A stretch of DNA of 64,000 nucleotides. It comes from Nitrososphaerota archaeon. GTDB taxonomy: Archaea > Thermoproteota > Nitrososphaeria_A > Caldarchaeales > Caldarchaeaceae. The stretch covers positions 416,001-480,000 of the forward strand of contig JBEPYN010000002.1 of assembly GCA_041641305.1 (NCBI GenBank), given 5' to 3'. The notes below the pieces were generated by a model. The model saw nothing but the letters and a program-made list of their open reading frames with translations. It did not search any database and was not told the origin of the DNA. Both the position numbers and the translations under genes were made by a program. This document shows, one piece after another, positions 1 through 64,000 of this stretch; within the stretch, counting starts at the first letter, position 1; each line of letters opens with the position of its first letter.

Positions 1-236
1 GAGACATAGTAGCGGTATGCTCTGGGAGCGTCGCCGCGGAGCTCGGCGTAGCCGGTAGAGTTAGTGACAGTGCTGAAGCTGTAGCCCACCGTCTCTATCA
101 CCACGCTGGCCCCGATAATGGGAAGGCCGTTTACACAATCTAACACGCGGATGTAGAACGTCTGCTGCTGCGCATACGCGAGAGGCAGAAGTGCGACAGA
201 TATGATGAAGGGTATGAGAAGCTGCAGCCGCCTCAT
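1..236 (-). CDS. secreted/surface protein, N-terminal part only (runs off window)
   Basis: My translation from ATG 236: MRRLQLLIPFIISVALLPLAYAQQQTFYIRVLDCVNGLPIIGASVVIE...TNSTGYA. Signal peptide followed by a carboxypeptidase-regulatory/Ig-like pattern. Confidence 0.6.
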   Translation of the reverse strand, partial: MRRLQLLIPFIISVALLPLAYAQQQTFYIRVLDCVNGLPIIGASVVIETVGYSFSTVTNSTGYAELRGDAPRAYRYYV

Positions 237-290
237 CGGCGGCGTCTATGAGCCAAAGATGGATAAAAGAAGATAATGACCCGGGGCATT

Positions 291-1640
291 TTAGCCCGGG
301 ATATGTATGTAGGGAACAGGCGCGGCTACGCCTACTCCTTCCTCTTGGTCATAATACACTCCGCCCACAAACGTCAACGGCTTCGGCTTAGTCAAGAGGT
401 AGATGTCAAAAGACTCCACACCAAGGGTTACGCTATCCTTCAACAGGTTGACTAGCAGGCCGTAGTCCATCAGCTCATTAACCGCCGGCCTCATTACGAA
501 CGAGTCGAAGCCATAGGCCTCCGCAAGCCAGAGAAGCGGCGCCAGTTCCGCGGGAGCAGGTTTTTCCTCAACGAGGACGTCTGCTCCCTGAGGAGTCTTC
601 ATGTAGAGGAAAAGGCCCTCGCCATGTTTTGAGATAAAGTCCTCCAGTATCCAGAAGGAGTTGCCCATAATCCTTGCCAATTCCCCTCTCACATGCTCGT
701 TCAGGGGTAGCTCGTATAAGAACGAGCCCGAGTCATCTCGGTAGACTACACGTGCCAGAGACCTTAGAAACTCGGCCGCAGCCCTCACCCCCTCCGGCTC
801 CATCTTTAGGAAGTCGGGGTAAAAATGTGGCGTTCTCTCCTGCGGCCGGCGCGCCGCCGTAAGCCTACCATATCCCGGGTCATAGGGCGTGAGTTCGCCG
901 AGTAGCTTACCTGGCTGCATAGGAACCAGCGAGTCGTTAAGAGCTGCTATGACCAGCCGTGTTCCGATTGGCAGGTATGGGCAGAGCATCTGAATCGGAA
1001 ACCCTGTCATCGTATAAATCGACGCGGCGTAGCCGTTGACGCGTGCGGCCAGCTCAAGATATTGCTCAGGCTCCAGACACGTGAGGTACCCCACCCTATC
1101 CATGTATGGGTACTCCTCGCTCTCAAGCAGCTCGTCGAGGCGGCTGTCCCTGAAAGTGGAGAGGCCGCTGGTCAGCTTCTCCTCCACCTCGGCATCCGCC
1201 AGCCTCACAAAGAACTTTACAGCCTCAAAATGGGTCTCGAGAGGCAGCTCAACATAGTGCTGCCCCTTATAGACGTAAACAAGAGGAGTGTAACAATGCC
1301 ACGAGCCTCGTTTTGTGTAGAGATGGACACCGGCCTCGGCAAATGCTTGAAAAAGCTTGTAGATATCCGACCCGCGTACCGGCAGCCAGCCTTTTCCAAA
1401 AACCACATCCTCCCCCGGCCCAATGAGGAGGAGCTCTGCCAGCCCCTTAGTCTCAAGCATTCCCAACAGCTTTACGAGCCTCTCCAGCGTCACCAGCTCC
1501 TCATGAAGCTGCGTATGAGAGACACGGCCGGAAGAGGCCAGCGTCCTCAGAGTTCTCAAACGCTCCGAATAAACACGGTTAAGAGACTCCACATTAGCTT
1601 CCCGAGGCATAGCAACACATGTGAACCCACAGCCACGCAA
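291..1640 (-). CDS. hypothetical protein, paralog of 10039..11286
   Basis: 449-aa ORF sharing the block YLxLAxxVNGYAASxYxxTGxPIQMLxP and LG(E/Y)(L/I)TPYD with 10039..11286. Confidence 0.75.
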   Translation of the reverse strand: MRGCGFTCVAMPREANVESLNRVYSERLRTLRTLASSGRVSHTQLHEELVTLERLVKLLGMLETKGLAELLLIGPGEDVVFGKGWLPVRGSDIYKLFQAFAEAGVHLYTKRGSWHCYTPLVYVYKGQHYVELPLETHFEAVKFFVRLADAEVEEKLTSGLSTFRDSRLDELLESEEYPYMDRVGYLTCLEPEQYLELAARVNGYAASIYTMTGFPIQMLCPYLPIGTRLVIAALNDSLVPMQPGKLLGELTPYDPGYGRLTAARRPQERTPHFYPDFLKMEPEGVRAAAEFLRSLARVVYRDDSGSFLYELPLNEHVRGELARIMGNSFWILEDFISKHGEGLFLYMKTPQGADVLVEEKPAPAELAPLLWLAEAYGFDSFVMRPAVNELMDYGLLVNLLKDSVTLGVESFDIYLLTKPKPLTFVGGVYYDQEEGVGVAAPVPYIHIPG

Positions 1641-1660
1641 TTAATGTTTATCCCTTCGGG

Positions 1661-1678
1661 GCGTCAACCTGTTGACGC
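1661..1678. promoter_or_regulatory. palindrome GCGTCAAC-CT-GTTGACGC, a copy of the dispersed GTCAAC-N2-GTTGAC motif
   Basis: Perfect inverted repeat directly upstream of 291..1640; same core as the copies at 13127, 13187, 13246, 16731 and 19435. Confidence 0.55.
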
Positions 1679-1931
1679 TATAAATAGCCATGGTAGATGG
1701 GCTGTTACTGAGCCATGTTTTAGCATATTTTCGGGATGGGTCAAGGAAGCGCCACCGTCATATTGAAGAACCTCTCCCCCTCCAGCTAAGACCCATGAAA
1801 TATATGCAAAGCCATCACAGCAACAATGAAAACCAGGAGACGGGTCATCAAGGTTGAACAGCGTCTTCAGGCATAAAAACAGATGAGGCCTACTCTATAC
1901 CTGTCTATGGTTTAAACCAATCGGAGCAGCC

Positions 1932-2204
1932 CTATAAACTGTTATCCACATGCCTACGAGAGCTGCGGGCCTTGAAGAAATACTGGAGGCAAGGGATAAG
2001 GCCGGCTTGGAGACGCGGCTCATGATGCCAGAACGAGACGATGTCGCTGTATATGCTACCCTCGACCGTTGGATGATGGATGTAGAAGCTAATCAGCCAG
2101 CTAGCGAAAGCCATAGCCAATACAAGCAAGTCATCTAAGCGCCTCACCACGAATTCAAACAACCCCTCTTGCCCATTTAAGAGAAAAATACGACAAACTG
2201 GCAT
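1932..2204 (-). pseudogene. probable fragment of a membrane (GT-C-like) glycosyltransferase
   Basis: Hydrophobic segment followed by YSDIVSFW...GLIPCLQYFF, a pattern like GT-C N-termini; the frame breaks down afterwards. Confidence 0.3.
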
Positions 2205-2213
2205 TGTTTTGTC

Positions 2214-2435
2214 ATGGTTTTGAGGGCGCTGGCAAAGGTCTTCGGCGGGCTATTCCTAATATTGGGTCTGGCTCTGGCTGGATACAATGTTTACTGGCTA
2301 GTCTCTAGAATGCCGGAGCCGGGCGGCGGGTTTCTGAGTGGCTTGGGAGCCGGGTTCGCGGTCTTCTTCATAGCCATAGGAACAGTCTTCGCCGCTATCA
2401 GTGTAGTGCTGATACGTCTTGGAATGAAGAGGTAA
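2214..2435 (+). CDS. small membrane protein (2 TM)
   Basis: 73 aa with two hydrophobic helices. Confidence 0.6.
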   Translation: MVLRALAKVFGGLFLILGLALAGYNVYWLVSRMPEPGGGFLSGLGAGFAVFFIAIGTVFAAISVVLIRLGMKR

Positions 2436-2437
2436 CG

Positions 2438-2728
2438 TTACGCCTGTTTACTGAGGATGCACCAGCATATTCTTCTGATTTTTCTAGTTTGAGGCGTGTT
2501 GGCCGTTTTTGTGTCAGACTTTGGCGTCAATAACTTCTCGGCTTCTTCCAGCAATTTTCCATGTTCAAGCGCCTCCTTTAGCTGATGGACTATGGTCTTA
2601 TTGTTTGCCATTTTTCTAAACTGTGCAGCTAACTCTATCCCTCTTTCTCCAGACTTCTCCAACGCGTCGTAGATTTCTTTTACGGTTTTGTTGGTCGAAA
2701 TCGGTATCCCCTCGATGGTTATATCCAC
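2438..2728 (-). CDS. hypothetical protein (possible fragment)
   Basis: 96-aa ORF with protein-like composition and no recognisable motif. Confidence 0.4.
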   Translation of the reverse strand: MDITIEGIPISTNKTVKEIYDALEKSGERGIELAAQFRKMANNKTIVHQLKEALEHGKLLEEAEKLLTPKSDTKTANTPQTRKIRRICWCILSKQA

Positions 2729-2787
2729 AGCATGATTCTACTCTAACTCTGCCTGAAGCTTACCCCCTACTAGCCTCTACGATCGTG

Positions 2788-3036
2788 CTATCTACGGGCA
2801 ACCCTGTCCATGCTGAGCCTACCCATGGAGTATCCGATGTTTATCAACGACTCAAGTATTCTAGGCCATGTTCCATCAACCATCCGCCTCTTAAGCCTCC
2901 TAAAGGCTGTAGAGTAATGACCGTAACGTACAGACATATCCATCCAGCAGCAGCCTGTAACTGGGACGTATAGTATACCGTTCAAAACCATCCTATCATC
3001 GGCCCTAGGAGGCAGTAGAGGCATACTAAGCCCCAC
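2788..3036 (-). mobile_element. IS5-family transposase remnant (N-terminal DUF4096-like part)
   Basis: PPRADDRMVLNGILYV..TGCCW.DM...YGHYSTAFRR..R....GTW.RI matches the typical IS5/IS427-group N-terminus; truncated before the DDE core. Confidence 0.75.
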
Positions 3037-3087
3037 TCAGCATCGCGAAGCCTTTAAATAGTTTTGCGACGAGTTCACTGTTAGTGA

Positions 3088-3360
3088 ATGGGGTTGGTTA
3101 AGAGACATGAAGAGCAGACAGCCCAGATAATTAAATTACTCGGAAACGATACTAGGCAACCTGGCAAGAATTTAGCTAATAAATTAGGAGTGAATAGAAC
3201 CTTCCTAGCTAGCTATCTTAAAGCTCTAGAAAGCCAAGGTTATGTTAAATCGAAGAAAATAGGACTAGCTAATGTTTGCTTCAAAGGAGATGTAAGGAGG
3301 TGGTTAAATGGTTCAACTAATACCAAAAGAATTCCCTTCAGCGGAAAAACTGAGACTTGA
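3088..3360 (+). CDS. winged-HTH regulator, possible controller of the RM operon
   Basis: KNLANKLGVNRTFLASYLKALESQGYVKSKKIG is a wHTH pattern; lies immediately upstream of the methyltransferase. Confidence 0.7.
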   Translation: MGLVKRHEEQTAQIIKLLGNDTRQPGKNLANKLGVNRTFLASYLKALESQGYVKSKKIGLANVCFKGDVRRWLNGSTNTKRIPFSGKTET

Positions 3361-5626
3361 GTTTGGCCAAAAAAGTCAAATATATTCTGAAACTATTCAT
3401 AAGCTTAGATCACTCTGGGAAAAAGTAAAAAATAAAGAGAGTGTAGGGTTAAAATTTGGTCACTGGAAAAATTCTTTCAAACTATACGAGCCTGAACCTG
3501 AGTTATTTATCATTCATACATATCTTGCTTCATTGGTTAAATTAATAATCTACTCCAAATTGGAATCCCAAGTTGAAATCGATAAGGAGAGAATTAGAGA
3601 AGTTTTAGACGGGAATTATTTTATTTCATATGGTATATCTAATTTTGTAGAGGATGACTTTTTCACATGGGTCCTTCATGACGAAATAATTGATGCCAGC
3701 CTAGAATTGTTCCTTAAAATGGCAAAAAAACTATCAACTTATGATTTATCTCAAATAGATGAAGATTTTTTTAAAGAAATATATGAAGATATAATTTTGC
3801 GTGATGAGAGACACAAAGCAGGAGAATACTACACGCCAGAGTGGCTTTCTCAACTTATATTATTAGAAGTGCTAAAACTTTGGAACGAAAAACATCTGAA
3901 AATTCCAAAGATATTAGATCCAGCATGTGGTTCTGGTACATTTCTTTGCAATGCTATTCATCTTCTTCTAGAAAAAACCAAATTCCATTTAACATCCGAC
4001 AAACTTCTAGAGGTAATCTTAAATAACGTTGTTGGCGTAGACATAAATCCAGTCGCGACCTTATTGGCTAAAGCAAACTATGTAATAGCTCTAGGCGATC
4101 TCGTAAAAAGAGGCACTCCAATTACTCTTCCCATACACACAGGTGATGCTTTGAAATCGTTAAAAAACATGTTGGGAGAGTTCGACATACTTATCGGTAA
4201 TCCTCCCTGGCTAGTTATGAGATCCGTAAAGAACCGAGAGTATCAAGATTTTTTGAAAAATGAGATATTATATTATAAACTTCTAAGAAAGGACGATATT
4301 TATCTTTTTACCCAGATAGAAATGGCTACTTTATTCTTCTGCAAATGTGCTGATCTCTATTTGAAACCCAATGGGATAATAGGCTTTGTAATGCCCAAAA
4401 GCGTCTTAGCCGGAACAATCCAGCACATTAACTTCAGACGTTTTGAAACGCCACAATTGAATTTAGTAAAAATATTAGATTTGGAAAATGTAAGCCCTTT
4501 GTTTAATATGCCTTCATGCGTTCTAATAGCTATAAAAAGTGAGAACACGAAATATCCAGTTTTGACCGATATGTACGTAGGTGAACTTCTAAAGAGAAAC
4601 GCTAAGTTGAATGAGGTCAAAAATTTGTTTTCTGTCAAACGATATGATTACTCACCACCAGAATTCCCTACTAAGCCAAGCTACTACTTTGAGAAGTTTA
4701 AAGTTGGTGCTAGCATCTTTCCACGAACCCTTTATTTTGTCGATATCTCTACACAGATTGATAATACTTTTTTAGCTGTGAAGACTTCCGAGGAGATATT
4801 TCGTTTGGTTAAATACCCATATAAAGTCGAACTTAAGGGAAAGGTGGAATCTAAGTTTGTATACGCTACCGTGCTGGCTTGGGAAATTATTCCATTTGGT
4901 TACGTTAAGATGAGGCCTGTAATTCTCCCCATTCAACCAAATTCTAATAGTTTTAAGTTATATGACATTGATGCTCTAGAAGGATTTCTGGGCATCACGG
5001 AATGGTTTAAAAAAGCCCAAAAAATTTGGGAGGAAAAAAGGACGGAAAAATCTAAAAAACGATTTCCCAGGCTGATAGACAGATTAAACTATAATGAATT
5101 ACTAACATCTCAGAATCCGAGCAAAAGATATATAGTGTTATACAACGCCACAGGAACCAACGTTGTCTCATGTGTAGTTGATAGGTTATCTTTACCTAAC
5201 TTCGAAATATCGAATGGTGAGATAAAGCCAAGAAATTTTGTTGTTGATGTAAAAACATGGTTTTATGAAACAAGTGAAAAAATGGAGGCGTATTACCTTT
5301 GCGCAATCCTTAATTCAGAAATAATCAACATTCTTATTAAACCTTTGCAACCAAGAGGGCTCTTTGGTGCCAGAGCTATTCACAGAAGACCATTGTTCTT
5401 TCAAATACCAAAATTTGATAAAAATGAAAAGTTGCACATAGAACTTGCTAAAATTGGTGAGCTATGCGATAGAAAAATTAAGCAAAATAAACTGATTAAG
5501 AAAAATAATATGAGAAGCTATTTGAGGAATTACCTCGAAAAAGAAATGGTAAGAATAAATAAGTTGGTCTCGATACTTTTAGGTTTGGAAGTACCCAATG
5601 ATGATTTAAAATGTCAGCAAATATGA
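3308..5626 (+). CDS. N6-adenine DNA methyltransferase with target-recognition domain (RM system)
   Basis: GEYYTP, motif I ILDPACGSGTFL and motif IV IGNPPW; visibly AT-rich DNA. Confidence 0.9.
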   Translation: MVQLIPKEFPSAEKLRLEFGQKSQIYSETIHKLRSLWEKVKNKESVGLKFGHWKNSFKLYEPEPELFIIHTYLASLVKLIIYSKLESQVEIDKERIREVLDGNYFISYGISNFVEDDFFTWVLHDEIIDASLELFLKMAKKLSTYDLSQIDEDFFKEIYEDIILRDERHKAGEYYTPEWLSQLILLEVLKLWNEKHLKIPKILDPACGSGTFLCNAIHLLLEKTKFHLTSDKLLEVILNNVVGVDINPVATLLAKANYVIALGDLVKRGTPITLPIHTGDALKSLKNMLGEFDILIGNPPWLVMRSVKNREYQDFLKNEILYYKLLRKDDIYLFTQIEMATLFFCKCADLYLKPNGIIGFVMPKSVLAGTIQHINFRRFETPQLNLVKILDLENVSPLFNMPSCVLIAIKSENTKYPVLTDMYVGELLKRNAKLNEVKNLFSVKRYDYSPPEFPTKPSYYFEKFKVGASIFPRTLYFVDISTQIDNTFLAVKTSEEIFRLVKYPYKVELKGKVESKFVYATVLAWEIIPFGYVKMRPVILPIQPNSNSFKLYDIDALEGFLGITEWFKKAQKIWEEKRTEKSKKRFPRLIDRLNYNELLTSQNPSKRYIVLYNATGTNVVSCVVDRLSLPNFEISNGEIKPRNFVVDVKTWFYETSEKMEAYYLCAILNSEIINILIKPLQPRGLFGARAIHRRPLFFQIPKFDKNEKLHIELAKIGELCDRKIKQNKLIKKNNMRSYLRNYLEKEMVRINKLVSILLGLEVPNDDLKCQQI

Positions 5627-6363
5627 AATTGTTGGTTAAAACTCTTCAGAAAATGAAAATGGAGTACGAAAATGCTATTAGAAGTGGAAATTATACAGGA
5701 TTGATAAGATCCAAGAAACTTATCGAAATGTTACATAATTACGCAATTGAAGAGTTAAAAAGGAAGTTTACTCCCGAATGGATACACGTCGATAAACCAT
5801 TATATGGATATCCTAAAATTAAGACTCAAGACATCTTAGTACAGGCTCCACAGAATAGCAGAAAGGCATTATCTGTCGGTCCTCTTATTACTGTTAATGT
5901 TAGAAGTCAATTAAGTTCCATCGAAAAGAACTATGACACGCTTTTTGAGAGGCTTTTGGCTGAAGCTCTAAATTTGCATAACAGATTTCCTTATCTAGTT
6001 TTGGGGTATATCTATCTACTTCCCAAAACTGGATATGACGAAGCAGCTGCTAAAGAGGGTAAAGTAAAAATTGCAGAACGATACAATATGGAAAAATACA
6101 TTCTAAGTTTTTTATCTATTGCAAACAGACTAAGTCCTTATGATATTCCATGGAAATATGAAAAGATATGTCTCCTGATCGTCGATTTTGAGCGGGATCC
6201 TCCGCAAGTGATGGATGATATGCAAATTTTTGTGAAGGAGGGGTTAGTCAAAGAGAATTTTGCAAAAATCTTCAGTTTTGAGAGTCTTAGTGTTCGGAAT
6301 TTCTTTGATGATTTATATAAAATTATGTTAGAAAGATACTATCTACTGGGATTTGAGGAATGA
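5611..6363 (+). CDS. putative type II restriction endonuclease
   Basis: Overlaps the end of the MTase in the same AT-rich block; QDILV...NVRSQLSS is compatible with a PD-(D/E)xK-like core. Family not assigned. Confidence 0.6.
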   Translation: MSANMKLLVKTLQKMKMEYENAIRSGNYTGLIRSKKLIEMLHNYAIEELKRKFTPEWIHVDKPLYGYPKIKTQDILVQAPQNSRKALSVGPLITVNVRSQLSSIEKNYDTLFERLLAEALNLHNRFPYLVLGYIYLLPKTGYDEAAAKEGKVKIAERYNMEKYILSFLSIANRLSPYDIPWKYEKICLLIVDFERDPPQVMDDMQIFVKEGLVKENFAKIFSFESLSVRNFFDDLYKIMLERYYLLGFEE

Positions 6364-6737
6364 TAATTAGGTGTTCTCATAAAATTCGCATATTTCATTA
6401 CCCTCGCGCAGAAGCTTCTACTAGGCAACCTATCAAAAACAAGAGCCGCCACCTCAACAAAATCATCCTTATACAGCAAGTAAGCCTCTCTAGCACTATC
6501 AGACGGCAGAACCCTGGTCCTGACCAGCGTATCTAAATCAAGTCTCTCTACACTAACTGGATACCTTCTCTCAGAAAAACACTGCTGCCAAAAACTCAGC
6601 CCAAACTTCACAAAAAACAAGACAAAAAACAAGTAAATAAGCTGTTTAGGCCAACGGTCCCAGACCTGATTTATGATGATGGATGACACGTAGAGGCCTA
6701 TAGCACCACTTTGTAGAAGCAAGTTCCGCCCCGACAT
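6339..6737 (-). CDS. hypothetical membrane protein
   Basis: 132 aa with two N-terminal hydrophobic segments. Confidence 0.5.
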   Translation of the reverse strand: MSGRNLLLQSGAIGLYVSSIIINQVWDRWPKQLIYLFFVLFFVKFGLSFWQQCFSERRYPVSVERLDLDTLVRTRVLPSDSAREAYLLYKDDFVEVAALVFDRLPSRSFCARVMKYANFMRTPNYHSSNPSR

Positions 6738-6769
6738 ATTGGAGGCGGGCTCTATTGTCTATGAGGAGT

Positions 6770-7714
6770 TTATCTTCGGATAGGCGGCTGTCTCGGAGGC
6801 CGCCACACATCACCGGCACGGTCAGCCTCAACCACCCTATACCTCTCATCCACCCCCATAATCCATGCGAGGTGGTTGCCCAGCTTCAGCGGCAGAGTGT
6901 GAGGCGTCTGATGCAGCCACACCATACCGTTCACCTTCATTATGCCTAGAAGGCATGTTGACATTATGCGGAAGTAGGGGCTGTTGTCTACACTGCTGGC
7001 TAACCTGATTTTCACTGCTATTAGGTAGATTAGCTTGTTCTCATCCCCTCGGTCGGCCTTATCCAGTATCTGTACCCAGGCTCTCCTTATACGAAGCATC
7101 TTCTCCAGCTCCCTCGGAGGCCGGTAAAATATGAGCGTCCTCTTGGAGCTGTCGTACTCCAGCGAGTAAAACTGTCGAAACAGGGTCGTGTATTCGGTCT
7201 TAAGCCTAATCCCATAAAGTTTCAGCTCATTTGCAAACATTTCCCTGCTGAGTAAGAGAGGGTCGTTAGATTCTCTACCTATTCTCTCGATAAAGTTTTC
7301 ACGTAGAAGAAAAAGCAATTCGTCTTCAGTCACGGGAATAAACCTAAACTGCTTGCCACAGCAATCACAATGCACAATCCTGTAACATGTAAAGCCCACA
7401 ACATGCCCATCCTCCATAAGCAGCTTGTAGGGCCTAACTCTATAGAACGAGTGGAGGCCGACTGGATAAAGCCGCGTCTTCATCCATCTTCTCAAACTCT
7501 GTGTAGATAGTTCACCTGCAAGCCCACTAAACACAGCTATGACAGATATCAATATTATCGCCAAGGGTAAAGGAAGAACAGGAAGCAACATAGTCAAAGG
7601 TACAGGAAAAAGGACGTATATGAGAAAACCAACTGTGATAGAGGCTGCGAGCCATACATAAAACGGCGCCAGCATAACATACCATGGACGATGAGTGAGC
7701 TTGACTATGCTCAA
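6770..7714 (-). CDS. membrane protein with CxxC motif and possible DUF6745-like C-terminus
   Basis: Two N-terminal TM helices, CDCCG, and a C-terminal ...LAWIMG block; coupled to 7711..8112. Confidence 0.55.
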   Translation of the reverse strand: MSIVKLTHRPWYVMLAPFYVWLAASITVGFLIYVLFPVPLTMLLPVLPLPLAIILISVIAVFSGLAGELSTQSLRRWMKTRLYPVGLHSFYRVRPYKLLMEDGHVVGFTCYRIVHCDCCGKQFRFIPVTEDELLFLLRENFIERIGRESNDPLLLSREMFANELKLYGIRLKTEYTTLFRQFYSLEYDSSKRTLIFYRPPRELEKMLRIRRAWVQILDKADRGDENKLIYLIAVKIRLASSVDNSPYFRIMSTCLLGIMKVNGMVWLHQTPHTLPLKLGNHLAWIMGVDERYRVVEADRAGDVWRPPRQPPIRR

Positions 7715-8112
7715 TCAGAGACAGGCCTCCCGAGGTACCTGTCCAGGTTCATTATGAAATCCTCCCTATCAAACTCCCTAACACGCGACAATACATAGGC
7801 GCCGGGTGGAATGGTGAGAGGCAGGTGCTCAGGATGCTCCAAAACAGACTCCTCTTTCACCAAGACATAGACCTGCCCGTAGGCGGAGTATGCCTCATAT
7901 CTTCCGACCAGCCTGTGAACATTACCTGTCTCGCCCTTTACAGCCACCTCTTCAAGCCTTTCACCATTCCTTGGAACATGGAACGGGTGGATACGTCTCA
8001 AAAGAACATCGCCCTGCCGATAAACCAGCATACATCCGCAGACGACGCCACGCATATAAACAGATAAGGGCAGACGCATCATGTATGATTGGGTTACAGG
8101 TTTGAGGGACAT
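7711..8112 (-). CDS. small MGE/phage-associated protein of the RQGDV...GE(T/A)G..H...HPEH...GxY...REF type
   Basis: YRQGDVLL, GETGNVHRL and LEHPEHLPLTIPPGAY...VREFD. Confidence 0.65.
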   Translation of the reverse strand: MSLKPVTQSYMMRLPLSVYMRGVVCGCMLVYRQGDVLLRRIHPFHVPRNGERLEEVAVKGETGNVHRLVGRYEAYSAYGQVYVLVKEESVLEHPEHLPLTIPPGAYVLSRVREFDREDFIMNLDRYLGRPVSD

Positions 8113-8194
8113 AACAATAAACCATTCTACAGCCGGCTAAAATCACTCACTTAAATTAATCAAATGCTTATATATCTACTGAAGGCTTGTAAGA

Positions 8195-8767
8195 TTGTTG
8201 AAGTTAAGCCTGATGAAGACTATTTTTCTATCTATCACATTAGTATTGATTGTTTTCGTCATTGTTTGGGTCACTCAATATAGTTATGAGTCGGTTGAAG
8301 TTAGAACATTTTCGGAGCCAATAACTATAACACAAACGACCTTCATTAGGACAAGCTTCATTAAAGAAGGACATGGCTCTGTGTCTGGAAGGGACCTGAG
8401 CGAAGTAGCCGAGGCGGTTCATTTAGGTCCTATCAAAGCAGGAAGTGAGGTTTCCGTTAAAGTTATGGCGTCGAATCCTGTATTGGTGCTCGTTACAGAT
8501 ACGGGTAGCGCCATCTTTATCGACCTTTTGGGGATATATAGTAAGGAAGATATCCTAGCAAGTGGATTGGGAACAGATGTGGATGTAAAATTGTTAATTA
8601 CTGAGGATGGGAATTACTCCGTTGTAATTGGAAAAACTGCAGGCAATTTAGGGGCCAGTTTTGTGGTGCAAGCCACGATTGTGGGGCTGCGCGAAACCAC
8701 TATAACTACAACCACAGAAACTATGATAACCACAACTATAACCACTACAAAGAAACTTTTCTCATAG
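8195..8767 (+). CDS. membrane-anchored Thr-rich protein
   Basis: N-terminal TM helix and Thr-rich tail. Confidence 0.65.
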   Translation: MLKLSLMKTIFLSITLVLIVFVIVWVTQYSYESVEVRTFSEPITITQTTFIRTSFIKEGHGSVSGRDLSEVAEAVHLGPIKAGSEVSVKVMASNPVLVLVTDTGSAIFIDLLGIYSKEDILASGLGTDVDVKLLITEDGNYSVVIGKTAGNLGASFVVQATIVGLRETTITTTTETMITTTITTTKKLFS

Positions 8768-8840
8768 TAGACCAACGTTTCAACCCTCTAAAAGAAGGAA
8801 GGCAAAGTCGTCAGAAAAATATGATGGATAGAGCTTCTAT

Positions 8841-9476
8841 TTAGGTGACCTTCTCCACGGTGAGTTCCCAGTTGCAGTTGGCAGAGTTTACCTGTATATA
8901 CCAGTTACCACGGGGAATAGCCGCCACGTAGAACTCGAATGTCCCCTGCTCCTCGTAAACCGAGCCCCTCTTATAGAAGACATCTTCGCCCACTTCGTAT
9001 AGGTACCATAATAAGGCGACGTATTGTAGGTCGGCCCTAGCCCTTATAGTGATTTTTATCTTCAGGTCTGATGTCGCTTCGAGAGTAAAAGGCGGCGTAT
9101 CCTTGGAGCCGCTGCCCCTATCTCTAACCAACACAGTTCCAGAAACAGCAGGATAAACTGTTGACACCACTGTCGTGGTCGAAGTCGTGGTTAATGTGGC
9201 TGTGGTTTTGACGGTGGAGACGCTGGTGGTGGTTGAGGTCAACGTGGTCCGCATAGTGACAAAAAATGTGGTGGACCGCTGGAGCGTCTGGTACGAGGTC
9301 ACCGTTACAGGTAGAGTTGTTGTCAGGAGTTTGGTCTCTGTGCTTTTGCTTGTAACCGTATTAGTCTGGACTATAGTGCTGGTGGAGGTTACGGGAAACA
9401 GAGTCGAGCCGCTGAAGAAACCCGCCAACAATCCTATAACAAGTAATACGATAGGTAAAACCCTCACAGAGCTCAT
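8841..9476 (-). CDS. membrane-anchored Thr-rich surface protein with C-terminal beta domain
   Basis: Signal/TM helix, Thr/Ser-rich stalk and beta-rich C-terminus. Confidence 0.7.
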   Translation of the reverse strand: MSSVRVLPIVLLVIGLLAGFFSGSTLFPVTSTSTIVQTNTVTSKSTETKLLTTTLPVTVTSYQTLQRSTTFFVTMRTTLTSTTTSVSTVKTTATLTTTSTTTVVSTVYPAVSGTVLVRDRGSGSKDTPPFTLEATSDLKIKITIRARADLQYVALLWYLYEVGEDVFYKRGSVYEEQGTFEFYVAAIPRGNWYIQVNSANCNWELTVEKVT

Positions 9477-9684
9477 GATGTATAAGGAATTTTCTAAGAG
9501 TTAAGCTTTTCAAAAGGTAAATGTCCTCTCATCTCCTAACCGCAGCAGAGACACGTCGGAAGCTGTCGCTAAAGTATGAAAGTTATGAATTCCGTTATCG
9601 AGGTAGCTTATGAGTTATCGTGAATCTCTGGCTCTCCCATTCTGGCCTAAACAACTTTTATTCATCGGCTATTAGTTAAACTCC

Positions 9685-10038
9685 GTGAGCAGGAAGAGAA
9701 GTGTCCTCAAGGTGTTGCCTTCTCTGCCTCCGTCTGCGTTCTCAAGCCTTTTCCCAAACTTCTGTATACAGGTCTCGTCTTCTTCTCTCGAGGAGCTTTC
9801 GACCGACGCAAGGAAGTATGATGACGTCGTTGTCTATGTCCGGCATCCGCCGACGGTTAAACTGTTGGAGAAATGGTTGCCAAGGTTCATGGTCGGGGAT
9901 TCCGCGGAGGTTGGTGGAGAAAGGTTCTATGTTGTTTCTGCTCCGCAGAGGCCTCCGGTCTCGGGACAAGACGTTCCAGTAGACGAGAAAAATGTACTAG
10001 TTCTGAAATGCGTGGCCGCGAAAGGTATCTGGCTTTGA
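9685..10038 (+). CDS. DUF1874 (STIV B116/AcrIII-1)-like protein
   Basis: 117 aa. YVRHPPTVKLL resembles the family IGHxxTxxLL motif and QRPPVSGQDV resembles the R-x-x-x-G motif. Has its own TATA-like CTTTTATT upstream. Confidence 0.5.
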   Translation: MSRKRSVLKVLPSLPPSAFSSLFPNFCIQVSSSSLEELSTDARKYDDVVVYVRHPPTVKLLEKWLPRFMVGDSAEVGGERFYVVSAPQRPPVSGQDVPVDEKNVLVLKCVAAKGIWL

Positions 10039-11286
10039 CTATTTTTCGTCAAGGTAATCTAGGGGCAGGGCGAACCCTGAGCCTGTTTCAATGTCTAGGT
10101 ATATTTTTTCTCCGCTCCATTTTCTGGGCTCAGTCCCGATGTGGATTATCGCTCTTCTGTCCCCTAGCCTGATGCTTTTTTTTCTGAGTAAGAGCAGGTG
10201 GTTAGGCCCCTCGCCCCAGACTTTTCCGAGCATTTTTGCGAAGAAAGAGTACGACCTCGCTGCTAGAATGGCTGGGAAAAGGTTTTGGGGCGGGAGGATT
10301 CTTCTGTATCTCGGCCTCTCCCCCTCATACCATAGCCAGAGATAGAGGCCTTCACCGCATAGGTTTGCGGCTCTTATCAGTAGTAGATAGTATTCTCCGA
10401 GCAGCTCTTCCAGAGCCTGAAACGCTTCCTCACTCTCTATTCTGTAGAGGTTTTCGCCAACTTTTGTGCCGTAGGTCTGTATCTTGACTATTGCTGCTCT
10501 GCCTCTGCTGTCGGGGACCACCCCATCACGTTCTCTGTATACGCTGAGCACTTCGCCGAAACGCTGGTCATACGGGGTAATGTATCCCAGATGCATATGT
10601 GTGGCTGGAGTCTTCGCGCCTGTGCTGAAGTACACGCCTAGTGTTCCCGGCAGAAGCACCGGGGACAGCATCTGGATAGGGTATCCTGTCCTCCTGTAGA
10701 CAGAGGCCGCGTAGCCGTTCACGAGCCCCGCAAGCCTCAGATAATCGCCGTGAGATATTTTCCTGAACTTCTCAGCCATTTTCTCGGGGATACCGAGATA
10801 ATCCACATCAACTCTATCCGGTTTCTCGAGATTGACATAATCTGTGAACCTGCCGCCTTCCTCCGCGTCGTCGAGCCTGATAAAGACGGTATGATAGGGG
10901 CTTACTGGGTTTACCCAATAAGACATCTTGACATATATCTGCCCCTCTATGCGGTAGAGGAGAGGCGTTGGATTATTCATCCAATAGACTGGGTCAGGCG
11001 CTTTAACCACCTCGCCCGAGGCTTTCATGAACCTGATAAAGTCCTCGCCTTTGACGGGGAGTTGGCTCTCCTCCTCACCAAGGTCTTCGAAAAACTTGGC
11101 CACCAGAGCGTCCTCAAACCCCTGGTCGATAAGGGACCCGATAAACCTGACGGCCTGCGTCAGAGCTGCAAGGTTCATGGCATGATACTGTGCACCGGGA
11201 TATCCTTGTCTAAGAGTATCCTCATACCATCCCAGCTCCTTTTGATGCATTCGGAGTAATCTGGTGAGCTTAACCACAATAGCCAA
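10039..11286 (-). CDS. hypothetical protein, paralog of 291..1640
   Basis: Shared VNGYAASxYxxTGxPIQML block. Confidence 0.75.
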   Translation of the reverse strand: MAIVVKLTRLLRMHQKELGWYEDTLRQGYPGAQYHAMNLAALTQAVRFIGSLIDQGFEDALVAKFFEDLGEEESQLPVKGEDFIRFMKASGEVVKAPDPVYWMNNPTPLLYRIEGQIYVKMSYWVNPVSPYHTVFIRLDDAEEGGRFTDYVNLEKPDRVDVDYLGIPEKMAEKFRKISHGDYLRLAGLVNGYAASVYRRTGYPIQMLSPVLLPGTLGVYFSTGAKTPATHMHLGYITPYDQRFGEVLSVYRERDGVVPDSRGRAAIVKIQTYGTKVGENLYRIESEEAFQALEELLGEYYLLLIRAANLCGEGLYLWLWYEGERPRYRRILPPQNLFPAILAARSYSFFAKMLGKVWGEGPNHLLLLRKKSIRLGDRRAIIHIGTEPRKWSGEKIYLDIETGSGFALPLDYLDEK

Positions 11287-11329
11287 TTCACATAAACCAT
11301 CTCATACCAACGTAAAAATGCTTTCTGGC

Positions 11330-12454
11330 CTAGAAGCTAACGAGGCCGAAGCGTCCATAGCTCATACCCACGTTAGCGACAAGTAGCGCTATCGAAAGGC
11401 CCGAGAGGTAATAGATAGCTGGGTTGACGTGTCTGAAGCCCACATGCTCAAGCAAAGCCCTCAGCATCAGCTCGCCGTCAAGCATCTTTATCGGCAGCAT
11501 GTTGAAGACCGCGACCCCGAGCGAGACAAGCTGAAGCCAGAAAAACAGCTTGAAAACAGCATGGGATAGGCCCGGTGGGGCTCCAAATCTAGGCTCTACA
11601 AAAGGCTCCGCGTCAACAACACCAAGAGACCTGAGGACGCTTGCGAGGCTCATCTCACGCCCGATGTGCTGCGGGCCGACTTTGTATGAGCGCTCTCCGC
11701 CATCGGTTACAAGGTTTATCTCCGCGGTGAGAGTGACTGTTCTCGCGATGGTTGCGCTGTTCACAGGCACCCCGTTCAGGCTCTTCACAACCTCACCCAC
11801 CCGGACAACCGAATCATCGTCAACCTCAGTTACATAGAGGCCGGTCTCCACCATGGTGAAGAACGATAGAAGACAAGCTACTGCTACGAGGCCGACGGCT
11901 AGGTTGGCAAAAGAACCTACCGAGGCTATCCTCATCCTCGAACCAGGGCTAGCTGATTTGAATGCTTTCTCATCTGGCTCAACGAAGCCGCCTGGGAACA
12001 CGAAAGCGAGAAAAACACCCGCTGACTTGATGGGTATGCCCTCCAGCCTCGCGACTATCCCATGCATGCCTTCATGAGTGACCAACACAACCACTAATGC
12101 TAGAAGCATGTAGGGTATGTTCTGAAGCTTGATGGTTATGCCCGGAATGAGCGGAACTACTACGTTGCGGACAGAGGCCTCCGCTGGCCTTAGCAGGTAG
12201 ATGGAGAGATTGTTCAACAAAATGTAGAACGCGAAGAACATCATACCGAAGCCGAGCACCACGGCAAGCTTAGATACCAGCCTCCACAGCCTCGGCGCCT
12301 TCAACGCCATGCTGTCGAAGACTCCTTCAACCCGCGAAAACCTGTAGATGGCTAGGAAGGGGTAGATGGAGGCTTTCTTCGGCTTAACCATCTTAGCCAT
12401 GAGGTAGAGCGCAAGCCATGAGCCCACAAGTCCTGCTAGAAATTGCTCCATCAT
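11330..12454 (-). CDS. site-2 protease (M50 intramembrane metalloprotease)
   Basis: HEGMH zinc motif, GGFVEPD and FNMLPIKMLDG. Confidence 0.9.
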   Translation of the reverse strand: MMEQFLAGLVGSWLALYLMAKMVKPKKASIYPFLAIYRFSRVEGVFDSMALKAPRLWRLVSKLAVVLGFGMMFFAFYILLNNLSIYLLRPAEASVRNVVVPLIPGITIKLQNIPYMLLALVVVLVTHEGMHGIVARLEGIPIKSAGVFLAFVFPGGFVEPDEKAFKSASPGSRMRIASVGSFANLAVGLVAVACLLSFFTMVETGLYVTEVDDDSVVRVGEVVKSLNGVPVNSATIARTVTLTAEINLVTDGGERSYKVGPQHIGREMSLASVLRSLGVVDAEPFVEPRFGAPPGLSHAVFKLFFWLQLVSLGVAVFNMLPIKMLDGELMLRALLEHVGFRHVNPAIYYLSGLSIALLVANVGMSYGRFGLVSF

Positions 12455-12503
12455 CGGGTTTCGAGAAACTCTGATGGATAAAACCGGTTAAAGCCCTTTT
12501 CGC

Positions 12504-13097
12504 CTAAAGCCCTGAAAGAAGCTCCTCCATTGTGCGGCTCAAGACATCGTATGACTGCTCCCCCTCCAGTTTACGCATTATTGTCCCGTCTGGCCTGATG
12601 AAGAAGTATGTGGGGGTGCCCCTTACGCCATAGTCCAGAAACACCTTCATCGTAGGGTCATAGACCGCGGTCCAGCCTATGCCATGCTTCTTCAGGAACT
12701 CGGCCGATTTCTGAGGTGTTGTGCCCTGAGAACCCAGCACAGTCAGGAAAAACACCTTGTCGCCGTAGCGCTCGTGAAGGGCCTCTACCGTTGGCACCAT
12801 CCTGTTACAGTGTGGGCACCATTCGAAGACAAACTCTATGAGGGTTGGCTTGCCCTTTAGGCTGGTGGATGAGAAAACCCTGCCGGTCAACCCGTCCGCG
12901 TTAATCTCTTCTAACGAGAAGGGGGGAGCCGCTGTGCTGACCACCACCTTGCTCTGGGGGCTTGGCGGCGTAAGGGTTAGGAAAAGCACTAAAGCGACTA
13001 AGGCCACGGCTGGGACGGCTGCTAGATAGCGCGTATGTCCGGCTTTCTTCTTCATAACAACATGCCAGTAATCGGGGGAATTTATCGGGATAGACAC
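12504..13097 (-). CDS. TlpA/ResA-like thiol-disulfide oxidoreductase
   Basis: N-terminal TM helix, APPFSL, WCPHC and YGVRGTPTYFFI. Confidence 0.9.
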   Translation of the reverse strand: MSIPINSPDYWHVVMKKKAGHTRYLAAVPAVALVALVLFLTLTPPSPQSKVVVSTAAPPFSLEEINADGLTGRVFSSTSLKGKPTLIEFVFEWCPHCNRMVPTVEALHERYGDKVFFLTVLGSQGTTPQKSAEFLKKHGIGWTAVYDPTMKVFLDYGVRGTPTYFFIRPDGTIMRKLEGEQSYDVLSRTMEELLSGL

Positions 13098-13125
13098 AGG
13101 CTTAAGCCGCCGTTTGCTGATGGCT

Positions 13126-13262
13126 CTGTCAACAAGTTGACAGCTCGGGCCCTATTAACTACTTATATGGAACTTTATGTCAAGCCTGTCAACTTGTTGA
13201 CAAAACCCATGGAATATAAGTAGCTACAAATGAAATTTGTGGGACTGTCAACATGTTGACAG
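13126..13262. repeat. three 16-bp palindromes TGTCAAC-NN-GTTGACA at about 60-bp spacing
   Basis: Copies at 13127-13142, 13187-13202 and 13246-13261. Confidence 0.85.
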
Positions 13263-13359
13263 CAGTTAACCACAACCACCATTATAGGTTCGGCCTCCAT
13301 ACTTTTCACCACGGTCGGATTCGACTACGCTGTCACCCGGTTGAGGTTCATAGACCATG

Positions 13360-14151
13360 CTACCTCGTTGGCGGCTTTCTGCGACTCATTATCGACAGTA
13401 CGGTTAGCGCCTGTCTCATGTCTCCCTGAGAGTATCTTGCAACTCTTAACACGTCTCTGGCGCTCCTGAACCCGTTGCTCCACATGGTTCTTCCCAAATT
13501 TCTCGCCGAATACTCGTCGAAGCCATACTCGGTGAAAATCCTGACAGCTACTTTCTCGAAGTCTCCTGAATCATACTGAGGCAGGTACAGTATCATGAAC
13601 CTATCCAGAACCTCGGCGGGAATCTTCTCAAGGTAGTTGGCAGTCGCTATGACAGTTGCGAGACATGTCCGGTCAGCCTCGATGTTTCCCTTCAAAACGC
13701 TTATCCGACCGGTCTGCATCAAGCTAAGCAGCACGTCATAGTCGGTCTTAGCCATTTTATCGAGCTCGTCTATCAGAACCAGCTCAACCCTCTCCCCCGC
13801 TTCCAGCAGCTTGTTGCGGAGTCCTGCTTTGCTGACCTGGCTGCCGAGCAGAAACAGCCTGTTCTCCGCTGGAACCTCTTTCTCAACCGATAGAATAAGC
13901 ATTGTCTTGGCTATGCCGGGCGGGCCGGCGAGCAGCACATGTATCCTATAATCTCTTCCAGTAAGCTTGGTGCGCCTCATCATCTCGATGCTGCGCTCCA
14001 GCACCACTTTTACGTCGTCTAATCCCTCGACCATCCTAAAGTTGTCCCCCTCATAACGTATCTGAAGATGAGGCAGGGTGCTGGCTCCTGACGCTGGGGC
14101 ATCCTTGTCAGCTTTCCTACCTTTCCTGAGGAAGTCAAATAGCGGCGGCAT
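13360..14151 (-). CDS. AAA+ ATPase (MCM/MoxR/RuvB-like), small
   Basis: HVLLAGPPGIAKT, LIDELDKM, VIATAN and LDRF. Confidence 0.85.
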   Translation of the reverse strand: MPPLFDFLRKGRKADKDAPASGASTLPHLQIRYEGDNFRMVEGLDDVKVVLERSIEMMRRTKLTGRDYRIHVLLAGPPGIAKTMLILSVEKEVPAENRLFLLGSQVSKAGLRNKLLEAGERVELVLIDELDKMAKTDYDVLLSLMQTGRISVLKGNIEADRTCLATVIATANYLEKIPAEVLDRFMILYLPQYDSGDFEKVAVRIFTEYGFDEYSARNLGRTMWSNGFRSARDVLRVARYSQGDMRQALTVLSIMSRRKPPTR

Positions 14152-14737
14152 AGACGACCTCCTCCACGTCTAACACCTCCTTTCCGACAAGCGTGTCCAC
14201 GGATTTCTCCAGATATACGGTCAGGTATCTACCGCTTCTGCTGGTTCTGAGGACGACCGCCGGGTCAAGAGTCTGACCAAAATACCCCCTTAGCTGCCAC
14301 GACGTGATGAGCACCGTCGCGCCCTGCCCGGTCAGAGAGCGGATAAAGTGGTTGAAGACGGCGTGTTTCTCACGCGCGTAGCCCGGGTTCTCGAGGTATA
14401 GCAGGTGGAACGGGGCTGAGGCGCTGTCTACAACCACGAGGACTAGAGGAGGGTTTAGGTAACGGAGTCTGCTGTTTATCTCTGCGAGCTTCTCTAGGAA
14501 CGGGTTAACCTCGTGGCACTCGTAGTAAGCGACGCCCTTTGGAGGCGATGTAATCTTCGACTCCGTGTCGAGGTAGAAGACCACGCCTCCCCGCGAAGAA
14601 AACAGCTTAGAAGACGCTATGCAGATGCTTGTCTTGAGGCTGGCTGGAGGGCCGTAGACGATGTTAACCCTTCCTACGGCCCATCCGCCCGGCAGTAGAT
14701 TGTCCAGCTTCTCTATTCCCGTCGGAATCCTGAGCAA
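14135..14737 (-). CDS. RecA/RadB-like ATPase paralog
   Basis: RIPTGIEKLDNLLPGG, YGPPASLKT, YLDTE and VVVDS. Confidence 0.85.
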   Translation of the reverse strand: MLRIPTGIEKLDNLLPGGWAVGRVNIVYGPPASLKTSICIASSKLFSSRGGVVFYLDTESKITSPPKGVAYYECHEVNPFLEKLAEINSRLRYLNPPLVLVVVDSASAPFHLLYLENPGYAREKHAVFNHFIRSLTGQGATVLITSWQLRGYFGQTLDPAVVLRTSRSGRYLTVYLEKSVDTLVGKEVLDVEEVVYAAAI

Positions 14738-15686
14738 CCGCAGCCTCCTCCTCGCTCAATAGCCTCCTCCTCATCTCGCTCTCCAGAGGCATGGGCTTCG
14801 CGCCGTCGACGGGCACTAGGCCCTTTTCCGTGAGCCTCATGTAAATGCCTATGTTGTCAGGCTTCTCACGATGCGCCTCGACGACGAAGAACCTGAGGTC
14901 TCCCTGAAGCCTCCATATCCTCGCTATGACCTTGGCTATGTAGCCTAGAAACCGGCCGCCGATATAATCCTCGCCATATGTTCCTAAGACGATGTCAACA
15001 TCCCTTATATCTACAATCCCTTTCCTCGCCGACTTCTCCAGCTCCCGGATTTGGTGCTGTTCGAAAGCCTTCTTCGCCTTCGAGGCGCTCCACGAAGTGA
15101 AGATTATGCAGGCCCCTGTCTGGGAAGCGTAGTTCAGCAACGTCTTGGCCTCCAGCTCAAGCTTCCCCATTAGCTCGCGGGCGATGCTGCCGACATGCTC
15201 CGGCGGAGCGCCCATGACGCGCTGGTGATAGTGCCATGCAACGGAGTCGACCACATATAGGCCTATGTCATGTGTTTTCCTGAGCTGGTCCCAGTCCTTC
15301 ATTATCACGGCATGCTGTTCAGAGAGCTCGTTCGCCTTGAATATCTGTATCCGCGAGATTATACGGGGTATGTCGGCTTCGTGTACGCCGCTTGCAGAGG
15401 CGAGGTTGTAGAACCTTAGCTGGCTCACGCCGCCGCTTTCTGTGTCGAGGTATAGAACAGCCTTATCCTCATCCATAGCAGTGCGGAGAGCCGCTTGCAT
15501 AGCGAACGTGGTTTTACCCGCTTTCTGGCTACCGTAGACAAGCATGATGCTTGAGCGAGGTATTCCATACATCAGATCGTCGAGGGCCTTGACGCCGGTG
15601 CTCATGTAGAGTTTGCGTATTAGCGCCTCCATTTCACGCAGGCCTCCATACATCGCTGTTGGGGAAACCGCATTCAAAGCAGACAA
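14664..15686 (-). CDS. RadA/RadB-family recombinase paralog (no N-terminal HhH seen)
   Basis: STGVKALDDLMYG, YGSQKAGKTT, YLDTE, VVDS, IGGRFLGY and LTEKGL. Confidence 0.85.
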   Translation of the reverse strand: MSALNAVSPTAMYGGLREMEALIRKLYMSTGVKALDDLMYGIPRSSIMLVYGSQKAGKTTFAMQAALRTAMDEDKAVLYLDTESGGVSQLRFYNLASASGVHEADIPRIISRIQIFKANELSEQHAVIMKDWDQLRKTHDIGLYVVDSVAWHYHQRVMGAPPEHVGSIARELMGKLELEAKTLLNYASQTGACIIFTSWSASKAKKAFEQHQIRELEKSARKGIVDIRDVDIVLGTYGEDYIGGRFLGYIAKVIARIWRLQGDLRFFVVEAHREKPDNIGIYMRLTEKGLVPVDGAKPMPLESEMRRRLLSEEEAAVAQDSDGNREAGQSTAGRMGRRKG

Positions 15687-16641
15687 CCGCAGAGCCGTGA
15701 GACACGCCGCGGAGCGGGGCTAAGCAGTTGGGGCAGAGCAGGACCTTGATGTGTTGAAACGGTGGGTCGAGAGAGGTTACGGGAACCAGAGCGCTCACGG
15801 GGTCGCCTACACGGGCCCATTCATGAGATAGCTTAGCCGTGCTCTTATCAGGTATTGCGACTCTCGCTTCGGGAGAGGCCAGAATCTCGTGGAGAGGTCT
15901 TGAGTTCTTGGAGCTCTTGAAAACCTTCGGCCTCCAGTCCAGCTTCTCAGCTACGTCTCTTATCGTGGGCTGGGCCTCGCTGGCCTGTTCATCGGGTCTG
16001 GAGTCGGCCTCCTTGTCGGGTTTTTTGCCGATTTCGCCGAGCTTCTTGAGGACGCGGGCGGCCTCGCGCGCAATCTTCTTTGAGACCTGCTTTTTCTCTT
16101 GGCCTCCCCCGCCCCCCGCCTTGTCCACGCCGCCAGCCTCTTTATTCTCAGGCTCCCTCTTCTTTCTGCCGTCGACGACCTCTATGTCGTCGGATATATC
16201 TATCCCGGCGTAGAAAAGCACCCGCCTTATCTCCTCATGGGAGACTCCAAGTAGCGCGGCTGCGGCTCTATACGAGCCAGCAACCTGACGGGCTTTCTGG
16301 TATACCGCAGCCTTCTCATGCTCATTAAGGGTTTTCTGCGTCACGTTCTCGGTAAAACTGGTAACCAGAGCCTTCTTGTCATTATATTTTACCACCTTGC
16401 AGGGCACCTCATTCCAGCCGAGGGCTCTGAGAGCATATAGCCTGCGGGAGCCGCAGATTACTCCATATTTGCCGTTTTCAAGGGGCCTCACGATGAGCGG
16501 GTTAAGCAGCCCAACCTCTTTTATGCTCTCCATAAGGTTGGAGACATCTCCTATGTCCACCCGAACATTCATCGGGTCCGGGGTCAGCTTATCTATCGGA
16601 ATCTTTTCCTGGACTATTTCCTCCTTTTTTTCCTCGCCCAT
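15634..16641 (-). CDS. ParB/Srx-family protein with HTH and C-terminal Zn ribbon
   Basis: IPIDKL.PDPMNVR, SIKEVGLLNPLIVRP, VICGSRRLYA and CPNC...CFEC. Confidence 0.85.
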   Translation of the reverse strand: MGEEKKEEIVQEKIPIDKLTPDPMNVRVDIGDVSNLMESIKEVGLLNPLIVRPLENGKYGVICGSRRLYALRALGWNEVPCKVVKYNDKKALVTSFTENVTQKTLNEHEKAAVYQKARQVAGSYRAAAALLGVSHEEIRRVLFYAGIDISDDIEVVDGRKKREPENKEAGGVDKAGGGGGQEKKQVSKKIAREAARVLKKLGEIGKKPDKEADSRPDEQASEAQPTIRDVAEKLDWRPKVFKSSKNSRPLHEILASPEARVAIPDKSTAKLSHEWARVGDPVSALVPVTSLDPPFQHIKVLLCPNCLAPLRGVSHGSAVVCFECGFPNSDVWRPA

Positions 16642-16730
16642 CCTTACATCACTTCCTCATAAAAGATGTATTTAACCAGAGAAGGCCCTGAAAGTGCGGA
16701 CACCATTAACCAGTTATAAGCAACATTTCC

Positions 16731-16746
16731 TGTCAACATGTTGACA
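16731..16746. promoter_or_regulatory. perfect palindrome TGTCAACATGTTGACA upstream of parB
   Basis: Same motif as the 13.1-13.3 kb cluster. Confidence 0.7.
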
Positions 16747-16753
16747 CCCAGAA

Positions 16754-18808
16754 TCAGCCAACACCTCTCCTCGAAGCCTCGACAATCCTAGCCGCGACCG
16801 CTGCACCTATCAGCGGTATTTTCTCCAGCCGCTCGACGCCTGCCGCGGCCACGTCGGCGATGCTCCGGATGCCTGCGTTGTAGAGGGCCCTAGCCCTAAC
16901 CCTGCCGATGCCCGGCAGCGAGCATAGCGGCAGCAGCTCCTCCCTGACACCGTGCTTGATTCTCTCGGAAAGAATGAGAAACACCTTTGACGCCTGACGT
17001 CGTCCGACCATTACGGCAAGCTCAGAAGCCGCCTGAGCTATCCACGAGCCAGACTCGCTTAGGACATGGATGTCCCCCGGCGCGGCGCCAAACCTGCTAC
17101 CTATAGTGGCCTCGCTAATCTCCTCAATCCACGCCTTGAGGACGCTGGCCTTTGCGATGGCTGGGCCGTCGAAGTCGTCGTAGTCCCTGAACCAGTCGAG
17201 GGCAGGCTGTATATGGGATAGAAGCTCGATGTCGGGTGTGGAGCAGATGGTCAGGAGAGCAACGTCGTCAGCCTTCGGACCTGCTTTCTCAACATCCTCA
17301 AGCCTCGAAAGGATTATGCGGGCCGACAGCGGGTCGATGTAGAGGTCTGCAACCCTCTTGCCGAGTCGGGTAGCCGCCCACCCACCTTTCTCATGCTTGA
17401 TGAACTTAGCCGCCTCGAGGTATGAGACGGCGCTCTCCACCTTATCCATCAAGCCACGCTCCTGTCTATATGCCAGAGTCCTCTCGAAGAAAGTTGTCAG
17501 CTCTTGGTGACCCGAGTAGCCGCTCGCCACGAGGCCGAGGATGTGGAACCTCAGCCTCCTCTGGTCAGGCAATGTGCTCACAACCGGCTCAAGCTCCCCG
17601 TTGACATACCTCTGCAGAAACGCGCTCCTCTGCCTAGAGTTCTTGGCGACTATCACTGCGAGCCCCTCTCTATCGAACCCCGGCCTACCAGCCCTGCCGG
17701 CTAGCTGCTTATACTCCATGACAGTCATGTCCTCGGCGCCCCTCTTAACATCAGGCACTATGACCGCGCGGGCGGGGAGGTTTACGCCCGCGGCAAGTGT
17801 TGGCGTCGCGACTATGGTCTTTAGAAGCCCTTTCCTGAATCCGCTCTCGACAGCGGCCCTCTGCTGAGGCGATAGGCCGGCATGGTGGAAAGCCGCTCCC
17901 TGCCTGATGCAGCGGGCGAGACGTGATGAGAAGTCGCCTCCGTCGTAAACCTCCTCAGCCAGAGAAGCTAGATGCTCAGCCCCGCTGCAGAAAGGCCTGA
18001 GGGCTGATGCGATGCTCTCCGCCAAGCTCTCCGCCACTCTCCTGCTCGAGGCAAAAACCAGAGCCTGGCCACCCTCTGAAACAGTTTTCAGGACAAGGTT
18101 TTTCACAGGGTCGCCGCTCAGCCTCGGCAGCTTCTCAGTAGAGCCGTCGGCGTAGTGGAGCTCGTCTCTATCATGCTGGTACACGGCCTCCTTGAGCGGG
18201 ACAGGTCTCCAGCTAGTGGCCACCACGTCAGCGCCCGCGAAGTCGGCAAGCTCCTCAACATTTCTGATTGTGGCGCTGAGTAGAAGGAGCTGGGCGCCGG
18301 GAAGCTCGGCGAGTATGCGGGTCACAAGCATCTCAAGCGTCGAGCCCCTCTCCTCGGCTGCAATCAAGTGTACCTCGTCCACGACCGCGAGCGACACAGA
18401 CTTTACCCACGAGGCTTTGTGTCTGAGGACGCTGTCCATCTTCTCATTGGTCGAGACGATGATGTCGTAGCCGCTTAGCCACTCTTCTGGCTGGTCATAG
18501 TCCCTGCTTACGGCGGCAACCCTGTAGCCTTCTCCGAAAAGCTCCTCGAAATACTGCCTCTTCTCACTCGTTATAGCTCTCAACGGAGTGAGGTAAACCA
18601 CCTTGCCTCCTTTCTCCAAATGCTTAGACGCCGCCAGCGCGGCTAGCAAAGTTTTTCCGCTCGCCGTAGGAGTCGCCACCAACAGGTTGCGTCCGTCGAG
18701 CAGCCCCTTAGAGACCGCCTCGGCCTGAGGCGGGTAGAGCTGCTTGATACCCATGGACGTCAACTTCTCAGCCAAGTAACGGGGGATAGGGAGCTCGCTC
18801 ACCATCAA
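16754..18808 (-). CDS. hel308: Hel308/Ski2-like SF2 helicase
   Basis: QLYPPQ, TPTASGKT, DEVH, LSAT, AFHHAGL, ATPTLAAGVNLPA, QLAGRAGRPG and C-terminal HhH LPGIGRVRARALYNAG. Confidence 0.9.
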   Translation of the reverse strand: MMVSELPIPRYLAEKLTSMGIKQLYPPQAEAVSKGLLDGRNLLVATPTASGKTLLAALAASKHLEKGGKVVYLTPLRAITSEKRQYFEELFGEGYRVAAVSRDYDQPEEWLSGYDIIVSTNEKMDSVLRHKASWVKSVSLAVVDEVHLIAAEERGSTLEMLVTRILAELPGAQLLLLSATIRNVEELADFAGADVVATSWRPVPLKEAVYQHDRDELHYADGSTEKLPRLSGDPVKNLVLKTVSEGGQALVFASSRRVAESLAESIASALRPFCSGAEHLASLAEEVYDGGDFSSRLARCIRQGAAFHHAGLSPQQRAAVESGFRKGLLKTIVATPTLAAGVNLPARAVIVPDVKRGAEDMTVMEYKQLAGRAGRPGFDREGLAVIVAKNSRQRSAFLQRYVNGELEPVVSTLPDQRRLRFHILGLVASGYSGHQELTTFFERTLAYRQERGLMDKVESAVSYLEAAKFIKHEKGGWAATRLGKRVADLYIDPLSARIILSRLEDVEKAGPKADDVALLTICSTPDIELLSHIQPALDWFRDYDDFDGPAIAKASVLKAWIEEISEATIGSRFGAAPGDIHVLSESGSWIAQAASELAVMVGRRQASKVFLILSERIKHGVREELLPLCSLPGIGRVRARALYNAGIRSIADVAAAGVERLEKIPLIGAAVAARIVEASRRGVG

Positions 18809-19461
18809 TCAGCAACCACCTCGGGCTTTGACCATCCCAGCTCCGGAAGCTCCGTGACCTCAACCATCCTAGCGTCTACGCTTTCGCCGGGTAGGAATGA
18901 GAGGACCCTGGCGTATAGGTTGCCCAGCATGTCCCTAGAGAGAGACACCACCTCGCCGACGTAGTAGGTTCTGCCACCGCATTCAAGCCCTCCTACCCCG
19001 ACCCTACACGGGCCCACGAATACTTCATGGCTGTATGCATCCCTCCAGAAAACGATAGGGCGCCCCTTCCCACCGCATTCCTGACAGGGGGAGCTGCCTT
19101 GAAGCCCTGTCTCGAGATAGGTGCCGCAGCTTCTGCACCTCATTGACCAGAGGCAGGGCAGCCGCCGCCAGATGCTCGGCTTCCCGCGGAAATGTTTAAC
19201 GAGGTCGTACTCCTTGCTGCTTATGAGGAGCCACAGGGCACCGTCCCTGTCGACATACGCCCGCTCCAGCTCGTATAGAGGAAGCCCGAGCACCGGCTGT
19301 ACACCGTAAGAGGCCAGCCTCTCCCTCATCCTACGCCCCTTCACCACGAAGTCCACATAGGTGACTCTATGCATCCATGAGGTGAACGGCCCTACCATGA
19401 AGCGACCCAGCCTAGCCACTTTCCTCCACCCCGCTGTCAACATGTTGACGGCTTTCCTCAC
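18805..19461 (-). CDS. hypothetical protein with Zn ribbon
   Basis: CRSC...CQEC; overlaps both neighbours in the operon. Confidence 0.6.
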   Translation of the reverse strand: MRKAVNMLTAGWRKVARLGRFMVGPFTSWMHRVTYVDFVVKGRRMRERLASYGVQPVLGLPLYELERAYVDRDGALWLLISSKEYDLVKHFRGKPSIWRRLPCLWSMRCRSCGTYLETGLQGSSPCQECGGKGRPIVFWRDAYSHEVFVGPCRVGVGGLECGGRTYYVGEVVSLSRDMLGNLYARVLSFLPGESVDARMVEVTELPELGWSKPEVVAD

Positions 19462-21658
19462 CGGCTCCCTCGGCTATCGACTCTGAGAAGGCTATCACCC
19501 TCTCAGCCAAGCTTATCAAGAGCTCGGCGGCGTCAGCCATCCTCTTCCTATCCTCCTCCGAAACCGGTTGACCATCTGCCGCCTGTTTCGACAGTCTCTT
19601 CGCCTCTATGTTGGCGGCATAGAGACGCCTAGCCTCCTCCTCGGATATCTTCACCAGCCCCTTTTCCGCGGCTTTTTCCGCGAGGTCTGGTAGATGCCCC
19701 TTCTCCACGCCTGTCAAAGCTTTGAGAGCCGATACAGCGGCTTTGTAGGCTATACCGACCGCGGTCACGCTGTCGCCTCTAAGCAGCCTCATCCTAGCCC
19801 TCTCGACCAGCCTCATGGATTCGCTGAAGTCCCCATCCTTAGTCTTCTCAGTTACCTGCCGCGAGAAGGCTGAAAGCCCTGTCTGTAAACCAGCAGAAGG
19901 CTGCGGAGGCTGCTGCTCCTGCTCGCCCGACACATGCTTCTCCGTCCTCGACTCCCAGTCCTTGATGGCGTGTTCTCCCAAGCTGGTGAGTCCAAGCACC
20001 CCGGCTGGGTCTCTGACGGCGTAGCCTTTTTCCAGCAATAGAGCAAGTACCCTCTTAGCCCCCTCCCCGGCGTAGCTTTCAACAGCGTCGTCGGTGGGGG
20101 TCTGCAGCCTCTTAACAGCTTTCAACACCCTGTAGCCTGTTTCAGCCAAATCGCCGAGCTCCGCGTAAAGCAACGTGTCCCTAAAAGCCGCTAGAAGATG
20201 CTCCCTCAGGAGCTGCGCATCCCTCTCAGCCTCTTTCCCCAGTGCCTCGAGGTCAGCGACAGGGACGGAAAGCAGCTCTCCCTCGAACACAGCCGGCCCC
20301 TTCCCCGCAATGGCTCTGGTGTAGACCAGAGCATGTCCAACAGGCATCTCAGCAGGGTTAACCTCCAGACCCACCCTCTCAGCCAACGCCCTCCTTACAT
20401 GCGACGGGCCCCGGGTCACGATATAGGTGTCAGCGAGATCCATCAGCTCTGGAGCCAATAGCCCGGTCGATGAAACCATCACGAACCCCGTGCCCCTCAT
20501 CCTCTCAACAGCCTTTATGGTCCTTAGCCATACATGTCTAGCGTCGTATGGAAGTATCTGAAGCTCCGGAAGCCCGAGCTCGGCGCTGTCGAAAACAACA
20601 ACGCAGCCCGGGAAGAGGTTCGCCGACTCGTAGAGCAGGTACATGCCTATGAAGAGCTGGCTCGAGGGGCTTAGGTGGCCGAGGTCGATTACGAGCTGCT
20701 GCCAGTTACCTGAGAAAAGCTTCTCAGGCTCTGGATTTCCTTCGCCGAACAGCGAGGACACCATTCCAAGAGCGTCTTTGAGCCGCGCCGACCCGGTTGG
20801 CCCATACTCTGCCACAAGCTTGTCCACGTCGTCGGGTTTCATCTGGGCCCCGCCGAATTTCTCGAAGAACCTTATCAGCATCCCTGCCTCGGCAGTATCC
20901 AAGCCGGCTGCGACCGCGAGCGGGACCGCGATGTTCTCCGCCCATCTTCTTACGGCAAGCCTGTCGCTGGACGGGGGCTTCAAGATGTTCATCGAAATCT
21001 TCCCGAAACGGATAAGCTTAGCCCTCTCCACAGCCGCCGCCATATACGGCGAACCTATCGATACAATCCTGAGCCCGGCCTTTACAGCCGACCAGATTAC
21101 TGTCCTCGCCGCGATTATAGACTCCTCTCCAAGGACGATGACCCCGCTCCTGAGCGCTGATACGGGTAAGCCGGCTTCCCCGCCTCCAAAGAGCCAGCCT
21201 CTCCCGGTTTTCACCACGGCTATCGGCCCCTTCGGCACATTTTTGGAGAGTTTTCTTGTCTCTCTCACACCAGTCTGCGTCACGGGCCTTGATAGAAGGC
21301 TGGCCCTAGGCCGCGGGTTGCTCCGCCACAGTAGCCTGTTAACCACATAGACGCCGGCGACCCCGCCGACTATGAAGGAGAAAACGGAGGCCGCCAATGG
21401 TGAGGACGATGCTATTGCGAGAGAGATTAGGGCAGCAAGCATGATGGCTATAACAGGCGCGATGATGCCTCTGAGAAGCCCCATGAACGACCTGACGCCG
21501 AAGAAGAGCAGCCAACCGCCCGGGATAAGCATAGCCACGACAAAGATTATGACGAGCCCTATCAGCGTTACAACTGCGATGGAGGCCAGCACAGGCTGCA
21601 TGAACATGAACAGCAGCCCGCCCACTATGAAGCCCGCACCATACTTAATCGTCGACAA
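19412..21658 (-). CDS. membrane-anchored degenerate HerA/VirB4-like protein with C-terminal HEPN-like domain
   Basis: N-terminal TM helices; Walker A position degenerate (SGVIVLGEESII) and Walker B position VVVFDSA; C-terminal helical block ...AVGIAYKAAVSALKAL...HLPDLA. Confidence 0.55.
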   Translation of the reverse strand: MSTIKYGAGFIVGGLLFMFMQPVLASIAVVTLIGLVIIFVVAMLIPGGWLLFFGVRSFMGLLRGIIAPVIAIMLAALISLAIASSSPLAASVFSFIVGGVAGVYVVNRLLWRSNPRPRASLLSRPVTQTGVRETRKLSKNVPKGPIAVVKTGRGWLFGGGEAGLPVSALRSGVIVLGEESIIAARTVIWSAVKAGLRIVSIGSPYMAAAVERAKLIRFGKISMNILKPPSSDRLAVRRWAENIAVPLAVAAGLDTAEAGMLIRFFEKFGGAQMKPDDVDKLVAEYGPTGSARLKDALGMVSSLFGEGNPEPEKLFSGNWQQLVIDLGHLSPSSQLFIGMYLLYESANLFPGCVVVFDSAELGLPELQILPYDARHVWLRTIKAVERMRGTGFVMVSSTGLLAPELMDLADTYIVTRGPSHVRRALAERVGLEVNPAEMPVGHALVYTRAIAGKGPAVFEGELLSVPVADLEALGKEAERDAQLLREHLLAAFRDTLLYAELGDLAETGYRVLKAVKRLQTPTDDAVESYAGEGAKRVLALLLEKGYAVRDPAGVLGLTSLGEHAIKDWESRTEKHVSGEQEQQPPQPSAGLQTGLSAFSRQVTEKTKDGDFSESMRLVERARMRLLRGDSVTAVGIAYKAAVSALKALTGVEKGHLPDLAEKAAEKGLVKISEEEARRLYAANIEAKRLSKQAADGQPVSEEDRKRMADAAELLISLAERVIAFSESIAEGAGEESRQHVDSGVEESG

Positions 21659-21989
21659 ACCTCAACCTCCTCGGTTCCCTTCTACTCCCACGTTTAGCCA
21701 ACGACAGGAACGAGACGATGAACACGGTTAGCGGCAGAGAGTATAGCAGCCACGACGGGTTCAGCGCGGCTGTGGCGAGGCTTGAGAAAAGCACCAAGGC
21801 GAAAGCTGTCTTAGCGGATATAAGCCCCTTAGGAGAGTCGTAGTCAGGTTCTCCGCCTGCGGCGCTACGGCCCCTCGGGCGAGGCGGGGCCACCGGCTCA
21901 CGGCCGCCTTGGCTCGCTAAGCTGTCGTAAAGCCCCTGCATAGATATGTAGTCCTCGATATAGTTGTCGTCCTCAGCCACTTCCACCAC
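21645..21989 (-). CDS. small membrane protein
   Basis: Acidic N-terminus plus two C-terminal TM helices; same layout as 27519..27836. Confidence 0.6.
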   Translation of the reverse strand: MVEVAEDDNYIEDYISMQGLYDSLASQGGREPVAPPRPRGRSAAGGEPDYDSPKGLISAKTAFALVLFSSLATAALNPSWLLYSLPLTVFIVSFLSLAKRGSRREPRRLRFVDD

Positions 21990-24288
21990 CTCGTTGCCCA
22001 GAATGTTTTATGAAAAGTTGACCAAAGATGTCAGGCTTCACCCTATCCCCCACCTTTTTCAACAAACCGTAACTCACCATTTTCTCGACATCATTCTTCT
22101 CCAACCCATCCAAACCACGTTGATGAACAACAACATTGTAAAACCTTTCCAGAAGGTCTAAAGGAATACTCTCAAACTTTCTCCTAAGCTCCTCGCTCCT
22201 GATGCCCTGTAGAGTCGCCTGCCTAATATTCTCCAACTCGACCGAGGCTGATGGAGCCTCGGCCCGCTGCCCAGACTCATCTCCGTCGCTTTCCACAACT
22301 CCATTAGCGAACCATGCCCCGGACGTTAGATTGATAGACTGAAGTAATGGGGGTTTCGCGGCCTCGTCCATAGACATACCTGTCCCTGCCGCTGTGCGGA
22401 CTCGGTGGGTTAGACATTTTCCCGTAGACGCTTTCACGTATCCGCAGCCGCAGACGGGGATGTTGATTCCGCCTTTGCCCTGCTCCTGTGTCAGAAAAGC
22501 TCTCCTCATCCTGAAGATGTATCCCTCGACTATTGCCCGCTCGCTTTTCTCTATGTACTGCTTGTACTTGTCCGGGGTGGGCATCTTTATGTAGGCCTCG
22601 CCCTTGTCGAGGTCGTTGATTAGCCTGACTATGCTGGACGGCGCCACTCCCGAGAGCACATGCACATCCTCTGGGCTTGGTGTGTTGAAGACAACCCATC
22701 TGAAGCAGCTCTGCCTTATTCCGTCGGAGAAGTCAGAGAGCCTCTGCGTGGAGAGTATAAGGGCGACGCCGTAGCTCCTGCCTGTGCGAACAATTTCCTC
22801 CAGCTTGCTCTTGCTGGAGGCGTCCCTGCCACCCCATCGCTGTGTGGGCCTCGTCACCAGATATGCTTCGTCGACCACGACCACTACCGGCTTGCTCGAC
22901 AGATAGGCGAGACTCGACCTTTTCTGCATAACCTTGTGAAGCTTCCTAAGCAGGAGCTCGAGCACAATTGCCCTCATTTTCTCGTTAACCCATGCAAGGT
23001 TAACCACTATCAGCGGCATGTGCTGCGACCCCTCTACAAGAGACGCGTAAACCTCTGCCGGCTCGACTCCGGATGACCTGAACACCTCGCCGAGGTCGCT
23101 GAGCTTAGCAGCTATTCCCTGAAGAGCGTCCTTGGTCTGGGGCCCGTACTTGACCTTTCCAGCGAGAACGTCGGAGAGCAGTTTATTGATTTCCACGACG
23201 AGTTTCTCGTAGGTCAGCGGCTTCCCAGACTCCTTTATCTTAGCAGCCGCCTCGCGTATGAAGTGGGCCTGCTTGGCGCCGACCTCCTCGATGACCGAAA
23301 TGCTGTCCATCAGGTCCTCCAGCATCTCATTCGGAGTCTCGTTGGAGGCCCTAGCAAAGGGGTTGACGCCGGCAACAGAAGCGACTAGGATGGAGGCCTT
23401 GCCGCTGTCGATTAGCTTTCGCTCGTAAATGGCCTCGGTAAAGTCACCCTTCACATCGAAGAGTATGATGGGGTAATGCTCCATCAACTGCGTTACGAGG
23501 CTGTAGACTGTGGTTGTCTTACCTGTGCCGGAGCTGCCGGCTATAATCAGGTGAGGGTTGAAAACATGTTTGCTGACGGTCGGCGAGTAGCATACCTCTA
23601 CCGGTACAGGGATGTTTTTGACCACTAGGTGGCGCCTAACATCTGCTGAAGAGCCTCCGCCCCTGACCACCTGCTCAACCATCATCACTGTCTTGACCGC
23701 GTATCCGAGTATAGCTACTCCCCCCTCAGCGCCATCCCCGGTGTAAACATCGTTTCTCACACGGTTGATGGTGTCCCGCTGCTCCTTGTACGCGTACAGG
23801 AGCGCCGCCAAGTTCACAAGCGGCACGTAGAACACGTTGAAGATGACGAAGAGATAGGCCTTGTAGAACTCGAGGCTCAGCAGCATCAACGCAAGCACTA
23901 TGTCAAGCACCATCATGAAGACAAAGTAGCCGGGGCCGAGGAGCTTCAACGCCCCTGTCACCGGTCCTATGATGGCCGAGAAGAACGAGGCCCCCTCGGA
24001 GGAGGCGATGAGGTATAAGATGAACGCCACAAGCACCTTGACTACCCAGGCCGCCCTATAGCTCGTGGATGGAACATGAAGGGGGGCGTTTCCCCTCCCT
24101 ATGTAGAGGACGAAGGCCGCGATTACCGCCACCAAGTTTATGCCGATTAGCGCCATGCCCAGAGGCGTAACAAGGCCGAACATGTCTATCGGAAGCCCAC
24201 CCAGCATCACCACATCCCCCTCCGCATAGCGTAAATCATGGAGGACAGCATTACCGAGAACGCGGCCACGGAGGCGAGTGTGAACCAT
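21973..24288 (-). CDS. membrane-bound HerA/VirD4/CedB-like ATPase (start probably near 24207)
   Basis: TM region, NPHLIIAGSSGTGKTT, LFDVKGDF, VVVDEAY, GRSYGV.LILSTQR and LDKGEA. Confidence 0.85.
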   Translation of the reverse strand: MVHTRLRGRVLGNAVLHDLRYAEGDVVMLGGLPIDMFGLVTPLGMALIGINLVAVIAAFVLYIGRGNAPLHVPSTSYRAAWVVKVLVAFILYLIASSEGASFFSAIIGPVTGALKLLGPGYFVFMMVLDIVLALMLLSLEFYKAYLFVIFNVFYVPLVNLAALLYAYKEQRDTINRVRNDVYTGDGAEGGVAILGYAVKTVMMVEQVVRGGGSSADVRRHLVVKNIPVPVEVCYSPTVSKHVFNPHLIIAGSSGTGKTTTVYSLVTQLMEHYPIILFDVKGDFTEAIYERKLIDSGKASILVASVAGVNPFARASNETPNEMLEDLMDSISVIEEVGAKQAHFIREAAAKIKESGKPLTYEKLVVEINKLLSDVLAGKVKYGPQTKDALQGIAAKLSDLGEVFRSSGVEPAEVYASLVEGSQHMPLIVVNLAWVNEKMRAIVLELLLRKLHKVMQKRSSLAYLSSKPVVVVVDEAYLVTRPTQRWGGRDASSKSKLEEIVRTGRSYGVALILSTQRLSDFSDGIRQSCFRWVVFNTPSPEDVHVLSGVAPSSIVRLINDLDKGEAYIKMPTPDKYKQYIEKSERAIVEGYIFRMRRAFLTQEQGKGGINIPVCGCGYVKASTGKCLTHRVRTAAGTGMSMDEAAKPPLLQSINLTSGAWFANGVVESDGDESGQRAEAPSASVELENIRQATLQGIRSEELRRKFESIPLDLLERFYNVVVHQRGLDGLEKNDVEKMVSYGLLKKVGDRVKPDIFGQLFIKHSGQRGGGSG

Positions 24289-24725
24289 CTGACGCCCAGT
24301 GGAAACTCCCTCTTAACGGCCTCGTCGCCGACGTATACCTCGACCCTGAAGGTCGCGGATGGGTATGTGAATATCCTCCAAGAAGAGCTGGCCACTCCGT
24401 CTTCGCCGGTTACTAGTTCAACGCTCTGCAGAAGCTCTGCATACGTCACCCTTAGCCGAGTGTTCGCCAAAGGCCTGCACCTAGTATAGTCCATCGCGAC
24501 GGTACCGTTTGGAAGAGTTACCCAGCACTGTCCGCCGCTTCCGACAAGGTCCTCGACCACCATCACCCTGAACTCGTAGGGCCATAGGATGTGGGGCTGT
24601 TGCCTAGAGTCGTAGAACACTATGATACGCGTCGGGCTGGGCGCATCACCTTGGACGTCGCCGTGAACAATCAATGGAAAGACCGCGGCTAGGAGTATGA
24701 CCAGAGCCAGTTTAAGCAGCTTCAT
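24207..24725 (-). CDS. secreted/membrane-anchored protein
   Basis: Signal peptide plus C-terminal TM helix. Confidence 0.65.
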   Translation of the reverse strand: MKLLKLALVILLAAVFPLIVHGDVQGDAPSPTRIIVFYDSRQQPHILWPYEFRVMVVEDLVGSGGQCWVTLPNGTVAMDYTRCRPLANTRLRVTYAELLQSVELVTGEDGVASSSWRIFTYPSATFRVEVYVGDEAVKREFPLGVRWFTLASVAAFSVMLSSMIYAMRRGMW

Positions 24726-27522
24726 ACAGCATCTCCCTCCTGCTCATCCTCCTTCTCACAAGAGCTCTCTTGTCAGGCTCTATGCGGAAGAACAGGGGCC
24801 TCGGGTCGACGCTCCACTTGAGGAAGGCCTCGCCTGTCCCGAAGCCTTCCAGCCTTCTCCTCTCCTCGTCTGTCAGGTTAAGCAGCTTCTGGGCGTTCAG
24901 GGCCTCGCCCGGGTTACCGTAGCCGAAGGCAATCGTTGTAGAAACGAGGGCCGCCACGGTCGGGACACCTCTTCTCTTAGCCATGTCAGCTTCCTGAAGC
25001 AGGTCATCGAGCAGATGGGTTATCATGACGTAGCTTGTGCCGAACTTTCTCTCCTCCCTGAGATGAGTACCGAGAGGGACTTCGCCGGCTTTTCCAAGCA
25101 GGAACTTGTGGCCCTCGTCGATTATCACCATAAGCCTCACGCCCTCCTTGACCTCTTGGCTGAGCATGTAATCATGTATGTGCTCGAGAATGCTCCAAGT
25201 GATTAGCCTCTGCATGTCGTCGCTCATACGCACCTGCCCGCCGCCCGACTGGGCGCGGAAACTCACTATCACTACACCCCCCTCCACCAGCAAATCCTTC
25301 AGCAGCACATCGGTCCTATCGAGCGCGAAAGCGCCCTCCGCATAGGGCCTCAGCCTCCGCTCTAGGTCAAGCAGCAGCGTCACCGCGGCGTCGAGCTCAG
25401 GAGAGCCTCCCCGCGAGATAACCAGCTTCTCAGCCTCTCTTCTCCTCCACGCAACGTATGCATAGAGCTGGGCCATTGTGCATTTAGACAGGTTCTCATC
25501 CCTCCATGTGGAGGGGTCCGAGTCATCAACTCCGCCTATCCTCTTGTACATCAGCTTAAGCCCTTGGTAGAGTATGCTGGATTGGGTGGGCTGAAGCGGG
25601 ATAGCGTTGGGCAAAACCGCGTCCACGAACCTGCTTATCCTCTGCTCAGGGGCTAGGCCTGAGAGAAGCAACGGGTTGTATTTCTTGTTGCAGAGGTCTA
25701 TGACGGTGACCTTCAAGCCCATGGAGCTGAGCTCGTCAGCCTCGGCGGCGTATTCTCCGGCCGGGTCTATTATGATGACGGCGGGAGGCTTCCCCGTGCC
25801 AGAGTATTTGCTGAGGCCATCTATCCTGAAGAGCAGCGTCTTTATCAGGGTGGATTTGCCGGTGCCGGGAGAGCCTAGAACAAGCATATGCGGGTTATGA
25901 AGCATCGATGGGTTCCAGTACACAGGCCTGCCATACTCGTCTCTGCCGAGGTATACGCCGTCCTTGGGCATTATTGGCCGGCGCCTGAAAGCCAGCGGGC
26001 TGACGGCGACAAAGTCTCTCGTCAACGCTTTGACAACCGGTATCGGGTTGGGGTCGAAGATGCCTCTCCGCGGCTGAGGCAGGTACATGAACCTGTGGCA
26101 AAGAGCAGCTCCCCAGCCGTCCCCCACCTCCTTAGTGGAGAAGTTCATCGTGTCCAGAAGGCTACGCGCCTCGTGAACATGTTTATCCAACATGTCGAGC
26201 TCTTTCCAAGACATTGCGGCGCTTCTGACCCTCACTTCAACCACTATGCTTATCACGTAAGGTCTCTCACCATGGCTGATTCTCTCAGCCACGTTCATGC
26301 TGCGCCCGGCCTTGAGGTAGCCGGACACAGCACCGCCTACCTGTGCATCCATTCCATAGAGGTCGGCGCGCGCCATCGCCATCCTCATGACGTCGCCGGC
26401 CGACTGCGGAACAATGTGTAACGCTATCCTGAAGTCCTTGAGCGAGTATATCAGGCTGTTAAAGGTGGCGAGGTACATGGGAAGCCTCCTGTCTATGTCA
26501 CGCATCTCGAGGTCGCGGTTGTTGTTGCCCGTCACCGAGACATACCTCGACGCCACCCACTCGCCCCCCTCGCGCCTCAGCAGCACACCTTTCTCCAACA
26601 GCCTGTACTCCCCGTTGCCCAGAGACCAGTGCATATGGGTTAAGCCGGAGAAGCATAGCGGGCATGACGCCTTCTTCACCATCAACGCAGCCCTAACAGC
26701 AGCAACCACCCCAATCAAGCTGCTTAGAAACATGGTGAAACCTAGGGTGCCCAGCCCCACGCTGAAGAAGGTGGCCACGGCCGAGGCCGCCGACGCGGCT
26801 CCGAGGATTATGACATGCATTATGTTTGGCTTCAGCGTTACCCTGTCACCCATCACCGGCTTGTGGTTCATGTAGCTGCTGTCATCTATGAGCACCATGC
26901 CGATGCCTTCGAGGGTTGTAGCCAAGGTTTTCGCCGCGGTTTCGACGCTGTGTGCGGCCCCCTCCTCGTCGCCTTCAACAACCTCTGAATAGAGAATTAT
27001 GTAGGCATATTCTCCCTGCGGCGACCTGTCTATGACGAGCTTCGCCTCCACGTCAGATAACCCCTCAATGGCCTTGACCATCCTATCCAGCAGAAGCATC
27101 CGCTCATGCTCCGTCGTGGTCTCGAAGTTCTTCTGAATATCCGCTATCTTGAGCACTTTCACGGCATAGCCCCTGCTCCTAGACCTGTCCTCAAAAATCA
27201 GCGTCAGCTCCTCAGGCCGCCTAAGCCCGTCGATAAGCCTCACAGCAGGCTGGACCTTGATGCTCACAGGCAGCTCGGACGCAACCGCATGCCAGAACGC
27301 CGGAGACTTCGTGTAGCGTTTAAGGTAACACACCGCGGCCGGATAGGCCCTGCGCCAGACAAGCGACCCAAGCACCAGCGACGGGAAGAATATGGCTAGG
27401 TAGGGCGTATAAGGGGCCAGCGAAGGGCTGAAGGAGAAGACCGCCAGCGTCACTATTATCAAGCCGCCGAAGAACACGGGGCCGATGCCGAGAATCTTGG
27501 CGAGGATGCCCATCGCCTTCAC
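24712..27522 (-). CDS. VirB4-like ATPase of a conjugation/DNA-exchange apparatus
   Basis: GVYLGRD..GRPVYW, NPHMLVLGSPGTGKST, IIDPAGEY, IIDEGH, RKFG and GTGEA; N-terminal TM helices. Confidence 0.85.
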   Translation of the reverse strand: MKAMGILAKILGIGPVFFGGLIIVTLAVFSFSPSLAPYTPYLAIFFPSLVLGSLVWRRAYPAAVCYLKRYTKSPAFWHAVASELPVSIKVQPAVRLIDGLRRPEELTLIFEDRSRSRGYAVKVLKIADIQKNFETTTEHERMLLLDRMVKAIEGLSDVEAKLVIDRSPQGEYAYIILYSEVVEGDEEGAAHSVETAAKTLATTLEGIGMVLIDDSSYMNHKPVMGDRVTLKPNIMHVIILGAASAASAVATFFSVGLGTLGFTMFLSSLIGVVAAVRAALMVKKASCPLCFSGLTHMHWSLGNGEYRLLEKGVLLRREGGEWVASRYVSVTGNNNRDLEMRDIDRRLPMYLATFNSLIYSLKDFRIALHIVPQSAGDVMRMAMARADLYGMDAQVGGAVSGYLKAGRSMNVAERISHGERPYVISIVVEVRVRSAAMSWKELDMLDKHVHEARSLLDTMNFSTKEVGDGWGAALCHRFMYLPQPRRGIFDPNPIPVVKALTRDFVAVSPLAFRRRPIMPKDGVYLGRDEYGRPVYWNPSMLHNPHMLVLGSPGTGKSTLIKTLLFRIDGLSKYSGTGKPPAVIIIDPAGEYAAEADELSSMGLKVTVIDLCNKKYNPLLLSGLAPEQRISRFVDAVLPNAIPLQPTQSSILYQGLKLMYKRIGGVDDSDPSTWRDENLSKCTMAQLYAYVAWRRREAEKLVISRGGSPELDAAVTLLLDLERRLRPYAEGAFALDRTDVLLKDLLVEGGVVIVSFRAQSGGGQVRMSDDMQRLITWSILEHIHDYMLSQEVKEGVRLMVIIDEGHKFLLGKAGEVPLGTHLREERKFGTSYVMITHLLDDLLQEADMAKRRGVPTVAALVSTTIAFGYGNPGEALNAQKLLNLTDEERRRLEGFGTGEAFLKWSVDPRPLFFRIEPDKRALVRRRMSRREMLYEAA

Positions 27523-27836
27523 CTTCTCAGCCGCGCCACAATGACGATGAACAGGGTTGAGCCGGCCACGAGAGCACCCGGAATTAGCTGTCCGCTCAGG
27601 AGCAGCGCCCCGGAGAAAATGGTCCCTAAAATGATGAATTTATTGAGCTGAGGAGCAGGTGCGTTCCTCGTCCTCCTACCGGCGCCTCTTCTAAGTATGT
27701 CGACAGGCCTGCCATTTTCGTCCCTAACGTACTCGTCATATTCATCGGCCTCGGAGAAGTTTTCCCTAGGTAGCTCAGGAGCTGTGCTAGCCCTCTTCCT
27801 AACCCCAGACTTTAGTCTGAACTCTTCCTCTTCCAT
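27519..27836 (-). CDS. small membrane protein (VirB3-like position)
   Basis: 105 aa with C-terminal TM pair, directly upstream of the VirB4-like gene. Confidence 0.55.
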   Translation of the reverse strand: MEEEEFRLKSGVRKRASTAPELPRENFSEADEYDEYVRDENGRPVDILRRGAGRRTRNAPAPQLNKFIILGTIFSGALLLSGQLIPGALVAGSTLFIVIVARLRR

Positions 27837-30800
27837 TCATTTTCACCTCCATTTTTTCCAGACTCGGCCCCAGCCTGCCCCCATTCTGGAGGCATCTGGG
27901 ACTCAACCGTATCGCCCACATCATTCTCCTTTTTTCCAAAGTCTCCCCAACTCATGTGCTCCGAGACATCCTCTCTTCCCGCAGCCCACCACGGCACCTT
28001 GAACTCTCCATCTGATTCGGAGCCGACCCGTTCAACAAAAGAGGCGGCGTCCTCCCTCTTCCCCAGAGAATCGGCTACGCTGAAGAGCTCGTCCAGAGTC
28101 TTCGGGTCATCGGCCCCAGAGATGATTTTCTCCCGGAGGCTATCCATGTACTGCTGCTGGAGCTCGGACACTCCGGGGCCCGGCTGATAATCCGCTGGAG
28201 AGACGTCGTAGCCTTTCGCCGAAGCAGCATGGGCACGCGCACCCATCTCCTCCATCACCTTCATGAACTCGTCCAGCTCGTTCTTCGACACCTCATAGGT
28301 CCCCATGCTTGTCTCCACGACAATCCTGTCGCCGCCGTCCATGAGGTTGGTGAGCCTGAAGTCCGGGTCATACGGGTTGGCGACAATCCACATGTATTCC
28401 TCGAATCTTTCCTGGAACCTCTTGTAGTCCTCGGGGGTGCCGTAGGACCTGTGCATGTCGTAGGCATGCTTCACGTCGGAGGGGTCGCCGCCGTAGTCGT
28501 GCTGCCTTATCAGCGGCTGCTCAGCCGACCCCGCTGGATGGAGTATGCCTGTCCTGAACTCGGGCACATAGGCCGGCGTCACAAGAGGCTTCACACCCTC
28601 CGGCGAGAAGGGGTTGTTGTCGGCGGCGAGTGTGAAGGCGGCTGGAGCCCTTATCCTTCCGTCGAGCTGGTCCGAGACGTATCCGAAGAAGGCGCCGGCG
28701 CTCGCGTGGCCTGATGCTGACAGCCTCATACTCATCCAGCCAGCGGCCTTACCCACGGTCGGGGAGAGGATGCCCTCGATAAGGGCTGCGCCAACAACGT
28801 GTTTGCCGAAGTCGCTTCTCGCGAAGCTGTCAACCAAGGTAATCCTCTGCGACATCGTGGAGGGCTTCAGCATGTTTGCGAAGCCTTGTGCAACCTTCTC
28901 TGGACGCGCCTCAACAATCCTGCTCTGCTTAGCCCACCCGATGAGCAGGTCCGCCTTACGCGTAGCCTCTTCCAGCGAATAGCCCTTCATAGTCAGCCTC
29001 TCGGCGTAGGCGTTTCTCACGCTTTCGGCGAACTTCGGGTCGCTCCTGACCGCCGACATGGCGACGCGGACCGTGTAGCTCCTCGTCATGACGCCGAGGG
29101 CCAGCCTCTCGGCCCTCGCGACGATGCCGCCCCTGCCCTCAAGCTCCCGCCTCTTGTCCAGCATCCGCTCCATGATGCCTGAGAACCTTGTCCTCTCAGC
29201 GACCTTGTCCCATGTCTTTCTGTTCTTCTCCCTGGCCTCGGTGGCGGCTTTGAGGAGCTGGTTCTCCTGCCTCCTCTGCGCCCACCTCGCCAGCATATCG
29301 ACACGCGCCATCCTCCGCACGGCGCCGGTGAAGGTTGTCATGAACTTGGCCGCGTGGGTTATGTTGCCGACCTTCCCGACCACGTACTTCATCATCACGC
29401 TCTGGCCACCGACGAGCGACTGGAAGCTGTCTATTATGATGGCTAGTAGGCCTATGGCGAGGCCTATCGCGAACGACTGCCCAATGAGCTCTGACAGGGG
29501 CTTGAGTATCCTCACGCTGCCGACATCGGTCATGAGGATGGGGAGAACGGATATCTGGATGTCACTGCCCGCATAGGTGCCCTTAGCATACTTGTATAGG
29601 ATGGTGGAGACGGATTTCGCAAGCGGTATGCTTGTGTTGAATATTGTGGCGTTGTTCTCCCAGTGCTCTTCCCTATACCTGAGGAGCTCCGCGTTTATTC
29701 GCCTTGTCGCCTCGTGGCTCGGCCCGTCTCTGTACAGCCCTTGCCTGAAGTTCTGGTACCTAGCCCACTCGCCTCTAAAATTGTCCACGGAAATGCCTAG
29801 AATATTGTCGGGCACGTAGCCGCCTGAGGCAAGCTCACGCGTATACTCCCTGTCCTCGTCAAACTTATGCCACTCGACGGGGGGCAGGTAAGGCATGGAC
29901 TCCGAGGCCGTGAAGATGACCCTGAAGCTGTAGCTGAGGCTGTCGGGGACCTCTGGATAACCATCATAACTGTCCCTGATTATTGTCTGGTTAGCGGTTA
30001 CGAAGACTTTCTTCTGCTGGGTTGGGGCATTCAGCTCAAGAGGCTCGTTGCGGTCGATTGCTTCCACGCTCTGAGGCAGAACGTAGGGGCCGTAGCCGTC
30101 TATGAAGCCGGCTGCCTGTATCTCTGCGAAGCTCGAGTCCATGACGGTGTGGTTCCAAGAGGGTGGGTTTGATGTAAACGGTCTGAACTCGTAACTCCAT
30201 GACGGTGTTCCAAGGCGTCTCTCGCAGATGTCTGTGCCGTTGACAGGGCCTCCATGTATCGGGTCTATGTGCCAGCAGACATCGTAGTCATCCATGTTGA
30301 GGTAGACGAAGTAGACGCTCTTGTTTCCGCTATAGTCTCCTCTTGTGTAGTAGTGCCATCTCCAGCAGGTTTCAACGGTTGAGGAGTTTCCGTCGGTCTC
30401 GCATGTGTAGGTCTCGTTTACCTGCCATCTGGTCTCCCTGACCTTGGGAAGGGTTATACCATATATGTTCAGGTCCTCTTTCTTGGTGCCCCAAGGCTGC
30501 TCCGTGAACCAGACGAAGGTTGTGTTCCTGTTGGCGGCGACCATCCACAGGCTCGTCTCGTTATAGAGGTTGGAGGCTTTCCAGAAGCTTTCCCACCTCT
30601 CTTTCCAAATCAGGTACGGGTTGCAGGAGATTGAGCCATCGTCCCATCCGCCGAAGAAGAACTCCCGGTCAGGGTCAGTTCCGGTGCAGGCCATGGCGCT
30701 AGGGTCAGGGTCCTCGGGAACCTTGTGAACTGTTATGTTGCGTGGAGAAGTGTCGTAGAGGGTCACCCACATGTTCAGGAACCAGACGCGCCTCGCGTAG

Positions 30801-31798
30801 GTTCCGTTAATCAAGGACATGCGGTAGCCCTCATCATAGGCGTTGTAGTATCCTCCGCCACCTGTGTCAAATATGGTCTTCTGAGGAGTCTTCAAAACAT
30901 CTCTCATTATTTCTATTATTTGTTCGCAGGTCAGGTTGCCTCCGCGGGGCAGGTTAGCGCATACCTTGTCCCTGTCTATCTCGGGAGGCTGCGTAAACTC
31001 AGCAATGAGAAACGGGTACCACAACGTGTCGTTCTCCCTGTCATAAACCGTGTACCTCACGCCTCCCTCCATTTCGCCAACGGCCCTGCTGGCTATGCTA
31101 AGCTTCTGGATATCAGCGGCCTCCATGATGCTCTGTTCCACATAGCCCGGCGGAGGAGATGCCGCCACTATCGCGACCGGGAGGGCTAGAGTCAAAGCCG
31201 CTCCCAGCACCATCATTGTCTTCCCCGCTGTTCTCGCGAAAGGAATAGCGAAGAGCGCCGCTCCTATAATAAAGAGGGTTGGCGCGACGCCTTTAGCCAA
31301 GCCCACGAAGGCGACCACACCCTCCATGAAGACAACAACCCCCGACAACAGCTTGGCAATGAATATGAGCAGGTTGAAGACGGCGCCGAAGATGAAGCTC
31401 GCTATCGCGGACAGAAGTATCCCCACGCCCGAGAGCCAAGCCGGCAGAAGAGCAAGCATCACGATGGATTGCAACGTGCCGAGACTCATCGCCGCAAGGT
31501 TCACCGCCTTGAGCCACTCGAACGCCATGTCCCTGCTCGCATGCGCCGACGCAATGGCGTCGTCGAAGGTGGCCGTCAAGGGCAGGCTAACTCCCATGCT
31601 CTGCAGGTAACCTGCTAACACAGGCTTGAGCAGCGCGATGCTTCCGACGATAGACAGGATGGCAGCCGTTGACCAGCTATGCATCATCGCTGTCCACCCC
31701 CATCTCCTGAACTGGGGGAGCGGGAGGCTGAAGAGAACTAAGCCGGCTCCGTATACGAGGGCCGCAATCCCGAAGGCAATCTCAGCTTCGTTAGCCAT
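27812..31798 (-). CDS. very large CedA/TedA/VirB6-like membrane protein
   Basis: N-terminal YGAGLVLFSLPLP..RRWG multi-TM region similar to 31805..32659, a large Cys-containing soluble region with many NxT/S sites, a further TM helix and a charged tail. Confidence 0.6.
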   Translation of the reverse strand: MANEAEIAFGIAALVYGAGLVLFSLPLPQFRRWGWTAMMHSWSTAAILSIVGSIALLKPVLAGYLQSMGVSLPLTATFDDAIASAHASRDMAFEWLKAVNLAAMSLGTLQSIVMLALLPAWLSGVGILLSAIASFIFGAVFNLLIFIAKLLSGVVVFMEGVVAFVGLAKGVAPTLFIIGAALFAIPFARTAGKTMMVLGAALTLALPVAIVAASPPPGYVEQSIMEAADIQKLSIASRAVGEMEGGVRYTVYDRENDTLWYPFLIAEFTQPPEIDRDKVCANLPRGGNLTCEQIIEIMRDVLKTPQKTIFDTGGGGYYNAYDEGYRMSLINGTYARRVWFLNMWVTLYDTSPRNITVHKVPEDPDPSAMACTGTDPDREFFFGGWDDGSISCNPYLIWKERWESFWKASNLYNETSLWMVAANRNTTFVWFTEQPWGTKKEDLNIYGITLPKVRETRWQVNETYTCETDGNSSTVETCWRWHYYTRGDYSGNKSVYFVYLNMDDYDVCWHIDPIHGGPVNGTDICERRLGTPSWSYEFRPFTSNPPSWNHTVMDSSFAEIQAAGFIDGYGPYVLPQSVEAIDRNEPLELNAPTQQKKVFVTANQTIIRDSYDGYPEVPDSLSYSFRVIFTASESMPYLPPVEWHKFDEDREYTRELASGGYVPDNILGISVDNFRGEWARYQNFRQGLYRDGPSHEATRRINAELLRYREEHWENNATIFNTSIPLAKSVSTILYKYAKGTYAGSDIQISVLPILMTDVGSVRILKPLSELIGQSFAIGLAIGLLAIIIDSFQSLVGGQSVMMKYVVGKVGNITHAAKFMTTFTGAVRRMARVDMLARWAQRRQENQLLKAATEAREKNRKTWDKVAERTRFSGIMERMLDKRRELEGRGGIVARAERLALGVMTRSYTVRVAMSAVRSDPKFAESVRNAYAERLTMKGYSLEEATRKADLLIGWAKQSRIVEARPEKVAQGFANMLKPSTMSQRITLVDSFARSDFGKHVVGAALIEGILSPTVGKAAGWMSMRLSASGHASAGAFFGYVSDQLDGRIRAPAAFTLAADNNPFSPEGVKPLVTPAYVPEFRTGILHPAGSAEQPLIRQHDYGGDPSDVKHAYDMHRSYGTPEDYKRFQERFEEYMWIVANPYDPDFRLTNLMDGGDRIVVETSMGTYEVSKNELDEFMKVMEEMGARAHAASAKGYDVSPADYQPGPGVSELQQQYMDSLREKIISGADDPKTLDELFSVADSLGKREDAASFVERVGSESDGEFKVPWWAAGREDVSEHMSWGDFGKKENDVGDTVESQMPPEWGQAGAESGKNGGENEWKRKSSD

Positions 31799-31804
31799 TT
31801 CTCA

Positions 31805-32659
31805 TCACCCGAAACCAAGCGAGGCTGCTACCCCGCCTATACCCTTGCTCAGGGCAGAGGCAGCCGCCATCACAATACCCCATCCAGCGAGCGAGCCCAA
31901 GGCGAACCTCCACATCCGCATGATGGTGTTGTCCTGAGCGTTAAGCAGCCAGCCCACGAGGTCGAAGACATTTTGAAAGGTTCTACCGAGGTCTGTGCTG
32001 GCGACATCGTCAAGACTGCAGGGCTTTGCCTCCCCAGCGCTGCAAGCTATCAGGCCTATGGCCGGTATGTAGGGGCCGGCGGCTGCGAAGGCCAAAGACG
32101 CCGCCAGAAGCCAGCCGCCTATACCCTTCAGCTTCCCACCGGGAACCGCTAAAAGCGCCACACCTATCGGCGCAAGGGCGACCGCTAAGCTTCCGAAAAC
32201 GGTCAGGAACACCATCAGAGTGAAGCCTGTGATTAACGTGACAGAGAGCGCGAGCCCCGGCAGAGAGGCGATTACGCTAAAGATGTTGGCTATCGCCGGC
32301 CCCACTATAGGTATCAGAGCAGTACCCATTCCTATGCCCGTAATGATGGCCAAAATGGTGAAAGCCTTCATACCAAGCCCCATGTATATGTCAGGTAGTG
32401 AAGCACAGGGCGTCCTCTCCGCAGAAATAGCTTGGGACACCATGCCGACTATGCCGTTGAAGGAGTTAGCCGTCCCGAGGATAGCTATGAAGCCGGCTGA
32501 GACGAGGGCATAGCTGATAAGCTGTCCACCCCAAGAACTTCCATGACCTCCGGGTAGGGGCAGCTTGTGTAGGGCGAGTCCAATCCCATAGCCTATGGCT
32601 ATAAGCGACCAAGCAACAGCCGCCCAGGCTCCAAGCCCGGAGTATTCGCAGGCTATCAC
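31805..32659 (-). CDS. CedA/TedA/VirB6-like polytopic membrane protein
   Basis: YGIGLALHKLPLP...WGGQLI pattern, several TM helices and C-terminal ALSKGIGG, as in crenarchaeal CedA-type proteins. Confidence 0.6.
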   Translation of the reverse strand: MIACEYSGLGAWAAVAWSLIAIGYGIGLALHKLPLPGGHGSSWGGQLISYALVSAGFIAILGTANSFNGIVGMVSQAISAERTPCASLPDIYMGLGMKAFTILAIITGIGMGTALIPIVGPAIANIFSVIASLPGLALSVTLITGFTLMVFLTVFGSLAVALAPIGVALLAVPGGKLKGIGGWLLAASLAFAAAGPYIPAIGLIACSAGEAKPCSLDDVASTDLGRTFQNVFDLVGWLLNAQDNTIMRMWRFALGSLAGWGIVMAAASALSKGIGGVAASLGFG

Positions 32660-32731
32660 GGATAACCACCTCTAACCATAAACCATATTTTGAAAAAATA
32701 TGGAGGGGGTTGGCCCCAACATGTTCACCTA

Positions 32732-33175
32732 CTAGAATCGGGGCACCTCCCATGGGCTGCTCGGCTGCGGCGGCGTGGTACCAAAGCCAGCGCCTGTCGT
32801 GGCCACGGTTGCGGCAAAGTAGAGCAGGTAGACGCCTAGGGCTGCCAGCCCGGCGAGTATCAGGGCGCTGTCAAGAAGCTGGCCGCCGGCGTCCTTGGTT
32901 CTATGGCTCCCCGTCGGCAGGAACTTTAATGCTAGACCTGAGCCCAGCAACGCAGCCGCTATCAGGAGCAGGAGCTGCCCAAACCCTGACACCGCGCCCT
33001 GAAACGTGTTGGCTATCGCCGCAGGCCCTCCTCCTTGCCCCGTCTGTTGAGCCATTGCAGCAAGCAGCAGGTGCGCGTTGGCAGCCGCTAGGCTTATGGT
33101 CGTGGTCGCGAGCCGCAGCCTACCGCTTCTCAGCCCTTTTACGAGGTTTGACCCTTTCCGGGTGTGGTGCTTCAT
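32732..33175 (-). CDS. VirB2/CedA1/TedC-like pilin precursor
   Basis: Leader followed by two hydrophobic helices separated by a short charged loop (KFLPTGSHRTKDAGGQLL); first gene of the transfer operon. Confidence 0.6.
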   Translation of the reverse strand: MKHHTRKGSNLVKGLRSGRLRLATTTISLAAANAHLLLAAMAQQTGQGGGPAAIANTFQGAVSGFGQLLLLIAAALLGSGLALKFLPTGSHRTKDAGGQLLDSALILAGLAALGVYLLYFAATVATTGAGFGTTPPQPSSPWEVPRF

Positions 33176-33196
33176 GGCTTTCTCGAGACCATCCTC

Positions 33197-33588
33197 AAAT
33201 ACGATAATACTTAAGCTTTGGCTGAATCTGAACACTTTTGGTCGGCCACCTAGGTCGGCCAGTTTGGTCGGCCACTCTGGTCGGCCAAAGCTTATAAAGG
33301 AGCATTTTTCATATAACCCCGTTATGGCCGCTTCTTAATATAGCTATGTTCGCATTTTTCGCACTTGGCTCTATAAGCCTTTTATCACCATTTCTTTACT
33401 TTTTAATACTTTTTCAGGAATTTTTTGGTTATCTGGTATTTTTTTGTGTGCAAATTACCTTCCGCATTATTGATAAGCTTATCGGTATGGTTTTTCATGT
33501 TGGTCGGCCACATACTGTATATATTTTTGCTGGTCGGCCAGTTTGGTCGGCCACTCTGGTCGGCCAAAGCTTAAGTATTATCGTGTTT
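33197..33588. repeat. iteron array and AT-rich core bounded by 29-bp inverted repeats (putative origin / divergent promoter region)
   Basis: GGTCGGCCA at 33240, 33253, 33266, 33279, 33502, 33532, 33545 and 33558; inverted repeats 33197-33225 and 33560-33588 (27/29 match), each containing AAAGCTTAAGTA. Confidence 0.85.
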
Positions 33589-33599
33589 TAGGGTTGTTG

Positions 33600-34545
33600 A
33601 ATCCATGCGAGATTCGATGAAGCCTGCGGCTGGCTGAGCCGGGATGGGGCGTCAGCGGAGCGCTCCGACGACGGGGTCCGGCAGGTACCCCGTCGCCCGA
33701 GGGCTGGGCGCCGGCATGCCTGGCCCAAGGTCCCAGGCATTCGCATGGATGAATGCCGAAGCCGGCGATGGATAGGTGGTCCGTGACGGAGAGGGGCTCC
33801 CCGGAGGGTGAGAAAGCCACGCACCACACCCGGAAACCCCGCCCAGGGAACCCCGTAGAATAAACCATCAAGCCCCCATATATTGTTTACCGGGGGTCTC
33901 GGGTGGGGTATATGATGGGTGTCCCGTGAGCGGTCGGGGTCAGGGCCCGGGGTCATCCCGGGTGAGGCTGGATGGTCCAGCAGCCTGCGACGGGTAGCCT
34001 CGGGAGCTTGGCGTGGTCCACCAGAGTATATCCGGGGGATTGTGGGATGATGGCTGGGGCTGGCTCGGCTGCCCAAGGGGGCTGGGCAGGGCTTGGATGG
34101 TTCATCCAAGTGGGTGCTACCCCGCCGGAGCTGGTGCAGCCGGCTGGTGTCCATCCCTTGGACGGTTTATCCAAGGGGGTGACGCCGGCCCAACCCAGAG
34201 CCATTAGAATCACTAGAATGTCCTCTCCGTCTTCTCTGGGCTTCCGCGTCCGGGTTGAAGCCGCCCGCCCAGAAGCCGCTACAGATAACAGCCCCACACG
34301 GACCGGGGTGCGGCGAAGAGGCGGCTAAAGACCCGGGACAAGGGGGAGAACGGTTGGCTGATTCTCCCCGCCATCCCGGAGCCCACACCCGGGAAACTCT
34401 TCCCGGCAACGCCCGTTCACGCGGGCGGGGGGCTCAACAACACAATGCCCCCCGAAGATGCCAGGGAAACTCCGGAGGTGGGCTCTCCGGAATTGTCGTC
34501 CGGCGGGGGGAGACGCCCTCGATGGCCCGTCGGGGTTGCGAGGTG
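33600..34545. other. GC-rich, hairpin-dense non-coding region
   Basis: Many perfect or near-perfect stems and no credible ORF. Confidence 0.6.
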
Positions 34546-34561
34546 AAAGAGAAATGAAGAC

Positions 34562-34813
34562 ATGATGATTCTTTTGCTTGACGGCGGCTCTATCAGTGCA
34601 TCGATAGCAAGCGCTATAAGAGATGTGATTCTGTTGATTTTCGACATCCTGACCCCGATAATCAATATAATCGGGGTCGGCATGATTGCAATAGGGCTCC
34701 TGCTGGGGCTCGGACTCCGGCAGGAGTTCCTCGGCTTCCGATTAGCTATCGGCGGAGCGCTGGCTCTTCTAACTGTCCATGTTCTAGTGCCATTTTTATT
34801 GTCATTCATCTGA
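34562..34813 (+). CDS. small two-TM pilin-like (VirB2/CedA1-like) protein
   Basis: 83 aa with two hydrophobic helices joined by LRQEFLGFR; GAGGTG ribosome-binding site upstream. Confidence 0.6.
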   Translation: MMILLLDGGSISASIASAIRDVILLIFDILTPIINIIGVGMIAIGLLLGLGLRQEFLGFRLAIGGALALLTVHVLVPFLLSFI

Positions 34814-34997
34814 CTTCTCTGACCTCTTAGCGACCCAAACTCCCCTCCTTTTTTTCCGTGGAGGCTTTCTCCCCCCTTTCGTATTGTCTGTTAGTGTCCG
34901 CCCTCGCGGGCGGAGCCTCCGGTCCCCGAGTCCGGGAGGCTTCCGCCCTTGTGGGGGAGAGGGGCGGAGAAGCCTCCCGGCGGGAGGGGTGAAAGAC

Positions 34998-35135
34998 ATG
35001 AGTGACTTCCAGAAGGTGTGGGGAAGCGAGGACAGCTTCTTAACCTACCAAGCCAAAACTCGGAGGTCATACCTCCGAGTCCGGGCTAGTAGGTGGGAGG
35101 AGCTCGTCCTCCATCTCCAGAACCAGCTCTTTTGA
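34998..35135 (+). CDS. small hypothetical protein (45 aa)
   Basis: ATG after a GGAGGGGTG ribosome-binding site: MSDFQKVWGSEDSFLTYQAKTRRSYLRVRASRWEELVLHLQNQLF. Confidence 0.45.
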   Translation: MSDFQKVWGSEDSFLTYQAKTRRSYLRVRASRWEELVLHLQNQLF

Positions 35136-35273
35136 CTGGCTGTGACAGCGCCAGCCAGCCAAAACACCCCTTCTTTTTTTCCTTCATATGCCCATACGCC
35201 TGAAACATGGCGTCCACCCCATAATCATTAAATGGGGTGGCGGGGGTGGTTGGCTGGCTCGCGCCTGGCTCCA

Positions 35274-35557
35274 TGCCCGTGTGCTGGGGCTGCATAGGCC
35301 TTGCCCGTGAGCGGGTCTATGCATCCTGCGCCCTATACACCGGCCACCCCCGCAGGGTCTTGCCCGTGTGCGGGCCCTGTGGTGAGCTTGCCCGTGAGCG
35401 GCTCCGGTGTGTGGGGGGCCTGCTTGCCCGTGTGCGGCGGCTGTCTGCAGGCAGGCGCTTGAGGCGGGTGACAGGGATGTCTCCTGCACCATGTGTTTGC
35501 CGGACTTGCCCGTGAGCGGTCGGCATACATGTGGGGAGCCTTCCTGCCCGTGCGCGG
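35274..35557 (+). repeat. seven dispersed copies of TGCCCGTG(A/T/C)GC(G/T)G
   Basis: Copies at 35274, 35302, 35361, 35389, 35425, 35507 and 35545; related copy near 33922. Confidence 0.85.
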
Positions 35558-36121
35558 TTGGCTCCAGCGGGAGACACCCAAGCAGACGACATACAGACGA
35601 TGTTCAGAGGTTGTTCAGATGCTCCGCCAAGGAAGCTCTCGGAGCCATCTTATCCATGGGAGAGGCATGGTGTCTCTTCCATGGGCTTACTCTATCAAGG
35701 CGCCGTGGGGGTGCTTTGATGGAGAGGCTCCTAGCCCTGTTGGCGGAGACAGGTGACGAATAATGCTTCCGAATATTTCTGACGACATCCCCGAAGATTG
35801 ACACTGGTTCCATGGATTAAGCAGCCGATTCAACAATACCTAGGAGATACAGAGGTTCAAGGTATTCTGATAAGCAGTCGGATGACTCTAGATAACTACA
35901 ATGGTCTCAACAGGTCTCTAATAAACGCCGACAAAAACAGGTCAAAGACTATCAACGATACTTAGCACCTCCCTCGGCGGGCCAACCCCGGGAACAGGGG
36001 CTGGGAGGATGCGGAGACTCTCCCGGGCCGCATAGGCCCGCCTCCCCACAAAAACACGGGGAGGGAAGATGACCCTCCAAATCCTCCAAAAAATCCCCTG
36101 GCTCCCGGGGGTAAGGTCTGG

Positions 36122-36466
36122 ATGGCGACCAGGGACTCCGCGGATGGGCGGGTCCGACCCGTCCGTGGAAACACTGCCCATCGGCCATATGGTGTGGGGG
36201 TGCAGAAGAAGTTGACAAGTAGTCTGCTGGTACCCGGATTGATAGCTCTGGCATTGGTCTATGGGATACAGTTGGTCAACGAGGGGCATCTGTTCGAAGG
36301 TGTTCTGTTGATGGTTGTAGGTATCTTTGGCGGAGTGTATGCTGAATACCTTCTGCAGAGATGGCGCATGAGTTACTGTGACTACTGCGGGGGCAAGATG
36401 AGGAAAGATGTCGGCGGACTATACTACTGCGACAGATGCAGACGCTTCGCTCCTCGACGGGCCTAA
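36122..36466 (+). CDS. small membrane protein with C-terminal Zn ribbon (true start likely near 36193-36199)
   Basis: Two TM helices, then CDYC...CDRC. Confidence 0.65.
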   Translation: MATRDSADGRVRPVRGNTAHRPYGVGVQKKLTSSLLVPGLIALALVYGIQLVNEGHLFEGVLLMVVGIFGGVYAEYLLQRWRMSYCDYCGGKMRKDVGGLYYCDRCRRFAPRRA

Positions 36467-36480
36467 GAGGGCGTGCAGGC

Positions 36481-37944
36481 ATGTGGGCTAGAGTTTTTGT
36501 GACACTGATAATCATCTTTGGCTTCGTAGGGTACGCTTGGTATGCAGCCATGTTAGCCTCTCAGAGATTGTTTGAACGTGGAATCATCAAAGAATCACCT
36601 ATGCCAACAATAGATGTCAAAACAATAACAACACAGGTGGCTCAGTACACAGGCATCGCTGTAACCCTGCTAATGATAGCCATTGTGGTAAAGAGGGTCG
36701 TTGAATCGGGTAGACTTCTGGGCGTCATTAAAGTCTCCGACCTTCAGAGGCATCTACTACTGCTTGGACCAACCGGTAGCGGCAAAACAAACACTGCTAA
36801 ACAGGCGATTGCCTTAGCCGTACGTCGTGGTGTCAGGGTAATCGTCATCGACTGGAAAGCCCTCTTCTCTCCGCCAGCGTTTTTCACGTCTCCCCAGCTC
36901 AGTTCCGCCGCATAGGGTTCGCGTGGAGCTTCTGGCGGAGCTGGGAGGGCCCAGAAAGGCGAGTACGTTAACTTCATCAAGGGAGCCTCCGTCGTCAGGA
37001 AACTCAACGTGTGGGACAACGGTGGTAGGTCGCCGAAGGAATGCGCTGTCCTCGCTGTCGAGACATTGAGAGAAATTACACGCGATATCGCAGATGTTTC
37101 ATCCGCCAGCGCAGCCCTTCTCCTGAGGGAGCTTGTAAAGCTCTACGGGAGAGGGGTGCCGAAGACATCCGACGTAGTTTCAGCTCTTGAGAAGTTCATA
37201 AACACCGCAATGGCGGAGCGGAGACTTGCCGAGGCGAATATGGCTTCTGCATTGCTTAGAAGGATGATGTGGCTCCAGATAGACGAGGAGAGGCCTGCGA
37301 AGAACATCATAGGCTCTGACAGGGTTGTTGTCTACGACTTATCAGAGCTCGGAAGCGTCTACCTGAAAACCATCTACAGCCTCAGCATCCTTTCAAAGAC
37401 CTACTACGGGGCCCTTAGACAGGGACAGTCCCAGAAACTAGAGACGCTGGTGATTGCAGAAGAGTGCCAAAACTACATACGTGGTAGGCGTTTCGACGAG
37501 CCTCCGTCGATTGGTGAGAGAATGGCTAACGAGCTGAGGGCCTACGGCGTCGGCATGGTCCTGATAAGCCCGGACCCTGTCCAGATACCCTGGCACCTCG
37601 CCAGAGACGTTGCAGCAGTAATATCCATAGGACTTCAGGCGATACCCGACAGCGTCAAGGACCTGTTGAGAACAATTGACCCCAAACAGGCGAAGAGAGT
37701 AATGATGGGTAAGAAGGCCTACGTCTATTACAACGGCAAACTGAAGACAGCCTCTCCGCCCAAGCCTCCAAAAGAAATAGAACTAAACGTTGACGTAAAA
37801 GAGGTGATTGAAGAGACTAAGCCTGAGGAGACTGTCGAGACTACTGCTACACAACCAGACAACTCTGGGGCAGAGGAGAGTGTTCAGACAATGCCGATAG
37901 AGCAGAAGGAGCCTTTGGAGGAGGCCCAGAGAGGCGTGAATTGA
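36481..37944 (+). CDS. membrane-anchored HerA/VirB4-like ATPase, spliced: join(36481..36857,36957..37944), 454 aa
   Basis: Walker A LLGPTGSGKT in exon 1; removing the BHB intron gives VIVIDWKGEY; Walker B region VIAEECQN and LRAYGVGMVLIS in exon 2. Confidence 0.85.
36858..36956 (+). other. BHB-type mRNA intron 1 (99 nt)
   Basis: Central helix CUGG/CCAG, bulges AAA/AAA, long inner stem; contains an in-frame TAG. Confidence 0.8.
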
Positions 37945-37990
37945 TAGAGAGCCGGGGAAACCTCCTCTAAGGCTTGAAGAAGATGAAGAG

Positions 37991-38755
37991 ATGGTCGATG
38001 AAGACGAAGAGCAGGTGACAGAGGCCCCGCATGGGCGCATACCCCCACGGGAGGGAGTCCCGCCAAGATGATGTGGTGGTTGTGAGCGCCCCGGGAAAGC
38101 CGAACCACAGACACAACAAGAAAAAGCAGAAGAGGAGCAGGCAGATGAAACCACTGGTGGATTCCCCCTCCACGGCCACATGGTCGTGGAGGAGGCTTTC
38201 GCTGACGAGTCGGTTCTACGATGTGTTAGATGTGGGGCTTCGGCCTCGCTGACAGAGGCTACACAACTCATGGAGAAGCCTTGCCAAGAACCTCGAATGA
38301 CGCAGGATAACCTTCAGACCCGGTGCGGATGTGGACGGCCGGCGACAAAGCTTATGCCGTCATACGACCCGATAACCATGACGTTTAAAGACCTCTGCCT
38401 GTGCGACGGCTGTGCCAACGACTACCTCAACATCCTCAGGAGGTCAGGCCCAGCCCTAGGCAAGATGAGGGGGAGAATACCTGCGAACGGCTATTGGTTC
38501 AACCTTTACAACACCGTCTTCCAGGAGCTGGCTGGGACATACCCGTGCCCAGCCTGCGACCAGTTCTTCGACGACCTGTATTCCGCGGTCAAACACTTCG
38601 GCGAAAAACACATCGACAAGACAAAGACTCCAGAGGAGGTTGTCATAGACGGGGTTCCCGCCCTTAGGACATGGCAATACATATGGTGTACAAAATGTCT
38701 GAGGTTCTTCGAGAACGAGCGACATTTCCGTTCACATCTCCGAGACCATAGGTGA
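37991..38755 (+). CDS. acidic N-terminus plus multiple Zn-finger protein, spliced: join(37991..38031,38098..38755), 232 aa (possible ATT start at 37940)
   Basis: CxxC pairs and C2H2-like CPAC...H....H and CTKC...H...H; the frame is open across the intron except for the intron TGA. Confidence 0.7.
38032..38097 (+). other. BHB-type mRNA intron 2 (66 nt)
   Basis: GGC-CCCG-CAU-GGGCGC pairs with GCGCCC-CGGG-AAA-GCC, a strict helix-bulge-helix-bulge-helix; contains an in-frame TGA. Confidence 0.8.
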
Positions 38756-39120
38756 AGCAGATGAAGTTCAGGGGAAAAATTTACAGGGATGGGGGAAGGC
38801 TGAAGCTGGTCTTTGACAAGCCCCTCCCGCGTGGGAGGGTGACGCTGCTGCTGACGAGGGTGGACGGAAAGGCTATGGAGTTGAAGTTCGATACAATGAT
38901 AACCAACAACGACCCCTATCGATTAAAGTGTCGGTTGCCACCGTTCCCGGAGCTGAGGCCCGGGGCGGTGGTCGAAGGAATAATCGAAGACGAGCTTAGA
39001 TGCCGCTGGTGCGGAGCCAAGTGCTCCGCACTCATCAACAACCTCTGCGACCATTGTTTCGAGGTATTCAACAGCCCCTACAAACCCCCTCTGGGAGAGG
39101 GTTGGGGAAGGCTGACGTAG
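38752..39120 (+). CDS. hypothetical protein with C-terminal Zn finger
   Basis: CRWC...CDHC; GTGA overlap with the upstream gene. Confidence 0.65.
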   Translation: MKQMKFRGKIYRDGGRLKLVFDKPLPRGRVTLLLTRVDGKAMELKFDTMITNNDPYRLKCRLPPFPELRPGAVVEGIIEDELRCRWCGAKCSALINNLCDHCFEVFNSPYKPPLGEGWGRLT

Positions 39121-39285
39121 ACCACCGGCCAAAAACCCCAACCTCCGGGCGGTGACCCGGGGTAAAACCCGGGCGCCCCCGGCTATTTTTTCCAAGGGGC
39201 GTGTCCCGTCGGGAGCTTTCCCGGCGGGGCATGCGCCCCCTTGGCCGGGAGGCTCCCTAAGAGGGCCGCTCCGGAGGTCTAAAAA

Positions 39286-40221
39286 ATGGGCAACAACGAG
39301 AAGTGGACTCTGCCGGTGGTCTATGGAAACCGGAGGGTTCGTAGGGAGCTCATCGAGGTGCTGATGACTGTTGAAGAGTACAACGGATACACGGTGCTTT
39401 ACCTATGGTTCCACTTCCCCTACGACTGGTTTACAGCGCTAAAACCCTATGACTGGGAGCCTGTTGCAATAGCGTTCAAAGACAGCCGACCCGCCAGAAT
39501 CTTCTGGAGACCTCACTGGGCGCTTAGATGCACACGGCCTGTACTTGTGGATAAGAAGACTGTTGTCTTCTACATAAGCCCCATCAAGGGAAACGCTCCG
39601 AGATGCTCCCACTTCGATGTACTGCGGTCCATACTGGAAGACCCGTCGACCTACGGAATACCTTATCGAAAGTTCAAAGAGCTACCGCTGAAAAGCCTTC
39701 TGAAGGATGGGTGGCCGCCCGAGCACGAAGCCCGCGCCGAAAGCTTCAGAGAATACGTTCACCGAGGCCTTGAAGACATAAAAAGATGCGGGGGCGTATA
39801 CAGCGTGGTAATGGGCTTCTTCACAGACCTCCTCAGGGCCTACCTTATGGCTAGGAGGAGAAACCTCGACGGCTTCTACTATTATCTTAAGACGGCATGG
39901 GAAAACACCACAGAGAGGTTCAGGAGGAGCGGACCCGGCTACGAGATGTACAACCTACTCGTCGCCGTCAAGTACCTGCTGATGCTGCAGAAAGCGACTG
40001 GTGAAGGGCCGACGGAGCGGTTCTGGCGGGACATGGAAGGCGACCCTATCCTTCCCCCAGTGGTTAGAGCGTTGACAGGCCACATCTGGTACCCCATAGG
40101 GTTGCTGATAGCAGATGGGTATACGCCAGCCCAGCCGTTCAAAGACTTCGTTGATAAAAAATGGAGACAATGGTTCAGAGACGCCCTCAAAGCCTGCAAT
40201 AAACACGCAAACGAAGCCTAA
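39286..40221 (+). CDS. hypothetical protein
   Basis: 311 aa with a GGAGGT ribosome-binding site; LWFHFPYDW...YDWEPV block of unknown family. Confidence 0.75.
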   Translation: MGNNEKWTLPVVYGNRRVRRELIEVLMTVEEYNGYTVLYLWFHFPYDWFTALKPYDWEPVAIAFKDSRPARIFWRPHWALRCTRPVLVDKKTVVFYISPIKGNAPRCSHFDVLRSILEDPSTYGIPYRKFKELPLKSLLKDGWPPEHEARAESFREYVHRGLEDIKRCGGVYSVVMGFFTDLLRAYLMARRRNLDGFYYYLKTAWENTTERFRRSGPGYEMYNLLVAVKYLLMLQKATGEGPTERFWRDMEGDPILPPVVRALTGHIWYPIGLLIADGYTPAQPFKDFVDKKWRQWFRDALKACNKHANEA

Positions 40222-40590
40222 ACCCCCCACCTTTTTTCCAAGCCACGTGGTCCCGTCTGGGGTTTTTCCCTGGGCGGGGCCATGTGGCTCCGCTCCGGGG
40301 GAGGCTCCATGATGGGTTGCGGCGTCCAACGCCCCTGTGACAGTCCCCGAGGCGTGTGAGCGCGTAGGGGATGAGGGGCGAGGGCCTGGCCGCCTCCTCC
40401 ACGTGGAGGCCGGGGTTTGACCAAGCCCCTTTCCCTCGGGCGCCATGCAGAGGGTTTGGGAGAGGTGTGGCTGAACACCGTGTTCCTATTCCCCTCATCA
40501 GGGAGGGGTGTCGGGGCACGGCTAGTAGGCCATGCTTCCCCAAATTCCTCTGCGTGGTTGTCGGAAAAAGGGGCTGGGGAGGTGATGGAT

Positions 40591-40695
40591 ATGAAAAACT
40601 GGAAGAGGTGTTTAAAATGCGAAGAGTTGAACGACATAAACGCAGCATTCTGCCATTACTGCGGTAGAACGTTAGAAGACGCGGAGGAGGTCTAA
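40591..40695 (+). CDS. small Zn-ribbon protein (34 aa)
   Basis: CLKC...FCHYCG; GGAGGTG ribosome-binding site. Confidence 0.55.
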   Translation: MKNWKRCLKCEELNDINAAFCHYCGRTLEDAEEV

Positions 40696-41001
40696 ATGTA
40701 CCTAGTGAAGCTGCACACGGACCTTCGGGTACAACGACTCGTCTCGCGACCAGTGGAGATATTCTTTGGAGACTTGGTGACGACGATACCGAAGTCGGCT
40801 ATAGTCTGCGATGCATGCAACCAACAGGTCGCAGTCACGGAGCAGGACCTGAAAAACTTAGCGATGGGGTACGCTGTTGTAGACGGGGAATTCATCCTAG
40901 AGGTCGTATGTGAGGAATGCAGACAGCGCTACTTCGACGACATCCCGGTGTTCGACACATTAGAGGATGCCGAGGAGGTCTACGAGAAGAAGGTGAGGTG
41001 A
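40696..41001 (+). CDS. Zn-binding protein, paralog of 41004..41285
   Basis: CDAC...CEEC..R...PVFDTL. Confidence 0.7.
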   Translation: MYLVKLHTDLRVQRLVSRPVEIFFGDLVTTIPKSAIVCDACNQQVAVTEQDLKNLAMGYAVVDGEFILEVVCEECRQRYFDDIPVFDTLEDAEEVYEKKVR

Positions 41002-41003
41002 AG

Positions 41004-41285
41004 ATGGAGTTCCTAGTTTCGCTATTTACTGACAAAGAGCTCTTGAAAAAACTGCTGACCCCAAAGATTGTCATTAATGATTATGGTTACACGATTGTTC
41101 CGGCTAGGCTTGAATGCAGCCACTGTGAGCAGAAACTGCCTGTGAGGGAACCGGGAGGCTTTGCCCTCTTTGACACGGAGGGGACTCTATGGGAACTACT
41201 ATGTGAAGAGTGTAAGCAACGATTCCATTCAGGAACACCGGTTTACGAAACTTTGGACCAAGCTATTCCAAAGCAGAGGTGGTGA
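41004..41285 (+). CDS. Zn-binding protein, paralog of 40696..41001
   Basis: CSHC...CEEC..R...PVYETL; GAGGTG ribosome-binding site. Confidence 0.7.
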   Translation: MEFLVSLFTDKELLKKLLTPKIVINDYGYTIVPARLECSHCEQKLPVREPGGFALFDTEGTLWELLCEECKQRFHSGTPVYETLDQAIPKQRW

Positions 41286-41287
41286 AG

Positions 41288-43088
41288 ATGGTCAGGGTAG
41301 TGGAGCTTCGGGAGGAGACTGAGCTTCTAGAAAAACTCAAGAATCGCTTTCCACACACTAGTCTACGTAGATATCAGGCCGACATCGCTAATAGGGTCTA
41401 CGAGAGCCTTTCCAACGGCTCTAGCATTCTTCTGGAGGGCCCTACGGGGCTGGGGAAGAGGCTATGAGGAGACTGTTTATGGGGGGTGGTTGGCTGGCTG
41501 GCGTCTCCGAGCCTCCTATACAGCCCCTGTATGGGCCGCGGTGAGCGCCTACGCGGAGGAGAAAGGTCTGAGGGTTCTATGGCTCACCCGGACGGCGTCC
41601 CAAGTAGCTCACATCGCCAGCGAGATAGGATGCATGCCCATCTACGGCCGCCGGCTTCTCTGTATCCATGAGACGGTTAGCAAGGTTGAGCAGAGACGGT
41701 TCAACGCGGCTTGTAGAGTTGTACGACTATCCGGACGTTGCTCATACTATCCCGGAAGGCCTAGCCAAATAAAGGCGAAGACTGTTGGAGAGATTAAAGA
41801 TGCCGGTAGGAAGTCGGTCACATGTCCCTACGAGCTTCAGCTGACATCGATGCCATACTCGACGTCGCTGGTCGCCACCCATAAACAGTTGTCTGTAGTT
41901 TCCTGGCTTTTGGCAAAATGGCGTTGGACCCGCGAGCGAACCATCTTGGTGCTCGACGAGTTCCAGAACATCTTGAAGACTGTTCTCGACCTCTCAAAAG
42001 ACGCCATAAGCCTGGCAACGCTCCACAAGGCCGCCGCAGAGGCAGCAAGGTATGGCTTCAGGGATATTTCCAGCAGTCTTTCAGAAGCTTATCAAAGATA
42101 CAAGGCGGTTGACGTTGACGAGGCTGAGGTAGAAAACCTACTGCCCAGCTTCGAAGAGCTCTTCGAGGCGGGGCAGGAGATACAGGCTAGGAAACTTGAG
42201 GAGAATGTTGTACCCGCCAGCTATGTGTTGAGCGTCGCAGACTTTAAGGCTGCTCTCGGCCAGCAGAAGCCCCTCCTAGTCAGGGAGGGTGAACGGGTTT
42301 GGCTGGAGGCGCTAGCAGACCCACGCGAGGAGCTTGAAAAGATTCTCGAAGGCTGGAGAACGGTCATAGCTATGACGGCCACGATGGATGCGGAACTCGT
42401 TGAACGCATGGCTTCAACCCAAGTGACGCTGTTGCGAGCAGGGTGGCCCTTCGACGATAATCTGAAGGCATACATTGTCAGCGGCCTTACGACGAGATAC
42501 AGGGACAGGGATGTGGAGCTCTATGAAGATGTCCGATGGCTTATAGAACAATCTCATGGAATGAGGACTCTCGTCTTCCTACCCAGCTATGAATTTGCTT
42601 CAATGATTCAGAAGAGGCTTAGCGACGCTATCGCCGAGCAACGGGGGATGACGCAGGAACAGGTGGAAGCCACGGCCGCTGAATTCGCGGAGGGTGGAAA
42701 AACGCTTTTAGCCGTCTTCGGTGGAAGGCTGGCAGAGGGCATCAACCTCCAAGCCGACTTGGTTATGCTGGTGGGCATACCATTCGCGAAACCATCACCG
42801 CGAACAAAGAAGCTCGAGGACAAGCTTGAGAATGTCTTTGGGAGCAGTGACCTTTCCCGGCTACATGGACTAGTTTTACCGGCCCTCTTTGCCGCCGTGC
42901 AGGCCGCCGGTAGGGCTGTCAGAGGCCCCAATGATAGGGCTCTGGTCCTGCTCGTCGACGACAGATACCGCCGTTTGACAAAACACTTGCCCAGATGGTT
43001 CAGAGACTTGGTCTCAGATAAGCCGGTCAAGCTCACAGATGTTCCCATTCTATTGGATGAGTGGTTGTCATGGATGAAGAGCGTTTGA
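41288..43088 (+). CDS. XPD/Rad3/DinG-family FeS helicase, spliced: join(41288..41458,41520..43088), 579 aa
   Basis: Q motif RRYQ; Walker A GPTGLGKT is rebuilt only after intron removal; FeS cysteines (LC...C...C...CPY), DEFQN, TAT, EGIN, GIPF and QAAGRAVR. Confidence 0.9.
41459..41519 (+). other. BHB-type mRNA intron 3 (61 nt) containing a kink-turn
   Basis: GGGGCUG-GGGA-AGA-GGC pairs with GCC-UCCU-AUA-CAGCCCC; causes a frameshift and contains a TGA. Confidence 0.9.
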
Positions 43089-44512
43089 GACACGTTCTTG
43101 AACGCATCCGCAGACAGAACATCAACTACGTGAAGCTCAGAGGACTTGTCAGCCGATTCATGACTCTCAACCCCGAGGCAGACCCAGAAGCAATAGATTG
43201 GACAGCCGTCTACGATGACTCCCTAAGCTACGACGAACTCGTCGAAGCATTTGAAAAAGAGTATCCCATGTACCGGTGGCGTGAGACAGCTCCCGCAGAT
43301 GACAAACAAATCGAGGACATGCTGGTGAACCATATCCTCAACCAGGTCGAGGACCTTACAGAAGAGTCTCTCAAGTCGCTCGTCAATGCCTTGGAGGAGC
43401 GGCTGGAGGCTCTACGGCAGGCCGAAACCCCGGCATCTCCGACGGAGCAACAACCCGAACATACACAGATGCAACATCCTCAGCACCAACCGCCGACTAT
43501 GACTGAAAACATACAACAGCCAGCGCCACAGCCGAAGGTAACCCTCAAGCTTCTCGCATCCTACCCCTTCCTAGCGGAGGCTAGGGAGGTGGTTAGGGGC
43601 GTGAGCTTCGAGGGTTTACCCAGGGCGGTATACAAAAGAGCCCGGGAGAGGCTAATGGAGGCTCTCGAACGGGGAGAGCTGGGGGTTGTTCCCCGGCTCG
43701 ATGAACCGTTCGTGGAGCTTCTCTCCTTTCCCGTGGCGAAGGCCGTTGTCCACACAATCGACGACGACTGGCTGAAAAGGCGATGGGCCCTCGCAGAGTC
43801 AGCGAGGGTCGAGAGGCTTCTACTGAAGGAGAATGCGGATGTCTCAGAATGGCTCCTCTCCCGGCTACTTGAGGTCAGGCGAGAGGGAGAGGAGTATGCG
43901 CTGAGGTTCACTGATTACCTAAAGCTTGCTGAAGGCCTTACCACCGATATCTCATGGAAGCTAGTAAACCAAAAACTGCATCGAGGCTGGGTCTTCATAA
44001 CAAAGACTCGTCTCATACGACTCATCAGACAAAAACTCTACCAACTTCTCTATAACAGCTTCCAGCAGACGCCCAAACTGACAAAAATACCTCAACAAAT
44101 CGCCGAAATGGTCGCCGACATAACCGAGGAGCTCCAAAAAATCAAAGCCCGGGCAGGACGGGTCACACCCGTCAAAGGCGCAATACCGCCCTGTATGAAG
44201 ACGATTAGCGATAGGCTGGCGGACGCCAGCCACACAGAGAACTTCGTATACGCCGCCTACTTGGTCAATACGGGATACAGCATCGAGGAAATCGTTGATG
44301 TCTTTAGGAAGAGAGCTGACTTCGACGAGAGGATAGCACGGTATCAGATAGAGCATATAGCGGGGCTGAGGGGGAGCCGTGTGAAATACCGGCCACCTTC
44401 ATGCTCCCGCATGCGGGAACTCGGACTATGCATCGAGAACGGAAGACTATGCCCACCGAATATCCACAACCCACTACAATACCGACCTAGACAACAGCGA
44501 CAACCCACCTAA
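43061..44512 (+). CDS. priL: DNA primase large subunit (PriL) with N-terminal extension
   Basis: YPFL..A, RRWALAES, WKLVNQ.L..GWV, PPCM, DFDERIARYQIEHIAG and YRPPSC...GLC....C. Confidence 0.85.
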   Translation: MVVMDEERLRHVLERIRRQNINYVKLRGLVSRFMTLNPEADPEAIDWTAVYDDSLSYDELVEAFEKEYPMYRWRETAPADDKQIEDMLVNHILNQVEDLTEESLKSLVNALEERLEALRQAETPASPTEQQPEHTQMQHPQHQPPTMTENIQQPAPQPKVTLKLLASYPFLAEAREVVRGVSFEGLPRAVYKRARERLMEALERGELGVVPRLDEPFVELLSFPVAKAVVHTIDDDWLKRRWALAESARVERLLLKENADVSEWLLSRLLEVRREGEEYALRFTDYLKLAEGLTTDISWKLVNQKLHRGWVFITKTRLIRLIRQKLYQLLYNSFQQTPKLTKIPQQIAEMVADITEELQKIKARAGRVTPVKGAIPPCMKTISDRLADASHTENFVYAAYLVNTGYSIEEIVDVFRKRADFDERIARYQIEHIAGLRGSRVKYRPPSCSRMRELGLCIENGRLCPPNIHNPLQYRPRQQRQPT

Positions 44513-44667
44513 ACACCCCCTATTTTTTCTTTCCCCGATAGGAGGCCCTTTCCGCCGCTCTCCGGCGGGAGGGGTTCCTCCTGTCGGGGAGAGGTGGACT
44601 CAGGCCTCCCGGGAAAGCCATGACATTAAGTCATGGTACCGGACCCGGCCACCGGGGTAAAGGTGGC

Positions 44668-45066
44668 ATGGACTCGTCTCCCGAGAGGCTGTTTGATGAC
44701 TCGGGAGCGCCCGCGGTTCCAAGGCCCGCCGCGGGCGACAAGTGCCAGGGCCTGAGTTCGGGGGGTGGTTCGACTTATGAGCGTCTGCTGGAGCGCTACG
44801 GCGGCTTCTTCGAGGAGCTTGGCTATGGTTGTCTCGCCAGCTTTAAGCATCTGATTGAGCAAGTGGAGGTGACTATCGATACGGCGACATCTAATGATGT
44901 CAACCTGTTTGCTAAGCTCCATGTGCTAAAGTCTGCGAGGGCCTCGGTAGAAGTATTTACGGAGTATTATAGTCGATTCCTGCCACCTACTGTCGTCAAT
45001 AACCTGCGAGCTGACCTGACATTTCTGCTTGAGCGTGCTGAGGAGGTGGTGTTGACTTTTGGCTGA
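44668..45066 (+). CDS. hypothetical helical protein (start uncertain)
   Basis: Protein-like from about 44770 (TYERLLERYGGFFEELGY...); the upstream part lies in a hairpin cassette. Confidence 0.5.
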   Translation: MDSSPERLFDDSGAPAVPRPAAGDKCQGLSSGGGSTYERLLERYGGFFEELGYGCLASFKHLIEQVEVTIDTATSNDVNLFAKLHVLKSARASVEVFTEYYSRFLPPTVVNNLRADLTFLLERAEEVVLTFG

Positions 45067-45970
45067 ATTCATAGACCCCACCATTCTGAAAGGGTGGTGG
45101 GGTTCCGAGGAATACCAGAGGCTGTTATCCTTCGAGCCGGAAAATGCAGGTGACTACTATCGGTTACCATTCGCCAAATACAACGAGCTCTTTCCGTTCA
45201 TCAAAGTCAAGATTGAGCACCCTGCAGTGATGAACCCATACTTGGCGATTTTCCTTTGGCGGCGTTACGTAAAACCAAATGATGTAATAATCGACCCTAT
45301 GGCTGGGATAGGGGGTACACCCGATATGTAGGGGCCCAGCTTTATCCCAGCCATAGCCTGCAGATTGACCAATGATAACCACTTAATCCTCAACGATATT
45401 GAGTCGACTTACGCCAGACTCTCTGAGGAGCTTCTTTCGGAGATGCTGGTCGTTACTAATCACAGCACCCTGCTGGACGTCTACAACGTAAACGCTGCCT
45501 CTCTTTATGAACTTCTTAGACCAAGAGGACTTGCTGGAGGCGTACGGAGGAGGGTTATTATTACCTCTCCTCCGTATGGCCTCCTCAGGCCCTGTGATAG
45601 CTTCAGCCCGAGGTTTGGCAGACTGACGGTAACTTCCGCCGGTAACCTTAGCGTGATAACCGGTAAACACTTTAGGGCGGCTTGGCTGGGCGTGCTGACT
45701 TCGATGTATCTCTGTCTCAACCAGTTCCATAGAAACCGTGACTTGGCTGTGATTGTCCTCAAAAACTTCAAGAATAACAATGTGGAAAAGGCTGTTGGAA
45801 AAAACCTCGTCAATTTAACGGTTGAACTCGCGGAGTTCGTTGGATTCAAACATCTCGAGACGCTGAAGTTCAAGATTTCAGGCAGCCACTTCGCCAGATA
45901 CCACGACATCAAGCAACATGTCCATGACCTCTGGCACGAATATGCGCTGGTCTTCCGCAAGGTGGTGTAG
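45059..45970 (+). CDS. amino (N4-C/N6-A) DNA methyltransferase, spliced: join(45059..45318,45340..45970), 296 aa
   Basis: HPAVM, motif I IIDPMAGIGGTF (rebuilt by splicing), NDIE, motif IV ITSPPY and HEYALVFRK. Confidence 0.85.
45319..45339 (+). other. BHB-type mRNA intron 4 (21 nt)
   Basis: 14-bp perfect exon-exon stem CUAUGGCUGGGAUA/UAUCCCAGCCAUAG plus two G-U pairs, helix GGGU/GCCC, bulges ACA/AGC; contains an in-frame TAG. Confidence 0.9.
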
Positions 45971-46819
45971 ATGAGGATTTTCGCTGATGTTCATAGGAAA
46001 AAGGATGACAGCGGCTACCGCATCACATATACAACTGACGGCGAAGTCTTTAAACACGTTGATTCTCCGATGGACATCCCCGCGCAGGCAGGAGACGAGG
46101 TATTCGTTGACACTATACCGATAATCCACACCGACGCATTCATAGAGCTACTGAGGAGAGGTGTAGAGGTCTATTATCTACGAAGACTCTCACTTATTGA
46201 AAAGACAAGACAGAGACTGGGGATACCGAAGTCAGCCAAAAATGACGTAAAAATTCTGATGAACATTGAGAAGAAATGGTTCAAGAGAGTTGACGAGGAC
46301 TTCTTGAGCATGCGTCAGATTATTTCGGCGTTTAGGAGATTGGATAGAGACAAACAGAGGTTGGAGAACCAGTCTAAGGACGTGCCGGAGATTACAAAGG
46401 AAAGCTTCAGGAGGCTCATAGACCATACAGAGGAGGAGAAGTTGGTAATAGCCAAACCAATAGTAGAAGAAGCAGAGAAGAGGCTTTCGTTATTTAGAGT
46501 AGTAGCGCAGGAGCTGGGTGTTGCAGACGATAATCATTCGATGGGAAGAGAGGCACTGGCCGAACTACTGACATACGTAGACTTCAGCAAATCCTTCAGA
46601 AAAGTCAGAGAGTATCTCGGACTCTTCAGAAACCCGAAGACCAAAAACATGAGATACAGCCACAGTTCTAGGAAGGCGTTGAACCGTCTAACAATGTCGC
46701 TGACGGGCAGAGAGCCAAAAGCAGAAGACGAGGAAACAATAGCTTTCAAGATATGGCTGACGTTCCGACGGGAAAACCAAAAGAGGCTGGCGGGCATACC
46801 GGCCCAACAACAGGGATAA
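45971..46819 (+). CDS. short IS110-related protein (RuvC-like DEDD domain, coiled coil, Nop/Tnp-like C-terminus)
   Basis: IFADVH (D6), VFVDT (D47), KSAKND in place of KTDxxD, LRQ-like MRQ...R.L......LEN coiled coil, and FRKVREYLGL. No serine loop seen after YLGL. Confidence 0.65.
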   Translation: MRIFADVHRKKDDSGYRITYTTDGEVFKHVDSPMDIPAQAGDEVFVDTIPIIHTDAFIELLRRGVEVYYLRRLSLIEKTRQRLGIPKSAKNDVKILMNIEKKWFKRVDEDFLSMRQIISAFRRLDRDKQRLENQSKDVPEITKESFRRLIDHTEEEKLVIAKPIVEEAEKRLSLFRVVAQELGVADDNHSMGREALAELLTYVDFSKSFRKVREYLGLFRNPKTKNMRYSHSSRKALNRLTMSLTGREPKAEDEETIAFKIWLTFRRENQKRLAGIPAQQQG

Positions 46820-46910
46820 AACCCATAGGCCGGTATGTCATGTTATAAAACGAACTGGCTCTCTTGCCAGTTATGTCCCAACCTTTAACGACCGGCCTCT
46901 TTTTGGGTTT
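46819..46910 (+). ncRNA. putative dual-guide RNA (bridge-RNA/tigRNA-like loop)
   Basis: Stem AGGCCGGT/ACCGGCCT encloses ATGTC-N9-AACG, hairpin AACTGGC/GCCAGTT, then a second ATGTC-N9-AACG; lies directly after the stop codon of the IS110-like gene. Confidence 0.6.
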
Positions 46911-47017
46911 CCTAGGTGTTGTTTGGTGGTTGCCTGCCAGCCAACCATCCCCCTATTTTTCCCTTCTTTTTGTGATGTTTTTTGTTTATATCATGGGTGT
47001 GGGGTGTTTTCGGGGGT

Positions 47018-47460
47018 ATGGTCTCTGAGCTTGGTTATGGTGGGTTTGTTGCGGAGGTGTTGAGTGGGCTTGGTGTGGGGTTGGGTGATGAGGTTGAGGT
47101 TGTGAGAAATGGGCTGCGGCTCCGCGGGTTTGTGATTGCGCGTTACGAGTATGGGGCGCCTGATGTTCTGGTTTTGAAGCTTTCGAACGGCTACAACATA
47201 GGTGTGCGCATCGATGCCTCTACACAGATACGTAAGCTCTCCTCAGCCGTCGCGCCATCTTTCAACCCACCTCCACCCGCCCAGCCTCGGGAAAACCTGC
47301 CCCGCGTCATGATTGCCAACACAGGCGGCACCATAGCCAGCAGAATAGACTACAGGACAGGAGGAGTTAAACCCACTCTCACTGCATCGGACCTCGTCAG
47401 CATAGTTCCCGAAATCGCGGAGAAAGCAAACGTCTCAACCGAGATTCTGATGCAGGTTGT
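47018..47460 (+). pseudogene. gatD: truncated Glu-tRNA(Gln) amidotransferase subunit D (N-terminal part)
   Basis: VLKLSNGYNIGV and TGGTIASRIDYRTGGV...DL...VPEI; similarity stops at about 47458. Confidence 0.8.
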
Positions 47461-47490
47461 GAGTATGTTTATAACATCATCCAACACAGC

Positions 47491-48417
47491 GTGTCCATGG
47501 TTGTTTTCTTTGGAGCAGTCATTCCACGCTATGACGTGGATTTTAGAAAAGTTGTGGACACGGTTTTGATGTTTGAGGAGCTTGGTTTTTCCTCGCTCTG
47601 GGTAACTGACCACATGCAGCCCCGCCGCGCCTCACGCATCCTCGAGTCATGGACGCTTCTCTCAGCGCTTGCGCCTGTGACGGATGCGAGACTGGGAACG
47701 GTTGTCCTATGCTCATGCTACCGCCACCCCTCTCTTCTCGCGAAAATGGCCGCAACCCTCGACATCATCAGCAACGGACGCCTCGAGCTCGGCGTTGGAA
47801 CAGGGTCGGAGCCACAGGCCGAGGAGCTAGAGGCCCTTGGAATGGAGACATGGAAGCCCAAAGAAAGAATTCCACGTCTGCGAGAATATGTTGAGGTGCT
47901 GCGGCTGCTGCTTTCCGACGGCGACCCCGCCACCTACCAAGGCAGGTTCTACACGCTCAAAAAAGCGATGCGCAACACGCCCACGGTCCAGAAACCACAT
48001 CCACCCATATGGATAGGTGCGCGAAAAGGGAAAATGGTTAAGCTGGCGGCCGAGATAGGCGATGGCTGGAACTTCTACGGCGAAACACTGACAGAATACA
48101 GAGAGGCCGTCAAACATTTTGACGAAGAATGCGACAAGCTAGGCAGAAGACCGAGCAAAGCAATCTTCACAAACCTCCTAATCTACAAGGATGAAACGGA
48201 CAAGAGGGAGAAGATAAAGCACCTCGGCGCCTTCGAAACCGAGGAACAAGCCCTGCGCAAAACCTTTACACTCCTACACGGAACCCCTGACCAAGTCATC
48301 AAACAGGTTGAGGAGCTACAGAGTCTCGGCGTCGGACTCGTCATCCTACGAGACATGGACCCAGAAACATCAAGCATAAAAGACTTCGCCAAAGAAATCA
48401 TCCCATCCTTCAAATGA
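47491..48417 (+). CDS. LLM-class flavin/F420-dependent oxidoreductase
   Basis: GFSSLWVTDH, ESWTLLSALA, RHPSLLAKMAATLDIISNGRLELGVG and PPIWIG. Confidence 0.9.
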   Translation: MSMVVFFGAVIPRYDVDFRKVVDTVLMFEELGFSSLWVTDHMQPRRASRILESWTLLSALAPVTDARLGTVVLCSCYRHPSLLAKMAATLDIISNGRLELGVGTGSEPQAEELEALGMETWKPKERIPRLREYVEVLRLLLSDGDPATYQGRFYTLKKAMRNTPTVQKPHPPIWIGARKGKMVKLAAEIGDGWNFYGETLTEYREAVKHFDEECDKLGRRPSKAIFTNLLIYKDETDKREKIKHLGAFETEEQALRKTFTLLHGTPDQVIKQVEELQSLGVGLVILRDMDPETSSIKDFAKEIIPSFK

Positions 48418-48461
48418 GCCAGCACAGAACAAGACCCGCCCACATCCAGACAAACGCTAAG

Positions 48462-48914
48462 TCACCCGACGTAGACCGCGCTTAACCCTTCACTCAAGGC
48501 GATATCACATAGTTTCCTGTCAGCGACTACTATTTGATCAGCGGATACATATTTCGCGGACGTTATCTGCAGCGCGTCAGCCTGGTAGATATGATGTTTC
48601 TCTATAAGCTTCCAAGCATCTCTCAATATGGAAAACCTTAGATGAATTATTGTTAGTGCGCCGAGCCTCGTCAACCGGTTCAGCTCGTTCAAAAATCTTC
48701 TCTTGGCCGCGACACGGTCCTCTTCACTTCTCCTGCCTATTGTATAGGCTTTATCAAGAACTCCCAACATCTCGCCTATATTCCATACGCTTGACGCGAG
48801 CTTCGCCCCGCCCGCGTAAGCGCTTCTATACAGCGACCTGACGAATTCGCTGCCGGGCTTATCCACGTATCTCTTGACGATTGCACTAGTGTCCAGATAA
48901 ACTATCTCTCTCAT
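48462..48914 (-). CDS. vapC: PIN-domain VapC toxin
   Basis: YLDTSAIVKRY, ADALQITSA and ADRKL. Confidence 0.85.
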   Translation of the reverse strand: MREIVYLDTSAIVKRYVDKPGSEFVRSLYRSAYAGGAKLASSVWNIGEMLGVLDKAYTIGRRSEEDRVAAKRRFLNELNRLTRLGALTIIHLRFSILRDAWKLIEKHHIYQADALQITSAKYVSADQIVVADRKLCDIALSEGLSAVYVG

Positions 48915-49158
48915 CCCTCATCTCTCTGACGAGACCACTTACTAATCCTGTGGCCGGCTTCACAGGCTCAAAATCAAGCTCTATCTCCCCCTGTTCAGCT
49001 AACTCCTCCAAAGCGGCCTGTAGATCTATCATCAGCTCCTCGCGCATCAGCTCTTCGAGCAAAACACTAACCTCCCTCTCCTGTTCTGCGGCATACTTCT
49101 TGAACCTACGCCAAATCTCACCGTCGACGTATACGCTGCTTTTCACCTTAGATGACAT
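48886..49158 (-). CDS. RHH antitoxin (VapB-like)
   Basis: KVKSSVYVDGEIWRRFKKYA...VSVLLEELM; overlaps vapC. Confidence 0.75.
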   Translation of the reverse strand: MSSKVKSSVYVDGEIWRRFKKYAAEQEREVSVLLEELMREELMIDLQAALEELAEQGEIELDFEPVKPATGLVSGLVREMRDERDSLSGH

Positions 49159-49372
49159 CTTTCGACTAATAGTATACCTTGTCGGCATATAAGCTGTTCG
49201 GTACATCGGTCTTTACCTACATAAAACAAAGACTCCCCATTTTGAGGTGAGTACATAGACCCAATAAATCACCAAGTCGTGGATGCAGTCAACACATGTG
49301 TTTTTTTATGTCCATGGATGGTTATCGTGGTTTTTTGTAATATTTATTAAACGGGCTCGTATTACAGAACCC

Positions 49373-49648
49373 GTGAGCACGATAAGCTTCAGGGTTGATA
49401 AGAGACTTAAAGCAAGGGTAGACAGGCTTCGCCACATAAACTGGAGCGAGCTGCTCCGAAAATATGTTGAGACAGTGGTGGAGCAGGAGGAGCAGAAACA
49501 AAGGCCACGCAGAGACCCTTTAACGATGAAACGCGCGGTCGAGGAGATGGATAGACTGGCGAAAATCACCGAAGGCTCGGATTGGATAGCGGCGGATGAG
49601 GTGATAAAATGGAGGAGGAGAAGATTCTCGTACTTGACGCAAGCGTAG
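49373..49648 (+). CDS. RHH antitoxin (VapB-like)
   Basis: STISFRVDKRLK...INWSELLRKYV; overlaps the PIN gene. Confidence 0.75.
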   Translation: MSTISFRVDKRLKARVDRLRHINWSELLRKYVETVVEQEEQKQRPRRDPLTMKRAVEEMDRLAKITEGSDWIAADEVIKWRRRRFSYLTQA

Positions 49649-50037
49649 CTGTGAAATGGTTTAACGTCGAGCCTTTTCGCGACAAAGCCCTGCTGATAAG
49701 GGACAAATATGTTAGAGGTGAGGTGGACCTAATCGCACCATGTCTCCTGTTCTTTGAAGTGGCTAACGCCTTGCGATACAACCCTAGGTTTGGAATAGAA
49801 GAAGTTAAATCAGCTCTTGCGGCTTTAGAAGACCTAGGCATAACAATCCATGACCTTAGGGGAGAGTTGAAGTTCTTTGCAGTAGAGGCTGCGTATAGGT
49901 ATGGGATCACGTTCTATGACTCGTCCTATGTCGCGTTAGCCATGATGGAGAATGCAGTTCTCTACACCGCTGACAAAGAGGTTGTTGCTAAAACGATGCT
50001 CCCGAACGTTAAACATCTTGCAGAATTAGCGCCGTGA
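49609..50037 (+). CDS. vapC: PIN-domain VapC toxin
   Basis: VLDASVAVKW, EVANAL, TFYDSSYVALA and LYTAD. Confidence 0.9.
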   Translation: MEEEKILVLDASVAVKWFNVEPFRDKALLIRDKYVRGEVDLIAPCLLFFEVANALRYNPRFGIEEVKSALAALEDLGITIHDLRGELKFFAVEAAYRYGITFYDSSYVALAMMENAVLYTADKEVVAKTMLPNVKHLAELAP

Positions 50038-50099
50038 CTGAAAAAATTTCAGTTATTGCCCGGCGCGAGCTTAAATTATTCCCCTGCAGAAACATAGTT

Positions 50100-50516
50100 G
50101 TGAAAGTAGTTTATGACACGGTTGTGTTGAACACAAGGTCGCGGGTTGAGTTGCATGATGTTTCTCATGAGGTTGAGAGAGTTGTCGCGGCGTCTGGTGT
50201 GAAGCAGGGGCTGGTGAACGTTTTTTCACAGCACACCACATTCGCCCTCTACCTCAACGAGAACGAGTCAAACCTCAAGCGCGATGTGCTCGAGTTTCTC
50301 GAAAAGCTTGCACCCCAGAGAGAAGGATACCACCACGACACAATCGACCCAACCGCCAACACTTTCTCTCACCTCCGCTCCATCCTCCTCAGCCACGTCA
50401 TAACACTGCCGATAAAAGACGGCAAAGTAGTGAGAGGCACGTGGCAATCCATCATAGCAGCCGAGTTCGACGGCCCACGAACACGCAAACTCCTCGTACA
50501 GGTTTTGGGCGAGTAG
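50100..50516 (+). CDS. yjbQ: YjbQ/UPF0047 family protein
   Basis: HTT...NENE, YHHD, N..SHLRS and GTWQSI...EFDGPR.R. Confidence 0.9.
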   Translation: MKVVYDTVVLNTRSRVELHDVSHEVERVVAASGVKQGLVNVFSQHTTFALYLNENESNLKRDVLEFLEKLAPQREGYHHDTIDPTANTFSHLRSILLSHVITLPIKDGKVVRGTWQSIIAAEFDGPRTRKLLVQVLGE

Positions 50517-50519
50517 AGG

Positions 50520-51062
50520 CTACACCTTCAACAATCCGCGGAACCCTCTGCTCCCGTAGAAAGATTGTGCACTATTCGCTCCTATGAAGACAGTGTCGTA
50601 TCTTCTCTGTCCATATATTGCTCCGCCGAGTTTCCTGATTTTCTCCGGTGTTTTAAGCCAGCTGGATGTGCGGAGGTCAAATTCGCTGAAAGACTGCAGC
50701 CACCTGTACTGCTCCTCTGTCAAAACCTCTACACCCATGGATTTGGCCATGTCGAAGACGTTTCCACGTGGCTTGACACCTTTTCTCAGCTTCTCTGCCT
50801 CACGGTCGTAGCAGAGATTCCTCCGCCCCTTCGGGCTCTCGGCTGAACAATCCATGAAAACATACTCGTCATCAACGTATGCGACCAGACAAGGCTCACC
50901 ACCAGTCTCCTCCATCCTGCGAAGAACCGTAAGCTTATCTCGCTCCTCCTGCAGAGCATCCACAACACGCTCCCACACAACACCATCCAACGGAAACCTC
51001 TCACGAGCCCACTCAAACCTCTGCCTCAAAATATTCAGCAACCTCTCCTCAACACCCACCAA
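50520..51062 (-). CDS. DUF4256 family protein
   Basis: MEETGGEP, DCSAESPKGRR.LCYD.EA, FD.RTSSW.KTP..IRKLGGA and A.SFY.SRGFRG.L.V. Confidence 0.8.
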   Translation of the reverse strand: MVGVEERLLNILRQRFEWARERFPLDGVVWERVVDALQEERDKLTVLRRMEETGGEPCLVAYVDDEYVFMDCSAESPKGRRNLCYDREAEKLRKGVKPRGNVFDMAKSMGVEVLTEEQYRWLQSFSEFDLRTSSWLKTPEKIRKLGGAIYGQRRYDTVFIGANSAQSFYGSRGFRGLLKV

Positions 51063-51143
51063 GCTCTATCTCACGCCGCATAAGCAACAATGGCTGAATT
51101 TATGCAATCGTGTTTAAATATCCTCAAACAAGAATCAAAACAT

Positions 51144-51248
51144 GGGCCCGTAGCTTAGCATGGATAGAGCGCTGGCCTCCGGAGCCAGAGGTCGTGAGCG
51201 GCGGTACGGAAGTGCCGCGCCGGCAGGGTTCAAATCCCACCGGGCCCG
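51144..51248 (+). tRNA. tRNA-Arg(CCG) with a 30-nt intron (51197..51226) in the T-stem
   Basis: Acceptor GGGCCCG/CGGGCCC, anticodon stem CTGGC-CTCCGGA-GCCAG, T-arm GTG|GG-TTCAAAT-CCCAC; BHB helix GUCG/CGGC with bulges UGA/AGG; TTTAAATA box upstream. Confidence 0.95.
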
Positions 51249-51302
51249 TAAAATATGTCACTGGAGGGGTTGTGGATTTTTAACAAGCCGTGAATATAGC
51301 TT

Positions 51303-52187
51303 TTGGGTGTTATGGTGCAGAGTCTCTCGGCTTACTGGGACTGGGTTGCGAGGACCTCTTTCCATCTCAGACATGATAAGCCAGCGGTCACCGATGTTTT
51401 CTACCGCCAAATTGTTTTGTCCCTGCTTGACCAGCTCGTGTCAGGGAACCCAAGGAGGATTCTCAAACTCGATGCCTACAACGAGGCAACCAACACCCAA
51501 TACGGCTACTATTTGATGAAGAACGACCGGGAACTAGTCCTCGTGGACATATCGTCGGGGATAGCTAAGAAAGCGTACGAAAGAGCCAAGGCGAAAAAGC
51601 TCTACGGCAGAACACATATAGTTGTGGGAGACTTTAGACGATTGCCGCTGCGCTCCGGATGCGTCGACATGTCATGCAGCTTCGGGAGCATCGAACATGT
51701 TCCCGAATATGATGTAGCCTTCTGCGAGCAGGTCCGTGTGGTGAAGGAGGGAGGCGAGGTCGTCGTCGGGGTTCCCAACATCGCCAACCTCTGGTTCAGG
51801 GTCGTCTCAACCAAGATACTCCATGTGCTGGGATTGATGAGGAAGATGACAAACCCTGAGAAACATTTTCTCAGGCCACAGCTCATAGCCCTGGCCAAAA
51901 GCCTCGGCCTCTCGGACATAGTTTTCTCCGGCTACCACTTGTTCCCGAAACAGCTCAGGTGGCTGGACCTGTGGCTGGACTCGAGAGGGCGAAACCCTCT
52001 CCGTAGAAGCGGCCTCTTTTTCTGGCTACTGAAGGGCTTCACACTGCTTGAGCTCAAGTATCCGTTTGTGAGAAACTTTGCTGAAATGATTTTGGTTAGA
52101 GGTGTCAGAGTAGTGGGACAGGATAGAGGGCGGCGAAGTATAGGAGATGAAGCAGCAGATAAAGGCCTGTTAAAGCAGTCCACTTGA
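51303..52187 (+). CDS. class I SAM-dependent methyltransferase
   Basis: LVDIS, VGDFRRLPL..G.VD, IEHV and RVVKEGG. Confidence 0.8.
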   Translation: MGVMVQSLSAYWDWVARTSFHLRHDKPAVTDVFYRQIVLSLLDQLVSGNPRRILKLDAYNEATNTQYGYYLMKNDRELVLVDISSGIAKKAYERAKAKKLYGRTHIVVGDFRRLPLRSGCVDMSCSFGSIEHVPEYDVAFCEQVRVVKEGGEVVVGVPNIANLWFRVVSTKILHVLGLMRKMTNPEKHFLRPQLIALAKSLGLSDIVFSGYHLFPKQLRWLDLWLDSRGRNPLRRSGLFFWLLKGFTLLELKYPFVRNFAEMILVRGVRVVGQDRGRRSIGDEAADKGLLKQST

Positions 52188-53361
52188 CCGACTTGCCTGA
52201 GCTTTCCTCGTAAAGTCTTTTGCCGAGAAAATATGAGATGGCGATTATTACTGGTGGAAGAATTGTGAGGATATAGAAGAGGTATATCAGGCCTCTGAAG
52301 GCCATGTTGACTATGATCCAGCCCATCAGGCCGCCGAACCAGTAGAGAGATGTAAACCGGCCCAGCGCATCTTTTCTCGCAAGCCACAGCATGTAAAGCA
52401 TGGCGGGCACCATGAAGGCCAGAACTGTCCAGCTCACCTGTATGACATAGCTGTATCTAAGGCCCGGCGTAACCAGCGGCCCCGTAACAACCGTTGCGGG
52501 GTTAATCTGGTATCCGGGAACTATGGCAACGGCCCTTGTCACCGGGTAGTTGAAAAACCACTGCCATATTTCGCTGCGTCCCGCTGCCGTAGGGTTGCTG
52601 ATGCTCAGCCTCGAGAGCATCAGCGAAATTCTTTCAACAAGGTTTGATGAACGGGGAACGAGGATGACCCACTCCAGCAAATACCACAGCACGGCGACTG
52701 AGACACCGGTGGCTATGAGAAGCGTCAGCACAGTTTTCCAGTCAAACCGCTGAAGCCAGCTCCTCTCTTTTTTACGAGTTTTTCCACCGGTTTTCCAACC
52801 TGTGTACAGTAGCAGGGGGACAATAACTACGAGCGCCGACTCTTTCGCGAGGAAAGACGCCGCGAATAAAGGCGCCGCCAATATCTTCCGTTTTAAGTTA
52901 TCGTCCAGCAGAAAATAGATTCCGGCGAGCAGGAAGACTAGCATGAATATGTCTATGCGGGCTACGCGGGAGAAGTAGAAGGTGAGGGTTTCGAATGAGA
53001 AGAGGAAAGTAGCAATTGGTGTTGCATAGCTATACTCTTTTCGGCCCTGAAACAGTCTGCTAACCACGAGGTAGAAAATAGGTATAGCTATTGTTCCTGC
53101 CACAGCGGACATTATACGCCATCCAAAGGGGTTGTCGCCGAACACCAGCATGCCTAACGCTATGAGCATCTTGCCCAGCGGAGGATGTCCATACCTAGGG
53201 TCTATGGGCAACCCCTGCTCATTCTGACCCAGGATACTTCTTGCATCTGGCACATAGTAAACCTCGTCACCTATCTGTCTGTCGGGAACATCCAGCTTAT
53301 ACAGCCTGATAAAAAAAGAAGCAACAGTCAACAAGATGATGAAGACGATACGCTTATTCAT
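52105..53361 (-). CDS. GT-C (PMT/GT39-like) membrane glycosyltransferase
   Basis: DEVYY, HPPLGK.LIALG, PFGWR and SRVARID; many TM helices. Confidence 0.85.
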   Translation of the reverse strand: MNKRIVFIILLTVASFFIRLYKLDVPDRQIGDEVYYVPDARSILGQNEQGLPIDPRYGHPPLGKMLIALGMLVFGDNPFGWRIMSAVAGTIAIPIFYLVVSRLFQGRKEYSYATPIATFLFSFETLTFYFSRVARIDIFMLVFLLAGIYFLLDDNLKRKILAAPLFAASFLAKESALVVIVPLLLYTGWKTGGKTRKKERSWLQRFDWKTVLTLLIATGVSVAVLWYLLEWVILVPRSSNLVERISLMLSRLSISNPTAAGRSEIWQWFFNYPVTRAVAIVPGYQINPATVVTGPLVTPGLRYSYVIQVSWTVLAFMVPAMLYMLWLARKDALGRFTSLYWFGGLMGWIIVNMAFRGLIYLFYILTILPPVIIAISYFLGKRLYEESSGKSVKWTALTGLYLLLHLLYFAALYPVPLL

Positions 53362-53424
53362 TCGAGAACGGTGTCTCTGCTCTTATCTAAAAATTTTAAT
53401 TTTGACGGCCCGTTTAAACGAGTT

Positions 53425-53787
53425 AAGGGTTTGGTTAGAGACCTTGTCTACTGGCTGATGCTGCAGCGGTCCCAGTGGTATAGCAGGGAGAAATTAGCCC
53501 GTATTCAGGCCAAGAAGCTCGGCAAGCTCTTGAAACACGCTTATGAAAAGGTTCCGTTCTACAGAGGGGCTTACCGCGACATGTTTACTGAAGATCTTGG
53601 AGAAAATCCTCTAACGGTGCTGAAAAAGCTTTCCCTCGTATCTAGGAGGATGCTGGCTGAAACTCGGCTTGAGCTGCGGACAGCAACATCCATCAACCCC
53701 GCAAAATGTCTAAAACGGCATACAATGGGATATTCCGGAGAATGTTATACACCAAGGAACTACGCGTTCATGTATCGTGTCTATTAG
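53425..53787 (+). pseudogene. truncated phenylacetate-CoA ligase/CapK-like gene
   Basis: SQW.S.E.L..IQ...L..LL.HAYEKVPFYR; decayed P-loop TMGYSG (for TSGSTG) followed by a stop. Confidence 0.65.
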
Positions 53788-53824
53788 TCTTCTTAGCGGC
53801 TTATGTTGTTCTGGGGGAGATTGG

Positions 53825-55003
53825 CTAGCTTGTGGCTGCCCATAGTTTCATGAATTTGGAAACCCGTGTTAGAACATTTTTCTCACCCACCGCTGCCCAT
53901 GTTTTGATGTAGTCAACCATGGCATGTGGACCCGTGAGATGTAGCCATTTTACCCGACGCCACGCCATGTTGTAGGCTTCCTCGAGGGCTGTTGTATTTT
54001 TTCTCTGGGCCAAAGCAACTACTTTTTCCATGTTGTAATGCGTAATCTTTGCTATTGTTTTCCTACTGTCCTCGAAGCTTCTGTCCAAGAGTGATAGGGC
54101 ACTGGCTATGACTCCTCCGGCTGTTGATATTATGTCGGGTATTATGTTGATGCCCTTGTGTTCGAGGATGCGGGCGGTTGTTGTGGATATGGAGTAGTTG
54201 GCTATAGGGGCAACTATTCTACAGGGTATCGGCTCCGTGATGGTTTTCGGTCTTGCACCGGGAACGAAAATGTCTGCCTCGATATTTGTGATATTTGTAG
54301 GCGGTAGGAGACGGGAGCCCGGGTTCTTCTCGGCATAGATGTTGAGACATTTTTCTCCATGCTCTGCCCTCATATCCAGCAGCTGGTCTATGTCCAGGCC
54401 TTTGTGGTTTAAGAGAGTATGGTATTTGTTGGAGACCGCTACTATTCTGTAACCACGGCTGCTCAGGAGATAAGCTGCCGCGGTTCCCATGTTTCCAAAC
54501 CCCTGTAGTGCAACCGTCTCCACATCAATAAGTTGTTTGATGTGTTTGAGCGTTTCTATGGATGCGTGTAGACTCTCTGCGACGGCAAGCCCTGTGCGTG
54601 ATGGGATTGTTTGTCCACTGTGTAGTGTGGGCCGTCGCACGCCACCCAAAAATGAGTAAAGATACTGTACGTCTTCTTCGCTGAACCCCATGTCTGAGCC
54701 GGGTATGTAGCTTCCCTCAACCAGCAACTCTCTGGTTTTTTCAACAAATTTCTGAATCAGGGTTTTCTTGTTCACTGTTTCCGGGTCGGCCGCTATTCCT
54801 GTCTTGGCGCCGCCTACAGGTATACCTGCCAAAGAAGACTTCAGCGTCATCAGACGGGCCAACATCTCTGTCTCAGCTCTTGTCACGTCGCTGGCTATTC
54901 TAACTCCGCCCCAGCTAATCCCCATTATGAAAAAGTCTATGACAAGCCATCCACGGGCTATTCCAAGGTCAAGCTCTACAACCTTTCCCGGACGCACAAT
55001 CAA
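53825..55003 (-). CDS. Glu/Leu/Phe/Val dehydrogenase family protein
   Basis: GGVR, LAR.MTLK, GGAK, D.G, VALQGFGNMG and PDII..AGGVI. Confidence 0.85.
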   Translation of the reverse strand: MIVRPGKVVELDLGIARGWLVIDFFIMGISWGGVRIASDVTRAETEMLARLMTLKSSLAGIPVGGAKTGIAADPETVNKKTLIQKFVEKTRELLVEGSYIPGSDMGFSEEDVQYLYSFLGGVRRPTLHSGQTIPSRTGLAVAESLHASIETLKHIKQLIDVETVALQGFGNMGTAAAYLLSSRGYRIVAVSNKYHTLLNHKGLDIDQLLDMRAEHGEKCLNIYAEKNPGSRLLPPTNITNIEADIFVPGARPKTITEPIPCRIVAPIANYSISTTTARILEHKGINIIPDIISTAGGVIASALSLLDRSFEDSRKTIAKITHYNMEKVVALAQRKNTTALEEAYNMAWRRVKWLHLTGPHAMVDYIKTWAAVGEKNVLTRVSKFMKLWAATS

Positions 55004-55126
55004 CTACCTTGAACCATGCGGTGTAGCCAACTTGTTAACCTTTGTTAAGCCCCAAACAGGCCACCCTAGTCCGCGTATTACAACATAGTGGTTAAGGTTT
55101 TTTGACTGGTTTGGATATTTTCTGCT

Positions 55127-56323
55127 GTGCTTTCTTCACTTGATGAGTTGATGGCTCGGCAGGATGTTGACGCCGTTGTTGTATATGGTGAGTCGACGGC
55201 TTCTTGTCCGGAGTTGGCTTATCTTGTGAGGGCGCCGGTTGCGCGGGGTGGGTTGTATCTGAAGAAGAGGGGTGAGGAGCCTTTGCTGGTTGTGAGCAAC
55301 CTTGACGTGGAGAGTGCGCGAACTGGTCAGGTGTCTCTGGTCAGGACCTTTGACGACTATGGGTTGAGGTTGTTTGTGCGCAGGTTTGGGCGGGGCCGTG
55401 GCTGGGCAGAGTTTGTTTCAGAGGTTTTGCGGAGGGAGAGAGTAGGTGGATGGATTGTTTTGGCTGGCAGGTTTGAAGCGGGATGGGCGGTTTTTCTCGC
55501 GGAGGTTCTCCGTCGCCGCGGCTTCCGCGTCAAAGCCACTCCGGGGCCCTCGCTGCTCGACATTTGTAGACGAACAAAGGACAGCTGGGAGATTGAACGC
55601 ATCAGAGAAGCCGGCCGAAAAACCGTCGCCGTTGCCCAGCGAGTTGAGAAAATTCTTGAGGAAAGCCGCGTGGCGGGTGATAAAGTGCTTTATGAGAAAA
55701 AGCCTCTGACAGCCAACATCCTCCGACAGAGCGTTCGACAAGCATGCGCCGAACAGGGCCTAAACCTCGTTGAAGGATTTATCCTCGCCGTCGGAGAGGA
55801 GTCAGCAGACCCACACTACAGCGGCGAAAAAGACACGCCAATAAAACCCGGTGAACCGGTTCTTCTCGACATCTTTCCCGCGGATAAGACGGGCTACCGC
55901 TACGATTTCACAAGAACCTACTGCGTCGGACGAGCCAAACCACTCCTACGCAAAATGTTCACAGACACCGTTGACGCCCAGAACGCGGCGCTGGACATGA
56001 TCAGGGATAATGTTGTCTGCGAAGCCCCGTTTATCCGTGTTTGCAGGCTTTTCATGGCCCGTGGATGGCCCACTCCGCTGAGCAAGCAGCCTGTTGAGAG
56101 GGGTTTTGTTCACGGCCTCGGCCACGGACTTGGTTTGACGATTGGTGAAGAACCCTACCTAACACGATTCAGCCGCGACAACCTTCTCACGGGCGACGTC
56201 GTCACTGTTGAGCCGGGCCTCTATGACAAGAGTTTTGGAGGTGTCCGCGTCGAGGATGTCGTACATGTCGAGGGTGGTGGTTGTGTTGTTTTGGCTGAAC
56301 ATAGGCGGGAGCTGGAGCTTTAG
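55127..56323 (+). CDS. Xaa-Pro aminopeptidase (M24)
   Basis: PHY, D.....GYRYDFTRT, HGLGHGLGL, TVEPGLY and GGVRVED. Confidence 0.9.
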   Translation: MLSSLDELMARQDVDAVVVYGESTASCPELAYLVRAPVARGGLYLKKRGEEPLLVVSNLDVESARTGQVSLVRTFDDYGLRLFVRRFGRGRGWAEFVSEVLRRERVGGWIVLAGRFEAGWAVFLAEVLRRRGFRVKATPGPSLLDICRRTKDSWEIERIREAGRKTVAVAQRVEKILEESRVAGDKVLYEKKPLTANILRQSVRQACAEQGLNLVEGFILAVGEESADPHYSGEKDTPIKPGEPVLLDIFPADKTGYRYDFTRTYCVGRAKPLLRKMFTDTVDAQNAALDMIRDNVVCEAPFIRVCRLFMARGWPTPLSKQPVERGFVHGLGHGLGLTIGEEPYLTRFSRDNLLTGDVVTVEPGLYDKSFGGVRVEDVVHVEGGGCVVLAEHRRELEL

Positions 56324-57129
56324 CCGAGGAAAACCCAGAGAGAGTAAGCTGAGAAGGCTCCGTAAAATGATGTCAAAAGATTGACCAGGTCGTTGTTGAT
56401 AAGCCTGCTTCCACCGAGATAAAGTGTCTCTTTTCCGCAGTGTTTCTTGACCTCGACAGCTCGGCCACACACGGTGCACCTGTACCTTGACTGGACGAGT
56501 CCGCCGACGACGCTGTCGAACAGGCTCCCCGTAAACCCTGAGAAAACGCTGACCAGGGCGACCTTGTTGAAGGGCAGCGTGGCTGCGGAGAAGCCTGTGT
56601 AGAAGAAAATCGTCGCCGTGATGATGAAGCCTGTGACGAAGGCCGACATCAGGCCGAGAGGTGTAACGCCGCCAGGTGTCCCCGGCTCAGTTCTCTTCAA
56701 AGAGGTAATCAATATGGGCGGTCTTTTAGAGAGGAGGCCCAGTTCTGTCGACATGGTGTCGGCAAAAACCGCTGAGACCGCTCCTACGTAGAGCGGAAGA
56801 GCAGTGGAGGGGTCGTTGAGAAAGTAGCCGGCCGTAGCTATGAGGGCCGCCGCAAGACCGTTGCTTATCACGTTGCTCCATGTCCTCACGCCTCTGCCGT
56901 ATTCGCCGTATTTCTCGCGGTAGCGGTATCTTGTGGAGAAGCCAGATACGATGAAGAAGACGAGGAGAAGGAGGAAATGCATTCTGCCCCCGAAAATGTA
57001 TATCATGTAGCCCAAGACCGCGGCTGCCCCGGCTCCACGTAGGTCCAAGAAACGACCTGCAAGTGCCGCGGCTCCAACAGCGGCTATGACCACCGTCGCC
57101 TCTAAAAAATTCGTCAACAAACCCTTCAC
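56320..57129 (-). CDS. DUF92/TMEM19 membrane protein
   Basis: RTWSNVISNG, ADT.STELG, PGT.GGVT.LG, GSLFDS..G..Q and NND.VN. Confidence 0.85.
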   Translation of the reverse strand: MKGLLTNFLEATVVIAAVGAAALAGRFLDLRGAGAAAVLGYMIYIFGGRMHFLLLLVFFIVSGFSTRYRYREKYGEYGRGVRTWSNVISNGLAAALIATAGYFLNDPSTALPLYVGAVSAVFADTMSTELGLLSKRPPILITSLKRTEPGTPGGVTPLGLMSAFVTGFIITATIFFYTGFSAATLPFNKVALVSVFSGFTGSLFDSVVGGLVQSRYRCTVCGRAVEVKKHCGKETLYLGGSRLINNDLVNLLTSFYGAFSAYSLWVFLG

Positions 57130-58394
57130 TTCGCCAACATGTTTAACATCTTTTCAAGCGAGTCGGTGACCTGTGTTCTGGTGGTGAGGTCGCGGAGAGT
57201 AACTGTGCCGTCTGCGGCCTCCCTGTCACCTATGATGACCAGGCTCCTTATTCCCCTGTTCACAGCCGTTTCGATGGCGTCGCCCAGCTTCTTCCGAGAC
57301 ACGTCAACAGAAACACTGTATCCATTTTTTCTCAAGAGGTCTGCTACGCGTAGAGCGTAGGATGACGCTTTGTCGGATAATACGGTGAGCAGGATGCTGG
57401 GGGGAACGGTGTAGTCTGTGTTTTTTCTGCTGAGGAGATGCATCTGGATGCGGGTTATGCCGATGGAGCAGCCGACTGCTGGAGTAGGTTTTCCGCCGAA
57501 GAGCTCCACTAACCCGTCGTAGCGGCCGCCGCCGTTAAACGACAGCTGTTCTCCTTCGAGTTTCTGCTCGAAAATCATACCTGTATAGTATTCGAGGCCT
57601 CGTGCAAAGCCGAGATCCACTTCGATTGAGATGCTTGGGTCAACGTTTCTGATGAGCGAAACAATTGCTTCGAGGTTTTCCAGCGACTGTGATGCCTTGG
57701 GCCATGGTGAAACGATGTCCCGGGCCTTCTCAATCACTTTTATGTCTCCACGGTGTTCGGCGAGGCGCCAAAGCGTTTCCACCGCCTCTTTTTCGAGATG
57801 CTGTTCCATCAGCTCCCGTGCCTCTGTATACATTTTGCGGTCGAGGAGAGAAAGTACAGTGTCCTGCGTTTTCTGCTCAACATTCTCCATTATTCCACGC
57901 AATATCCCCACGTGCCCAATCTTGAAACGCTGTTCAACAAGCCCAAGCCGTTGGAAAACATCTCTGCTGGCCAAGATAATCTCCGCATCACTCATTGGGT
58001 CTCTGCTACCGAAAAGCTCAAGACCCCCTTGCCAAAACCTCCTCCTCCTACCCCACTGCGGCTCATCATATCTGTAACAGTCGGCGATGTAGCCAAGACG
58101 GAGTGGCAGAGGCCTCCGCGAAAGCTTGGATGCCACAAGCCGTGCAACAGATGCTGTGACCTCGGGGCGAAGCACGAGTTTGCGGCCGTGAGGGTCGTCG
58201 AAAACAAACATACGATGCCTAATCTCTTCACCAGACTTCGCCTCAAAGAGTTCGAGATATTCGAGGGTGGGTGTCTCAACCTCCTCGTAGCCATAGAGAC
58301 GGTAAACCTCACGGATGACATCCACTATGCGCTGCTTCACCGCGAACTCTTCGGGAAGCAGGTCATCCATACCACGTGGAGGCTCGAATGACAC
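57126..58394 (-). CDS. hisS: histidyl-tRNA synthetase
   Basis: PRGM.D, LRPE.TASVAR, YRYDEPQ.GR.R.F.Q, ARGLEYYTG and GGGRYD.L. Confidence 0.95.
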   Translation of the reverse strand: MSFEPPRGMDDLLPEEFAVKQRIVDVIREVYRLYGYEEVETPTLEYLELFEAKSGEEIRHRMFVFDDPHGRKLVLRPEVTASVARLVASKLSRRPLPLRLGYIADCYRYDEPQWGRRRRFWQGGLELFGSRDPMSDAEIILASRDVFQRLGLVEQRFKIGHVGILRGIMENVEQKTQDTVLSLLDRKMYTEARELMEQHLEKEAVETLWRLAEHRGDIKVIEKARDIVSPWPKASQSLENLEAIVSLIRNVDPSISIEVDLGFARGLEYYTGMIFEQKLEGEQLSFNGGGRYDGLVELFGGKPTPAVGCSIGITRIQMHLLSRKNTDYTVPPSILLTVLSDKASSYALRVADLLRKNGYSVSVDVSRKKLGDAIETAVNRGIRSLVIIGDREAADGTVTLRDLTTRTQVTDSLEKMLNMLAK

Positions 58395-58488
58395 ACTTCA
58401 CACCTTCCCAAACACTTGCCACCTCTCTATAAATGGTTAACAAATTATGTAGCAATCATCCATCAGCGTTAATACATGCCTCGACAGC

Positions 58489-59646
58489 GTGATAGACATG
58501 GCCAACGGCTCCGCTAAACTGGTTGCCGCGGTTGTCGCCGTAGCGGTCGTTTTGGTGGGCCTCAACTTCTTCTTCTACATCACGGTGAGGGAGGATGTTT
58601 TACGTCTTCAGCAAGCGTTTTCTTCGCTGCAGAACCCAACTGTTGAAAAAACGGTCACCCTCGTCTCGCAAGTCACCTCTGTGGTGACCGTCGCGGGAAA
58701 CCGTCCCAGCTACGCCGACATCTACGACATGGTGAAGGGCTCGGTGGTTTTGATCCGTGTCTTTTCTCAAGCTGGTGCGGCTGTGGGCACGGGGTTTGTG
58801 TATGACACGGAGGGCCACATAGTGACAAATAATCACGTTGTCGCAGGTGCTTCAAGCATCAGAGTTGTGTTCTACACGGGGGAGATGTATGCCGCCTCCA
58901 TAGTTGGCACAGATGTTGACAGCGACTTAGCCGTGATAAAGCTGGAGAACCCGCCGAAGAACCTTAAGCCACTTAAGCTCGGCAACTCTACAGAGCTCAG
59001 AATAGGTGAGGAGGTTGTGGCCATCGGTAACCCGTTTGGGCTTGAGGGAACCCTGACCACGGGTGTGGTGAGCCAGAAGGGCAGACTTCTGCCGACGGGC
59101 AGAGGCTACTCAATACCGGGCGTCATACAGACAGACGCGGCCATCAACCCGGGAAACTCCGGAGGCCCCCTACTCAACATGAGGGGGGAGGTTGTCGGCG
59201 TCAACACCGCGATTGAGCCGGGCGGGGTCGGAATCGGATACGCCGTGCCATCGTCGATAGTTGCCCGGGTTGTTCCAGCCCTGATAAAAGACGGGGTCTA
59301 TAGACGGAGCTGGCTTGGGATAAGCGGCACAACCCTTGACATGGACATAGCCTCTGCAGGAGGATACAACGTCACCCGAGGAGTCCTGATAACACAGGTC
59401 GTGAACAACAGTCCTGCACAGAGAGCTGGTCTAAGAGGAGGGGACAGAACGGTGGTTGTTAACGGTGTTCAGATTGTTGTTGGCGGAGACGTGATAGTAG
59501 CCGTCAACGGTGTGCCGATACACAGCATCGACGATCTTCTCGTATACATGGAGGAGAAGACCAGCCCCGGCCAAACCATAACGCTAACCATAGTGAGAAA
59601 CAACCAGTTTATTGACGTCTCCCTGTCCCTCGCCACGAGGCCGTAG
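58489..59646 (+). CDS. htrA: HtrA/DegP-like serine protease with PDZ domain
   Basis: GTGF, TNNHVV, DLAVIK, IQTDAAINPGNSGGPL and a C-terminal PDZ domain. Confidence 0.92.
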   Translation: MIDMANGSAKLVAAVVAVAVVLVGLNFFFYITVREDVLRLQQAFSSLQNPTVEKTVTLVSQVTSVVTVAGNRPSYADIYDMVKGSVVLIRVFSQAGAAVGTGFVYDTEGHIVTNNHVVAGASSIRVVFYTGEMYAASIVGTDVDSDLAVIKLENPPKNLKPLKLGNSTELRIGEEVVAIGNPFGLEGTLTTGVVSQKGRLLPTGRGYSIPGVIQTDAAINPGNSGGPLLNMRGEVVGVNTAIEPGGVGIGYAVPSSIVARVVPALIKDGVYRRSWLGISGTTLDMDIASAGGYNVTRGVLITQVVNNSPAQRAGLRGGDRTVVVNGVQIVVGGDVIVAVNGVPIHSIDDLLVYMEEKTSPGQTITLTIVRNNQFIDVSLSLATRP

Positions 59647-59647
59647 A

Positions 59648-60592
59648 CTATGTCTCCTTGACACACCTGTTCCTCAACAGCCCAACCTTCTCAATCTCTG
59701 CCTCCACGACATCTCCGTCCTTTAGAAACTGTTTGCCAGCGGCCGCAACGCCGGCGGGCGTTCCCGTGGCTATGATATCGCCGGGCTCAAGGGTTAATCC
59801 GTCGGAGATATACTCTATCAGTTCACCGATTTTGAAGAACATTTCATCTGTGGAACCGTTCTGACGCACTTCTCCGTTGACCTTCAACACCAGCTTGAGC
59901 GGATACGGGCTGCCTACTTCGTCTCTTGTGACGAGGTAGGGGCCGCATGGCGCTGCTGTGTCGAGGCTTTTGCCGAGTATCCAGTTTTGTCCGAAGGGGT
60001 TCAGCTTCTCCGGCCACCCTGGCGGGAGCTGTTTATCACGGAAGCTTACATCGTTGAAAACCATGTAGCCTGCTATGTATTCTTCCGCCTTATTCGCAGA
60101 AATGTACTTTCCTTTTTTACCGATTACGACAGCGAGCTCTATCTCGTGGTCCACCATGGTTGAGGTACGGGGGATGATTATGTTTTCCCCGTGCCCGATT
60201 AAGCTGTTGCCGAATTTTCCGAAGAAATACGGCTTCTCGGGGACGGTGACCTTCATTTCTTGTCCGTGTAGCACGTAGTTGGCTGCGACGCATAAAATCT
60301 TCTTTGCATCAGGAACAGGGGCCTTGAAAACTATCTCAGATTCTTTGTAGTATACGGGTTTGCCATCTCCAAACTCCGCCGCCTTTTTTCTGAGCTTCTC
60401 CACAAGTCTCGCAGCTTCTTCACCTGCTGTTAATAGGCTTCTCATGGAGTAGAGCCAGCGCGGAGCATCCTCGCCATAAACCAGCCTGTAGGCGGTAGCA
60501 AGGTCTAGCACACCCTTGTCAGTTAACAGCCCAACCCTTCTCTCCTCACATTTTTCAAAAGACAGTAGCTTCATTGGCGACCTACTCGCCAC
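59648..60592 (-). CDS. fumarylacetoacetate hydrolase family protein
   Basis: NY..H, DHEIELAVVIG, NDVS.RD.Q, GKS.DT and TLEPGDIIATGTPAGV. Confidence 0.9.
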   Translation of the reverse strand: MASRSPMKLLSFEKCEERRVGLLTDKGVLDLATAYRLVYGEDAPRWLYSMRSLLTAGEEAARLVEKLRKKAAEFGDGKPVYYKESEIVFKAPVPDAKKILCVAANYVLHGQEMKVTVPEKPYFFGKFGNSLIGHGENIIIPRTSTMVDHEIELAVVIGKKGKYISANKAEEYIAGYMVFNDVSFRDKQLPPGWPEKLNPFGQNWILGKSLDTAAPCGPYLVTRDEVGSPYPLKLVLKVNGEVRQNGSTDEMFFKIGELIEYISDGLTLEPGDIIATGTPAGVAAAGKQFLKDGDVVEAEIEKVGLLRNRCVKET

Positions 60593-60659
60593 AAGCTAGT
60601 ATATCAGTTATTTCTTGAGAAAAAGAAATAAGCCCCTAAACCTTTTTGGTCATGGCGTT

Positions 60660-62144
60660 ATGCAGGTTCAGGAGTTTTTGGGTCTTTCGTTTGGAAGGCT
60701 GCGTCACTTTGTTAACGGAGAGTGGATAGACTCGCGGACGGAGGTCTGGAGACCTGTGTATGATCCGGGTGCGGGACGGGTTATAGCCGAGGTTCCTTAT
60801 GCAACTGATGAGGAGGTCAACGCTGCTGTTGAGGCTGCTGCAGAAGCTTTTGAGAAATGGAGCCGTCAACCTTTCCTCGAACGCGTAAAATACCTTTTCC
60901 AGATGAAGCGTGTCCTAGAGAACCGTTTTGACGAGTTGGCGGCGATCAACACTCTCAACCATGGGAAGACTCTTGAGGAGAGCCGTGGAGACTTGCGGAG
61001 AGCGATTGAGAACGTGGATGCAGCTATTGCGACGGTCTACACGTTGGCGAAGGGTGAGATGATGCATGAGATTTCACCGCGGATTGATGAGTATTCTGTG
61101 AAGGAGCCTCTTGGAGTGTTCGCGGTCATATGTCCATTCAACTTCCCCATCATGATTCCTTTCTGGTTTTTCCCATACGCCATCGTTTTGGGCAATACTG
61201 TTGTGATAAAGCCCAGTGACATAACCCCTGTGCCGATGACACGTGTGATGGAGGTTCTTCAGGAGGAGGTTAAGCTTCCTCCCGGTGTCATAAACCTTGT
61301 CCACGGCGGAAAAGAAACTGCGGAAGCACTCGTCAAACATCCTGAGGTTAAAGGTGTTTGTTTTGTCGGCTCGACACCTGCTGCCAAGAATATCTACAGG
61401 TTAGCGGGTGAGCATGGGAAGCGCTGCATAGCTCAGGGTGGTGCGAAAAACTACATCGTCGTAATGCCTGACGCAGACATGGATGTGACGCTACCTGCCA
61501 CGGTGTCCAGCTTCTTCGGCAACACGGGCCAGAGATGCCTCGCTGGAAGCAACCTTCTCGTCGTCGATAAAGGGTTTAAGAAAAATTTTCTGGACAAGTT
61601 TGCGCGGCGTAGCAAAGAGCTCGTGATAGGACATGGTCTTTTGCATGGTGTTGAGATGGGGCCTCTGGTGAGCAAGGCCGCTCAGACGCGTGTAAAGAGC
61701 TATGTTGAGAAAGGTGTTGAAGAGGGTGCGAGGCTTTTGTTGGACGGTACAGAGGTGAGGGTGCATGAGTTTCCCGACGGATTTTACCTTGGAGCAAACA
61801 TTTTCGACGAAGTAACGCCAGACATGACCATCGCCAGGGAGGAGATATTCGGGCCAGTTGCATCTGTGATAACAGCGTCCAGCATCGACGAAGCCATCGA
61901 AACAATCAACGCGAAGACAGAATATGGAAACATGGCGTGCATCTTCACATCAAACGGCTCAAACGCATCAAAATTCATCAAATACGTCAACGCCGGAAAC
62001 ATCGGCGTAAACATCGGCGTAGCAGCTCCAGCGGCATACTTCCCCTTCGCAGGCAGAAAAAACAGCTTCTACGGAGTGTTACATGGCCAAATGGATTCCG
62101 TCGACTTCTTCACCGACAAAAAAGTCGTGGTGACACGTTGGTGA
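60660..62144 (+). CDS. CoA-acylating (methyl)malonate-semialdehyde dehydrogenase-type aldehyde dehydrogenase
   Basis: PFNFP.MIP.W, FVGST, GGAKN, GQRCLA, EEIFGPV and YGN.ACIFT. Confidence 0.88.
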   Translation: MQVQEFLGLSFGRLRHFVNGEWIDSRTEVWRPVYDPGAGRVIAEVPYATDEEVNAAVEAAAEAFEKWSRQPFLERVKYLFQMKRVLENRFDELAAINTLNHGKTLEESRGDLRRAIENVDAAIATVYTLAKGEMMHEISPRIDEYSVKEPLGVFAVICPFNFPIMIPFWFFPYAIVLGNTVVIKPSDITPVPMTRVMEVLQEEVKLPPGVINLVHGGKETAEALVKHPEVKGVCFVGSTPAAKNIYRLAGEHGKRCIAQGGAKNYIVVMPDADMDVTLPATVSSFFGNTGQRCLAGSNLLVVDKGFKKNFLDKFARRSKELVIGHGLLHGVEMGPLVSKAAQTRVKSYVEKGVEEGARLLLDGTEVRVHEFPDGFYLGANIFDEVTPDMTIAREEIFGPVASVITASSIDEAIETINAKTEYGNMACIFTSNGSNASKFIKYVNAGNIGVNIGVAAPAAYFPFAGRKNSFYGVLHGQMDSVDFFTDKKVVVTRW

Positions 62145-62146
62145 AC

Positions 62147-62228
62147 AGTTGTCCCCCGCCACTAACTCACCGCTTCATAGACGGGCGTTGCACCGTGTCT
62201 CGAGCGGAGCTTAAGGTGTGGCGGGGGC
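62147..62228 (-). ncRNA. probable H/ACA box guide RNA
   Basis: Lower stem CCCCCGCCAC/GUGGCGGGGG directly followed by ACA; internal pocket ACCUUAA.../GAGUUA; K-turn-like GA...UAUGA in the upper stem. Confidence 0.65.
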
Positions 62229-62239
62229 GTATAATATCT

Positions 62240-63913
62240 CTACTCGGCCCGATATAGTTGTTGCATCGTGTATAGTTTATCTAATTCTATTTCGAAGATG
62301 GCTACTGGCATCTCTATGCCGAAGTTTTCCAGAACCGTGGGAGAAACCTCGCCGACGACACCCACTTGTGTACCGTCGAATGTGAGAGCTGCGCATCTCC
62401 CCTCTATGAATGTTCCCATGGCTTCTGGAACGTATTCGGGTTTTAGCTGGAGAAGTTTGAAGAGCTCGTCGAGGACGCTTTTGACCTCGCTGTGGCCTGC
62501 TTCTGCGTGTGCCGTTGCTGCGGCGAGCTTCTTCATCCTCACGGTTTTCTCGGCGGCTGATGGCTCGATGTATATGATGTCGCCGATCTCGAAGATTTTC
62601 TGGGGATATAGGTTGTCTGTGTTGTTTGCGAGGGTTGTCAAAAGTGAGGGGATGAGGGATGTTCTGACCATGGTGTATTCGCGTGTGGCTGGGTTTGCGA
62701 GTATGACATGCTGTGTATCACCTAGGCCAGACATTTGATAGTGTGTTTGCTCGTTTGTTAGCATGAGGTTGTGGACTTCGGTGTAGCCGAGGCCCAGCAT
62801 GATTTCGGCTACTTTTTCGTAGAAAGTTGTTTGAGGCCTTAGAGAGCCATATGTGTTTGACTGAGGGCTGACGGGTGTCATGTTGTTGTATCCGTAGGCG
62901 ACCGCGATGTCTTCGACCAAGTCGACGGGGTGGAGAATGTCTGCACGATGCCGTGGATAAAATACTCGTAGCCTTTTCCCTTTTACACTTGCCTGCATAC
63001 CCATCCTACGCAAAAGCTTCGCCGCCTCCCTCGGCGAAAGCTGCAATCCTGTCAACTTCTGCACCAGCGTCATGTCCAGCATCATCTCGAGAGGTTTAGT
63101 CTCAGGTGTGTAGAAGGATTTCCGTCCATACACGACCCTTACGCGCTGAACTTTCCCGCCAGCGTCTGCAAATGCTTCGGCGAGAATGTTTAGGGCTTGG
63201 TTTACTTTTTCCATGTCTGTGCCAGTTACGTCGATGAAGATGTCTCTTTTGCCAGGTGTGAGCTCGGTTATGGAGGCGTTTACGATGGGCGGCATCGAGA
63301 AAACCTGTCCACGGCTGTCGACGATGACAGGTGCTTTGGCGGCGTCTTTCAGCAGCCAGGCATGTTTCCGGCCTATCTCGCTCTTGGACAACACCTCACC
63401 CGGTGTCATAGCACGGTAATCCTTGAGTGGGACAAACCTAACCTCATCCATTCCGACAGCCTTGTATGTAAATGGTGGAGATATGGCTGAAAGGTCATGT
63501 AGCCCGATAGCCATTTTCCTCCTGTTTCGGCCGATCACCCAGTGAAGATCCTCCTGCATCGCAATAAACTCGACAAGCTCTGCCTCTGAGAGCTCCACGT
63601 TTCTAACCACTGCGCAGACGATGTAGGGCCTGATGTCTTCGACGCTTCTGTCCACGTAGACGCTTATCCCCGAGAGTGGATAGCTTCTTTTTCTCAGGCC
63701 GGCCTCTATTCCGAGATAGCCTCGGAGAGCCGCTGCAACACCGTAGACGCTTGAGAAATCGGGCCTGTTGGGGTTGTATTCCACACGTAGGATGTCGCCT
63801 ACTTCCTCGACGCTCATGCCTAGGGCTGCCAAGTAGTCGGATATTTCCTCGAGTGTAAGGTCTCTGCCCACGAGACGACGAAGCTTCGCAACGTCTATGT
63901 TTACGACCGGCAT
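62240..63913 (-). CDS. pheT: phenylalanyl-tRNA synthetase beta subunit
   Basis: PNRPD, IRPY, QEDLH..IGRNR.K.AIG.HD, SMPPI.N, R.DILH.VD.VEDIA.AYGY and RTSL.PSLL. Confidence 0.95.
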   Translation of the reverse strand: MPVVNIDVAKLRRLVGRDLTLEEISDYLAALGMSVEEVGDILRVEYNPNRPDFSSVYGVAAALRGYLGIEAGLRKRSYPLSGISVYVDRSVEDIRPYIVCAVVRNVELSEAELVEFIAMQEDLHWVIGRNRRKMAIGLHDLSAISPPFTYKAVGMDEVRFVPLKDYRAMTPGEVLSKSEIGRKHAWLLKDAAKAPVIVDSRGQVFSMPPIVNASITELTPGKRDIFIDVTGTDMEKVNQALNILAEAFADAGGKVQRVRVVYGRKSFYTPETKPLEMMLDMTLVQKLTGLQLSPREAAKLLRRMGMQASVKGKRLRVFYPRHRADILHPVDLVEDIAVAYGYNNMTPVSPQSNTYGSLRPQTTFYEKVAEIMLGLGYTEVHNLMLTNEQTHYQMSGLGDTQHVILANPATREYTMVRTSLIPSLLTTLANNTDNLYPQKIFEIGDIIYIEPSAAEKTVRMKKLAAATAHAEAGHSEVKSVLDELFKLLQLKPEYVPEAMGTFIEGRCAALTFDGTQVGVVGEVSPTVLENFGIEMPVAIFEIELDKLYTMQQLYRAE

Positions 63914-63914
63914 A

Positions 63915-64000
63915 TCACATACCCCTCATCGCTCTAAACACTTGCAAGGGTGAGACTTCTCTGAGCCATCGGAGGTCGTTGAGGTGGAAGGTTCTGATGT
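63915..64000 (-). CDS. pheS: phenylalanyl-tRNA synthetase alpha subunit, C-terminal end only
   Basis: My translation IRTFHLNDLRWLRE...* matches the PheS C-terminus; directly upstream of pheT. Confidence 0.75.
   Translation of the reverse strand, partial: IRTFHLNDLRWLREVSPLQVFRAMRGM

Follow-up and report, generated by a model that had tools for sequence, protein, structure and literature searches.

The closest described relative of the introns reported here is the BHB intron of the crenarchaeal cbf5 pre-mRNA (Watanabe 2002; Yokobori 2009, PMC2738675). A BHB in the 5′ UTR of Haloferax volcanii HVO_1309 is also processed by EndA as an mRNA intron (Schwarz 2020, PMC7714728), and in the literature that we searched these two, one coding sequence and one 5′ UTR, make up the cases of EndA splicing in archaeal mRNAs, the coding case being confirmed for cbf5 only. 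Putative 12-bp introns were proposed in genes of the rudivirus SIRV1 (Peng 2004, as cited in PMC2738675), and a 1.8-kb recombinase element at tRNA-Thr in Caldiarchaeum subterraneum has been linked to the gain of tRNA introns (Sugahara 2012, PMC3293823).

Here we examine a 64,000-nucleotide stretch of DNA (the window) from the genome of Caldarchaeum, a hot-spring archaeon, in which four BHB inserts of 99, 66, 61 and 21 nt interrupt genes of an integrated mobile element. The protein genes of this element contain at least five such tRNA-type introns, and we regard them as very probably real EndA-type mRNA introns, most likely tolerated inserts that are repeatedly gained, lost and decaying. As in cbf5, short inserts with a variable interior lie at a catalytic motif, have BHB or relaxed BHB edges cut after the second bulge base, occur in a host with a hetero-oligomeric EndA, and are gained and lost among relatives. 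Unlike in cbf5, at least five introns occupy four genes of a single mobile-element operon in the Caldarchaeales, with up to three introns per gene, eight distinct sites in the family and inserts of up to 123 nt. The SIRV1 inserts are likewise intron-like and interrupt protein-coding genes in the genome of an archaeal mobile element, but they are in-frame, 12 bp long and putatively spliced, whereas those of the element contain stops or frameshifts and are accompanied by RNA signals of excision. The HVO_1309 intron is single, chromosomal and outside coding sequence, unlike the element introns, and resembles two non-coding elements, which begin at 34931 and 44540. A multi-intron operon whose close relatives have alleles with and without introns, together with the RNA signals, indicates that mRNAs are routinely spliced by the tRNA machinery in the Caldarchaeales and that intact mobile-element genes are being filed as fragments; these alleles also provide short assayable substrates and a natural allele series for the long-open question of gain and loss of BHB introns in archaea.

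Table 1. Exons, introns and associated features of the operon (window coordinates).
Feature	Position	Strand	Remarks
Non-coding BHB-bounded element, 56 nt	34931..34986	+	12-bp inner stem
HerA/VirB4-like ATPase-Zn-finger gene, exon 1 (membrane anchor, Walker A)	36481..36857	+	Pfam DUF87 E=8e-8; homolog alignments
Intron 1, 99 nt, relaxed BHB, inside DWK/GEY	36858..36956	+	helix CUGG/CCAG, 8-bp inner stem
HerA gene, exon 2	36957..37931	+	without splicing, the frame ends at 37944
Intron 1b, 28 nt, decayed	37932..37959	+	two central-helix mismatches, two stop codons
Acidic linker exon	37960..38031	+	between introns 1b and 2
Intron 2, 66 nt, strict BHB	38032..38097	+	CCCG/CGGG; 64- and 70-nt versions in L030, L157
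Zn-finger exon	38098..38755	+	C-terminal domain of HerA protein in relatives
Small Zn-ribbon gene	38752..39115	+	splicing alters only last codons
Intron 5, 28 nt, strict BHB	39082..39109	+	CCCU/GGGG; revealed by RNA
XPD/DinG-like helicase, exon 1	41279..41458	+	last residues are GLGK of Walker A
Intron 3, 61 nt, strict BHB	41459..41519	+	splits Walker A between K and T; GGGA/UCCU, outer helix of 7 bp
Helicase, exon 2	41520..43088	+	DEAD_2, Helicase_C_2
PriL-like primase large subunit, uninterrupted	43061..44512	+	profile match
Non-coding structured element, 76 nt, strictly BHB-bounded	44540..44615	+	conserved in six related loci
SAM-dependent methyltransferase, exon 1	45059..45318	+	weak Pfam matches
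Intron 4, 21 nt, strict BHB, in motif I (GIGG/T)	45319..45339	+	16-bp exon-encoded outer helix
Methyltransferase, exon 2 (SPPY motif)	45340..45970	+	joined frame
IS110-like putative recombinase, closes operon	45971..46819	+	matches to Transposase_20/DEDD_Tnp_IS110 clusters (lead only)

Geometry of the inserts and their number in the genome

The original prediction of four frame-restoring BHB inserts is borne out by their structure. All four show a central helix of 4 bp with every pair formed, bulges of 3 nt and an inner stem; intron 1, which has no adjacent outer exon helix, is a relaxed motif (on the 3′ side). When the cuts follow the EndA rule and fall behind the second base of each bulge, the frame is restored at every insert, with stop-free products of 469, 232, 582 and 296 aa, whose frames and motifs are identical to those of intron-less homologs, the methyltransferase being without one for comparison. 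Unspliced messages are predicted to yield no full-length protein, as had been claimed: there is an in-frame TAG in intron 1, TGA in intron 2, a frameshift in intron 3 and TAG in intron 4. The inserts were also described as unrelated, and indeed share no meaningful sequence with one another; a search of the genome found no copies of any of them elsewhere.

BHB geometry alone is weak evidence: in a scan for motifs joining open reading frames, chance candidates numbered dozens within the window and 98 across the genome. A paired helix with an inner stem is expected at a fixed site with a probability of 0.003 (2-5e-5 for a strong motif), and because homology sets position and length independently, the inserts exceed chance. 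DNA contigs of two other samples cross them without gaps, so the assembly artefacts against which the original prediction had cautioned can be dismissed. Group I and group II features are absent, the inserts measuring 21-99 nt against several hundred nt for a ribozyme core and giving no Rfam intron match; so is a homing endonuclease (LAGLIDADG) reading frame, all alleles found being 18-123 nt long with no large insert among related loci or in viral contigs.

A scan of the rest of the genome had been proposed earlier as a check. The host chromosome carries two mRNA introns, in cbf5 (14 nt) and one further gene. The de novo BHB and ORF-joining scans of window and genome were abandoned as a census, being swamped by chance joins of neighbouring genes; after filtering they missed the cbf5 and 27-nt introns. 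A split-gene comparison of genomes G000 and G011 recovered the XPD intron and nothing else; such a comparison cannot see introns that both genomes share, and the distant HerA escaped it, so that two is a lower bound for the chromosome. There are six introns in coding sequence within 9 kb of element versus these two known on 1.6 Mb of chromosome, and none was seen in the conjugation genes; the density in the operon is beyond what neutrality alone explains. We searched for an attachment-site repeat bounding the island and found none, and no relatives were found in viral contigs. A sigma-70 promoter scan was set aside as not meaningful for archaea.

Alleles in related elements

Among relatives we found about 25 alleles at eight sites, 18-123 nt long and in all three reading phases. 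In almost all of them the central helix lies in the register demanded by homology, so that the boundary structure is conserved around unrelated, variable interiors, and it shows compensatory changes (GGGA/UCCU versus GGCA/UGCC; GGGU/GCCC versus GGGA/UCCC). Exon-exon duplexes exceed synonymous shuffles in most intron-bearing alleles, and pN is far below pS in every exon, showing that the exons are under purifying selection. Spliced HerA and XPD products align seamlessly with intron-less homologs; the search of related genomes thus yielded both the intron-less alleles at the predicted joints and the covariation that had been anticipated.

At the intron 1 site eight homologs lack an insert and three have different inserts of 83-123 nt. 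HerA exon 2 has a dN/dS of 0.06 against the related locus L157, and an alternative in-frame ATG lies upstream of the gene at 36436. The Zn-finger protein, with its weak C2H2/Zn-ribbon matches, had been taken for a separate gene, but in relatives the HerA gene includes it as its C-terminal part, joined across a sixth intron (1b) that has decayed here, retaining two of four central-helix pairs. L157 has a perfect 33-nt BHB at this site, and in G011, which has no intron at any tested site, HerA and Zn-finger are fused. If intron 1b were spliced out, HerA and the Zn-finger domain would form one protein; alternatively, translation of the Zn-finger part could begin on its own at an ATG (37991) that L157 lacks, in what is one apparent case of gene fission through intron decay. 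Two alternative BHBs in this region were rejected: excision of the 33-nt motif at 38212-38244 would delete an in-frame CxxC motif, and that at 38079-38181 is out of the register conserved in relatives.

Intron 3 is missing in three genomes (G020, G032 and G011) and has 68-88-nt versions in four relatives, and the helicase family has three alternative intron sites among elements. Intron 3 and 35242-35266 share a 25-nt G-rich match, perhaps by chance.

At the intron 4 site seven relatives have versions of 18-25 nt, and no intron-less methyltransferase alleles occur among the relatives found. Exon 1 has pN much below pS against L157. Database homologs are exon-2 halves only (168-200 aa), and the expectation that annotation splits these genes is well supported. 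The product had been called a DNA methyltransferase. Motif I and SPPY are present, Pfam matches RNA and DNA families alike (E ~0.006), and a low-confidence model (pLDDT 54) resembles many SAM enzymes, none at E<=0.001, with no PDB sequence match; motif and weak fold evidence go no further than a class I SAM-dependent amino-methyltransferase, DNA being a putative substrate.

RNA evidence

The RNA evidence consists of contigs assembled from a single metatranscriptome run (X16) of one study, and bears on four introns (1, 2, 3 and 5), the spliced joints being inferred from the coordinates of contig pieces. One piece stops at 41458, with 158 letters remaining, and another, equally deep, begins at 41520. 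A contig over 38448-39124 is short by exactly 28 nt, and intron 5, by far the strongest 28-nt BHB within that segment, has a 29-nt version in L157 giving the same spliced C-terminus. Another contig begins at 36954 with 17 foreign letters, as in a spliced HerA message. These observations fit spliced RNA in vivo for introns 3 and 5, and probably for intron 1. The pieces for HerA and for XPD exon 1 show no differences from the window strain, whose DNA contigs carry the inserts. The methyltransferase junction lies outside the RNA contigs listed, in a gap in cover at 45273-45378 that proves nothing either way; of the junctions proposed for transcript mapping, those of XPD and HerA fit splicing.

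Circular excised introns had also been proposed as a test, and two are represented. One back-joint returns exactly to 38032, the start of intron 2; the letters at the other are identical to the last base of the L157 helicase intron followed by that intron's 5′ end. These contig joints fit circularisation of excised introns 2 and 3 at the predicted ends, in strain variants rather than the exact window alleles. The four predicted inserts stand, but the list was incomplete: it lacked a fifth intron (39082-39109), the sixth (37932-37959), which is decayed, and the pair of non-coding BHB elements.

Mechanism, maintenance and origin

The host genome encodes two EndA subunits, each ~180 aa, plus RtcB. 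We infer that these are the enzymes responsible and that full-length proteins are made from spliced messages; splicing by the host machinery, as originally suggested, is well supported by homologs, covariation and RNA contigs. At every intron the operon transcript would form a BHB, strict or relaxed, the two-subunit endonuclease would cut behind the second base of each bulge, and RtcB would then join the exons, the released intron being closed into a circle. Most likely the introns are tolerated insertion elements undergoing repeated gain, loss and decay. They would linger where the protein has a catalytic motif (Walker A, helicase motif VI, methyltransferase motif I), since nothing but precise removal would be viable at such sites, and an intron once present would lock in selection for the exon helix. 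Control of expression would then be a side effect at most.

It is possible, but rather unlikely, that splicing is instead selected as a control layer, coupling the yield of helicase, ATPase and methyltransferase to how active the host EndA is (growth state, temperature or host type), or that the excised circles are functional RNAs. The strong clustering of introns in one operon alongside conserved non-coding BHB elements, the interruption of all methyltransferase alleles found, and the loss of full-length protein from each unspliced window intron would suit such a role, but intron 5 alters only a few terminal residues, the intron sequences share nothing, and different elements use different sites. 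Sister elements of the same genus and order lack single introns or all tested ones, one intron-less sister being 90% identical, and intron presence is patchy on gene trees, which do not discriminate between gain and loss. To our knowledge EndA is found in all archaea, so a host check would be weak. The patchy trees, the three alternative helicase sites and the decaying copy speak for inserts that are tolerated and against a switch or a check on host range; the purposes first proposed for the introns (switch, host-range check, toxicity safeguard) are unsupported because sister elements lack them, the trees are patchy and the host chromosome has such introns too.

The agent of gain may, speculatively, be the IS110-like recombinase at the operon end. 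It is multi-copy in Caldarchaeum, with five matches in G000 and nine in G011, one of the latter, 53% identical, adjoining tRNA-Thr; by place and number these appear to fit the six-copy element of Sugahara 2012, which concerns tRNA rather than mRNA introns; a link to the latter is putative. A stronger version, in which RNA-guided recombination seeds BHB introns into motifs of cargo and tRNA genes and the element controls its proteins through host splicing, including variable exon joining in the three-intron HerA-Zn-finger gene, we consider improbable; if true, it would be an archaeal mobile system that generates introns and is regulated by splicing.

It is very improbable that hairpin (MITE-like) insertions have turned these genes into pseudogenes, the joined RNA forms deriving from intron-less DNA alleles. 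Intron-less alleles do exist in nature, RNA libraries can contain DNA, and decayed copies occur elsewhere (methyltransferase copies with stops in G027), but there is purifying selection on both sides of each insert, the BHB register is kept across unrelated inserts, circles close at predicted ends, and the HerA and XPD exon 1 RNA matches a strain whose DNA is interrupted. Least probable of all is recoding by read-through, frameshifting or ribosome hopping over the hairpin, since, although three of the four inserts have lengths divisible by three and split archaeal genes were earlier confused with frameshifting (PMC2738675), orthologous inserts occur in all three phases (83/99/117/123; 64/66/70; 18-25 nt), lie within catalytic motifs and give RNA signals of excision.

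Non-coding elements

The two non-coding BHB-bounded elements are related in sequence to each other and have no Rfam match. That at 44540-44615 is a candidate leader intron or excised circular RNA.

Bulge-helix-bulge inserts and their homologs

All four predicted inserts, in the genes for the HerA-like ATPase, a Zn-finger ORF, the XPD-like helicase and the methyltransferase, have the bulge-helix-bulge (BHB) geometry proposed for them, and excision by the rule of the tRNA splicing endonuclease EndA (a cut after the second base of each bulge) gives stop-free frames. The outer exon helix, found in three of the four, extends over 3, 7 and 16 bp. Because the genome-wide scan for ORF-joining BHB motifs, which the original prediction had proposed, returns 98 candidates, geometry alone is weak proof and discriminates poorly. 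The informative test is whether a BHB falls where homology independently sets position and length, and the chance of this is 0.003 per site.

BHB inserts in the interrupted genes, in window positions
Insert	Coordinates	Geometry
Intron 1 (HerA-like ATPase)	36858-36956	paired 4-bp helix, 3-nt bulges, inner stem; no outer exon helix
Intron 2 (Zn-finger ORF)	38032-38097	paired 4-bp helix, 3-nt bulges, inner stem, outer exon helix
Intron 3 (XPD-like helicase)	41459-41519	paired 4-bp helix, 3-nt bulges, inner stem, outer exon helix
Intron 4 (methyltransferase)	45319-45339	paired 4-bp helix, 3-nt bulges, inner stem, outer exon helix
First linker intron	37932-37959	helix mismatched at two positions; two stops
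Fifth intron	39082-39109	

The HerA site between DWK and GEY is empty in eight homologs, including the one at the related locus L157 (90% protein identity), while three others carry inserts of 83, 117 and 123 nt that differ from intron 1 and lie in the same register. At the XPD Walker A site there is no insert in the related genomes G020, G032 and G011, and four other relatives have 68-88-nt inserts; XPD genes of relatives add two further insert sites: motif VI has inserts of 20 and 25 nt, and a position close to the C-terminus has one of 83 nt. The G011 XPD homolog also has a frameshift, at about position 1500 of locus L011, with no BHB there, which is a sequencing error or mutation. Every methyltransferase allele found has an 18-25 nt insert at the same codon, and the protein database stores these alleles as exon-2 halves only, bearing out the expectation that annotation would split the genes. 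Central helices covary across alleles, intron interiors are unalignable, and insert lengths occur in all three phases; the intron-less alleles and compensatory stem changes sought among homologs are both present, and the four inserts are, as proposed, mutually unrelated in their interiors. In most alleles with an intron, the exon flanks pair more strongly than synonymous shuffles do. A few alleles without one show this too, the pattern expected from recent loss or a pre-existing target. Compared with L157, pN is far below pS in every exon.

Sequencing evidence

The stretch is present in 20 public runs from 11 studies. DNA contigs of two of these, X2 and X11, cross the inserts without gaps, and the inserts are therefore real in DNA and not an assembly artefact. 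The predicted spliced junctions and circles have contig signals for XPD, HerA and the circles in the RNA run X16, with intron 4 outside the cover; these signals are assembled contigs rather than reads, come from one study, and are among the joints listed. The match of one contig (depth 10.3) ends at 41458 with 158 letters remaining, and an equal-depth piece starts at 41520. Another match begins at 36954, where that of a spliced HerA message would. One joint leads back to 38032, and the letters it passes through represent a variant 3′ end of intron 2. A second, from 41518, has letters identical to the last base of the L157 helicase intron followed by its first 30 bases; both are intron circles closed at the predicted ends and derive from strain variants. 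A contig across 38448-39124 is short by 28 nt and brought out the fifth intron, whose L157 counterpart has 29 nt and an identical spliced C-terminus.

The HerA-Zn-finger gene

The Zn-finger ORF had been taken for a separate gene, but comparison with homologs identifies it as HerA's C-terminal domain. In G011 the two parts are fused directly, with no intron; in G020 and at the loci L030, L004, L005 and L157 they are joined across one or two linker introns. The first linker intron, a perfect 33-nt BHB in L157, has decayed in the window, where an ATG has newly arisen downstream of it; the split looks like fission through intron decay.

Splicing, purpose and origin

We consider it very probable that splicing of the inserts is real, and the best reading is that they would be cut by EndA and the exons then ligated. 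As to purpose, a switch, host-range check or toxicity safeguard had been suggested; we favour tolerated insertions, because the introns are scattered patchily over both gene trees, sites vary between elements, the interiors show no relationship to one another, and one copy is in decay while another alters only a few terminal residues. Regulation is a possible use, with which the clustering of the introns is consistent. Two non-coding BHB elements, related to each other, flank or interrupt the operon, and the one at 44540 is kept in six loci. No homing-nuclease version of the introns was found among the alleles here.

The window covers C2:416001-480000 of a 1.66-Mb genome (99% complete). Its interrupted genes share one strand between 36.1 and 46.8 kb, with an IS110-like ORF last, and form part of an accessory island roughly 84 kb long. 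The island's right end is near 46,980, beyond which synteny with G011, of the same genus, returns; the HerA loci nearest to that of the window come from Candidatus Caldarchaeum. Because it encodes VirB4/coupling-protein-like ATPases, ParB and a restriction-modification gene, the island looks like an integrated conjugative element. A partial gatD/asparaginase-like gene copy (46982-47569) lies at its right edge, with fuller copies elsewhere in the genome. The segment 33600-46980 may be a transposon-like sub-unit; its left-end sequence and terminal IS110-like ORF recur elsewhere as short deletion derivatives, and the genome G027 has many copies of methyltransferase-plus-recombinase. The PriL-like primase subunit (43061-44512) bears an additional N-terminal domain, and no PriS partner was seen within the operon.

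The operon's terminal ORF has 53% identity to a multi-copy G011 ORF adjoining tRNA-Thr. Sugahara et al. (PMC3293823) tied a recombinase element in C. subterraneum to tRNA intron gain; its place and number match those of the G011 copies, which is a lead and not a demonstration. The repetitive, strongly structured non-coding stretch at 35243-35975 is covered by RNA contigs of very high depth (up to 1561, run X20) and has relatives adjoining IS110-like ORFs (contig C1 at 441 and 517 kb; G011 at 19-20 kb); it may be a guide or bridge-type RNA, or an end of the element. Long GC-rich intergenic hairpins at 39120-39290 and 40221-40590 follow C-run/T-run motifs and have no Rfam match.

Host machinery and precedents

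The host encodes two EndA subunits and one gene for the RNA ligase RtcB (C1:535991-538729), a 975-aa frame in two pieces that probably contains an intein. Its cbf5 (C1 near 76,810, locus L139) has a classic 14-nt BHB intron at the catalytic Asp codon, as does that of G011. A second chromosomal BHB intron, of 27 nt (C1:429820), is common to both genomes and lies near the start of a gene which we take to resemble a cyclic 2,3-diphosphoglycerate synthetase-type GTPase. The 2009 survey of cbf5 introns did not include this lineage, and reports that relaxed motifs outside tRNA are cut by the hetero-oligomeric EndA type; introns in other protein genes were predictions only (PMC2738675). Up to 2020 the sole case within a coding sequence was cbf5, with HVO_1309 a 5′ UTR case (PMC7714728). 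The openly accessible literature searched yielded no multi-intron operons or RNA-supported mobile-element mRNA introns. The inserts belong to the BHB intron class; their setting and density are new. A tRNA-Arg with an intron at 51144-51248, missed by the default tRNA tool, was recovered by intron search and Rfam.

Follow-up and report, generated by a model that had tools for sequence, protein, structure and literature searches.

Probable host-dependent splicing of pre-mRNA introns in a mobile element of a Caldarchaeales archaeon

RESULTS

We analyzed a window of 64,000 nucleotides from the genome of a hot-spring Caldarchaeales archaeon (G000); homologues carry the name Ca. Caldarchaeum at NCBI. 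The plus strand of the window carries a CedD-like ATPase gene made of four exons and three introns. Exon 1 (36481 to 36857) encodes N-terminal hydrophobic segments and the Walker A motif (GPTGSGKT) and ends within the Lys codon of DWK; its frame is open from 36436, and the ATG at 36481 agrees with the starts of homologues. Intron 1 (36858 to 36956; 99 nt) is a long hairpin with an in-frame TAG at 36913 to 36915. Exon 2 (36957 to 37931) supplies GEY, the remainder of the ATPase domain, and the beginning of an acidic linker. A 28-nt intron containing an apparent stop codon (37932 to 37959) follows, then the 72-nt exon 3 (37960 to 38031), which encodes acidic linker, and a 66-nt intron with a strict BHB (38032 to 38097). 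Exon 4 (38098 to 38755) encodes a Cys/His-rich, Zn-binding C-terminal domain. When the three introns are removed, 36481 to 38755 encodes 693 amino acids with membrane segments, ATPase, acidic linker, and Cys/His-rich tail. The gene does not stop at 37944: the 28-nt removal, together with the insert called intron 2 in a reading made earlier without any searches (the sequence-only reading), joins the Zn-binding ORF to the ATPase.

An intact homologue of the ATPase found its best match in the CedD family of the HerA/FtsK superfamily (NCBIfam NF053655; E value, 1.7e-25) and reached 89.7 bits against an equivalog cutoff of 600. Judged by these matches, the protein is predicted to work like CedD without being a CedD equivalog member. 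It had been called HerA/VirB4-like and proved to be nearer to CedD than to VirB4. The divergent neighboring operon also has CedA/CedE-like and CedB-like genes. The protein differs from CedD in its N-terminal membrane segments, acidic linker, Zn-binding tail, and location in an accessory element. An intact paralog had been cited for its motif IIDPAGEY; the motif is present, but the paralog protein is only remotely related.

In two relatives (L010 and L011), a single frame covers the ATPase and continues into the first Cys module. The linker of relatives contains strict BHB introns of 64 to 190 nt in 13 of 17 loci. In 11 of these 13, intron length modulo 3 equals the frame offset between the ATPase and the Zn domain, and the remaining two stop further upstream. 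A search by Zn domain for long natural ATPase-Zn fusions found none, which is weak evidence. We also found that the central helix of the 28-nt linker intron is degenerate in this strain (two purine mismatches); its counterpart in relatives L098, L102, and L005 has the perfect helix CCCG/CGGG.

At intron 1, the 5' arm of the BHB (36852 to 36858) comprises CTGG (36852 to 36855) and the bulge AAA (36856 to 36858), with the cut after 36857. The 3' arm (36951 to 36957) comprises the pairing CCAG (36951 to 36954) and a second bulge AAA (36955 to 36957), with the cut after 36956. Removing the intron joins two ORFs in the same frame through IVIDWKGEY. The minimum-energy fold of 36838 to 36975 has −58.2 kcal/mol (z, −3.63), was equaled by none of 200 shuffles, and includes both the central helix and the long inner stem. 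The exon-side helix is shifted by five bases, with UCGUC (36842 to 36846) pairing with GGCGA (36958 to 36962), so that the 3' bulge sits within a 5x3 loop and the motif is a relaxed BHB. The sequence-only reading had placed the helix, bulges, insert, and TAG correctly; the long inner stem that it drew is in the fold, and its relaxed BHB is borne out by the offset exon helix. The intron is flanked by a 5-nt direct repeat, GAAAG, at 36855 to 36859 and 36954 to 36958, and six cut placements would therefore give the identical spliced product. Its sequence occurs once in the host genome. An Rfam search gave no match over intron 1 to any family at E values up to 1, comparison with the host tRNA introns showed no likeness in sequence, and the ribozyme core of a group I or group II intron is absent from this single 99-nt hairpin.

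We found that 119 of the 120 best protein homologues are uninterrupted through WKGEY, the remaining one having an in-frame insert here, and that the alignment columns holding D, W, K, G, E, and Y show no variation. The restored frame and this conservation match the earlier expectation that splicing gives DWKGEY. Homologues encoded as two genes at DWK would have refuted an intron; instead, they are single continuous frames through DWKGEY. Likewise, 37 of 40 related metagenome loci (L035 to L073 plus L085) are uninterrupted at the site. All 12 short N-terminal homologues depart from the family sequence directly after DWK.

The DNA behind these short homologues, from related Ca. Caldarchaeum elements, has inserts at the same base, with lengths of 79, 82, 83, 99, 114, 117, and 123 nt and in all three frames. 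Each begins with CUGG-AAA and ends with CCAG or CCGG plus a purine bulge. They belong to two unrelated sequence types, 42 to 50% alike between types and with different closing stems; terminal stems are invariant within one type, and the two types are not alignable, so no covariation count was obtained. Most contain a stop codon or a frameshift. In two relatives, the insert (114 or 123 nt) keeps the frame and is free of stops; one of the two is annotated by NCBI as a whole protein (P0004). Relatives have retained the BHB but not the 5-nt repeat. The 35 hits from a DNA pattern search of genome_contigs were confined to records that are bacterial or unassigned, and we took them as chance; a search of viral contigs found no relatives of the ATPase.

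When a tree was built from the ATPase core, copies with the intron grouped together on a single branch of moderate support (88/86). An intron-less sister, L098, which is 90% identical to the host-genome copy, is nested inside it. Two changes are required: the intron was gained once and precisely lost once, or it was gained twice. Among intron-bearing copies, dN/dS was 0.05 to 0.28 (pairs with unsaturated dS), and both exons are under purifying selection. This indicates that the gene is alive in intron-bearing lineages. One intron-bearing copy (L007, G004:C36) is frameshifted elsewhere, so some copies decay. Separately, L021 (G037:C141) has a broken ATPase gene, in which an unrelated ORF stands in place of the 5' part.

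The region is present in two metatranscriptome runs. In run X1, available as assembled contigs, an 857-nt contig (depth, 13.6) matches 36954 to 37793 with zero differences and opens with the last 17 nt of exon 1, which makes it the spliced junction. A second contig has a matching loose end across this junction. A third joins 36953 to 36855, a step back by 99 that represents the head-to-tail circle of intron 1 (short side, 61 letters). The junction and circle strings are identical to those predicted, so the junction that the sequence-only reading had proposed to look for is present in RNA-library contigs, together with the circular intron. The exact cut base is ambiguous by 5 nt for intron 1 and by 0 to 1 nt for neighboring introns.

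Four further removals in X1, of 28, 66, 28, and 61 nt, lie at the positions given by the BHB rule and without such a repeat. A single contig lacks both linker introns (37932 to 37959 and 38032 to 38097), and the X1 strain may differ from the window strain inside the 28-nt one. Two of the four introns, the 61-nt one in the helicase gene (see below) and, as a variant, the 66-nt one, were also found as circles. In X3, from a separate study, the 14 raw reads, including those that cross the 61-nt circle, are all on one strand, consistent with RNA of the plus strand; most mapped X3 reads fall on this helicase intron. The data suggest that its circle is stable. For a variant of the helicase intron (41482 to 41518) in X1 and X3, the depth of the circle was 28, above that of the flanking mRNA contigs.

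The RNA evidence for intron 1 consists of assembled contigs from one run, unstranded and without read counts, and DNA carry-over is possible. Among the X2 pieces listed, none spans the intron 1 junction, and X3 and X4 have zero reads there. A 5-nt repeat beside a strong hairpin is a setting in which reverse transcriptase can skip. The insert is present in DNA of G000, L035, and L036 (the latter two are near-identical assemblies), and no DNA run was matched to the RNA sample. Among the fetched sequences, the closest intact protein has 82% identity.

We scanned the 1.66-Mb genome on both strands for BHBs and retained 42 of 1,847 candidates after an energy filter. Intron 1 ranked second, and the first and third were other inserts of the same element, which places the three best within 9 kb. 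Five independent sites among the 42 hits lie on the plus strand between 34.3 and 47 kb of the window. This stretch makes up 0.4% of the sequence scanned, and the expected number of sites there is about 0.16. A loose BHB pattern scan of the window gave hundreds of chance matches and was useless without the energy filter.

With three introns in the ATPase gene, the element has five or six within 9 kb. The next ORF (38752 onward) has a strict 28-nt BHB intron at its 3' end (39082 to 39109; CCCU/GGGG, bulges ACA and AAG), which is removed in an RNA contig; a 26-nt register also fits the motif and was rejected because the contig shows 28 nt. The 61-nt intron (41459 to 41519), whose skipped and circular forms were described above, lies between Lys and Thr of Walker A in an XPD/Rad3-like helicase gene (about 41288 to 43088) and is present in 11 of 22 loci. 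No intron was found in the PriL-like primase large-subunit gene (43061 to 44512). A strict 21-nt BHB insert with an in-frame TAG (45319 to 45339), the top BHB genome-wide, interrupts a methyltransferase-like motif that reads DPMAGIGGT after removal. No spliced read was found for it, and coverage there is low.

Near its right end, the element carries an IS110-related gene (45971 to 46819), with related copies elsewhere in the genome and in relatives; its protein has no solved-structure or Pfam match. A strict 97-nt BHB (46819 to 46915), outside the read-mapped stretch, encloses the stem-loop after this gene and is kept in all copies examined. Strict BHBs of 82 to 103 nt surround this stem-loop also at C1:515901 (−), C1:440009 (−), and C2:519180 (+) of G000 and in L100, L101, L103, L104, and L044. 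A putative IS110-related guide RNA may be cut out and circularized by EndA at these sites.

The operon of ATPase, XPD-like helicase, and PriL-like primase has differing flanks between genomes and occurs in a minority of relatives. L035 is 99% identical to the window from 34314 onward and at most 83% to the left. The IS110-related gene closes the element near 46980, with short relatives lying elsewhere in G000 and, in large number, in G009. No integrase was found in the element, the exact ends of which are unmapped. An X1 contig carries 39875 to 39915 between copies of the host CRISPR repeat, marking a protospacer; this spacer is absent from the 85 spacers extracted from G000, none of which matches any element locus. 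We call the element mobile because of its patchy distribution, changing flanks, and this spacer. Left of the intron-rich operon and divergent from it, on the minus strand, lies a Ced-like operon (13360 to 33235) with CedA/CedE-like genes, two CedB/HerA-like ATPases, a Hel308-like helicase, ParB, and a RadA-like protein. A Ced-like operon is found to the left in this locus and four others, and other elements have defense-type genes in its place. The genome-wide scan found no strong BHB in it.

The host genome encodes two EndA proteins of about 180 amino acids each. The catalytic subunit is closest to EndA of Aeropyrum pernix (E value, 1e-53), and K-P-R of the Crenarchaea-specific loop (CSL) is aligned. 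A K-P-R-type loop has been tied to the cutting of relaxed motifs (PMC5829648, PMC12397907). The sequence-only reading had asked whether the host EndA is of a broad-specificity type; with its nearest relative an (alpha-beta)2 enzyme and the loop kept, it is predicted to be CSL-type (alpha-beta)2 and able to cut relaxed motifs. The host also has an RtcB ligase gene. RtcB lies in a 975-aa frame (C1:535991-538729; L095, L096) whose match has a gap of about 460 aa, probably an intein. In the host cbf5 gene, the catalytic Asp codon is predicted to be split by a 14-nt BHB insert (C1:76821-76834; L097), at the position given for the cbf5 intron in PMC2738675; in the papers covered, that intron is listed for Crenarchaeota only. 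If the prediction holds, the host needs mRNA splicing anyway.

DISCUSSION

We observed a stable BHB-containing fold, a restored frame, conservation of the interrupted motif, and spliced and circular forms among RNA-library contigs, and we consider it very likely that the 99-nt insert is a true archaeal BHB-type pre-mRNA intron. In our model, the element operon would be transcribed and the intron ends would form a 4-bp helix between two AAA bulges, as in the computed fold. The broad-specificity (alpha-beta)2 EndA of the host would cut each bulge behind its second base; RtcB would then join the exons and close the intron into a circle. The products are present in RNA contigs; the two enzymes are inferred as agents, without cleavage data. 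Splicing would take out the stop codon and rebuild the invariant DWKGEY strand behind Walker A, and two more cuts in the linker would yield a membrane-anchored CedD-like ATPase with a Zn-binding tail. That this protein translocates DNA is likewise an inference, and no protein product has been shown. Without host splicing, this copy would make no ATPase. We suggest that intron 1 arose in a single Caldarchaeum branch of this element family, followed by at least one precise loss, or else arose twice; its interior drifts freely while its ends stay folded.

That nothing is spliced, and that the gene yields two separate proteins or is read through at the stop codon, is virtually excluded. The two relatives with stop-free, in-frame inserts, including the annotated P0004, could be accommodated in this way, but most inserts have a stop or a frameshift, a split at DWK would part Walker A from Walker B, and spliced RNA was seen. 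A MITE-like hairpin insertion with GAAAG as its 5-bp target duplication would have killed the gene, and the joined contig would then come from an insert-free DNA allele or from skipping by reverse transcriptase. The direct repeat and long inverted repeat are what such an insertion would have, the element includes an IS110-related gene, and RNA libraries can contain DNA. We nevertheless find this explanation highly improbable: the sequence has one genome copy and occurs in relatives at this site alone; relatives keep the BHB rather than the repeat; the stem begins 4 nt in from the 3' repeat; and both exons are under purifying selection. Moreover, the near-identical L035 and L036 carry the insert, the closest fetched intact protein is only 82% identical, and the neighboring inserts, which have no repeat, are removed and circularized at BHB positions.

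Granted that these are introns, why they are there is less certain. The most likely reading, in which our confidence is evenly balanced, is that they are tolerated passengers that accumulate because the host enzyme cuts relaxed motifs, their function being unproven; dependence on host EndA/RtcB would then most likely be a consequence. We favor passengers because the sites are patchy and the interiors drift. A selected regulatory gate, which differs from this reading in purpose only, would allow transfer and replication proteins to be made only at high host EndA/RtcB activity or only in hosts with broad-specificity EndA. Introns in essential motifs (DWKGEY, Walker A, the methyltransferase motif), at least one linker intron in most relatives, and the concentration of BHBs in the element fit a gate, but the patchiness (half of the helicase loci, and no intron 1 in L098) does not, and without expression data by condition we hold the gate to be possible and doubtful. 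The choice of conserved motifs would also be explained if the introns had shrunk from mobile BHB introns in which homing endonucleases were formerly encoded, an origin raised for cbf5 by Yokobori et al. (PMC2738675). The host has LAGLIDADG-family genes elsewhere; however, the loci examined have no insert longer than 190 nt and no endonuclease ORF at three sites, and inserts at separate sites resemble neither each other nor other DNA of the genome, which leaves this origin unlikely. Finally, inserts in conserved motifs could break protospacers and aid escape from host CRISPR, as the element spacer between host-type repeats in X1 might hint. This is very unlikely, since that spacer is not at an intron site and none of the 85 spacers extracted from G000 matches an element locus. 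Gate, homing remnants, and CRISPR escape thus have less support than passengers and remain possible.

Intron 1 behaves on all testable features like an archaeal BHB intron, and the nearest known case is the cbf5 pre-mRNA intron of Desulfurococcales and Sulfolobales (Watanabe 2002; Yokobori 2009, PMC2738675). Both have a relaxed BHB in a coding region, a cut between the second and third bulge bases, and a hetero-oligomeric EndA; both break a conserved motif, vary in their interior, and are gained or lost among relatives. In contrast to the single short intron of a housekeeping gene, we describe a mobile element of a Caldarchaeales host, in whose family structured introns reach 190 nt. The BHB intron of HVO_1309 in Haloferax volcanii (PMC7714728) is likewise an mRNA substrate of EndA, but it lies in the untranslated leader and leaves the reading frame unbroken. 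The putative 12-bp introns that Peng et al. proposed in protein genes of a virus of archaea (cited in PMC2738675) are also inserts in coding genes of a mobile element; as far as PMC2738675 describes them, they are in frame and their splicing is undemonstrated, whereas ours carry stops or frameshifts and have spliced and circular products. With tRNA and rRNA BHB introns (PMC12558985, PMC5829648), intron 1 shares the motif, the cut rule, and a circular excised product; here, however, the interrupted RNA is an mRNA and the intron has no sequence likeness to host tRNA introns. We found no report on these elements in the literature covered, which excluded most subscription papers.

We conclude that this mobile element, rich in introns, very probably depends on its host for pre-mRNA splicing. 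In the papers found, cbf5 alone among archaeal genes is credited with a coding-region intron that is spliced (PMC7714728, PMC2738675), and our data add RNA-level evidence for another. One archaeal protein would come from four exons, in an operon with five or six introns. New relative to the papers found are the mobile-element setting, the presence of several introns in one gene, introns that are both long and structured, and RNA evidence that includes circles. Because gene callers annotate intron-bearing genes as fragments, such elements look dead though they are not. Related elements are many and differ at several sites in whether they have an intron, and one sister shows an apparently precise loss, so that intron gain and loss become testable by comparison; the intron 1 precursor is a ready substrate for EndA assays.

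More tentatively, there may be a Caldarchaeales element family that has handed control of transfer, replication, and transposition to the host tRNA-splicing machinery, with genes built of exons and multiple BHB introns and with the IS110-related guide RNA also released at a BHB. If true, a prokaryote would be using the splicing of multi-intron mRNA for regulation.

Two minor observations concern the right part of the element. Between the primase gene and the next ORF lies a very stable, BHB-like hairpin of 76 nt (44540 to 44615); its segment 44559 to 44590 is common to X1 and X2 contigs of depth about 280 and is possibly an abundant element RNA or a repeat. After the right end, a partial gatD copy (46985 to 47463) has a second copy, 87% identical, at 748 kb of contig C1, and in G009 a gatD piece adjoins an IS110-related gene; a target duplication is possible.

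What the first reader, a model, noticed from the sequence alone, without database searches (positions are those of the whole stretch)
38032..38097. Intron 2: 66-nt strict BHB insert in the Zn-finger gene
GGC-CCCG-CAU-GGGCGC pairs with GCGCCC-CGGG-AAA-GCC, a complete helix-bulge-helix-bulge-helix. Splicing gives CCG CA|A GCC = ...EQVTEAPQAEPQTQQEKAEEEQ..., joining two acidic, Gln-rich segments of matching composition and removing the only stop (TGA 38069-71). No catalytic motif is rebuilt here, so support rests on geometry and reading frame.
Basis: seen in the sequence. Interest (0 to 1): 0.78.

Follow-up and report, generated by a model that had tools for sequence, protein, structure and literature searches.

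The report
Spliced intron in three-intron archaeal gene
A 66-base intron of the kind archaea cut out of tRNAs is one of three that split a DNA-transfer ATPase gene on a mobile element of a hot-spring archaeon, and hot-spring RNA holds a near-identical copy as an excised circle; in the papers I could search, such splicing is shown for only one archaeal protein-coding region.

Summary
The insert is there as described and is almost certainly a real EndA-type (BHB) mRNA intron. Geometry alone is weak: shuffles give 0.3 such motifs per window. Five other distinct alleles carry 64-70-nt inserts at the same site with all 13 pairs kept, and cutting by the BHB rule restores the frame in each. A metatranscriptome contig shows a close allele as a circle joined at 38032; two DNA runs show no such joint. 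The exon-exon junction of this intron was not seen. Removing 36858-36956, a newly found 28-nt insert (37932-37959) and this intron gives one 693-aa protein; Ca. Caldarchaeum subterraneum encodes ATPase, linker and first Zn knuckle uninterrupted. Across relatives, 27 inserts of 16-141 nt sit in this acidic linker, and all restore the frame. The host is Ca. Caldarchaeum; the gene lies on a CRISPR-targeted element. This scan already noted BHB mRNA introns in DPANN, Asgard and one virus-like element. New here: Caldarchaeales, several introns per gene, a linker hot spot, and RNA support.

The parts
38032..38097 (+). Intron C (the finding): 66-nt strict BHB intron, phase 2, in-frame TGA at 38069-71
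   Evidence: circular form of a close allele in RNA run X17, table 5c
38023..38038 (+). 5' strand of the BHB: exon helix 38023-25, central helix 38026-29, bulge 38030-32, intron helix 38033-38
38086..38101 (+). 3' strand of the BHB: intron helix 38086-91, central helix 38092-95, bulge 38096-98, exon helix 38099-101
38032..38064 (+). Conserved 5' half of the intron (91-97% identical in four relatives whose flanking exon DNA is 52-73% identical); its G-rich core at 38048-60 recurs in the L013 linker intron and in the element at 44540-44615
36481..36857 (+). Exon 1: start codon, hydrophobic (probably membrane) segments, Walker A, ending at D-W-K
   Evidence: similar N-terminus in L011 and L016
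36858..36956 (+). Intron A: 99-nt relaxed BHB intron inside D-W-K-G-E-Y
   Evidence: spliced junction in RNA run X17 (loose ends at 36859 and 36954)
36957..37931 (+). Exon 2: ATPase body and start of the acidic linker
37932..37959 (+). Intron B (not in the finding): 28-nt relaxed BHB-like insert, long exon-exon helix but only 2 of 4 central pairs in register; holds the stop 37942-44 and shifts the frame
   Evidence: alleles of 16, 29, 34 and 36 nt (three with a full central helix), absent in L031 and L034; no RNA evidence
37960..38031 (+). Exon 3: 72 nt with the conserved L-R-L-E-E motif
38098..38755 (+). Exon 4: rest of the linker, His/Cys knuckle, a CxC/CxxC pair and two C2H2-like fingers; ATG 38180 is internal
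38230..38241 (+). Coding stretch that can pair over 12 bp with 38021-38032 and displaces the BHB in equilibrium folds of longer transcripts
41459..41519 (+). 61-nt BHB intron in the Walker A of the element's XPD/DinG-like helicase (internal control for the splicing rule)
   Evidence: spliced and circular forms in RNA run X17, unspliced in DNA run X18; 61-90-nt alleles

Best explanation
38032-38097 is a true pre-mRNA intron. It is the third intron of a single gene (36481-38755) for a membrane-anchored HerA/VirD4-like ATPase with an acidic linker and a C-terminal multi-Zn-finger tail, on an integrated conjugative-type element of Ca. Caldarchaeum. The nascent mRNA folds the BHB; the host two-subunit EndA cuts after the second base of each bulge; a ligase, probably RtcB, joins the exons and closes the intron into a circle. 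Shown: geometry, allele series, restored frame, uninterrupted homologs, circle of a close allele, spliced junctions for two neighbouring introns, EndA and RtcB genes. Inferred: the enzymes' role, splicing of this exact allele, splicing of the 28-nt intron B, and the 693-aa product. Most likely these are near-neutral passengers that accumulate where the exon sequence already offers half a BHB (Pro-X codons of a length-tolerant acidic linker) and survive because splicing hides them.
For: RNA run X17 has a contig (depth 30.8; the listed contigs nearby 9-13.6) that runs to 38080, continues with a 20-letter variant of the intron's 3' end and returns to 38032; DNA runs X2 and X18 show no such joint and X2 covers the site unspliced. 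The same run shows intron A spliced and the helicase intron both spliced and circular at the predicted bases. Six distinct alleles at this site (66, 69, 69, 66, 70, 64 nt): 78 of 78 cells paired, one compensatory change, and the frame restored in all, including the two whose length is not a multiple of 3. In L031 and L034 this intron is the only break in the linker between ATPase and Zn fingers. L017 (C. subterraneum) and L016 encode ATPase, linker and first knuckle in one ORF. 27 linker inserts: 25 with a full 4-pair central helix in 9 sequence versions, 3' bulge starting with A in 27, 19 not a multiple of 3, all frame-restoring; 13 of them were picked by BHB score without using the frame. 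Two EndA subunit genes and RtcB are in the genome.
Against: The exon-exon junction of this intron is not among the listed rows (lists were truncated, one call only). The circle is from an allele with about 3 extra bases and substitutions, not the window's own. Contigs give no strand or level. Covariation at this site alone is weak (78 of 500 shuffles reach it). A 12-bp competing helix removes the BHB in equilibrium folds once 38230-41 is included, so splicing would have to be early or partial. Intron B is degenerate here and has no RNA support. No allele lacking the intron at exactly this codon was found among close relatives.
Confidence: 0.9

Rival explanations
1. The intron is real but regulatory: partial splicing switches between short ATPase forms (454 or 487 aa) and the full form with the Zn-finger tail (693 aa), and more generally gates the element's transfer and replication genes on host EndA activity.
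For: Retaining intron B or C gives clean stops just after the complete ATPase. Some relatives have only a short tail (L011, L016, L017). Competing helix. Other introns sit in Walker A of the helicase and in D-W-K-G-E-Y, and BHB elements precede two ATGs (34931-34986, 44540-44615). Relative to C. subterraneum no chromosomal gene of this genome showed a convincing insert.
Against: No quantitative RNA or protein data. Intron number, position and sequence vary freely (0 to at least 3 per linker), which fits drift. The helix at 38230-41 is protein-coding sequence and BHB probability differs widely among alleles (0.04-0.97). This reading adds to the best explanation rather than replacing it.
Confidence: 0.25
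2. Two separate genes: the ATPase ends at 37944 and a stand-alone Zn-finger protein starts at ATG 38180 or by re-initiation; the hairpins are intergenic structures.
For: Gene callers annotate it so in every interrupted relative; no longer fused protein was found from the Zn-finger query (a weak search); intron B is degenerate in this strain.
Against: Met 38180 is not conserved and follows a conserved His that probably binds Zn; uninterrupted homologs; frame restored by BHB cuts in 17 loci; RNA circle.
Confidence: 0.05
3. DNA-level inverted-repeat insertions (MITE-like) that have broken the gene, or recoding (readthrough or frameshift) over a hairpin.
For: The inserts end in inverted repeats, a related sequence occurs at another linker position (L013) and in front of a gene (44540), and the window's insert is a multiple of 3 with one stop.
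Against: No target-site duplication is apparent; joints appear in RNA and not in the two DNA runs; allele lengths cover all three frames, which one recoding event cannot bridge; the downstream Cys/His residues stay invariant.
Confidence: 0.04

Closest known systems
cbf5 pre-mRNA intron of Desulfurococcales and Sulfolobales (Watanabe 2002; Yokobori 2009, PMC2738675)
   Same: BHB or relaxed-BHB intron inside a protein-coding region, with a stop or frameshift, in a host with a hetero-oligomeric EndA; present or absent among relatives.
   Different: cbf5 has one intron of 16-44 nt at one site of a housekeeping gene. Here there are three per gene, 16-141 nt, at several sites of a low-complexity linker, on a mobile element, in Caldarchaeales.
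5' UTR intron of HVO_1309 in Haloferax volcanii (PMC7714728)
   Same: EndA substrate in an mRNA, found as a circular RNA.
   Different: Non-coding position; single case; euryarchaeal host. The element's 34931 and 44540 BHBs resemble it more than intron C does.
Transposed tRNA introns of Thermoproteales (Fujishima 2010, as cited in 10.64898/2026.10.13.758758) and MGE-derived tRNA intron gain in C. subterraneum (PMC3293823)
   Same: Related intron sequences at different positions (intron C and the L013 intron), constrained by BHB context; link between mobile elements and intron gain in this genus.
   Different: Those are tRNA genes; here the target is a protein linker and no homing endonuclease ORF is present.
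CedB/TedB and VirB4/VirD4/HerA-like ATPases of archaeal DNA-transfer systems (PMC9905601)
   Same: Host protein hits DUF87 (HerA central) and TrwB_AAD_bind; a relative's neighbour has a weak CedA1 hit.
   Different: Acidic linker and multi-Zn-finger tail with no Pfam or PDB match; on a CRISPR-targeted accessory element with helicase and primase rather than a domesticated locus.

Membership tests
Archaeal BHB (EndA-spliced) intron | Two 3-nt bulges on opposite strands separated by a 4-bp helix, flanked by helices | tested here: met
Archaeal BHB (EndA-spliced) intron | Cut after the second nucleotide of each bulge | tested here: met
   circle junction of a close allele returns to 38032 from the second base of the 3' bulge; same rule seen for 41459-41519 and intron A
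Archaeal BHB (EndA-spliced) intron | Excised intron circularised | tested here: met
   table 5c (close allele, one RNA run)
Archaeal BHB (EndA-spliced) intron | Exons ligated in the mature RNA | tested here: inconclusive
   not among listed rows for this intron; seen for intron A and the helicase intron
Archaeal BHB (EndA-spliced) intron | Host encodes EndA and a ligase | tested here: met
   two tRNA_int_endo genes, one with the Tyr/His/Lys triad as I read it, and RtcB
Archaeal BHB (EndA-spliced) intron | Cleavage by purified EndA | not testable with these tools
   needs an in vitro assay
mRNA intron (cbf5 type) | Removal restores an ORF homologous to uninterrupted genes | tested here: met
Homing-endonuclease BHB intron (rRNA type) | Intron-encoded endonuclease ORF | tested here: not met
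   all 27 linker inserts are 16-141 nt
Intron-encoded C/D or H/ACA guide RNA | Box motifs and complementarity to a stable RNA | tested here: inconclusive
   no Rfam match; longest complement to the 16S region 10 nt, like shuffles; 23S not tested; K-loop-like tandem GA in L031-L033, degenerate in the window (by eye)
Ced/Ted DNA-import system | CedA/TedA channel, CedA1/TedC pilin and VirB4-like ATPase together | tested here: inconclusive
   ATPase family met; no Pfam hit for the candidate membrane ORFs in the window; weak CedA1 hit in relative L037

The most novel reading that the evidence does not exclude
A family of archaeal mobile elements has exon-intron gene structure: several small BHB introns per gene that spread between sites, with the host tRNA-splicing machinery acting as a switch that gates the transfer ATPase, helicase and ribosome-binding sites and yields ATPase forms with or without a Zn-finger tail, i.e. 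regulated alternative splicing in a prokaryote.
Probability: 0.25. Interest if true: 0.9.

Novelty: new variant of a known kind. Interest (0 to 1): 0.74.

Why it matters
As of the 2020 paper read here, BHB splicing of archaeal mRNA was shown for cbf5 and one 5' UTR (PMC7714728), and my literature searches found nothing newer. A gene with three introns, a linker that has gained introns at several sites across an order, and RNA junctions at the predicted bases make intron gain in protein genes directly testable with a simple enzyme assay. It also means gene callers split these element genes into false ORFs, and it suggests that mobile elements can make their own expression depend on the host tRNA-splicing machinery.

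Tried and rejected
Geometry or folding energy as proof: not significant alone. Viral contig scans with the Zn-finger ORF and the ATPase alignment found nothing. The 'longer' protein search found no fused form, but it is weak and the interrupted relatives are called as split ORFs. No copy of the intron elsewhere in the host genome; the 25-nt hit at C2:682578 is ordinary coding sequence. The spliced junction is not in the genome DNA. Rfam: nothing on the intron. Guide-RNA idea: no complement to the 16S region above chance (one search used the wrong strand; 23S untested). Peptide conservation inside the intron rejected, since L040 keeps the DNA in another frame. Rolling-circle translation of 66/69-nt circles considered and dropped: the window's allele has a stop and lengths vary mod 3. 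Fold search of the Zn-finger region gave no match at E <= 0.001. One search had a mis-typed structure and is replaced. Genome-wide insert screen against C. subterraneum found only the element's helicase intron, but it missed intron A and cannot see introns shared by both genomes. RNA run X20 barely covers the site and says nothing. No att site or integrase was identified.

Full report
Observation. The pairings, bulges, 66-nt length, TGA at 38069-71 and spliced reading E-A-P-Q-A-E-P are all as stated. The 106-nt local fold is the BHB with pair probabilities of 0.86-1.0 from 37 to 70 C, but its energy is not unusual (z -1.45). A strict 3+4+6 Watson-Crick BHB occurs once in the window against 0.3 per shuffle; with an A-N-A 3' bulge none of 30 shuffles has one. 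Geometry alone is therefore suggestive, not decisive.

Host and context. The window is G000:C2:416001-480000. Same-genus genomes carry titles Ca. Caldarchaeum sp. and G009 is Ca. Caldarchaeum subterraneum. The genome has tRNA introns, two EndA subunit genes and RtcB. The first 46 kb of the window are not syntenic with C. subterraneum, and its CRISPR spacers match 34970-34992, 40762-40795 and 43998-44030; runs X17 and X18 also hold a copy of 39875-39915 between CRISPR repeats. With HerA/VirB4-like ATPases, a helicase and a primase, this is an integrated mobile element; I found no att site or integrase.

The gene model. The Zn-finger ORF is not a separate gene. In C. subterraneum (L017, 497 aa) and Ca. 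Terraquivivens (L016, 563 aa) the membrane-anchored ATPase, the acidic linker and the first His/Cys knuckle form one ORF. In the window the two parts are separated by two inserts: a 28-nt relaxed BHB-like one at 37932-37959, which neither the finding nor the earlier notes I saw mention, and the 66-nt one. Removing these and the 99-nt insert at 36858-36956 gives a 693-aa ORF from 36481 to 38755 that aligns with spliced relatives and, up to the first knuckle, with the uninterrupted ones. ATG 38180 is internal: Met in 2 of 15 aligned sequences, directly after a His conserved in 14 of 15, in the middle of a predicted strand. The proposed starts fail too: 37940 is inside the 28-nt insert, and the Met at 37991 is missing in allele L008.

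Alleles at the same site. L031, L032, L033, L040 and L034-39 carry inserts of 69, 69, 66, 70 and 64 nt after the same E-A-P codons. All 13 pairs hold in all six distinct sequences, with one compensatory C-G to U-A change, while bulge bases and the interior vary; that single change is not significant alone (78 of 500 shuffles). Cutting by the BHB rule opens the frame to the C-terminus in each, including the 70- and 64-nt alleles. In L031 and L034 the 28-nt insert is absent and the ATPase frame runs straight to this site. The short insert itself varies (16, 28, 29, 34, 36 nt), has a full central helix in L032, L033 and L040, and restores the frame each time.

The wider family. In seven more distant loci I took the best-scoring non-overlapping BHBs without regard to frame (13 inserts); each set restored a continuous linker-to-Zn-finger frame (L014 and L018 come from one genome). 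In the tally of 27 linker inserts, 25 have four central pairs, in 9 sequence versions, every 3' bulge starts with A, and 19 are not a multiple of 3. All fall in phase 2, nearly all one codon after a Pro. L128 has three within 400 nt. The intron-C sequence is related to an intron at a different linker position in L013 and shares a core motif with the BHB element at 44540-44615, which suggests copying between sites (inference).

RNA. In metatranscriptome X17 a contig of depth 30.8 runs through the intron to 38080, continues with a 20-letter variant of its 3' end (the same letters occur at the 3' end of the L033 intron) and returns to 38032: the circle predicted by the BHB cuts, from an allele about 3 nt longer than the window's. 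The same run shows the helicase intron both removed (41458 to 41520) and circular (41519 to 41459), and intron A removed. DNA runs X2 and X18 show none of these joints and cover the sites unspliced. The exon-exon junction of intron C and any junction for the 28-nt insert are not among the listed rows; the tables were truncated and only one call was allowed. These are assembled contigs from one study, so strand and level are not shown.

Mechanism. Most likely the host EndA cuts the BHB soon after it is transcribed and RtcB joins exons and closes the intron (known chemistry; inferred here). The BHB dominates until about 50 nt downstream are made (probability 0.95) but is displaced at equilibrium by a 12-bp helix with 38230-41, so splicing may be early or incomplete. 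Retention gives ATPase forms of 454 or 487 aa without the tail. I think near-neutral accumulation in a tolerant linker is likelier than regulation (about 0.25), because number and position vary so freely. Unexplained: the first 33 nt of the intron are 91-97% identical in four relatives whose flanks are 52-73% identical; recent spread or a function of the circle could both do this, and I found no guide target.

Comparison and novelty. It works like, and meets the testable defining features of, an EndA-spliced BHB intron. Published mRNA cases are cbf5 (16-44 nt, one site; PMC2738675) and the HVO_1309 5' UTR (PMC7714728); five further searches found no report for Caldarchaeales or for mobile elements, though the library lacks many subscription papers. 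Relative to C. subterraneum, the only convincing BHB insert in shared genes was the element's helicase intron (the screen is insensitive), so the introns seem concentrated on the element. Earlier notes of this scan report BHB mRNA introns in DPANN, Asgard and one virus-like element (not checked here). I rate it a new variant of a known kind, interest 0.74.

Noticed in passing
window 41459-41519 (+): 61-nt BHB intron in the helicase Walker A; spliced and circular in RNA run X17, a second allele also circular; 61-90-nt alleles in eight other loci.
   Followed up: yes
window 44540-44615 (+): 76-nt BHB element ending 4 nt before ATG 44620, with a possible nested 26-nt BHB (44566-44591); a variant of 44559-44590 is by far the deepest piece in both RNA runs (depth about 275), though in a longer contig with other flanks; conserved in L008, L034, L035.
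   Followed up: partly
window 34931-34986 (+): 56-nt BHB element whose 3' strand overlaps a G-rich ribosome-binding-like sequence before ATG 34998; removal would free it. Its 3' end is matched by a C. subterraneum CRISPR spacer.
   Followed up: partly
window 46819-46915 (+): 97-nt BHB-like element starting at the stop codon of ORF 45971-46819, with a related copy at G000 C1:515992 (-).
   Followed up: no
window 45300-45351 (+): Long inverted repeat at the break of the methyltransferase-like gene; earlier notes call it a 21-nt intron. No RNA joint was listed for it.
   Followed up: no
window 39875-39915, 40762-40795, 43998-44030: Protospacers matched by Caldarchaeum-type CRISPR spacers (reads and G009).
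   Followed up: partly
window 51144-51248 (+): tRNA-Arg(CCG) with an intron, missed by the tRNA tool without its intron option; no second copy of its 3' half near the element.
   Followed up: partly
L031:1459-1527, L032:1430-1498, L033:1438-1503: K-loop-like tandem GA motif in the 3' half of the intron alleles, and a constant 15 nt from that stem to the 3' bulge (H/ACA-like spacing); degenerate in the window.
   Followed up: partly
L127:2508-2648, L011 about 2870-3020: Longer inserts (141 nt in the linker; a helicase insert with an inner 36-nt BHB) that may be nested introns.
   Followed up: no
G000 C1:535991-538729 (L029, L030): RtcB is split by a long in-frame insertion within a 975-aa open frame, probably an intein.
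   Followed up: no
window 35240-35266, 35150-35170 and G000 C1:441661, C1:517964, C1:439973, C1:515864, C2:519317: A G-rich 17-28-nt motif found inside the helicase intron recurs in intergenic cassettes of this element and at several other places in the genome.
   Followed up: no

Follow-up and report, generated by a model that had tools for sequence, protein, structure and literature searches.

BHB (bulge–helix–bulge) introns, which are cut by the tRNA-splicing endonuclease EndA, are known from archaeal pre-tRNA and pre-rRNA, where the excised product is circular, as in the tRNA-Trp intron that is a circular C/D guide RNA (PMC12558985). In mRNA, we found two described cases. The cbf5 pre-mRNA of Desulfurococcales and Sulfolobales carries a short intron of 16–44 nt with a relaxed BHB in the catalytic Asp codon, cut after the second bulge base, in hosts with heteromeric EndA and with patchy gain and loss (PMC2738675). 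The same 2009 paper says that introns in other protein genes were only predicted. HVO_1309 of Haloferax volcanii has an EndA-type intron in its 5′-UTR whose removal matters for expression, and that 2020 study names cbf5 as the only earlier mRNA case (PMC7714728). We found no later report for a mobile element or for Caldarchaeales, although our search covered few subscription papers. Here we examine a 61-nt insert in an XPD-family helicase gene of a hot-spring Caldarchaeales (Aigarchaeota) archaeon, within a window of 64,000 nt (GCA_041641305.1, contig JBEPYN010000002.1, positions 416,001 to 480,000), and all positions below refer to this window unless a host genome contig (C1, C2) is named.

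The earlier note described the insert as an intron with canonical cuts in two bulges, splitting the Walker A Lys and Thr codons, and this observation is confirmed, with all of its coordinates holding. The BHB consists of a 7-bp exon–exon helix, a 4-bp central helix with one G–U pair, two 3-nt bulges, and an inner helix. Cutting after the second base of each bulge gives a 579-aa ORF with GPTGLGKTAPVW, whereas the unspliced frame stops two codons into the insert, after 59 residues. Other frame-restoring deletions exist on paper, but the homologues and the RNA joint select the 61-nt one. A motif this strict (outer helix of 7 or more, inner helix of 4 or more, both bulges A-N-A, 11–200 nt) occurs once on both strands of the 1.66-Mb genome and 0 times in two local shuffles, a small control, showing that it is not a chance occurrence. 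Genome-wide BHB scans gave, besides the introns of the element and cbf5, only candidates that looked like chance when seven were inspected, although relaxed motifs could have been missed. Plain energy folding prefers another register (−34.9 compared to −32.3 kcal/mol for the BHB fold, a difference of 2.6 kcal/mol), and the BHB is therefore supported by covariation and RNA joints rather than by the minimum-energy fold.

Table. Features of the helicase locus and its surroundings (window coordinates unless a host genome contig is named)
Position	Strand	Feature	Observations
41288–41458	+	Exon 1 of the XPD/Rad3-family helicase	57 codons from ATG: Q motif, Walker A up to Lys; alternative GTG start at 41279; matches the N-termini of intronless homologues
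41446–41463	+	5′ strand of the BHB	Outer helix GGGGCUG 41446–52; central helix GGGA 41453–56; bulge AGA 41457–59 (cut 41458|41459); inner helix from 41460
41459–41519	+	61-nt BHB intron	Frameshifting; in-frame stop at 41465–67; excised and circularised
41460–41513	+	Predicted kink-turn hairpin inside the intron	C-stem 41460–62/41511–13; bulge 41463–65; tandem GA 41466–67/41509–10; NC stem 41468–73/41503–08
41482–41499	+	Loop motif	Identical (18/18) to 35242–35259; complementary to pre-U-tract segments at 35149–35169 and 46936–46953
41510–41527	+	3′ strand of the BHB	Inner helix to 41513; central helix UCCU 41514–17; bulge AUA 41518–20 (cut 41519|41520); outer helix CAGCCCC 41521–27
41520–43088	+	Exon 2	Walker A Thr onward; DEAD_2 and Helicase_C_2 domains; cysteines at the Fe-S region; motifs Ia to VI intact
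43061–44512	+	Primase large-subunit gene	Coupled to the helicase; conserved neighbour across the element family
36858–36956	+	99-nt relaxed-BHB insert in the HerA-like ATPase	DWK|GEY; same site used in 9 other distinct loci; presence independent of the helicase intron; no RNA joint listed
38032–38097	+	66-nt BHB intron near the start of the Zn-finger gene	Central helix CCCG/CGGG; RNA joint skipping 66 nt with one base of ambiguity; related circle starting at 38032
45319–45339	+	21-nt insert in the methyltransferase-like gene	After DPMAGIGGT; also split in homologous locus L021, contiguous in other homologues; no RNA joint seen
about 35200–46960		Helicase module (11.7 kb)	Bounded by the end sequences that flank small units elsewhere in the genome
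35241–35586		Very abundant RNA	Sharp 5′ ends at 35241–35242; starts with the element end motif; six or so spaced copies of a short repeat (CTTGCCCGTG-like); a strain variant has an extra unit
45971–46819 (45971–46960 with stem-loop)		282-aa IS110-like protein, structured stem-loop behind it	One of four copies (58–64% identical); two copies share both end motifs with the helicase module
C1:439.9–441.7 kb; C1:515.8–518.0 kb; C2:518.3–519.3 kb		Other copies of the IS110-like unit	
33193–33294 and 33532–33592		Direct and inverted repeats of 33–42 bases	Around an AT-rich gap between the two divergent gene blocks; possible origin or operator region
44530–44615		Short hairpin downstream of the primase gene	Highly expressed; most reads come from related elements
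51143–51249		Intron-containing tRNA-Arg	Missed by the default tRNA scan, found with introns allowed
24624–24720	−	Weak BHB-like candidate	Would join the 936-aa ATPase to the next 172-aa ORF; probably chance, not tested
C1:76821–76834		14-nt BHB intron of host cbf5	After the first base of the catalytic Asp codon
C1:535991–538729		RtcB	975-codon frame with a gap of about 1.4 kb after model position 50, probably an intein

To place the insert in context, we first examined the gene and its neighbours. The protein is XPD/Rad3-like with Q motif, Walker A, Fe-S cysteines, and motifs II to VI all present, while its activity was not assayed. Single-protein scans of genome and viral contigs found nothing, and an alignment query was needed to collect the homologous loci (given L numbers below), the named ones of which come from Caldarchaeum, Caldarchaeales, and Aigarchaeota assemblies. 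The gene is found in 10 of 60 Caldarchaeales genomes searched, and in many loci it is followed by the primase large-subunit gene and preceded by the HerA-like ATPase. Large ATPases, a Hel308-like helicase, ParB and RadA-like genes lie on the other strand upstream. The small units elsewhere in the genome that share the end sequences of this module hold a homologue of the 282-aa gene at 45971, which resembles IS110 proteins only by language-model features and has no Pfam hit. No close relative was found in IMG/VR, which gave only two distant hits, or in phage records; thus, it is not shown to be a virus. There is no tyrosine integrase in the genome and no convincing att repeat at the tRNA-Arg near 51143, so the integration mechanism is open. 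We call it an accessory, apparently mobile element, the class of which is not settled.

Aligning intact XPD homologues had been proposed in advance as a check on the splicing interpretation, and in 68 intronless homologous loci the Walker A Lys is directly followed by Thr. In contrast, 14 distinct inserts of 35–183 nt lie at the same base as here, in all three length classes; each has a 4/4 central helix and every in-frame one carries a stop. Over 12 aligned sequences the central helix is 100% paired, and its third pair (alignment positions 12–202) alternates between G–C, C–G, and U–G, following the wobble base of the Gly codon, while sliding the partners drops pairing from 90% to 34–57%. The exon–exon helix has at least 4 bp in 11 of 11 intron-bearing junctions and in 0 of 31 intronless ones, so codon choice follows the RNA structure. 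As these sequences share ancestry, the counts are not independent. On a quick, midpoint-rooted tree, the 18 intron-bearing rows form one group containing a single intronless pair, which suggests one gain and one precise loss, although the root was not tested and the order is only suggested. A separate lineage (L101, L102, and L109) has 93–139-nt BHB inserts two bases upstream, inside the Lys codon. L022 has a nearly identical intron with a 61% identical helicase, while L028 has a different intron with a 91% identical one, so the region recombines. Decay of the downstream exon had been named beforehand as a sign against splicing, and none was seen: all helicase motifs are present in exon 2, and dN/dS is 0.21 against L028 and 0.15 against L021, indicating purifying selection; values against three distant loci were saturated and are not used.

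A search of RNA reads for the exact exon joint had also been suggested, and four metatranscriptomes from two studies were compared with positions 34000–47500. The exon joint 41458/41520, with one base of ambiguity, is present in a contig of X1 (depth 10.3, 158 letters on the short side) and in 3 raw reads of X5 with 2 starts. The back-joint 41519/41459, which represents the circularised intron, is present in an X1 contig (depth 12.5) and in 4 raw reads of X3 with 4 starts; RNase R resistance was not examined. Each joint is seen in two studies, and raw reads in this bin all lie on the one strand expected for + RNA. A variant circle from a related strain is also present, and in X3 circle reads make up most of the 14 reads placed. 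Read counts are small, only 3–5% of the raw runs were read, there is no paired DNA and no spliced/unspliced ratio, and the X1 spliced contig differs from the window at 41585, 41588, and 41589, so that it comes from a close allele whose DNA we have not seen. X2 showed no helicase joint, which is no evidence against splicing. With the homologues, the RNA joints, and exon 2 all in favour, the interpretation of the earlier note is supported; in vitro splicing with EndA/RtcB, which it had also proposed, was not performed, and the enzyme is inferred.

The splicing machinery is present in the host. The genome encodes two EndA subunits of about 180 aa, one with the Tyr-His-Lys triad and one without, consistent with the heteromeric type with a catalytic and a structural subunit, and an RtcB whose ORF has a long insertion. 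Host cbf5 (L146) carries its intron at the site described in PMC2738675, and 17 of 28 Caldarchaeales cbf5 loci parsed (L146, L164–L181 among them) have 13–23-nt introns there. The 2009 paper reports this intron only for Desulfurococcales and Sulfolobales, and our search found no report for this order.

Taken together, our data suggest with a probability of about 0.94 that this is a real archaeal mRNA intron of the tRNA-splicing type. What the analysis itself demonstrates is that the pre-mRNA can fold into a canonical BHB kept by selection, and that RNA with the exons joined and RNA with the intron closed into a 61-nt circle both exist in hot-spring samples. It is by inference, from the motif and the products and without an enzyme assay or protein evidence, that the heteromeric EndA of the host cuts after the second base of each bulge, that RtcB ligates both exons and intron, and that the spliced mRNA yields a 579-aa XPD-like helicase working with the adjacent primase subunit in replicating or mobilising the element. 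In this view, an unspliced message would give only a 59-aa stub, so helicase supply would depend on host tRNA-splicing machinery. Most likely the intron is a tolerated passenger, as it sits in an invariant catalytic motif where only precise loss is viable, as with the cbf5 intron in the catalytic Asp codon.

A possible addition to this reading, rather than an alternative to splicing, is that the excised circle has a function. The intron holds a standard kink-turn pattern next to the BHB, found in 7 of 14 distinct same-site introns; an L7Ae gene is present in the genome, but as binding was not assayed, the pattern alone leaves it undecided whether this is a kink-turn RNA. The best genome-wide pairing partners of the loop are the ends of the units carrying the IS110-like gene, and the loop tracks the end variant of its own element, with 17 bp including one G–U in the window and 19/19 in L141. 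In X3 circle reads outnumber exon reads, and the variant circle keeps both kink-turn pattern and motif. Thus, an L7Ae- or Nop-domain-bound kink-turn RNA could pair with the pre-terminator or end sequences of the element and tune termination, or guide the IS110-like protein; the abundant RNA at 35241 could likewise be a guide array for this protein. However, half of the same-site introns lack both features (L005, L006, L028, L063, L143, and L145), including L028 with its 91% identical helicase, so we consider a function doubtful. The same 18-mer begins the abundant RNA, and the circle may therefore be redundant, while local copying of an end sequence into the intron would give the same matches. 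Equally tentative is the broader possibility that a family of archaeal mobile elements routes several of its key genes through the host tRNA-splicing machinery, such that splicing both licenses the helicase and produces a regulator or guide RNA.

The remaining explanations are very unlikely. The gene could be a pseudogene broken by a small insertion, with the joined RNA derived from an intronless allele or from DNA, as the spliced contig is a slightly different allele, intronless homologues are common, and some copies in relatives are broken. However, none of the 31 intronless junctions has this exon sequence, the joint was not found in genome contigs, the reads are stranded, exon 2 is under purifying selection, and inserts persist across about 55–90% protein identity; an intronless allele cannot give the circle joint, which already largely refutes this reading. 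Alternatively, translation could cross the insert by frameshifting or ribosome hopping, as the exon 2 frame is open through the insert in this allele, with the RNA joints arising from reverse transcriptase, which can skip stable hairpins. A frameshift would leave about 20 extra residues inside the P-loop, homologous inserts fall in all three length classes with stops in those in frame, the joint has only one base of terminal repeat, and a back-joint at the same two bases is not expected from skipping. Removal at the DNA level by the IS110-like recombinase, suggested by the end motif in the loop and by the excision of IS110 elements as circles, is contradicted by boundaries that are the EndA cut sites and do not coincide with the end motif, by circle reads on one strand in RNA libraries, by the strain of a 61-bp double-stranded circle, and by the absence of the motif from most homologous inserts.

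The insert works like an EndA-type BHB intron and has every feature of this class that could be examined here, while the dependence of cleavage on EndA was not assayed. Other intron classes do not fit. A homing intron would encode a DNA endonuclease, but the insert is 61 nt and the longest homologous insert is 183 nt in a search of up to 1500 nt; a group I or II intron would need a ribozyme core of some hundreds of bases, and no Rfam match near a gathering score was found in 30000–48000. Nor is it a box C/D guide RNA: its kink-turn pattern has non-consensus boxes, it has no Rfam hit, and its best pairing partners are element ends. Among the closest known systems, the cbf5 intron resembles this one as a short BHB intron in a catalytic codon of a coding sequence, cut after the second bulge base, in a host with heteromeric EndA and with patchy gain and loss, but the helicase intron lies in a different gene on an accessory, apparently mobile element and not in a core gene, has a canonical rather than a relaxed BHB, varies from 35 to 183 nt among homologues, is one of four such inserts in 9 kb, has two separate insertion sites in one codon, contains an internal kink-turn pattern and element-end motif, and is observed as a circle. 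The HVO_1309 intron is likewise an EndA-type intron in an mRNA whose removal matters for expression, but it is in the untranslated leader, whereas this one breaks the reading frame inside the ATPase motif. The tRNA-Trp intron has the same motif and circular product and is a precedent for a kink-turn RNA released from an intron; here, the host transcript is an mRNA, the boxes do not match the C/D consensus, there is one kink-turn pattern, and no methylation target was found. Archaeal XPD helicase (Thermoplasma Ta0057, PDB 4a15 and 2vsf) is the best solved-structure match of an intronless homologue (E about 1e-34) and shares the DEAD_2 and Helicase_C_2 domains, but the element-borne subfamily is coupled to a primase large subunit and, given its patchy occurrence, is not a core repair gene. 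With comparative support and both RNA products, the helicase is a directly testable second gene after cbf5, showing that an apparently mobile element can depend on host tRNA splicing for several genes, that gene callers systematically cut the Walker A off such proteins, and that one catalytic codon was invaded at two positions.

What the first reader, a model, noticed from the sequence alone, without database searches (positions are those of the whole stretch)
45319..45339. Intron 4: minimal 21-nt insert in methyltransferase motif I with a 14-bp exon-exon stem
The coding flanks CUAUGGCUGGGAUA and UAUCCCAGCCAUAG are perfect complements, followed by helix GGGU/GCCC and bulges ACA/AGC. Splicing gives GGT AC|C TTT = DPMAGIGGTFIPAIAC and removes the TAG at 45329-31. 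The downstream exon codons (FIPAIA) appear shaped to pair with the SAM-binding motif codons, which suggests selection to keep the site spliceable.
Basis: seen in the sequence. Interest (0 to 1): 0.85.

Follow-up and report, generated by a model that had tools for sequence, protein, structure and literature searches.

The report
tRNA-type intron splitting a methyltransferase gene
A 21-base insert shaped exactly like the introns that archaea cut out of tRNAs interrupts the cofactor-binding motif of a methyltransferase gene on a mobile element of a hot-spring archaeon. Relatives carry the same insert in seven different lengths, so the mRNA almost certainly has to be cut and rejoined before the enzyme can be made, which the papers I could search report for only one other archaeal coding sequence (cbf5).

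Summary

**Structure.** Window 45297-45356 folds, as its minimum-energy structure, into a canonical hBHBh' motif:
- a 16-bp exon-exon helix;
- a 4-bp helix GGGU/GCCC;
- 3-nt bulges ACA and AGC;
- a 3-bp inner helix with an 8-nt loop.

**Effect of splicing.** Cutting after the second base of each bulge removes 45319-45339, which holds the in-frame TAG. This joins ORFs 45059..45331 and 45365..45970 into one 296-aa frame.

**Comparative evidence.**
- About 20 related loci, from independent assemblies and metagenomes, carry an insert at the same codon. Lengths are 18, 19, 20, 21, 22, 25 and 32 nt.
- Most lengths are not multiples of three.
- In all but one locus the insert parses as a strict BHB under the same cutting rule. 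The exception (L027) has an extra G in the 5' exon.
- Rebuilt full-length loci give one 283-338-aa frame.
- The helices covary: 97.5% of cells are paired and 7 pairs changed on both sides.
- Intron-less homologues (38% identity or less) lack the 7 inserted residues.
- The one intron-less locus examined also lacks the exon complementarity.

**Machinery and host gene.** The genome has two EndA genes and RtcB. The host gene is a divergent N6/N4-type amino-methyltransferase on a patchily distributed element.

**Limits.** The scan has already followed up sister introns in this genome.

**Verdict.** New member of a known, very rare kind.

The parts
45059..45318 (+). Exon 1 of the methyltransferase gene. 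TTG start, MAEF... in relatives; ends ...DPMAGIGG-T(AC).
   Evidence: ORF list. Spliced reconstruction gives a 296-aa frame. Start context is shared with relatives.
45297..45312 (+). 5' arm of the outer exon-exon helix h (16 nt). It lies within the codons for P-M-A-G-I-G.
   Evidence: MFE fold. Covariation: 96.5% of cells paired and 4 pairs changed on both sides.
45313..45316 (+). 5' strand of the central 4-bp helix H (GGGU, exon side).
   Evidence: The U-G pair becomes A-U in the L010/L011 lineage.
45317..45319 (+). Bulge 1 (ACA). Predicted 5' cut between 45318 and 45319.
   Evidence: The rule of cutting between the 2nd and 3rd bulge residue is stated for cbf5 in PMC2738675. This cut restores the frame in the loci rebuilt.
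45319..45339 (+). The 21-nt intron. Inner helix h' is 45320-45322 with 45331-45333; loop 45323-45330; in-frame TAG 45329-45331; 3' strand of H is 45334-45337.
   Evidence: Relatives carry 18/19/20/21/22/25/32-nt versions at the same codon.
45338..45340 (+). Bulge 2 (AGC). Predicted 3' cut between 45339 and 45340.
45341..45356 (+). 3' arm of the outer helix h, within the codons for F-I-P-A-I-A.
   Evidence: The complementarity is absent in the intron-less homologue L012.
45340..45970 (+). Exon 2 (C|TTT ATC ... SPPYG ... stop TAG 45968-45970).
   Evidence: Conserved protein sequence runs up to the junction with no conserved start codon.

Best explanation
[quoted passage not shown] The gene lies on an accessory, probably mobile, element of a Caldarchaeales ('Aigarchaeota') genome.

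**How it works.**
- In the pre-mRNA, the codons of motif I (P-M-A-G-I-G) pair with the codons just downstream (F-I-P-A-I-A). This forms a 16-bp helix that presents a canonical 3-nt bulge / 4-bp helix / 3-nt bulge.
- The host tRNA-splicing endonuclease (two EndA paralogues, the heterotetrameric type) cuts after the second base of each bulge.
- RtcB joins the exons, giving GGT AC|C TTT and a 296-aa enzyme with an intact G-x-G-x-T loop.
- Unspliced mRNA ends at the TAG inside the intron.

**Shown and inferred.**
- Shown here: the structure, its conservation and covariation, frame restoration, and the presence of the enzymes.
- Inferred: that cleavage and ligation happen in vivo, and that the long exon helix is kept because an mRNA lacks the tRNA scaffold at hot-spring temperature.
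For: 1. The MFE fold equals a strict hBHBh'.
2. About 20 homologous loci carry an insert at exactly the same codon. They come from independent NCBI assemblies, JGI/ENA metagenomes, Logan contigs and related genomes. Lengths are 18, 19, 20, 21, 22, 25 and 32 nt. All but one (L027, which has an extra G in the 5' exon) parse as a strict BHB with the same cutting rule. The spliced junction always reads GG(T/S)-(F/L)-IP(A/P)I.
3. Five of the seven lengths are not multiples of 3. The in-frame ones contain TAG or TAA. Full-length loci rebuilt by the bulge-defined cuts give one 283-338-aa frame.
4. Covariation on alignment A2:
   - 97.5% of cells are paired, against 35-53% when partners are slid;
   - 7 of 23 pairs changed on both sides;
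   - 0/500 shuffles reach the observed score;
   - inner-helix sequences are entirely different between lineages (CCC/GGG, CCUGU/ACAGG, GCU/AGC, AUA/UAU, and a 9-bp helix).
5. Many conserved G-U pairs mean the structure exists only in the sense RNA. Antisense folds are 4-14 kcal/mol weaker and lack the BHB.
6. Intron-less full-length homologues exist only at 38% identity or less. They lack the 7 read-through residues. L012 lacks the exon complementarity.
7. A DNA pattern for the spliced junction finds nothing in the metagenome or genome collections. The same pattern with a 16-31-nt gap finds 9 true loci.
8. Two EndA genes and RtcB are present. A heterotetrameric EndA is reported for Caldiarchaeum (PMC3082918).
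9. The same cutting rule restores open frames, including a Walker A GKT, at two other inserts of the same element.
10. In the AlphaFold model of the read-through protein, the inserted residues (84-94) form a low-confidence loop between strand 1 and helix A of the Rossmann fold.
11. The BHB stays within about 1 kcal/mol of the MFE at 75-85 C.
Against:
- BHB-like shapes are not enriched genome-wide over a reversed-sequence control, so shape alone proves little.
- For the 32-nt variant, the 37 C MFE is an alternative fold about 1 kcal/mol better than the BHB.
- Copies in one relative (G027, archaeon HR02) have a degenerate N-terminal part and one has an extra G, yet they keep the BHB. Some conservation may therefore be recent descent rather than selection.
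- The relatives are kin, so counts of loci overstate independence.
Confidence: 0.9

Rival explanations
1. The gene is simply broken or split. It would be either a pseudogene or two separately translated polypeptides (90 aa and about 200 aa), with the hairpin incidental.
For: - Public annotations call two ORFs in every relative.
- Some copies in G027 look degenerate upstream.
- The protein itself scores below Pfam thresholds.
Against: - A pseudogene would not keep a strict BHB through 7 length variants with compensatory changes.
- It would not keep both halves open and conserved across lineages at 32-45% identity.
- Conserved protein sequence (FIPAIACRL...) runs right up to the junction, with no conserved start codon. 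Gene callers start about 30 residues later.
Confidence: 0.04
2. The break is bridged in translation: stop-codon read-through or recoding, frameshifting, or ribosomal bypass over the hairpin, as in T4 gene 60.
For: - In the window the insert is in frame, with one TAG.
- A stable hairpin directly follows the last exon-1 codon.
- cbf5 introns were once mistaken for frameshifts (PMC2738675).
Against: - Relatives would need shifts of +1 and +2 as well as 0 (lengths 19, 20, 22, 25, 32).
- The gene's own terminator is TAG.
- Take-off and landing codons do not match (ACA against AGC, ACU against AAA).
- Nothing in bypass requires two 3-nt bulges exactly 4 bp apart, yet that is what is conserved.
Confidence: 0.02
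3. It is a DNA-level palindrome (a recombination or methylase target site), a transcription attenuator, or an assembly artefact.
For: There is a 14-bp perfect inverted repeat in the DNA. Palindromes can also arise from assembly errors.
Against: - The same architecture is present in independent assemblies from different samples.
- Conserved G-U pairs would be C-A mismatches in a DNA cruciform or in the antisense strand.
- No T-run follows the hairpin.
Confidence: 0.02

Closest known systems
BHB intron in the cbf5 (pseudouridine synthase) pre-mRNA of Desulfurococcales and Sulfolobales (Watanabe 2002; Yokobori 2009, PMC2738675)
   Same: - A short intron (16-44 nt there, 18-32 nt here) inside a coding sequence.
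- BHB cut between the 2nd and 3rd bulge residues.
- It sits in a catalytic or cofactor motif.
- Some versions are in frame.
- Length varies between lineages at a fixed site.
- The host has a hetero-oligomeric EndA.
   Different: - A different gene (an accessory methyltransferase on a mobile element, not a core gene).
- A different lineage (Caldarchaeales).
- A strict rather than frequently relaxed motif.
- An unusually long 16-bp exon-exon helix made of coding sequence on both sides.
- Splicing is not confirmed by cDNA here.
Archaeal tRNA introns with the canonical hBHBh' motif (Marck and Grosjean 2003; reviewed in PMC4090602)
   Same: The same geometry and size range (tRNA introns are 11-129 nt, with medians of 12-25 nt). 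Presumably the same enzymes.
   Different: There is no tRNA body. The outer helix is supplied by codons, so RNA structure and protein sequence constrain each other.
BHB intron in the 5' UTR of Haloferax volcanii HVO_1309 mRNA (Schwarz 2020, PMC7714728)
   Same: An mRNA substrate of the splicing endonuclease.
   Different: That intron lies in an untranslated region. Here the intron interrupts the reading frame.
HAC1/XBP1 unconventional mRNA splicing (IRE1 plus tRNA ligase/RtcB) in eukaryotes
   Same: Protein-only cut-and-ligate removal of a short intron from an mRNA, changing the protein made. RtcB acts as the ligase in metazoa (established knowledge; abstracts).
   Different: A different nuclease (IRE1), twin stem-loops rather than a BHB, and stress-regulated. 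No regulation is shown here.

Membership tests
Archaeal BHB (splicing-endonuclease-dependent) intron | A central 4-bp helix flanked by two 3-nt bulges on opposite strands. | tested here: met
   MFE structure. A strict parse is found in the window and in all but one related locus. Helix H is 100% paired, with one compensatory pair.
Archaeal BHB (splicing-endonuclease-dependent) intron | Flanking helices h (exon-exon) and h' (within the intron). | tested here: met
   h is 16 bp and h' is 3 bp in the window. Both covary in relatives.
Archaeal BHB (splicing-endonuclease-dependent) intron | Cutting between the 2nd and 3rd bulge residues yields the functional product. | tested here: met
   The rule is from PMC2738675. 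It restores a single 283-338-aa frame in the full-length loci rebuilt, whatever the intron length. The product aligns without a gap to intron-less homologues.
Archaeal BHB (splicing-endonuclease-dependent) intron | The host encodes the splicing endonuclease and an RtcB-type ligase. | tested here: met
   Two PF01974 genes (C1:295824 and C3:39058) and PF01139 RtcB.
Archaeal BHB (splicing-endonuclease-dependent) intron | A spliced RNA and an excised (circular) intron are observed, or there is in vitro cleavage by EndA. | not testable with these tools
N6/N4 amino-methyltransferases (Pfam PF01555 N6_N4_Mtase; related PF01170 UPF0020) | Motif I (D-P-x-x-G-x-G-x-T) preceded by H-P-A-x-M-x-P, and motif IV (S/D/N)-P-P-Y. 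| tested here: met
   HPAVMNP, DPMAGIGGT and TSPPYG are all present. SPPY is invariant in alignments A3 and A4.
N6/N4 amino-methyltransferases (Pfam PF01555 N6_N4_Mtase; related PF01170 UPF0020) | The score reaches the family's curated threshold. | tested here: not met
   - The window protein scores 16.9 bits, against cut-offs of 26.7 (PF01555) and 22.3 (PF01170).
- Intron-less homologues P0052, P0063, P0033 and P0086 pass PF01555, matching it in permuted order. P0012 passes PF01170.
- A profile of the family hits solved beta-class N4C/N6A DNA methylases over the motif I region.
- So it works like one, but it is a divergent relative and not a scored member.
N6/N4 amino-methyltransferases (Pfam PF01555 N6_N4_Mtase; related PF01170 UPF0020) | DNA (m6A/m4C) rather than RNA (m2G) as substrate. 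| not testable with these tools
   Foldseek gives only generic class I methyltransferase folds (TM about 0.4). NCBIfam gives weak Trm14-like hits for P0012.

The most novel reading that the evidence does not exclude
The element's genes, this methyltransferase among them, are deliberately made dependent on the host tRNA-splicing machinery. In this reading the intron, with its conserved in-frame stop (a shared R-U-G-U-A-R in most variants), works together with the 16-bp coding helix, which survives splicing as an 18-bp hairpin. Together they would act as an expression gate or host-range lock for a mobile element, rather than being a neutral passenger.
Probability: 0.12. Interest if true: 0.85.

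Novelty: new member of a known kind. Interest (0 to 1): 0.68.

Why it matters
- **Rarity.** In the papers I could search, protein-only (tRNA-type) splicing inside an archaeal coding sequence is confirmed for one gene, cbf5 (PMC2738675; PMC7714728, which adds one 5'-UTR case).
- **What is new here.** This is a second gene family, in another archaeal lineage and on a mobile element. It comes with a natural series of seven intron lengths and clear covariation.
- **Annotation.** Gene callers split the gene in every public genome I looked at, so such introns are probably under-counted.
- **A test case.** Both arms of the recognition helix are codons. That makes the site a clean case of RNA structure shaping protein sequence, and a compact, easily testable EndA/RtcB substrate.

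Tried and rejected
- **RNA evidence.** I did not try to get around this.
- **ARAGORN internal control.** I used ARAGORN intron calls on the genome to check the cutting rule. Its archaeal intron calls, several of them kilobase-sized, were unreliable, so I dropped this and took the rule from PMC2738675 instead.
- **Genome-wide strict BHB count against a reversed-sequence control.** There is no enrichment (5057 against 5012), so motif counts cannot be used as evidence.
- **Other BHB-scan hits.** Hits just upstream at 44547-44580 and 44692-44755 are not in register between relatives, and the 64-nt one does not link frames. I rejected them as introns.
- **Function of the host protein.** Foldseek against the PDB gave only generic class I methyltransferases. 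NCBIfam gave nothing for the window protein.
- **TAG recoding.** Rejected: the gene's own stop is TAG, and relatives need frame changes.
- **Intron-less close alleles.** A spliced-junction pattern found none in the metagenome or genome contigs.
- **Chance hit.** One match of the gapped pattern, in a Bacillales MAG (L054), has no BHB and is chance.

Full report
**1. What is at the coordinates**

The window lies at C2:416001-480000 of a 1.66-Mb, 4-contig archaeal genome. The closest named relatives of the protein are Candidatus Caldarchaeum and Calditenuaceae MAGs.

- 45297-45310 and 45343-45356 are perfect complements. Two G-U pairs extend the helix to 16 bp.
- Next come GGGU (45313-45316) paired with GCCC (45334-45337), bulges ACA (45317-45319) and AGC (45338-45340), an inner CCC/GGG helix and an 8-nt loop.
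- RNAfold gives exactly this as both MFE and centroid: -35.8 kcal/mol, z = -3.25.

The ORFs 45059..45331 and 45365..45970 are in the same frame, separated only by the TAG at 45329-45331. The order of elements on the two strands is h-H-B-h' and h'-H-B-h. This is the canonical archaeal bulge-helix-bulge motif (PMC4090602). The cbf5 paper states that the cuts fall between the second and third residue of each bulge (PMC2738675). Applied here, that removes 45319-45339 (21 nt) and gives GGT AC|C TTT, that is ...DPMAGIGGT-FIPAIACRL..., in a 296-aa frame.

**2. Is it more than chance?**

Shape alone is weak evidence.
- A strict BHB scan of both strands of the whole genome found 5057 hits with an outer helix of at least 6 bp. 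A reversed-sequence control gave 5012.
- This site is the single best in the genome by outer-helix length (16 bp). The control also produced one hit at that level.

The case therefore rests on comparison with other sequences.

**3. Comparative evidence**

*Split calls in public data.* A word-indexed protein search and an exhaustive HMMER search found that all close relatives in public data are called as fragments. These are an N-terminal piece of about 90 aa ending just after GGT, and a C-terminal piece of about 170-200 aa.

*The same site in other loci.* I fetched the encoding contigs, homologous loci in related genomes and pattern matches in metagenome and genome collections. About 20 loci carry an insert at exactly the same codon.

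| Intron length | Loci |
|---|---|
| 18 nt | L010, L011, L020, L030, L049, L050, L052, L053 |
| 19 nt | L038 |
| 20 nt | L003/L004/L048 and, with an unrelated sequence, L019 |
| 21 nt | window, L002, L051 |
| 22 nt | L005, L009, L035, L043, L055, L057 |
| 25 nt | L056 |
| 32 nt | L006-L008 |

- All but one locus parse as a strict BHB under the same rule. L027, a 22-nt-type copy, has an extra G in the 5' exon and does not.
- The spliced junction reads GG(T/S)-(F/L)-IP(A/P)I.
- Five of the seven lengths are not multiples of three, so the two halves are in different frames in those loci.
- After the bulge-defined excision, the rebuilt full-length loci give one 283-338-aa frame.
- The in-frame variants all carry TAG or TAA.

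*Covariation.* On a nine-sequence alignment (A2), 97.5% of cells form standard pairs, against 35-53% when partners are slid by 1-3 columns. Seven of 23 pairs changed on both sides, and no shuffle out of 500 reached the observed covariation. The inner-helix sequences differ completely between lineages: CCC/GGG, CCUGU/ACAGG, CCCCA/UGGGG, GCU/AGC, AUA/UAU and a 9-bp helix. The central helix switches U-G to A-U by a synonymous Gly-codon change matched by an intron change.

*Strand.* Many pairs are conserved G-U, so the structure exists only in the sense-strand RNA. Antisense folds are 4-14 kcal/mol weaker and lose the BHB. This excludes a DNA palindrome or an antisense element.

*Intron-less homologues.*
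- Full-length homologues without the insert exist only at 38% identity or less (P0012, P0052, P0063, P0033, P0086).
- In the alignment, the seven read-through residues (PDM-stop-GPS) are an insertion relative to all of them.
- In a maximum-likelihood tree, the intron-bearing sequences form two well-supported clades. These sit in an unresolved trichotomy with intron-less P0012. That fits one old gain, or a loss in P0012.
- In the DNA of P0012 (L012), the codons around motif I have no extended complementarity: the best ungapped run is 8, against 17 in the window. That is only one intron-less locus.
- A degenerate DNA pattern for the spliced junction finds nothing in the metagenome or genome collections. 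The same pattern with a 16-31-nt gap finds nine true loci. So no close intron-less allele is on record.

**4. Machinery and plausibility**

- The genome has two splicing-endonuclease paralogues of about 182-185 aa. This fits the heterotetrameric, broad-specificity type, which the Caldiarchaeum genome paper also reports (PMC3082918). It also has RtcB.
- Its rRNA and tRNA genes are intron-rich. The 16S match spans 3146 nt, and a tRNA at 51144-51248 carries a non-canonical insert of about 35 nt.
- Two other inserts in the same gene cluster were flagged by earlier notes of this scan. They parse under the same rule and give open junctions, one of them rebuilding a Walker A G-K-T.
- With ViennaRNA parameters, the BHB of the window stays within about 1 kcal/mol of the MFE at 75-85 C (-13 to -7 kcal/mol). 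The spliced mRNA keeps an 18-bp hairpin.
- I infer, but have not shown, that the unusually long exon helix compensates for the missing tRNA scaffold at high temperature.

**5. The host gene**

- The protein has H-P-A-x-M-N-P, D-P-M-A-G-I-G-G-T and T-S-P-P-Y-G motifs.
- It scores below Pfam cut-offs itself.
- Its intron-less homologues pass PF01555 (N6/N4 DNA methylase, matched in permuted order) or PF01170.
- A family profile hits the motif I region of solved N4C/N6A DNA methylases.
- AlphaFold gives a Rossmann-type model (pTM 0.78). The inserted residues 84-94 form a low-confidence loop between strand 1 and helix A.
- Foldseek returns only generic class I methyltransferases.
- DNA methylation (SPPY suggests m4C) is plausible, but RNA m2G enzymes share these motifs.

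The gene sits downstream of a HerA/TrwB-like ATPase, an XPD-like helicase and a PriL-like protein. That order is conserved in relatives. The gene is found in only 9 of 75 genomes of the class, and in several copies in one of them. It is flanked by a truncated duplicate of gatD. All of this fits a mobile element.

**6. Rivals**

- *Pseudogene or split gene.* Contradicted by the covarying BHB, the open and conserved halves, and conserved sequence running to the junction without a start codon.
- *Read-through, frameshift or bypass.* Contradicted by the mix of 0, +1 and +2 shifts that would be needed, by TAG being the gene's own terminator, and by unmatched take-off and landing codons.
- *Artefact or DNA palindrome.* Contradicted by the independent assemblies and the G-U pairs.

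**7. Novelty**

The searchable literature reports coding-region BHB splicing only for cbf5, plus one 5'-UTR case in Haloferax. The Caldiarchaeum papers mention only tRNA and rRNA introns. This is therefore a new member of a known but very rare kind. Its notable features are:
- a mobile-element host gene;
- a strict motif;
- a 16-bp helix in which both arms are codons;
- a length series of 18-32 nt.

Earlier notes of this scan describe sister introns in this genome. I used them as leads and re-parsed two of them.

Noticed in passing
window 44535-44765 (+): A GC-rich, highly structured stretch lies between the PriL-like ORF and the next ORF. It is conserved in L002, L003 and L004. RNAalifold gives 75 pairs, 9 of them compensatory, among only 3 sequences. 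There is no Rfam match. It may be an element-borne non-coding RNA.
   Followed up: partly
window 36858-36956 and 41459-41519 (+): Two other inserts in genes of the same cluster (a HerA-like ATPase and an XPD-like helicase) parse as BHB under the same cutting rule and give open junctions. The helicase regains G-L-G-K-T. Their outer helices are much shorter (0 and 7 bp) than the 16 bp here.
   Followed up: partly
window 46982-47569 (+): A 195-aa ORF matches only the N-terminal domain and the first third of the asparaginase domain of GatD. The full-length gatD is on another contig (C1:747409-747972). This is a truncated duplicate just right of the methyltransferase cluster and may mark the element's border.
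   Followed up: partly
intron loops in the window, L002, L003, L010, L011, L020, L030 and L056: Most intron variants share R-U-G-U-A-R placed so that UAG or UAA is in frame with exon 1, although the inner helices differ. This could be selection for early termination of unspliced mRNA, or just shared ancestry.
   Followed up: no
L006, L007 and L008 (32-nt intron variant): The longer intron contains a near-copy of the 3' exon arm, so the 5' exon arm can pair with the intron instead. That alternative fold is about 1 kcal/mol better than the BHB at 37 C but not at 75 C. It hints that the intron grew by duplicating the exon arm.
   Followed up: partly
G027 (archaeon HR02): L005/L035, L043, L027, L055-L057: This relative has at least three copies of the gene. 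Their N-terminal part is degenerate, with stops before the VGVGDVVIDP stretch. One copy has an extra G in the 5' exon, and one has a 25-nt intron variant. The multi-copy, decaying state fits a mobile element.
   Followed up: partly
G000:C1:516838-517032 (-): The C-terminal 60 or so residues of the methyltransferase recur at 66% identity inside a different 280-aa frame elsewhere in the genome. They also recur in several short database proteins (P0014, P0015, P0026, P0036). This looks like a shared C-terminal module.
   Followed up: no
G000:C2:678829-681974 (L001) and window 51144-51248: The 16S rRNA match spans 3146 nt, so it carries about 1.6 kb of introns. A tRNA in the window has a non-canonical insert of about 35 nt near the variable/T arm that ARAGORN misses.
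   Followed up: no
G000:C1:535991-538729 (+): RtcB matches in two pieces (profile positions 1-50 and 46-426) about 1.4 kb apart within one 975-aa open frame. This suggests an intein in the RNA ligase gene.
   Followed up: no
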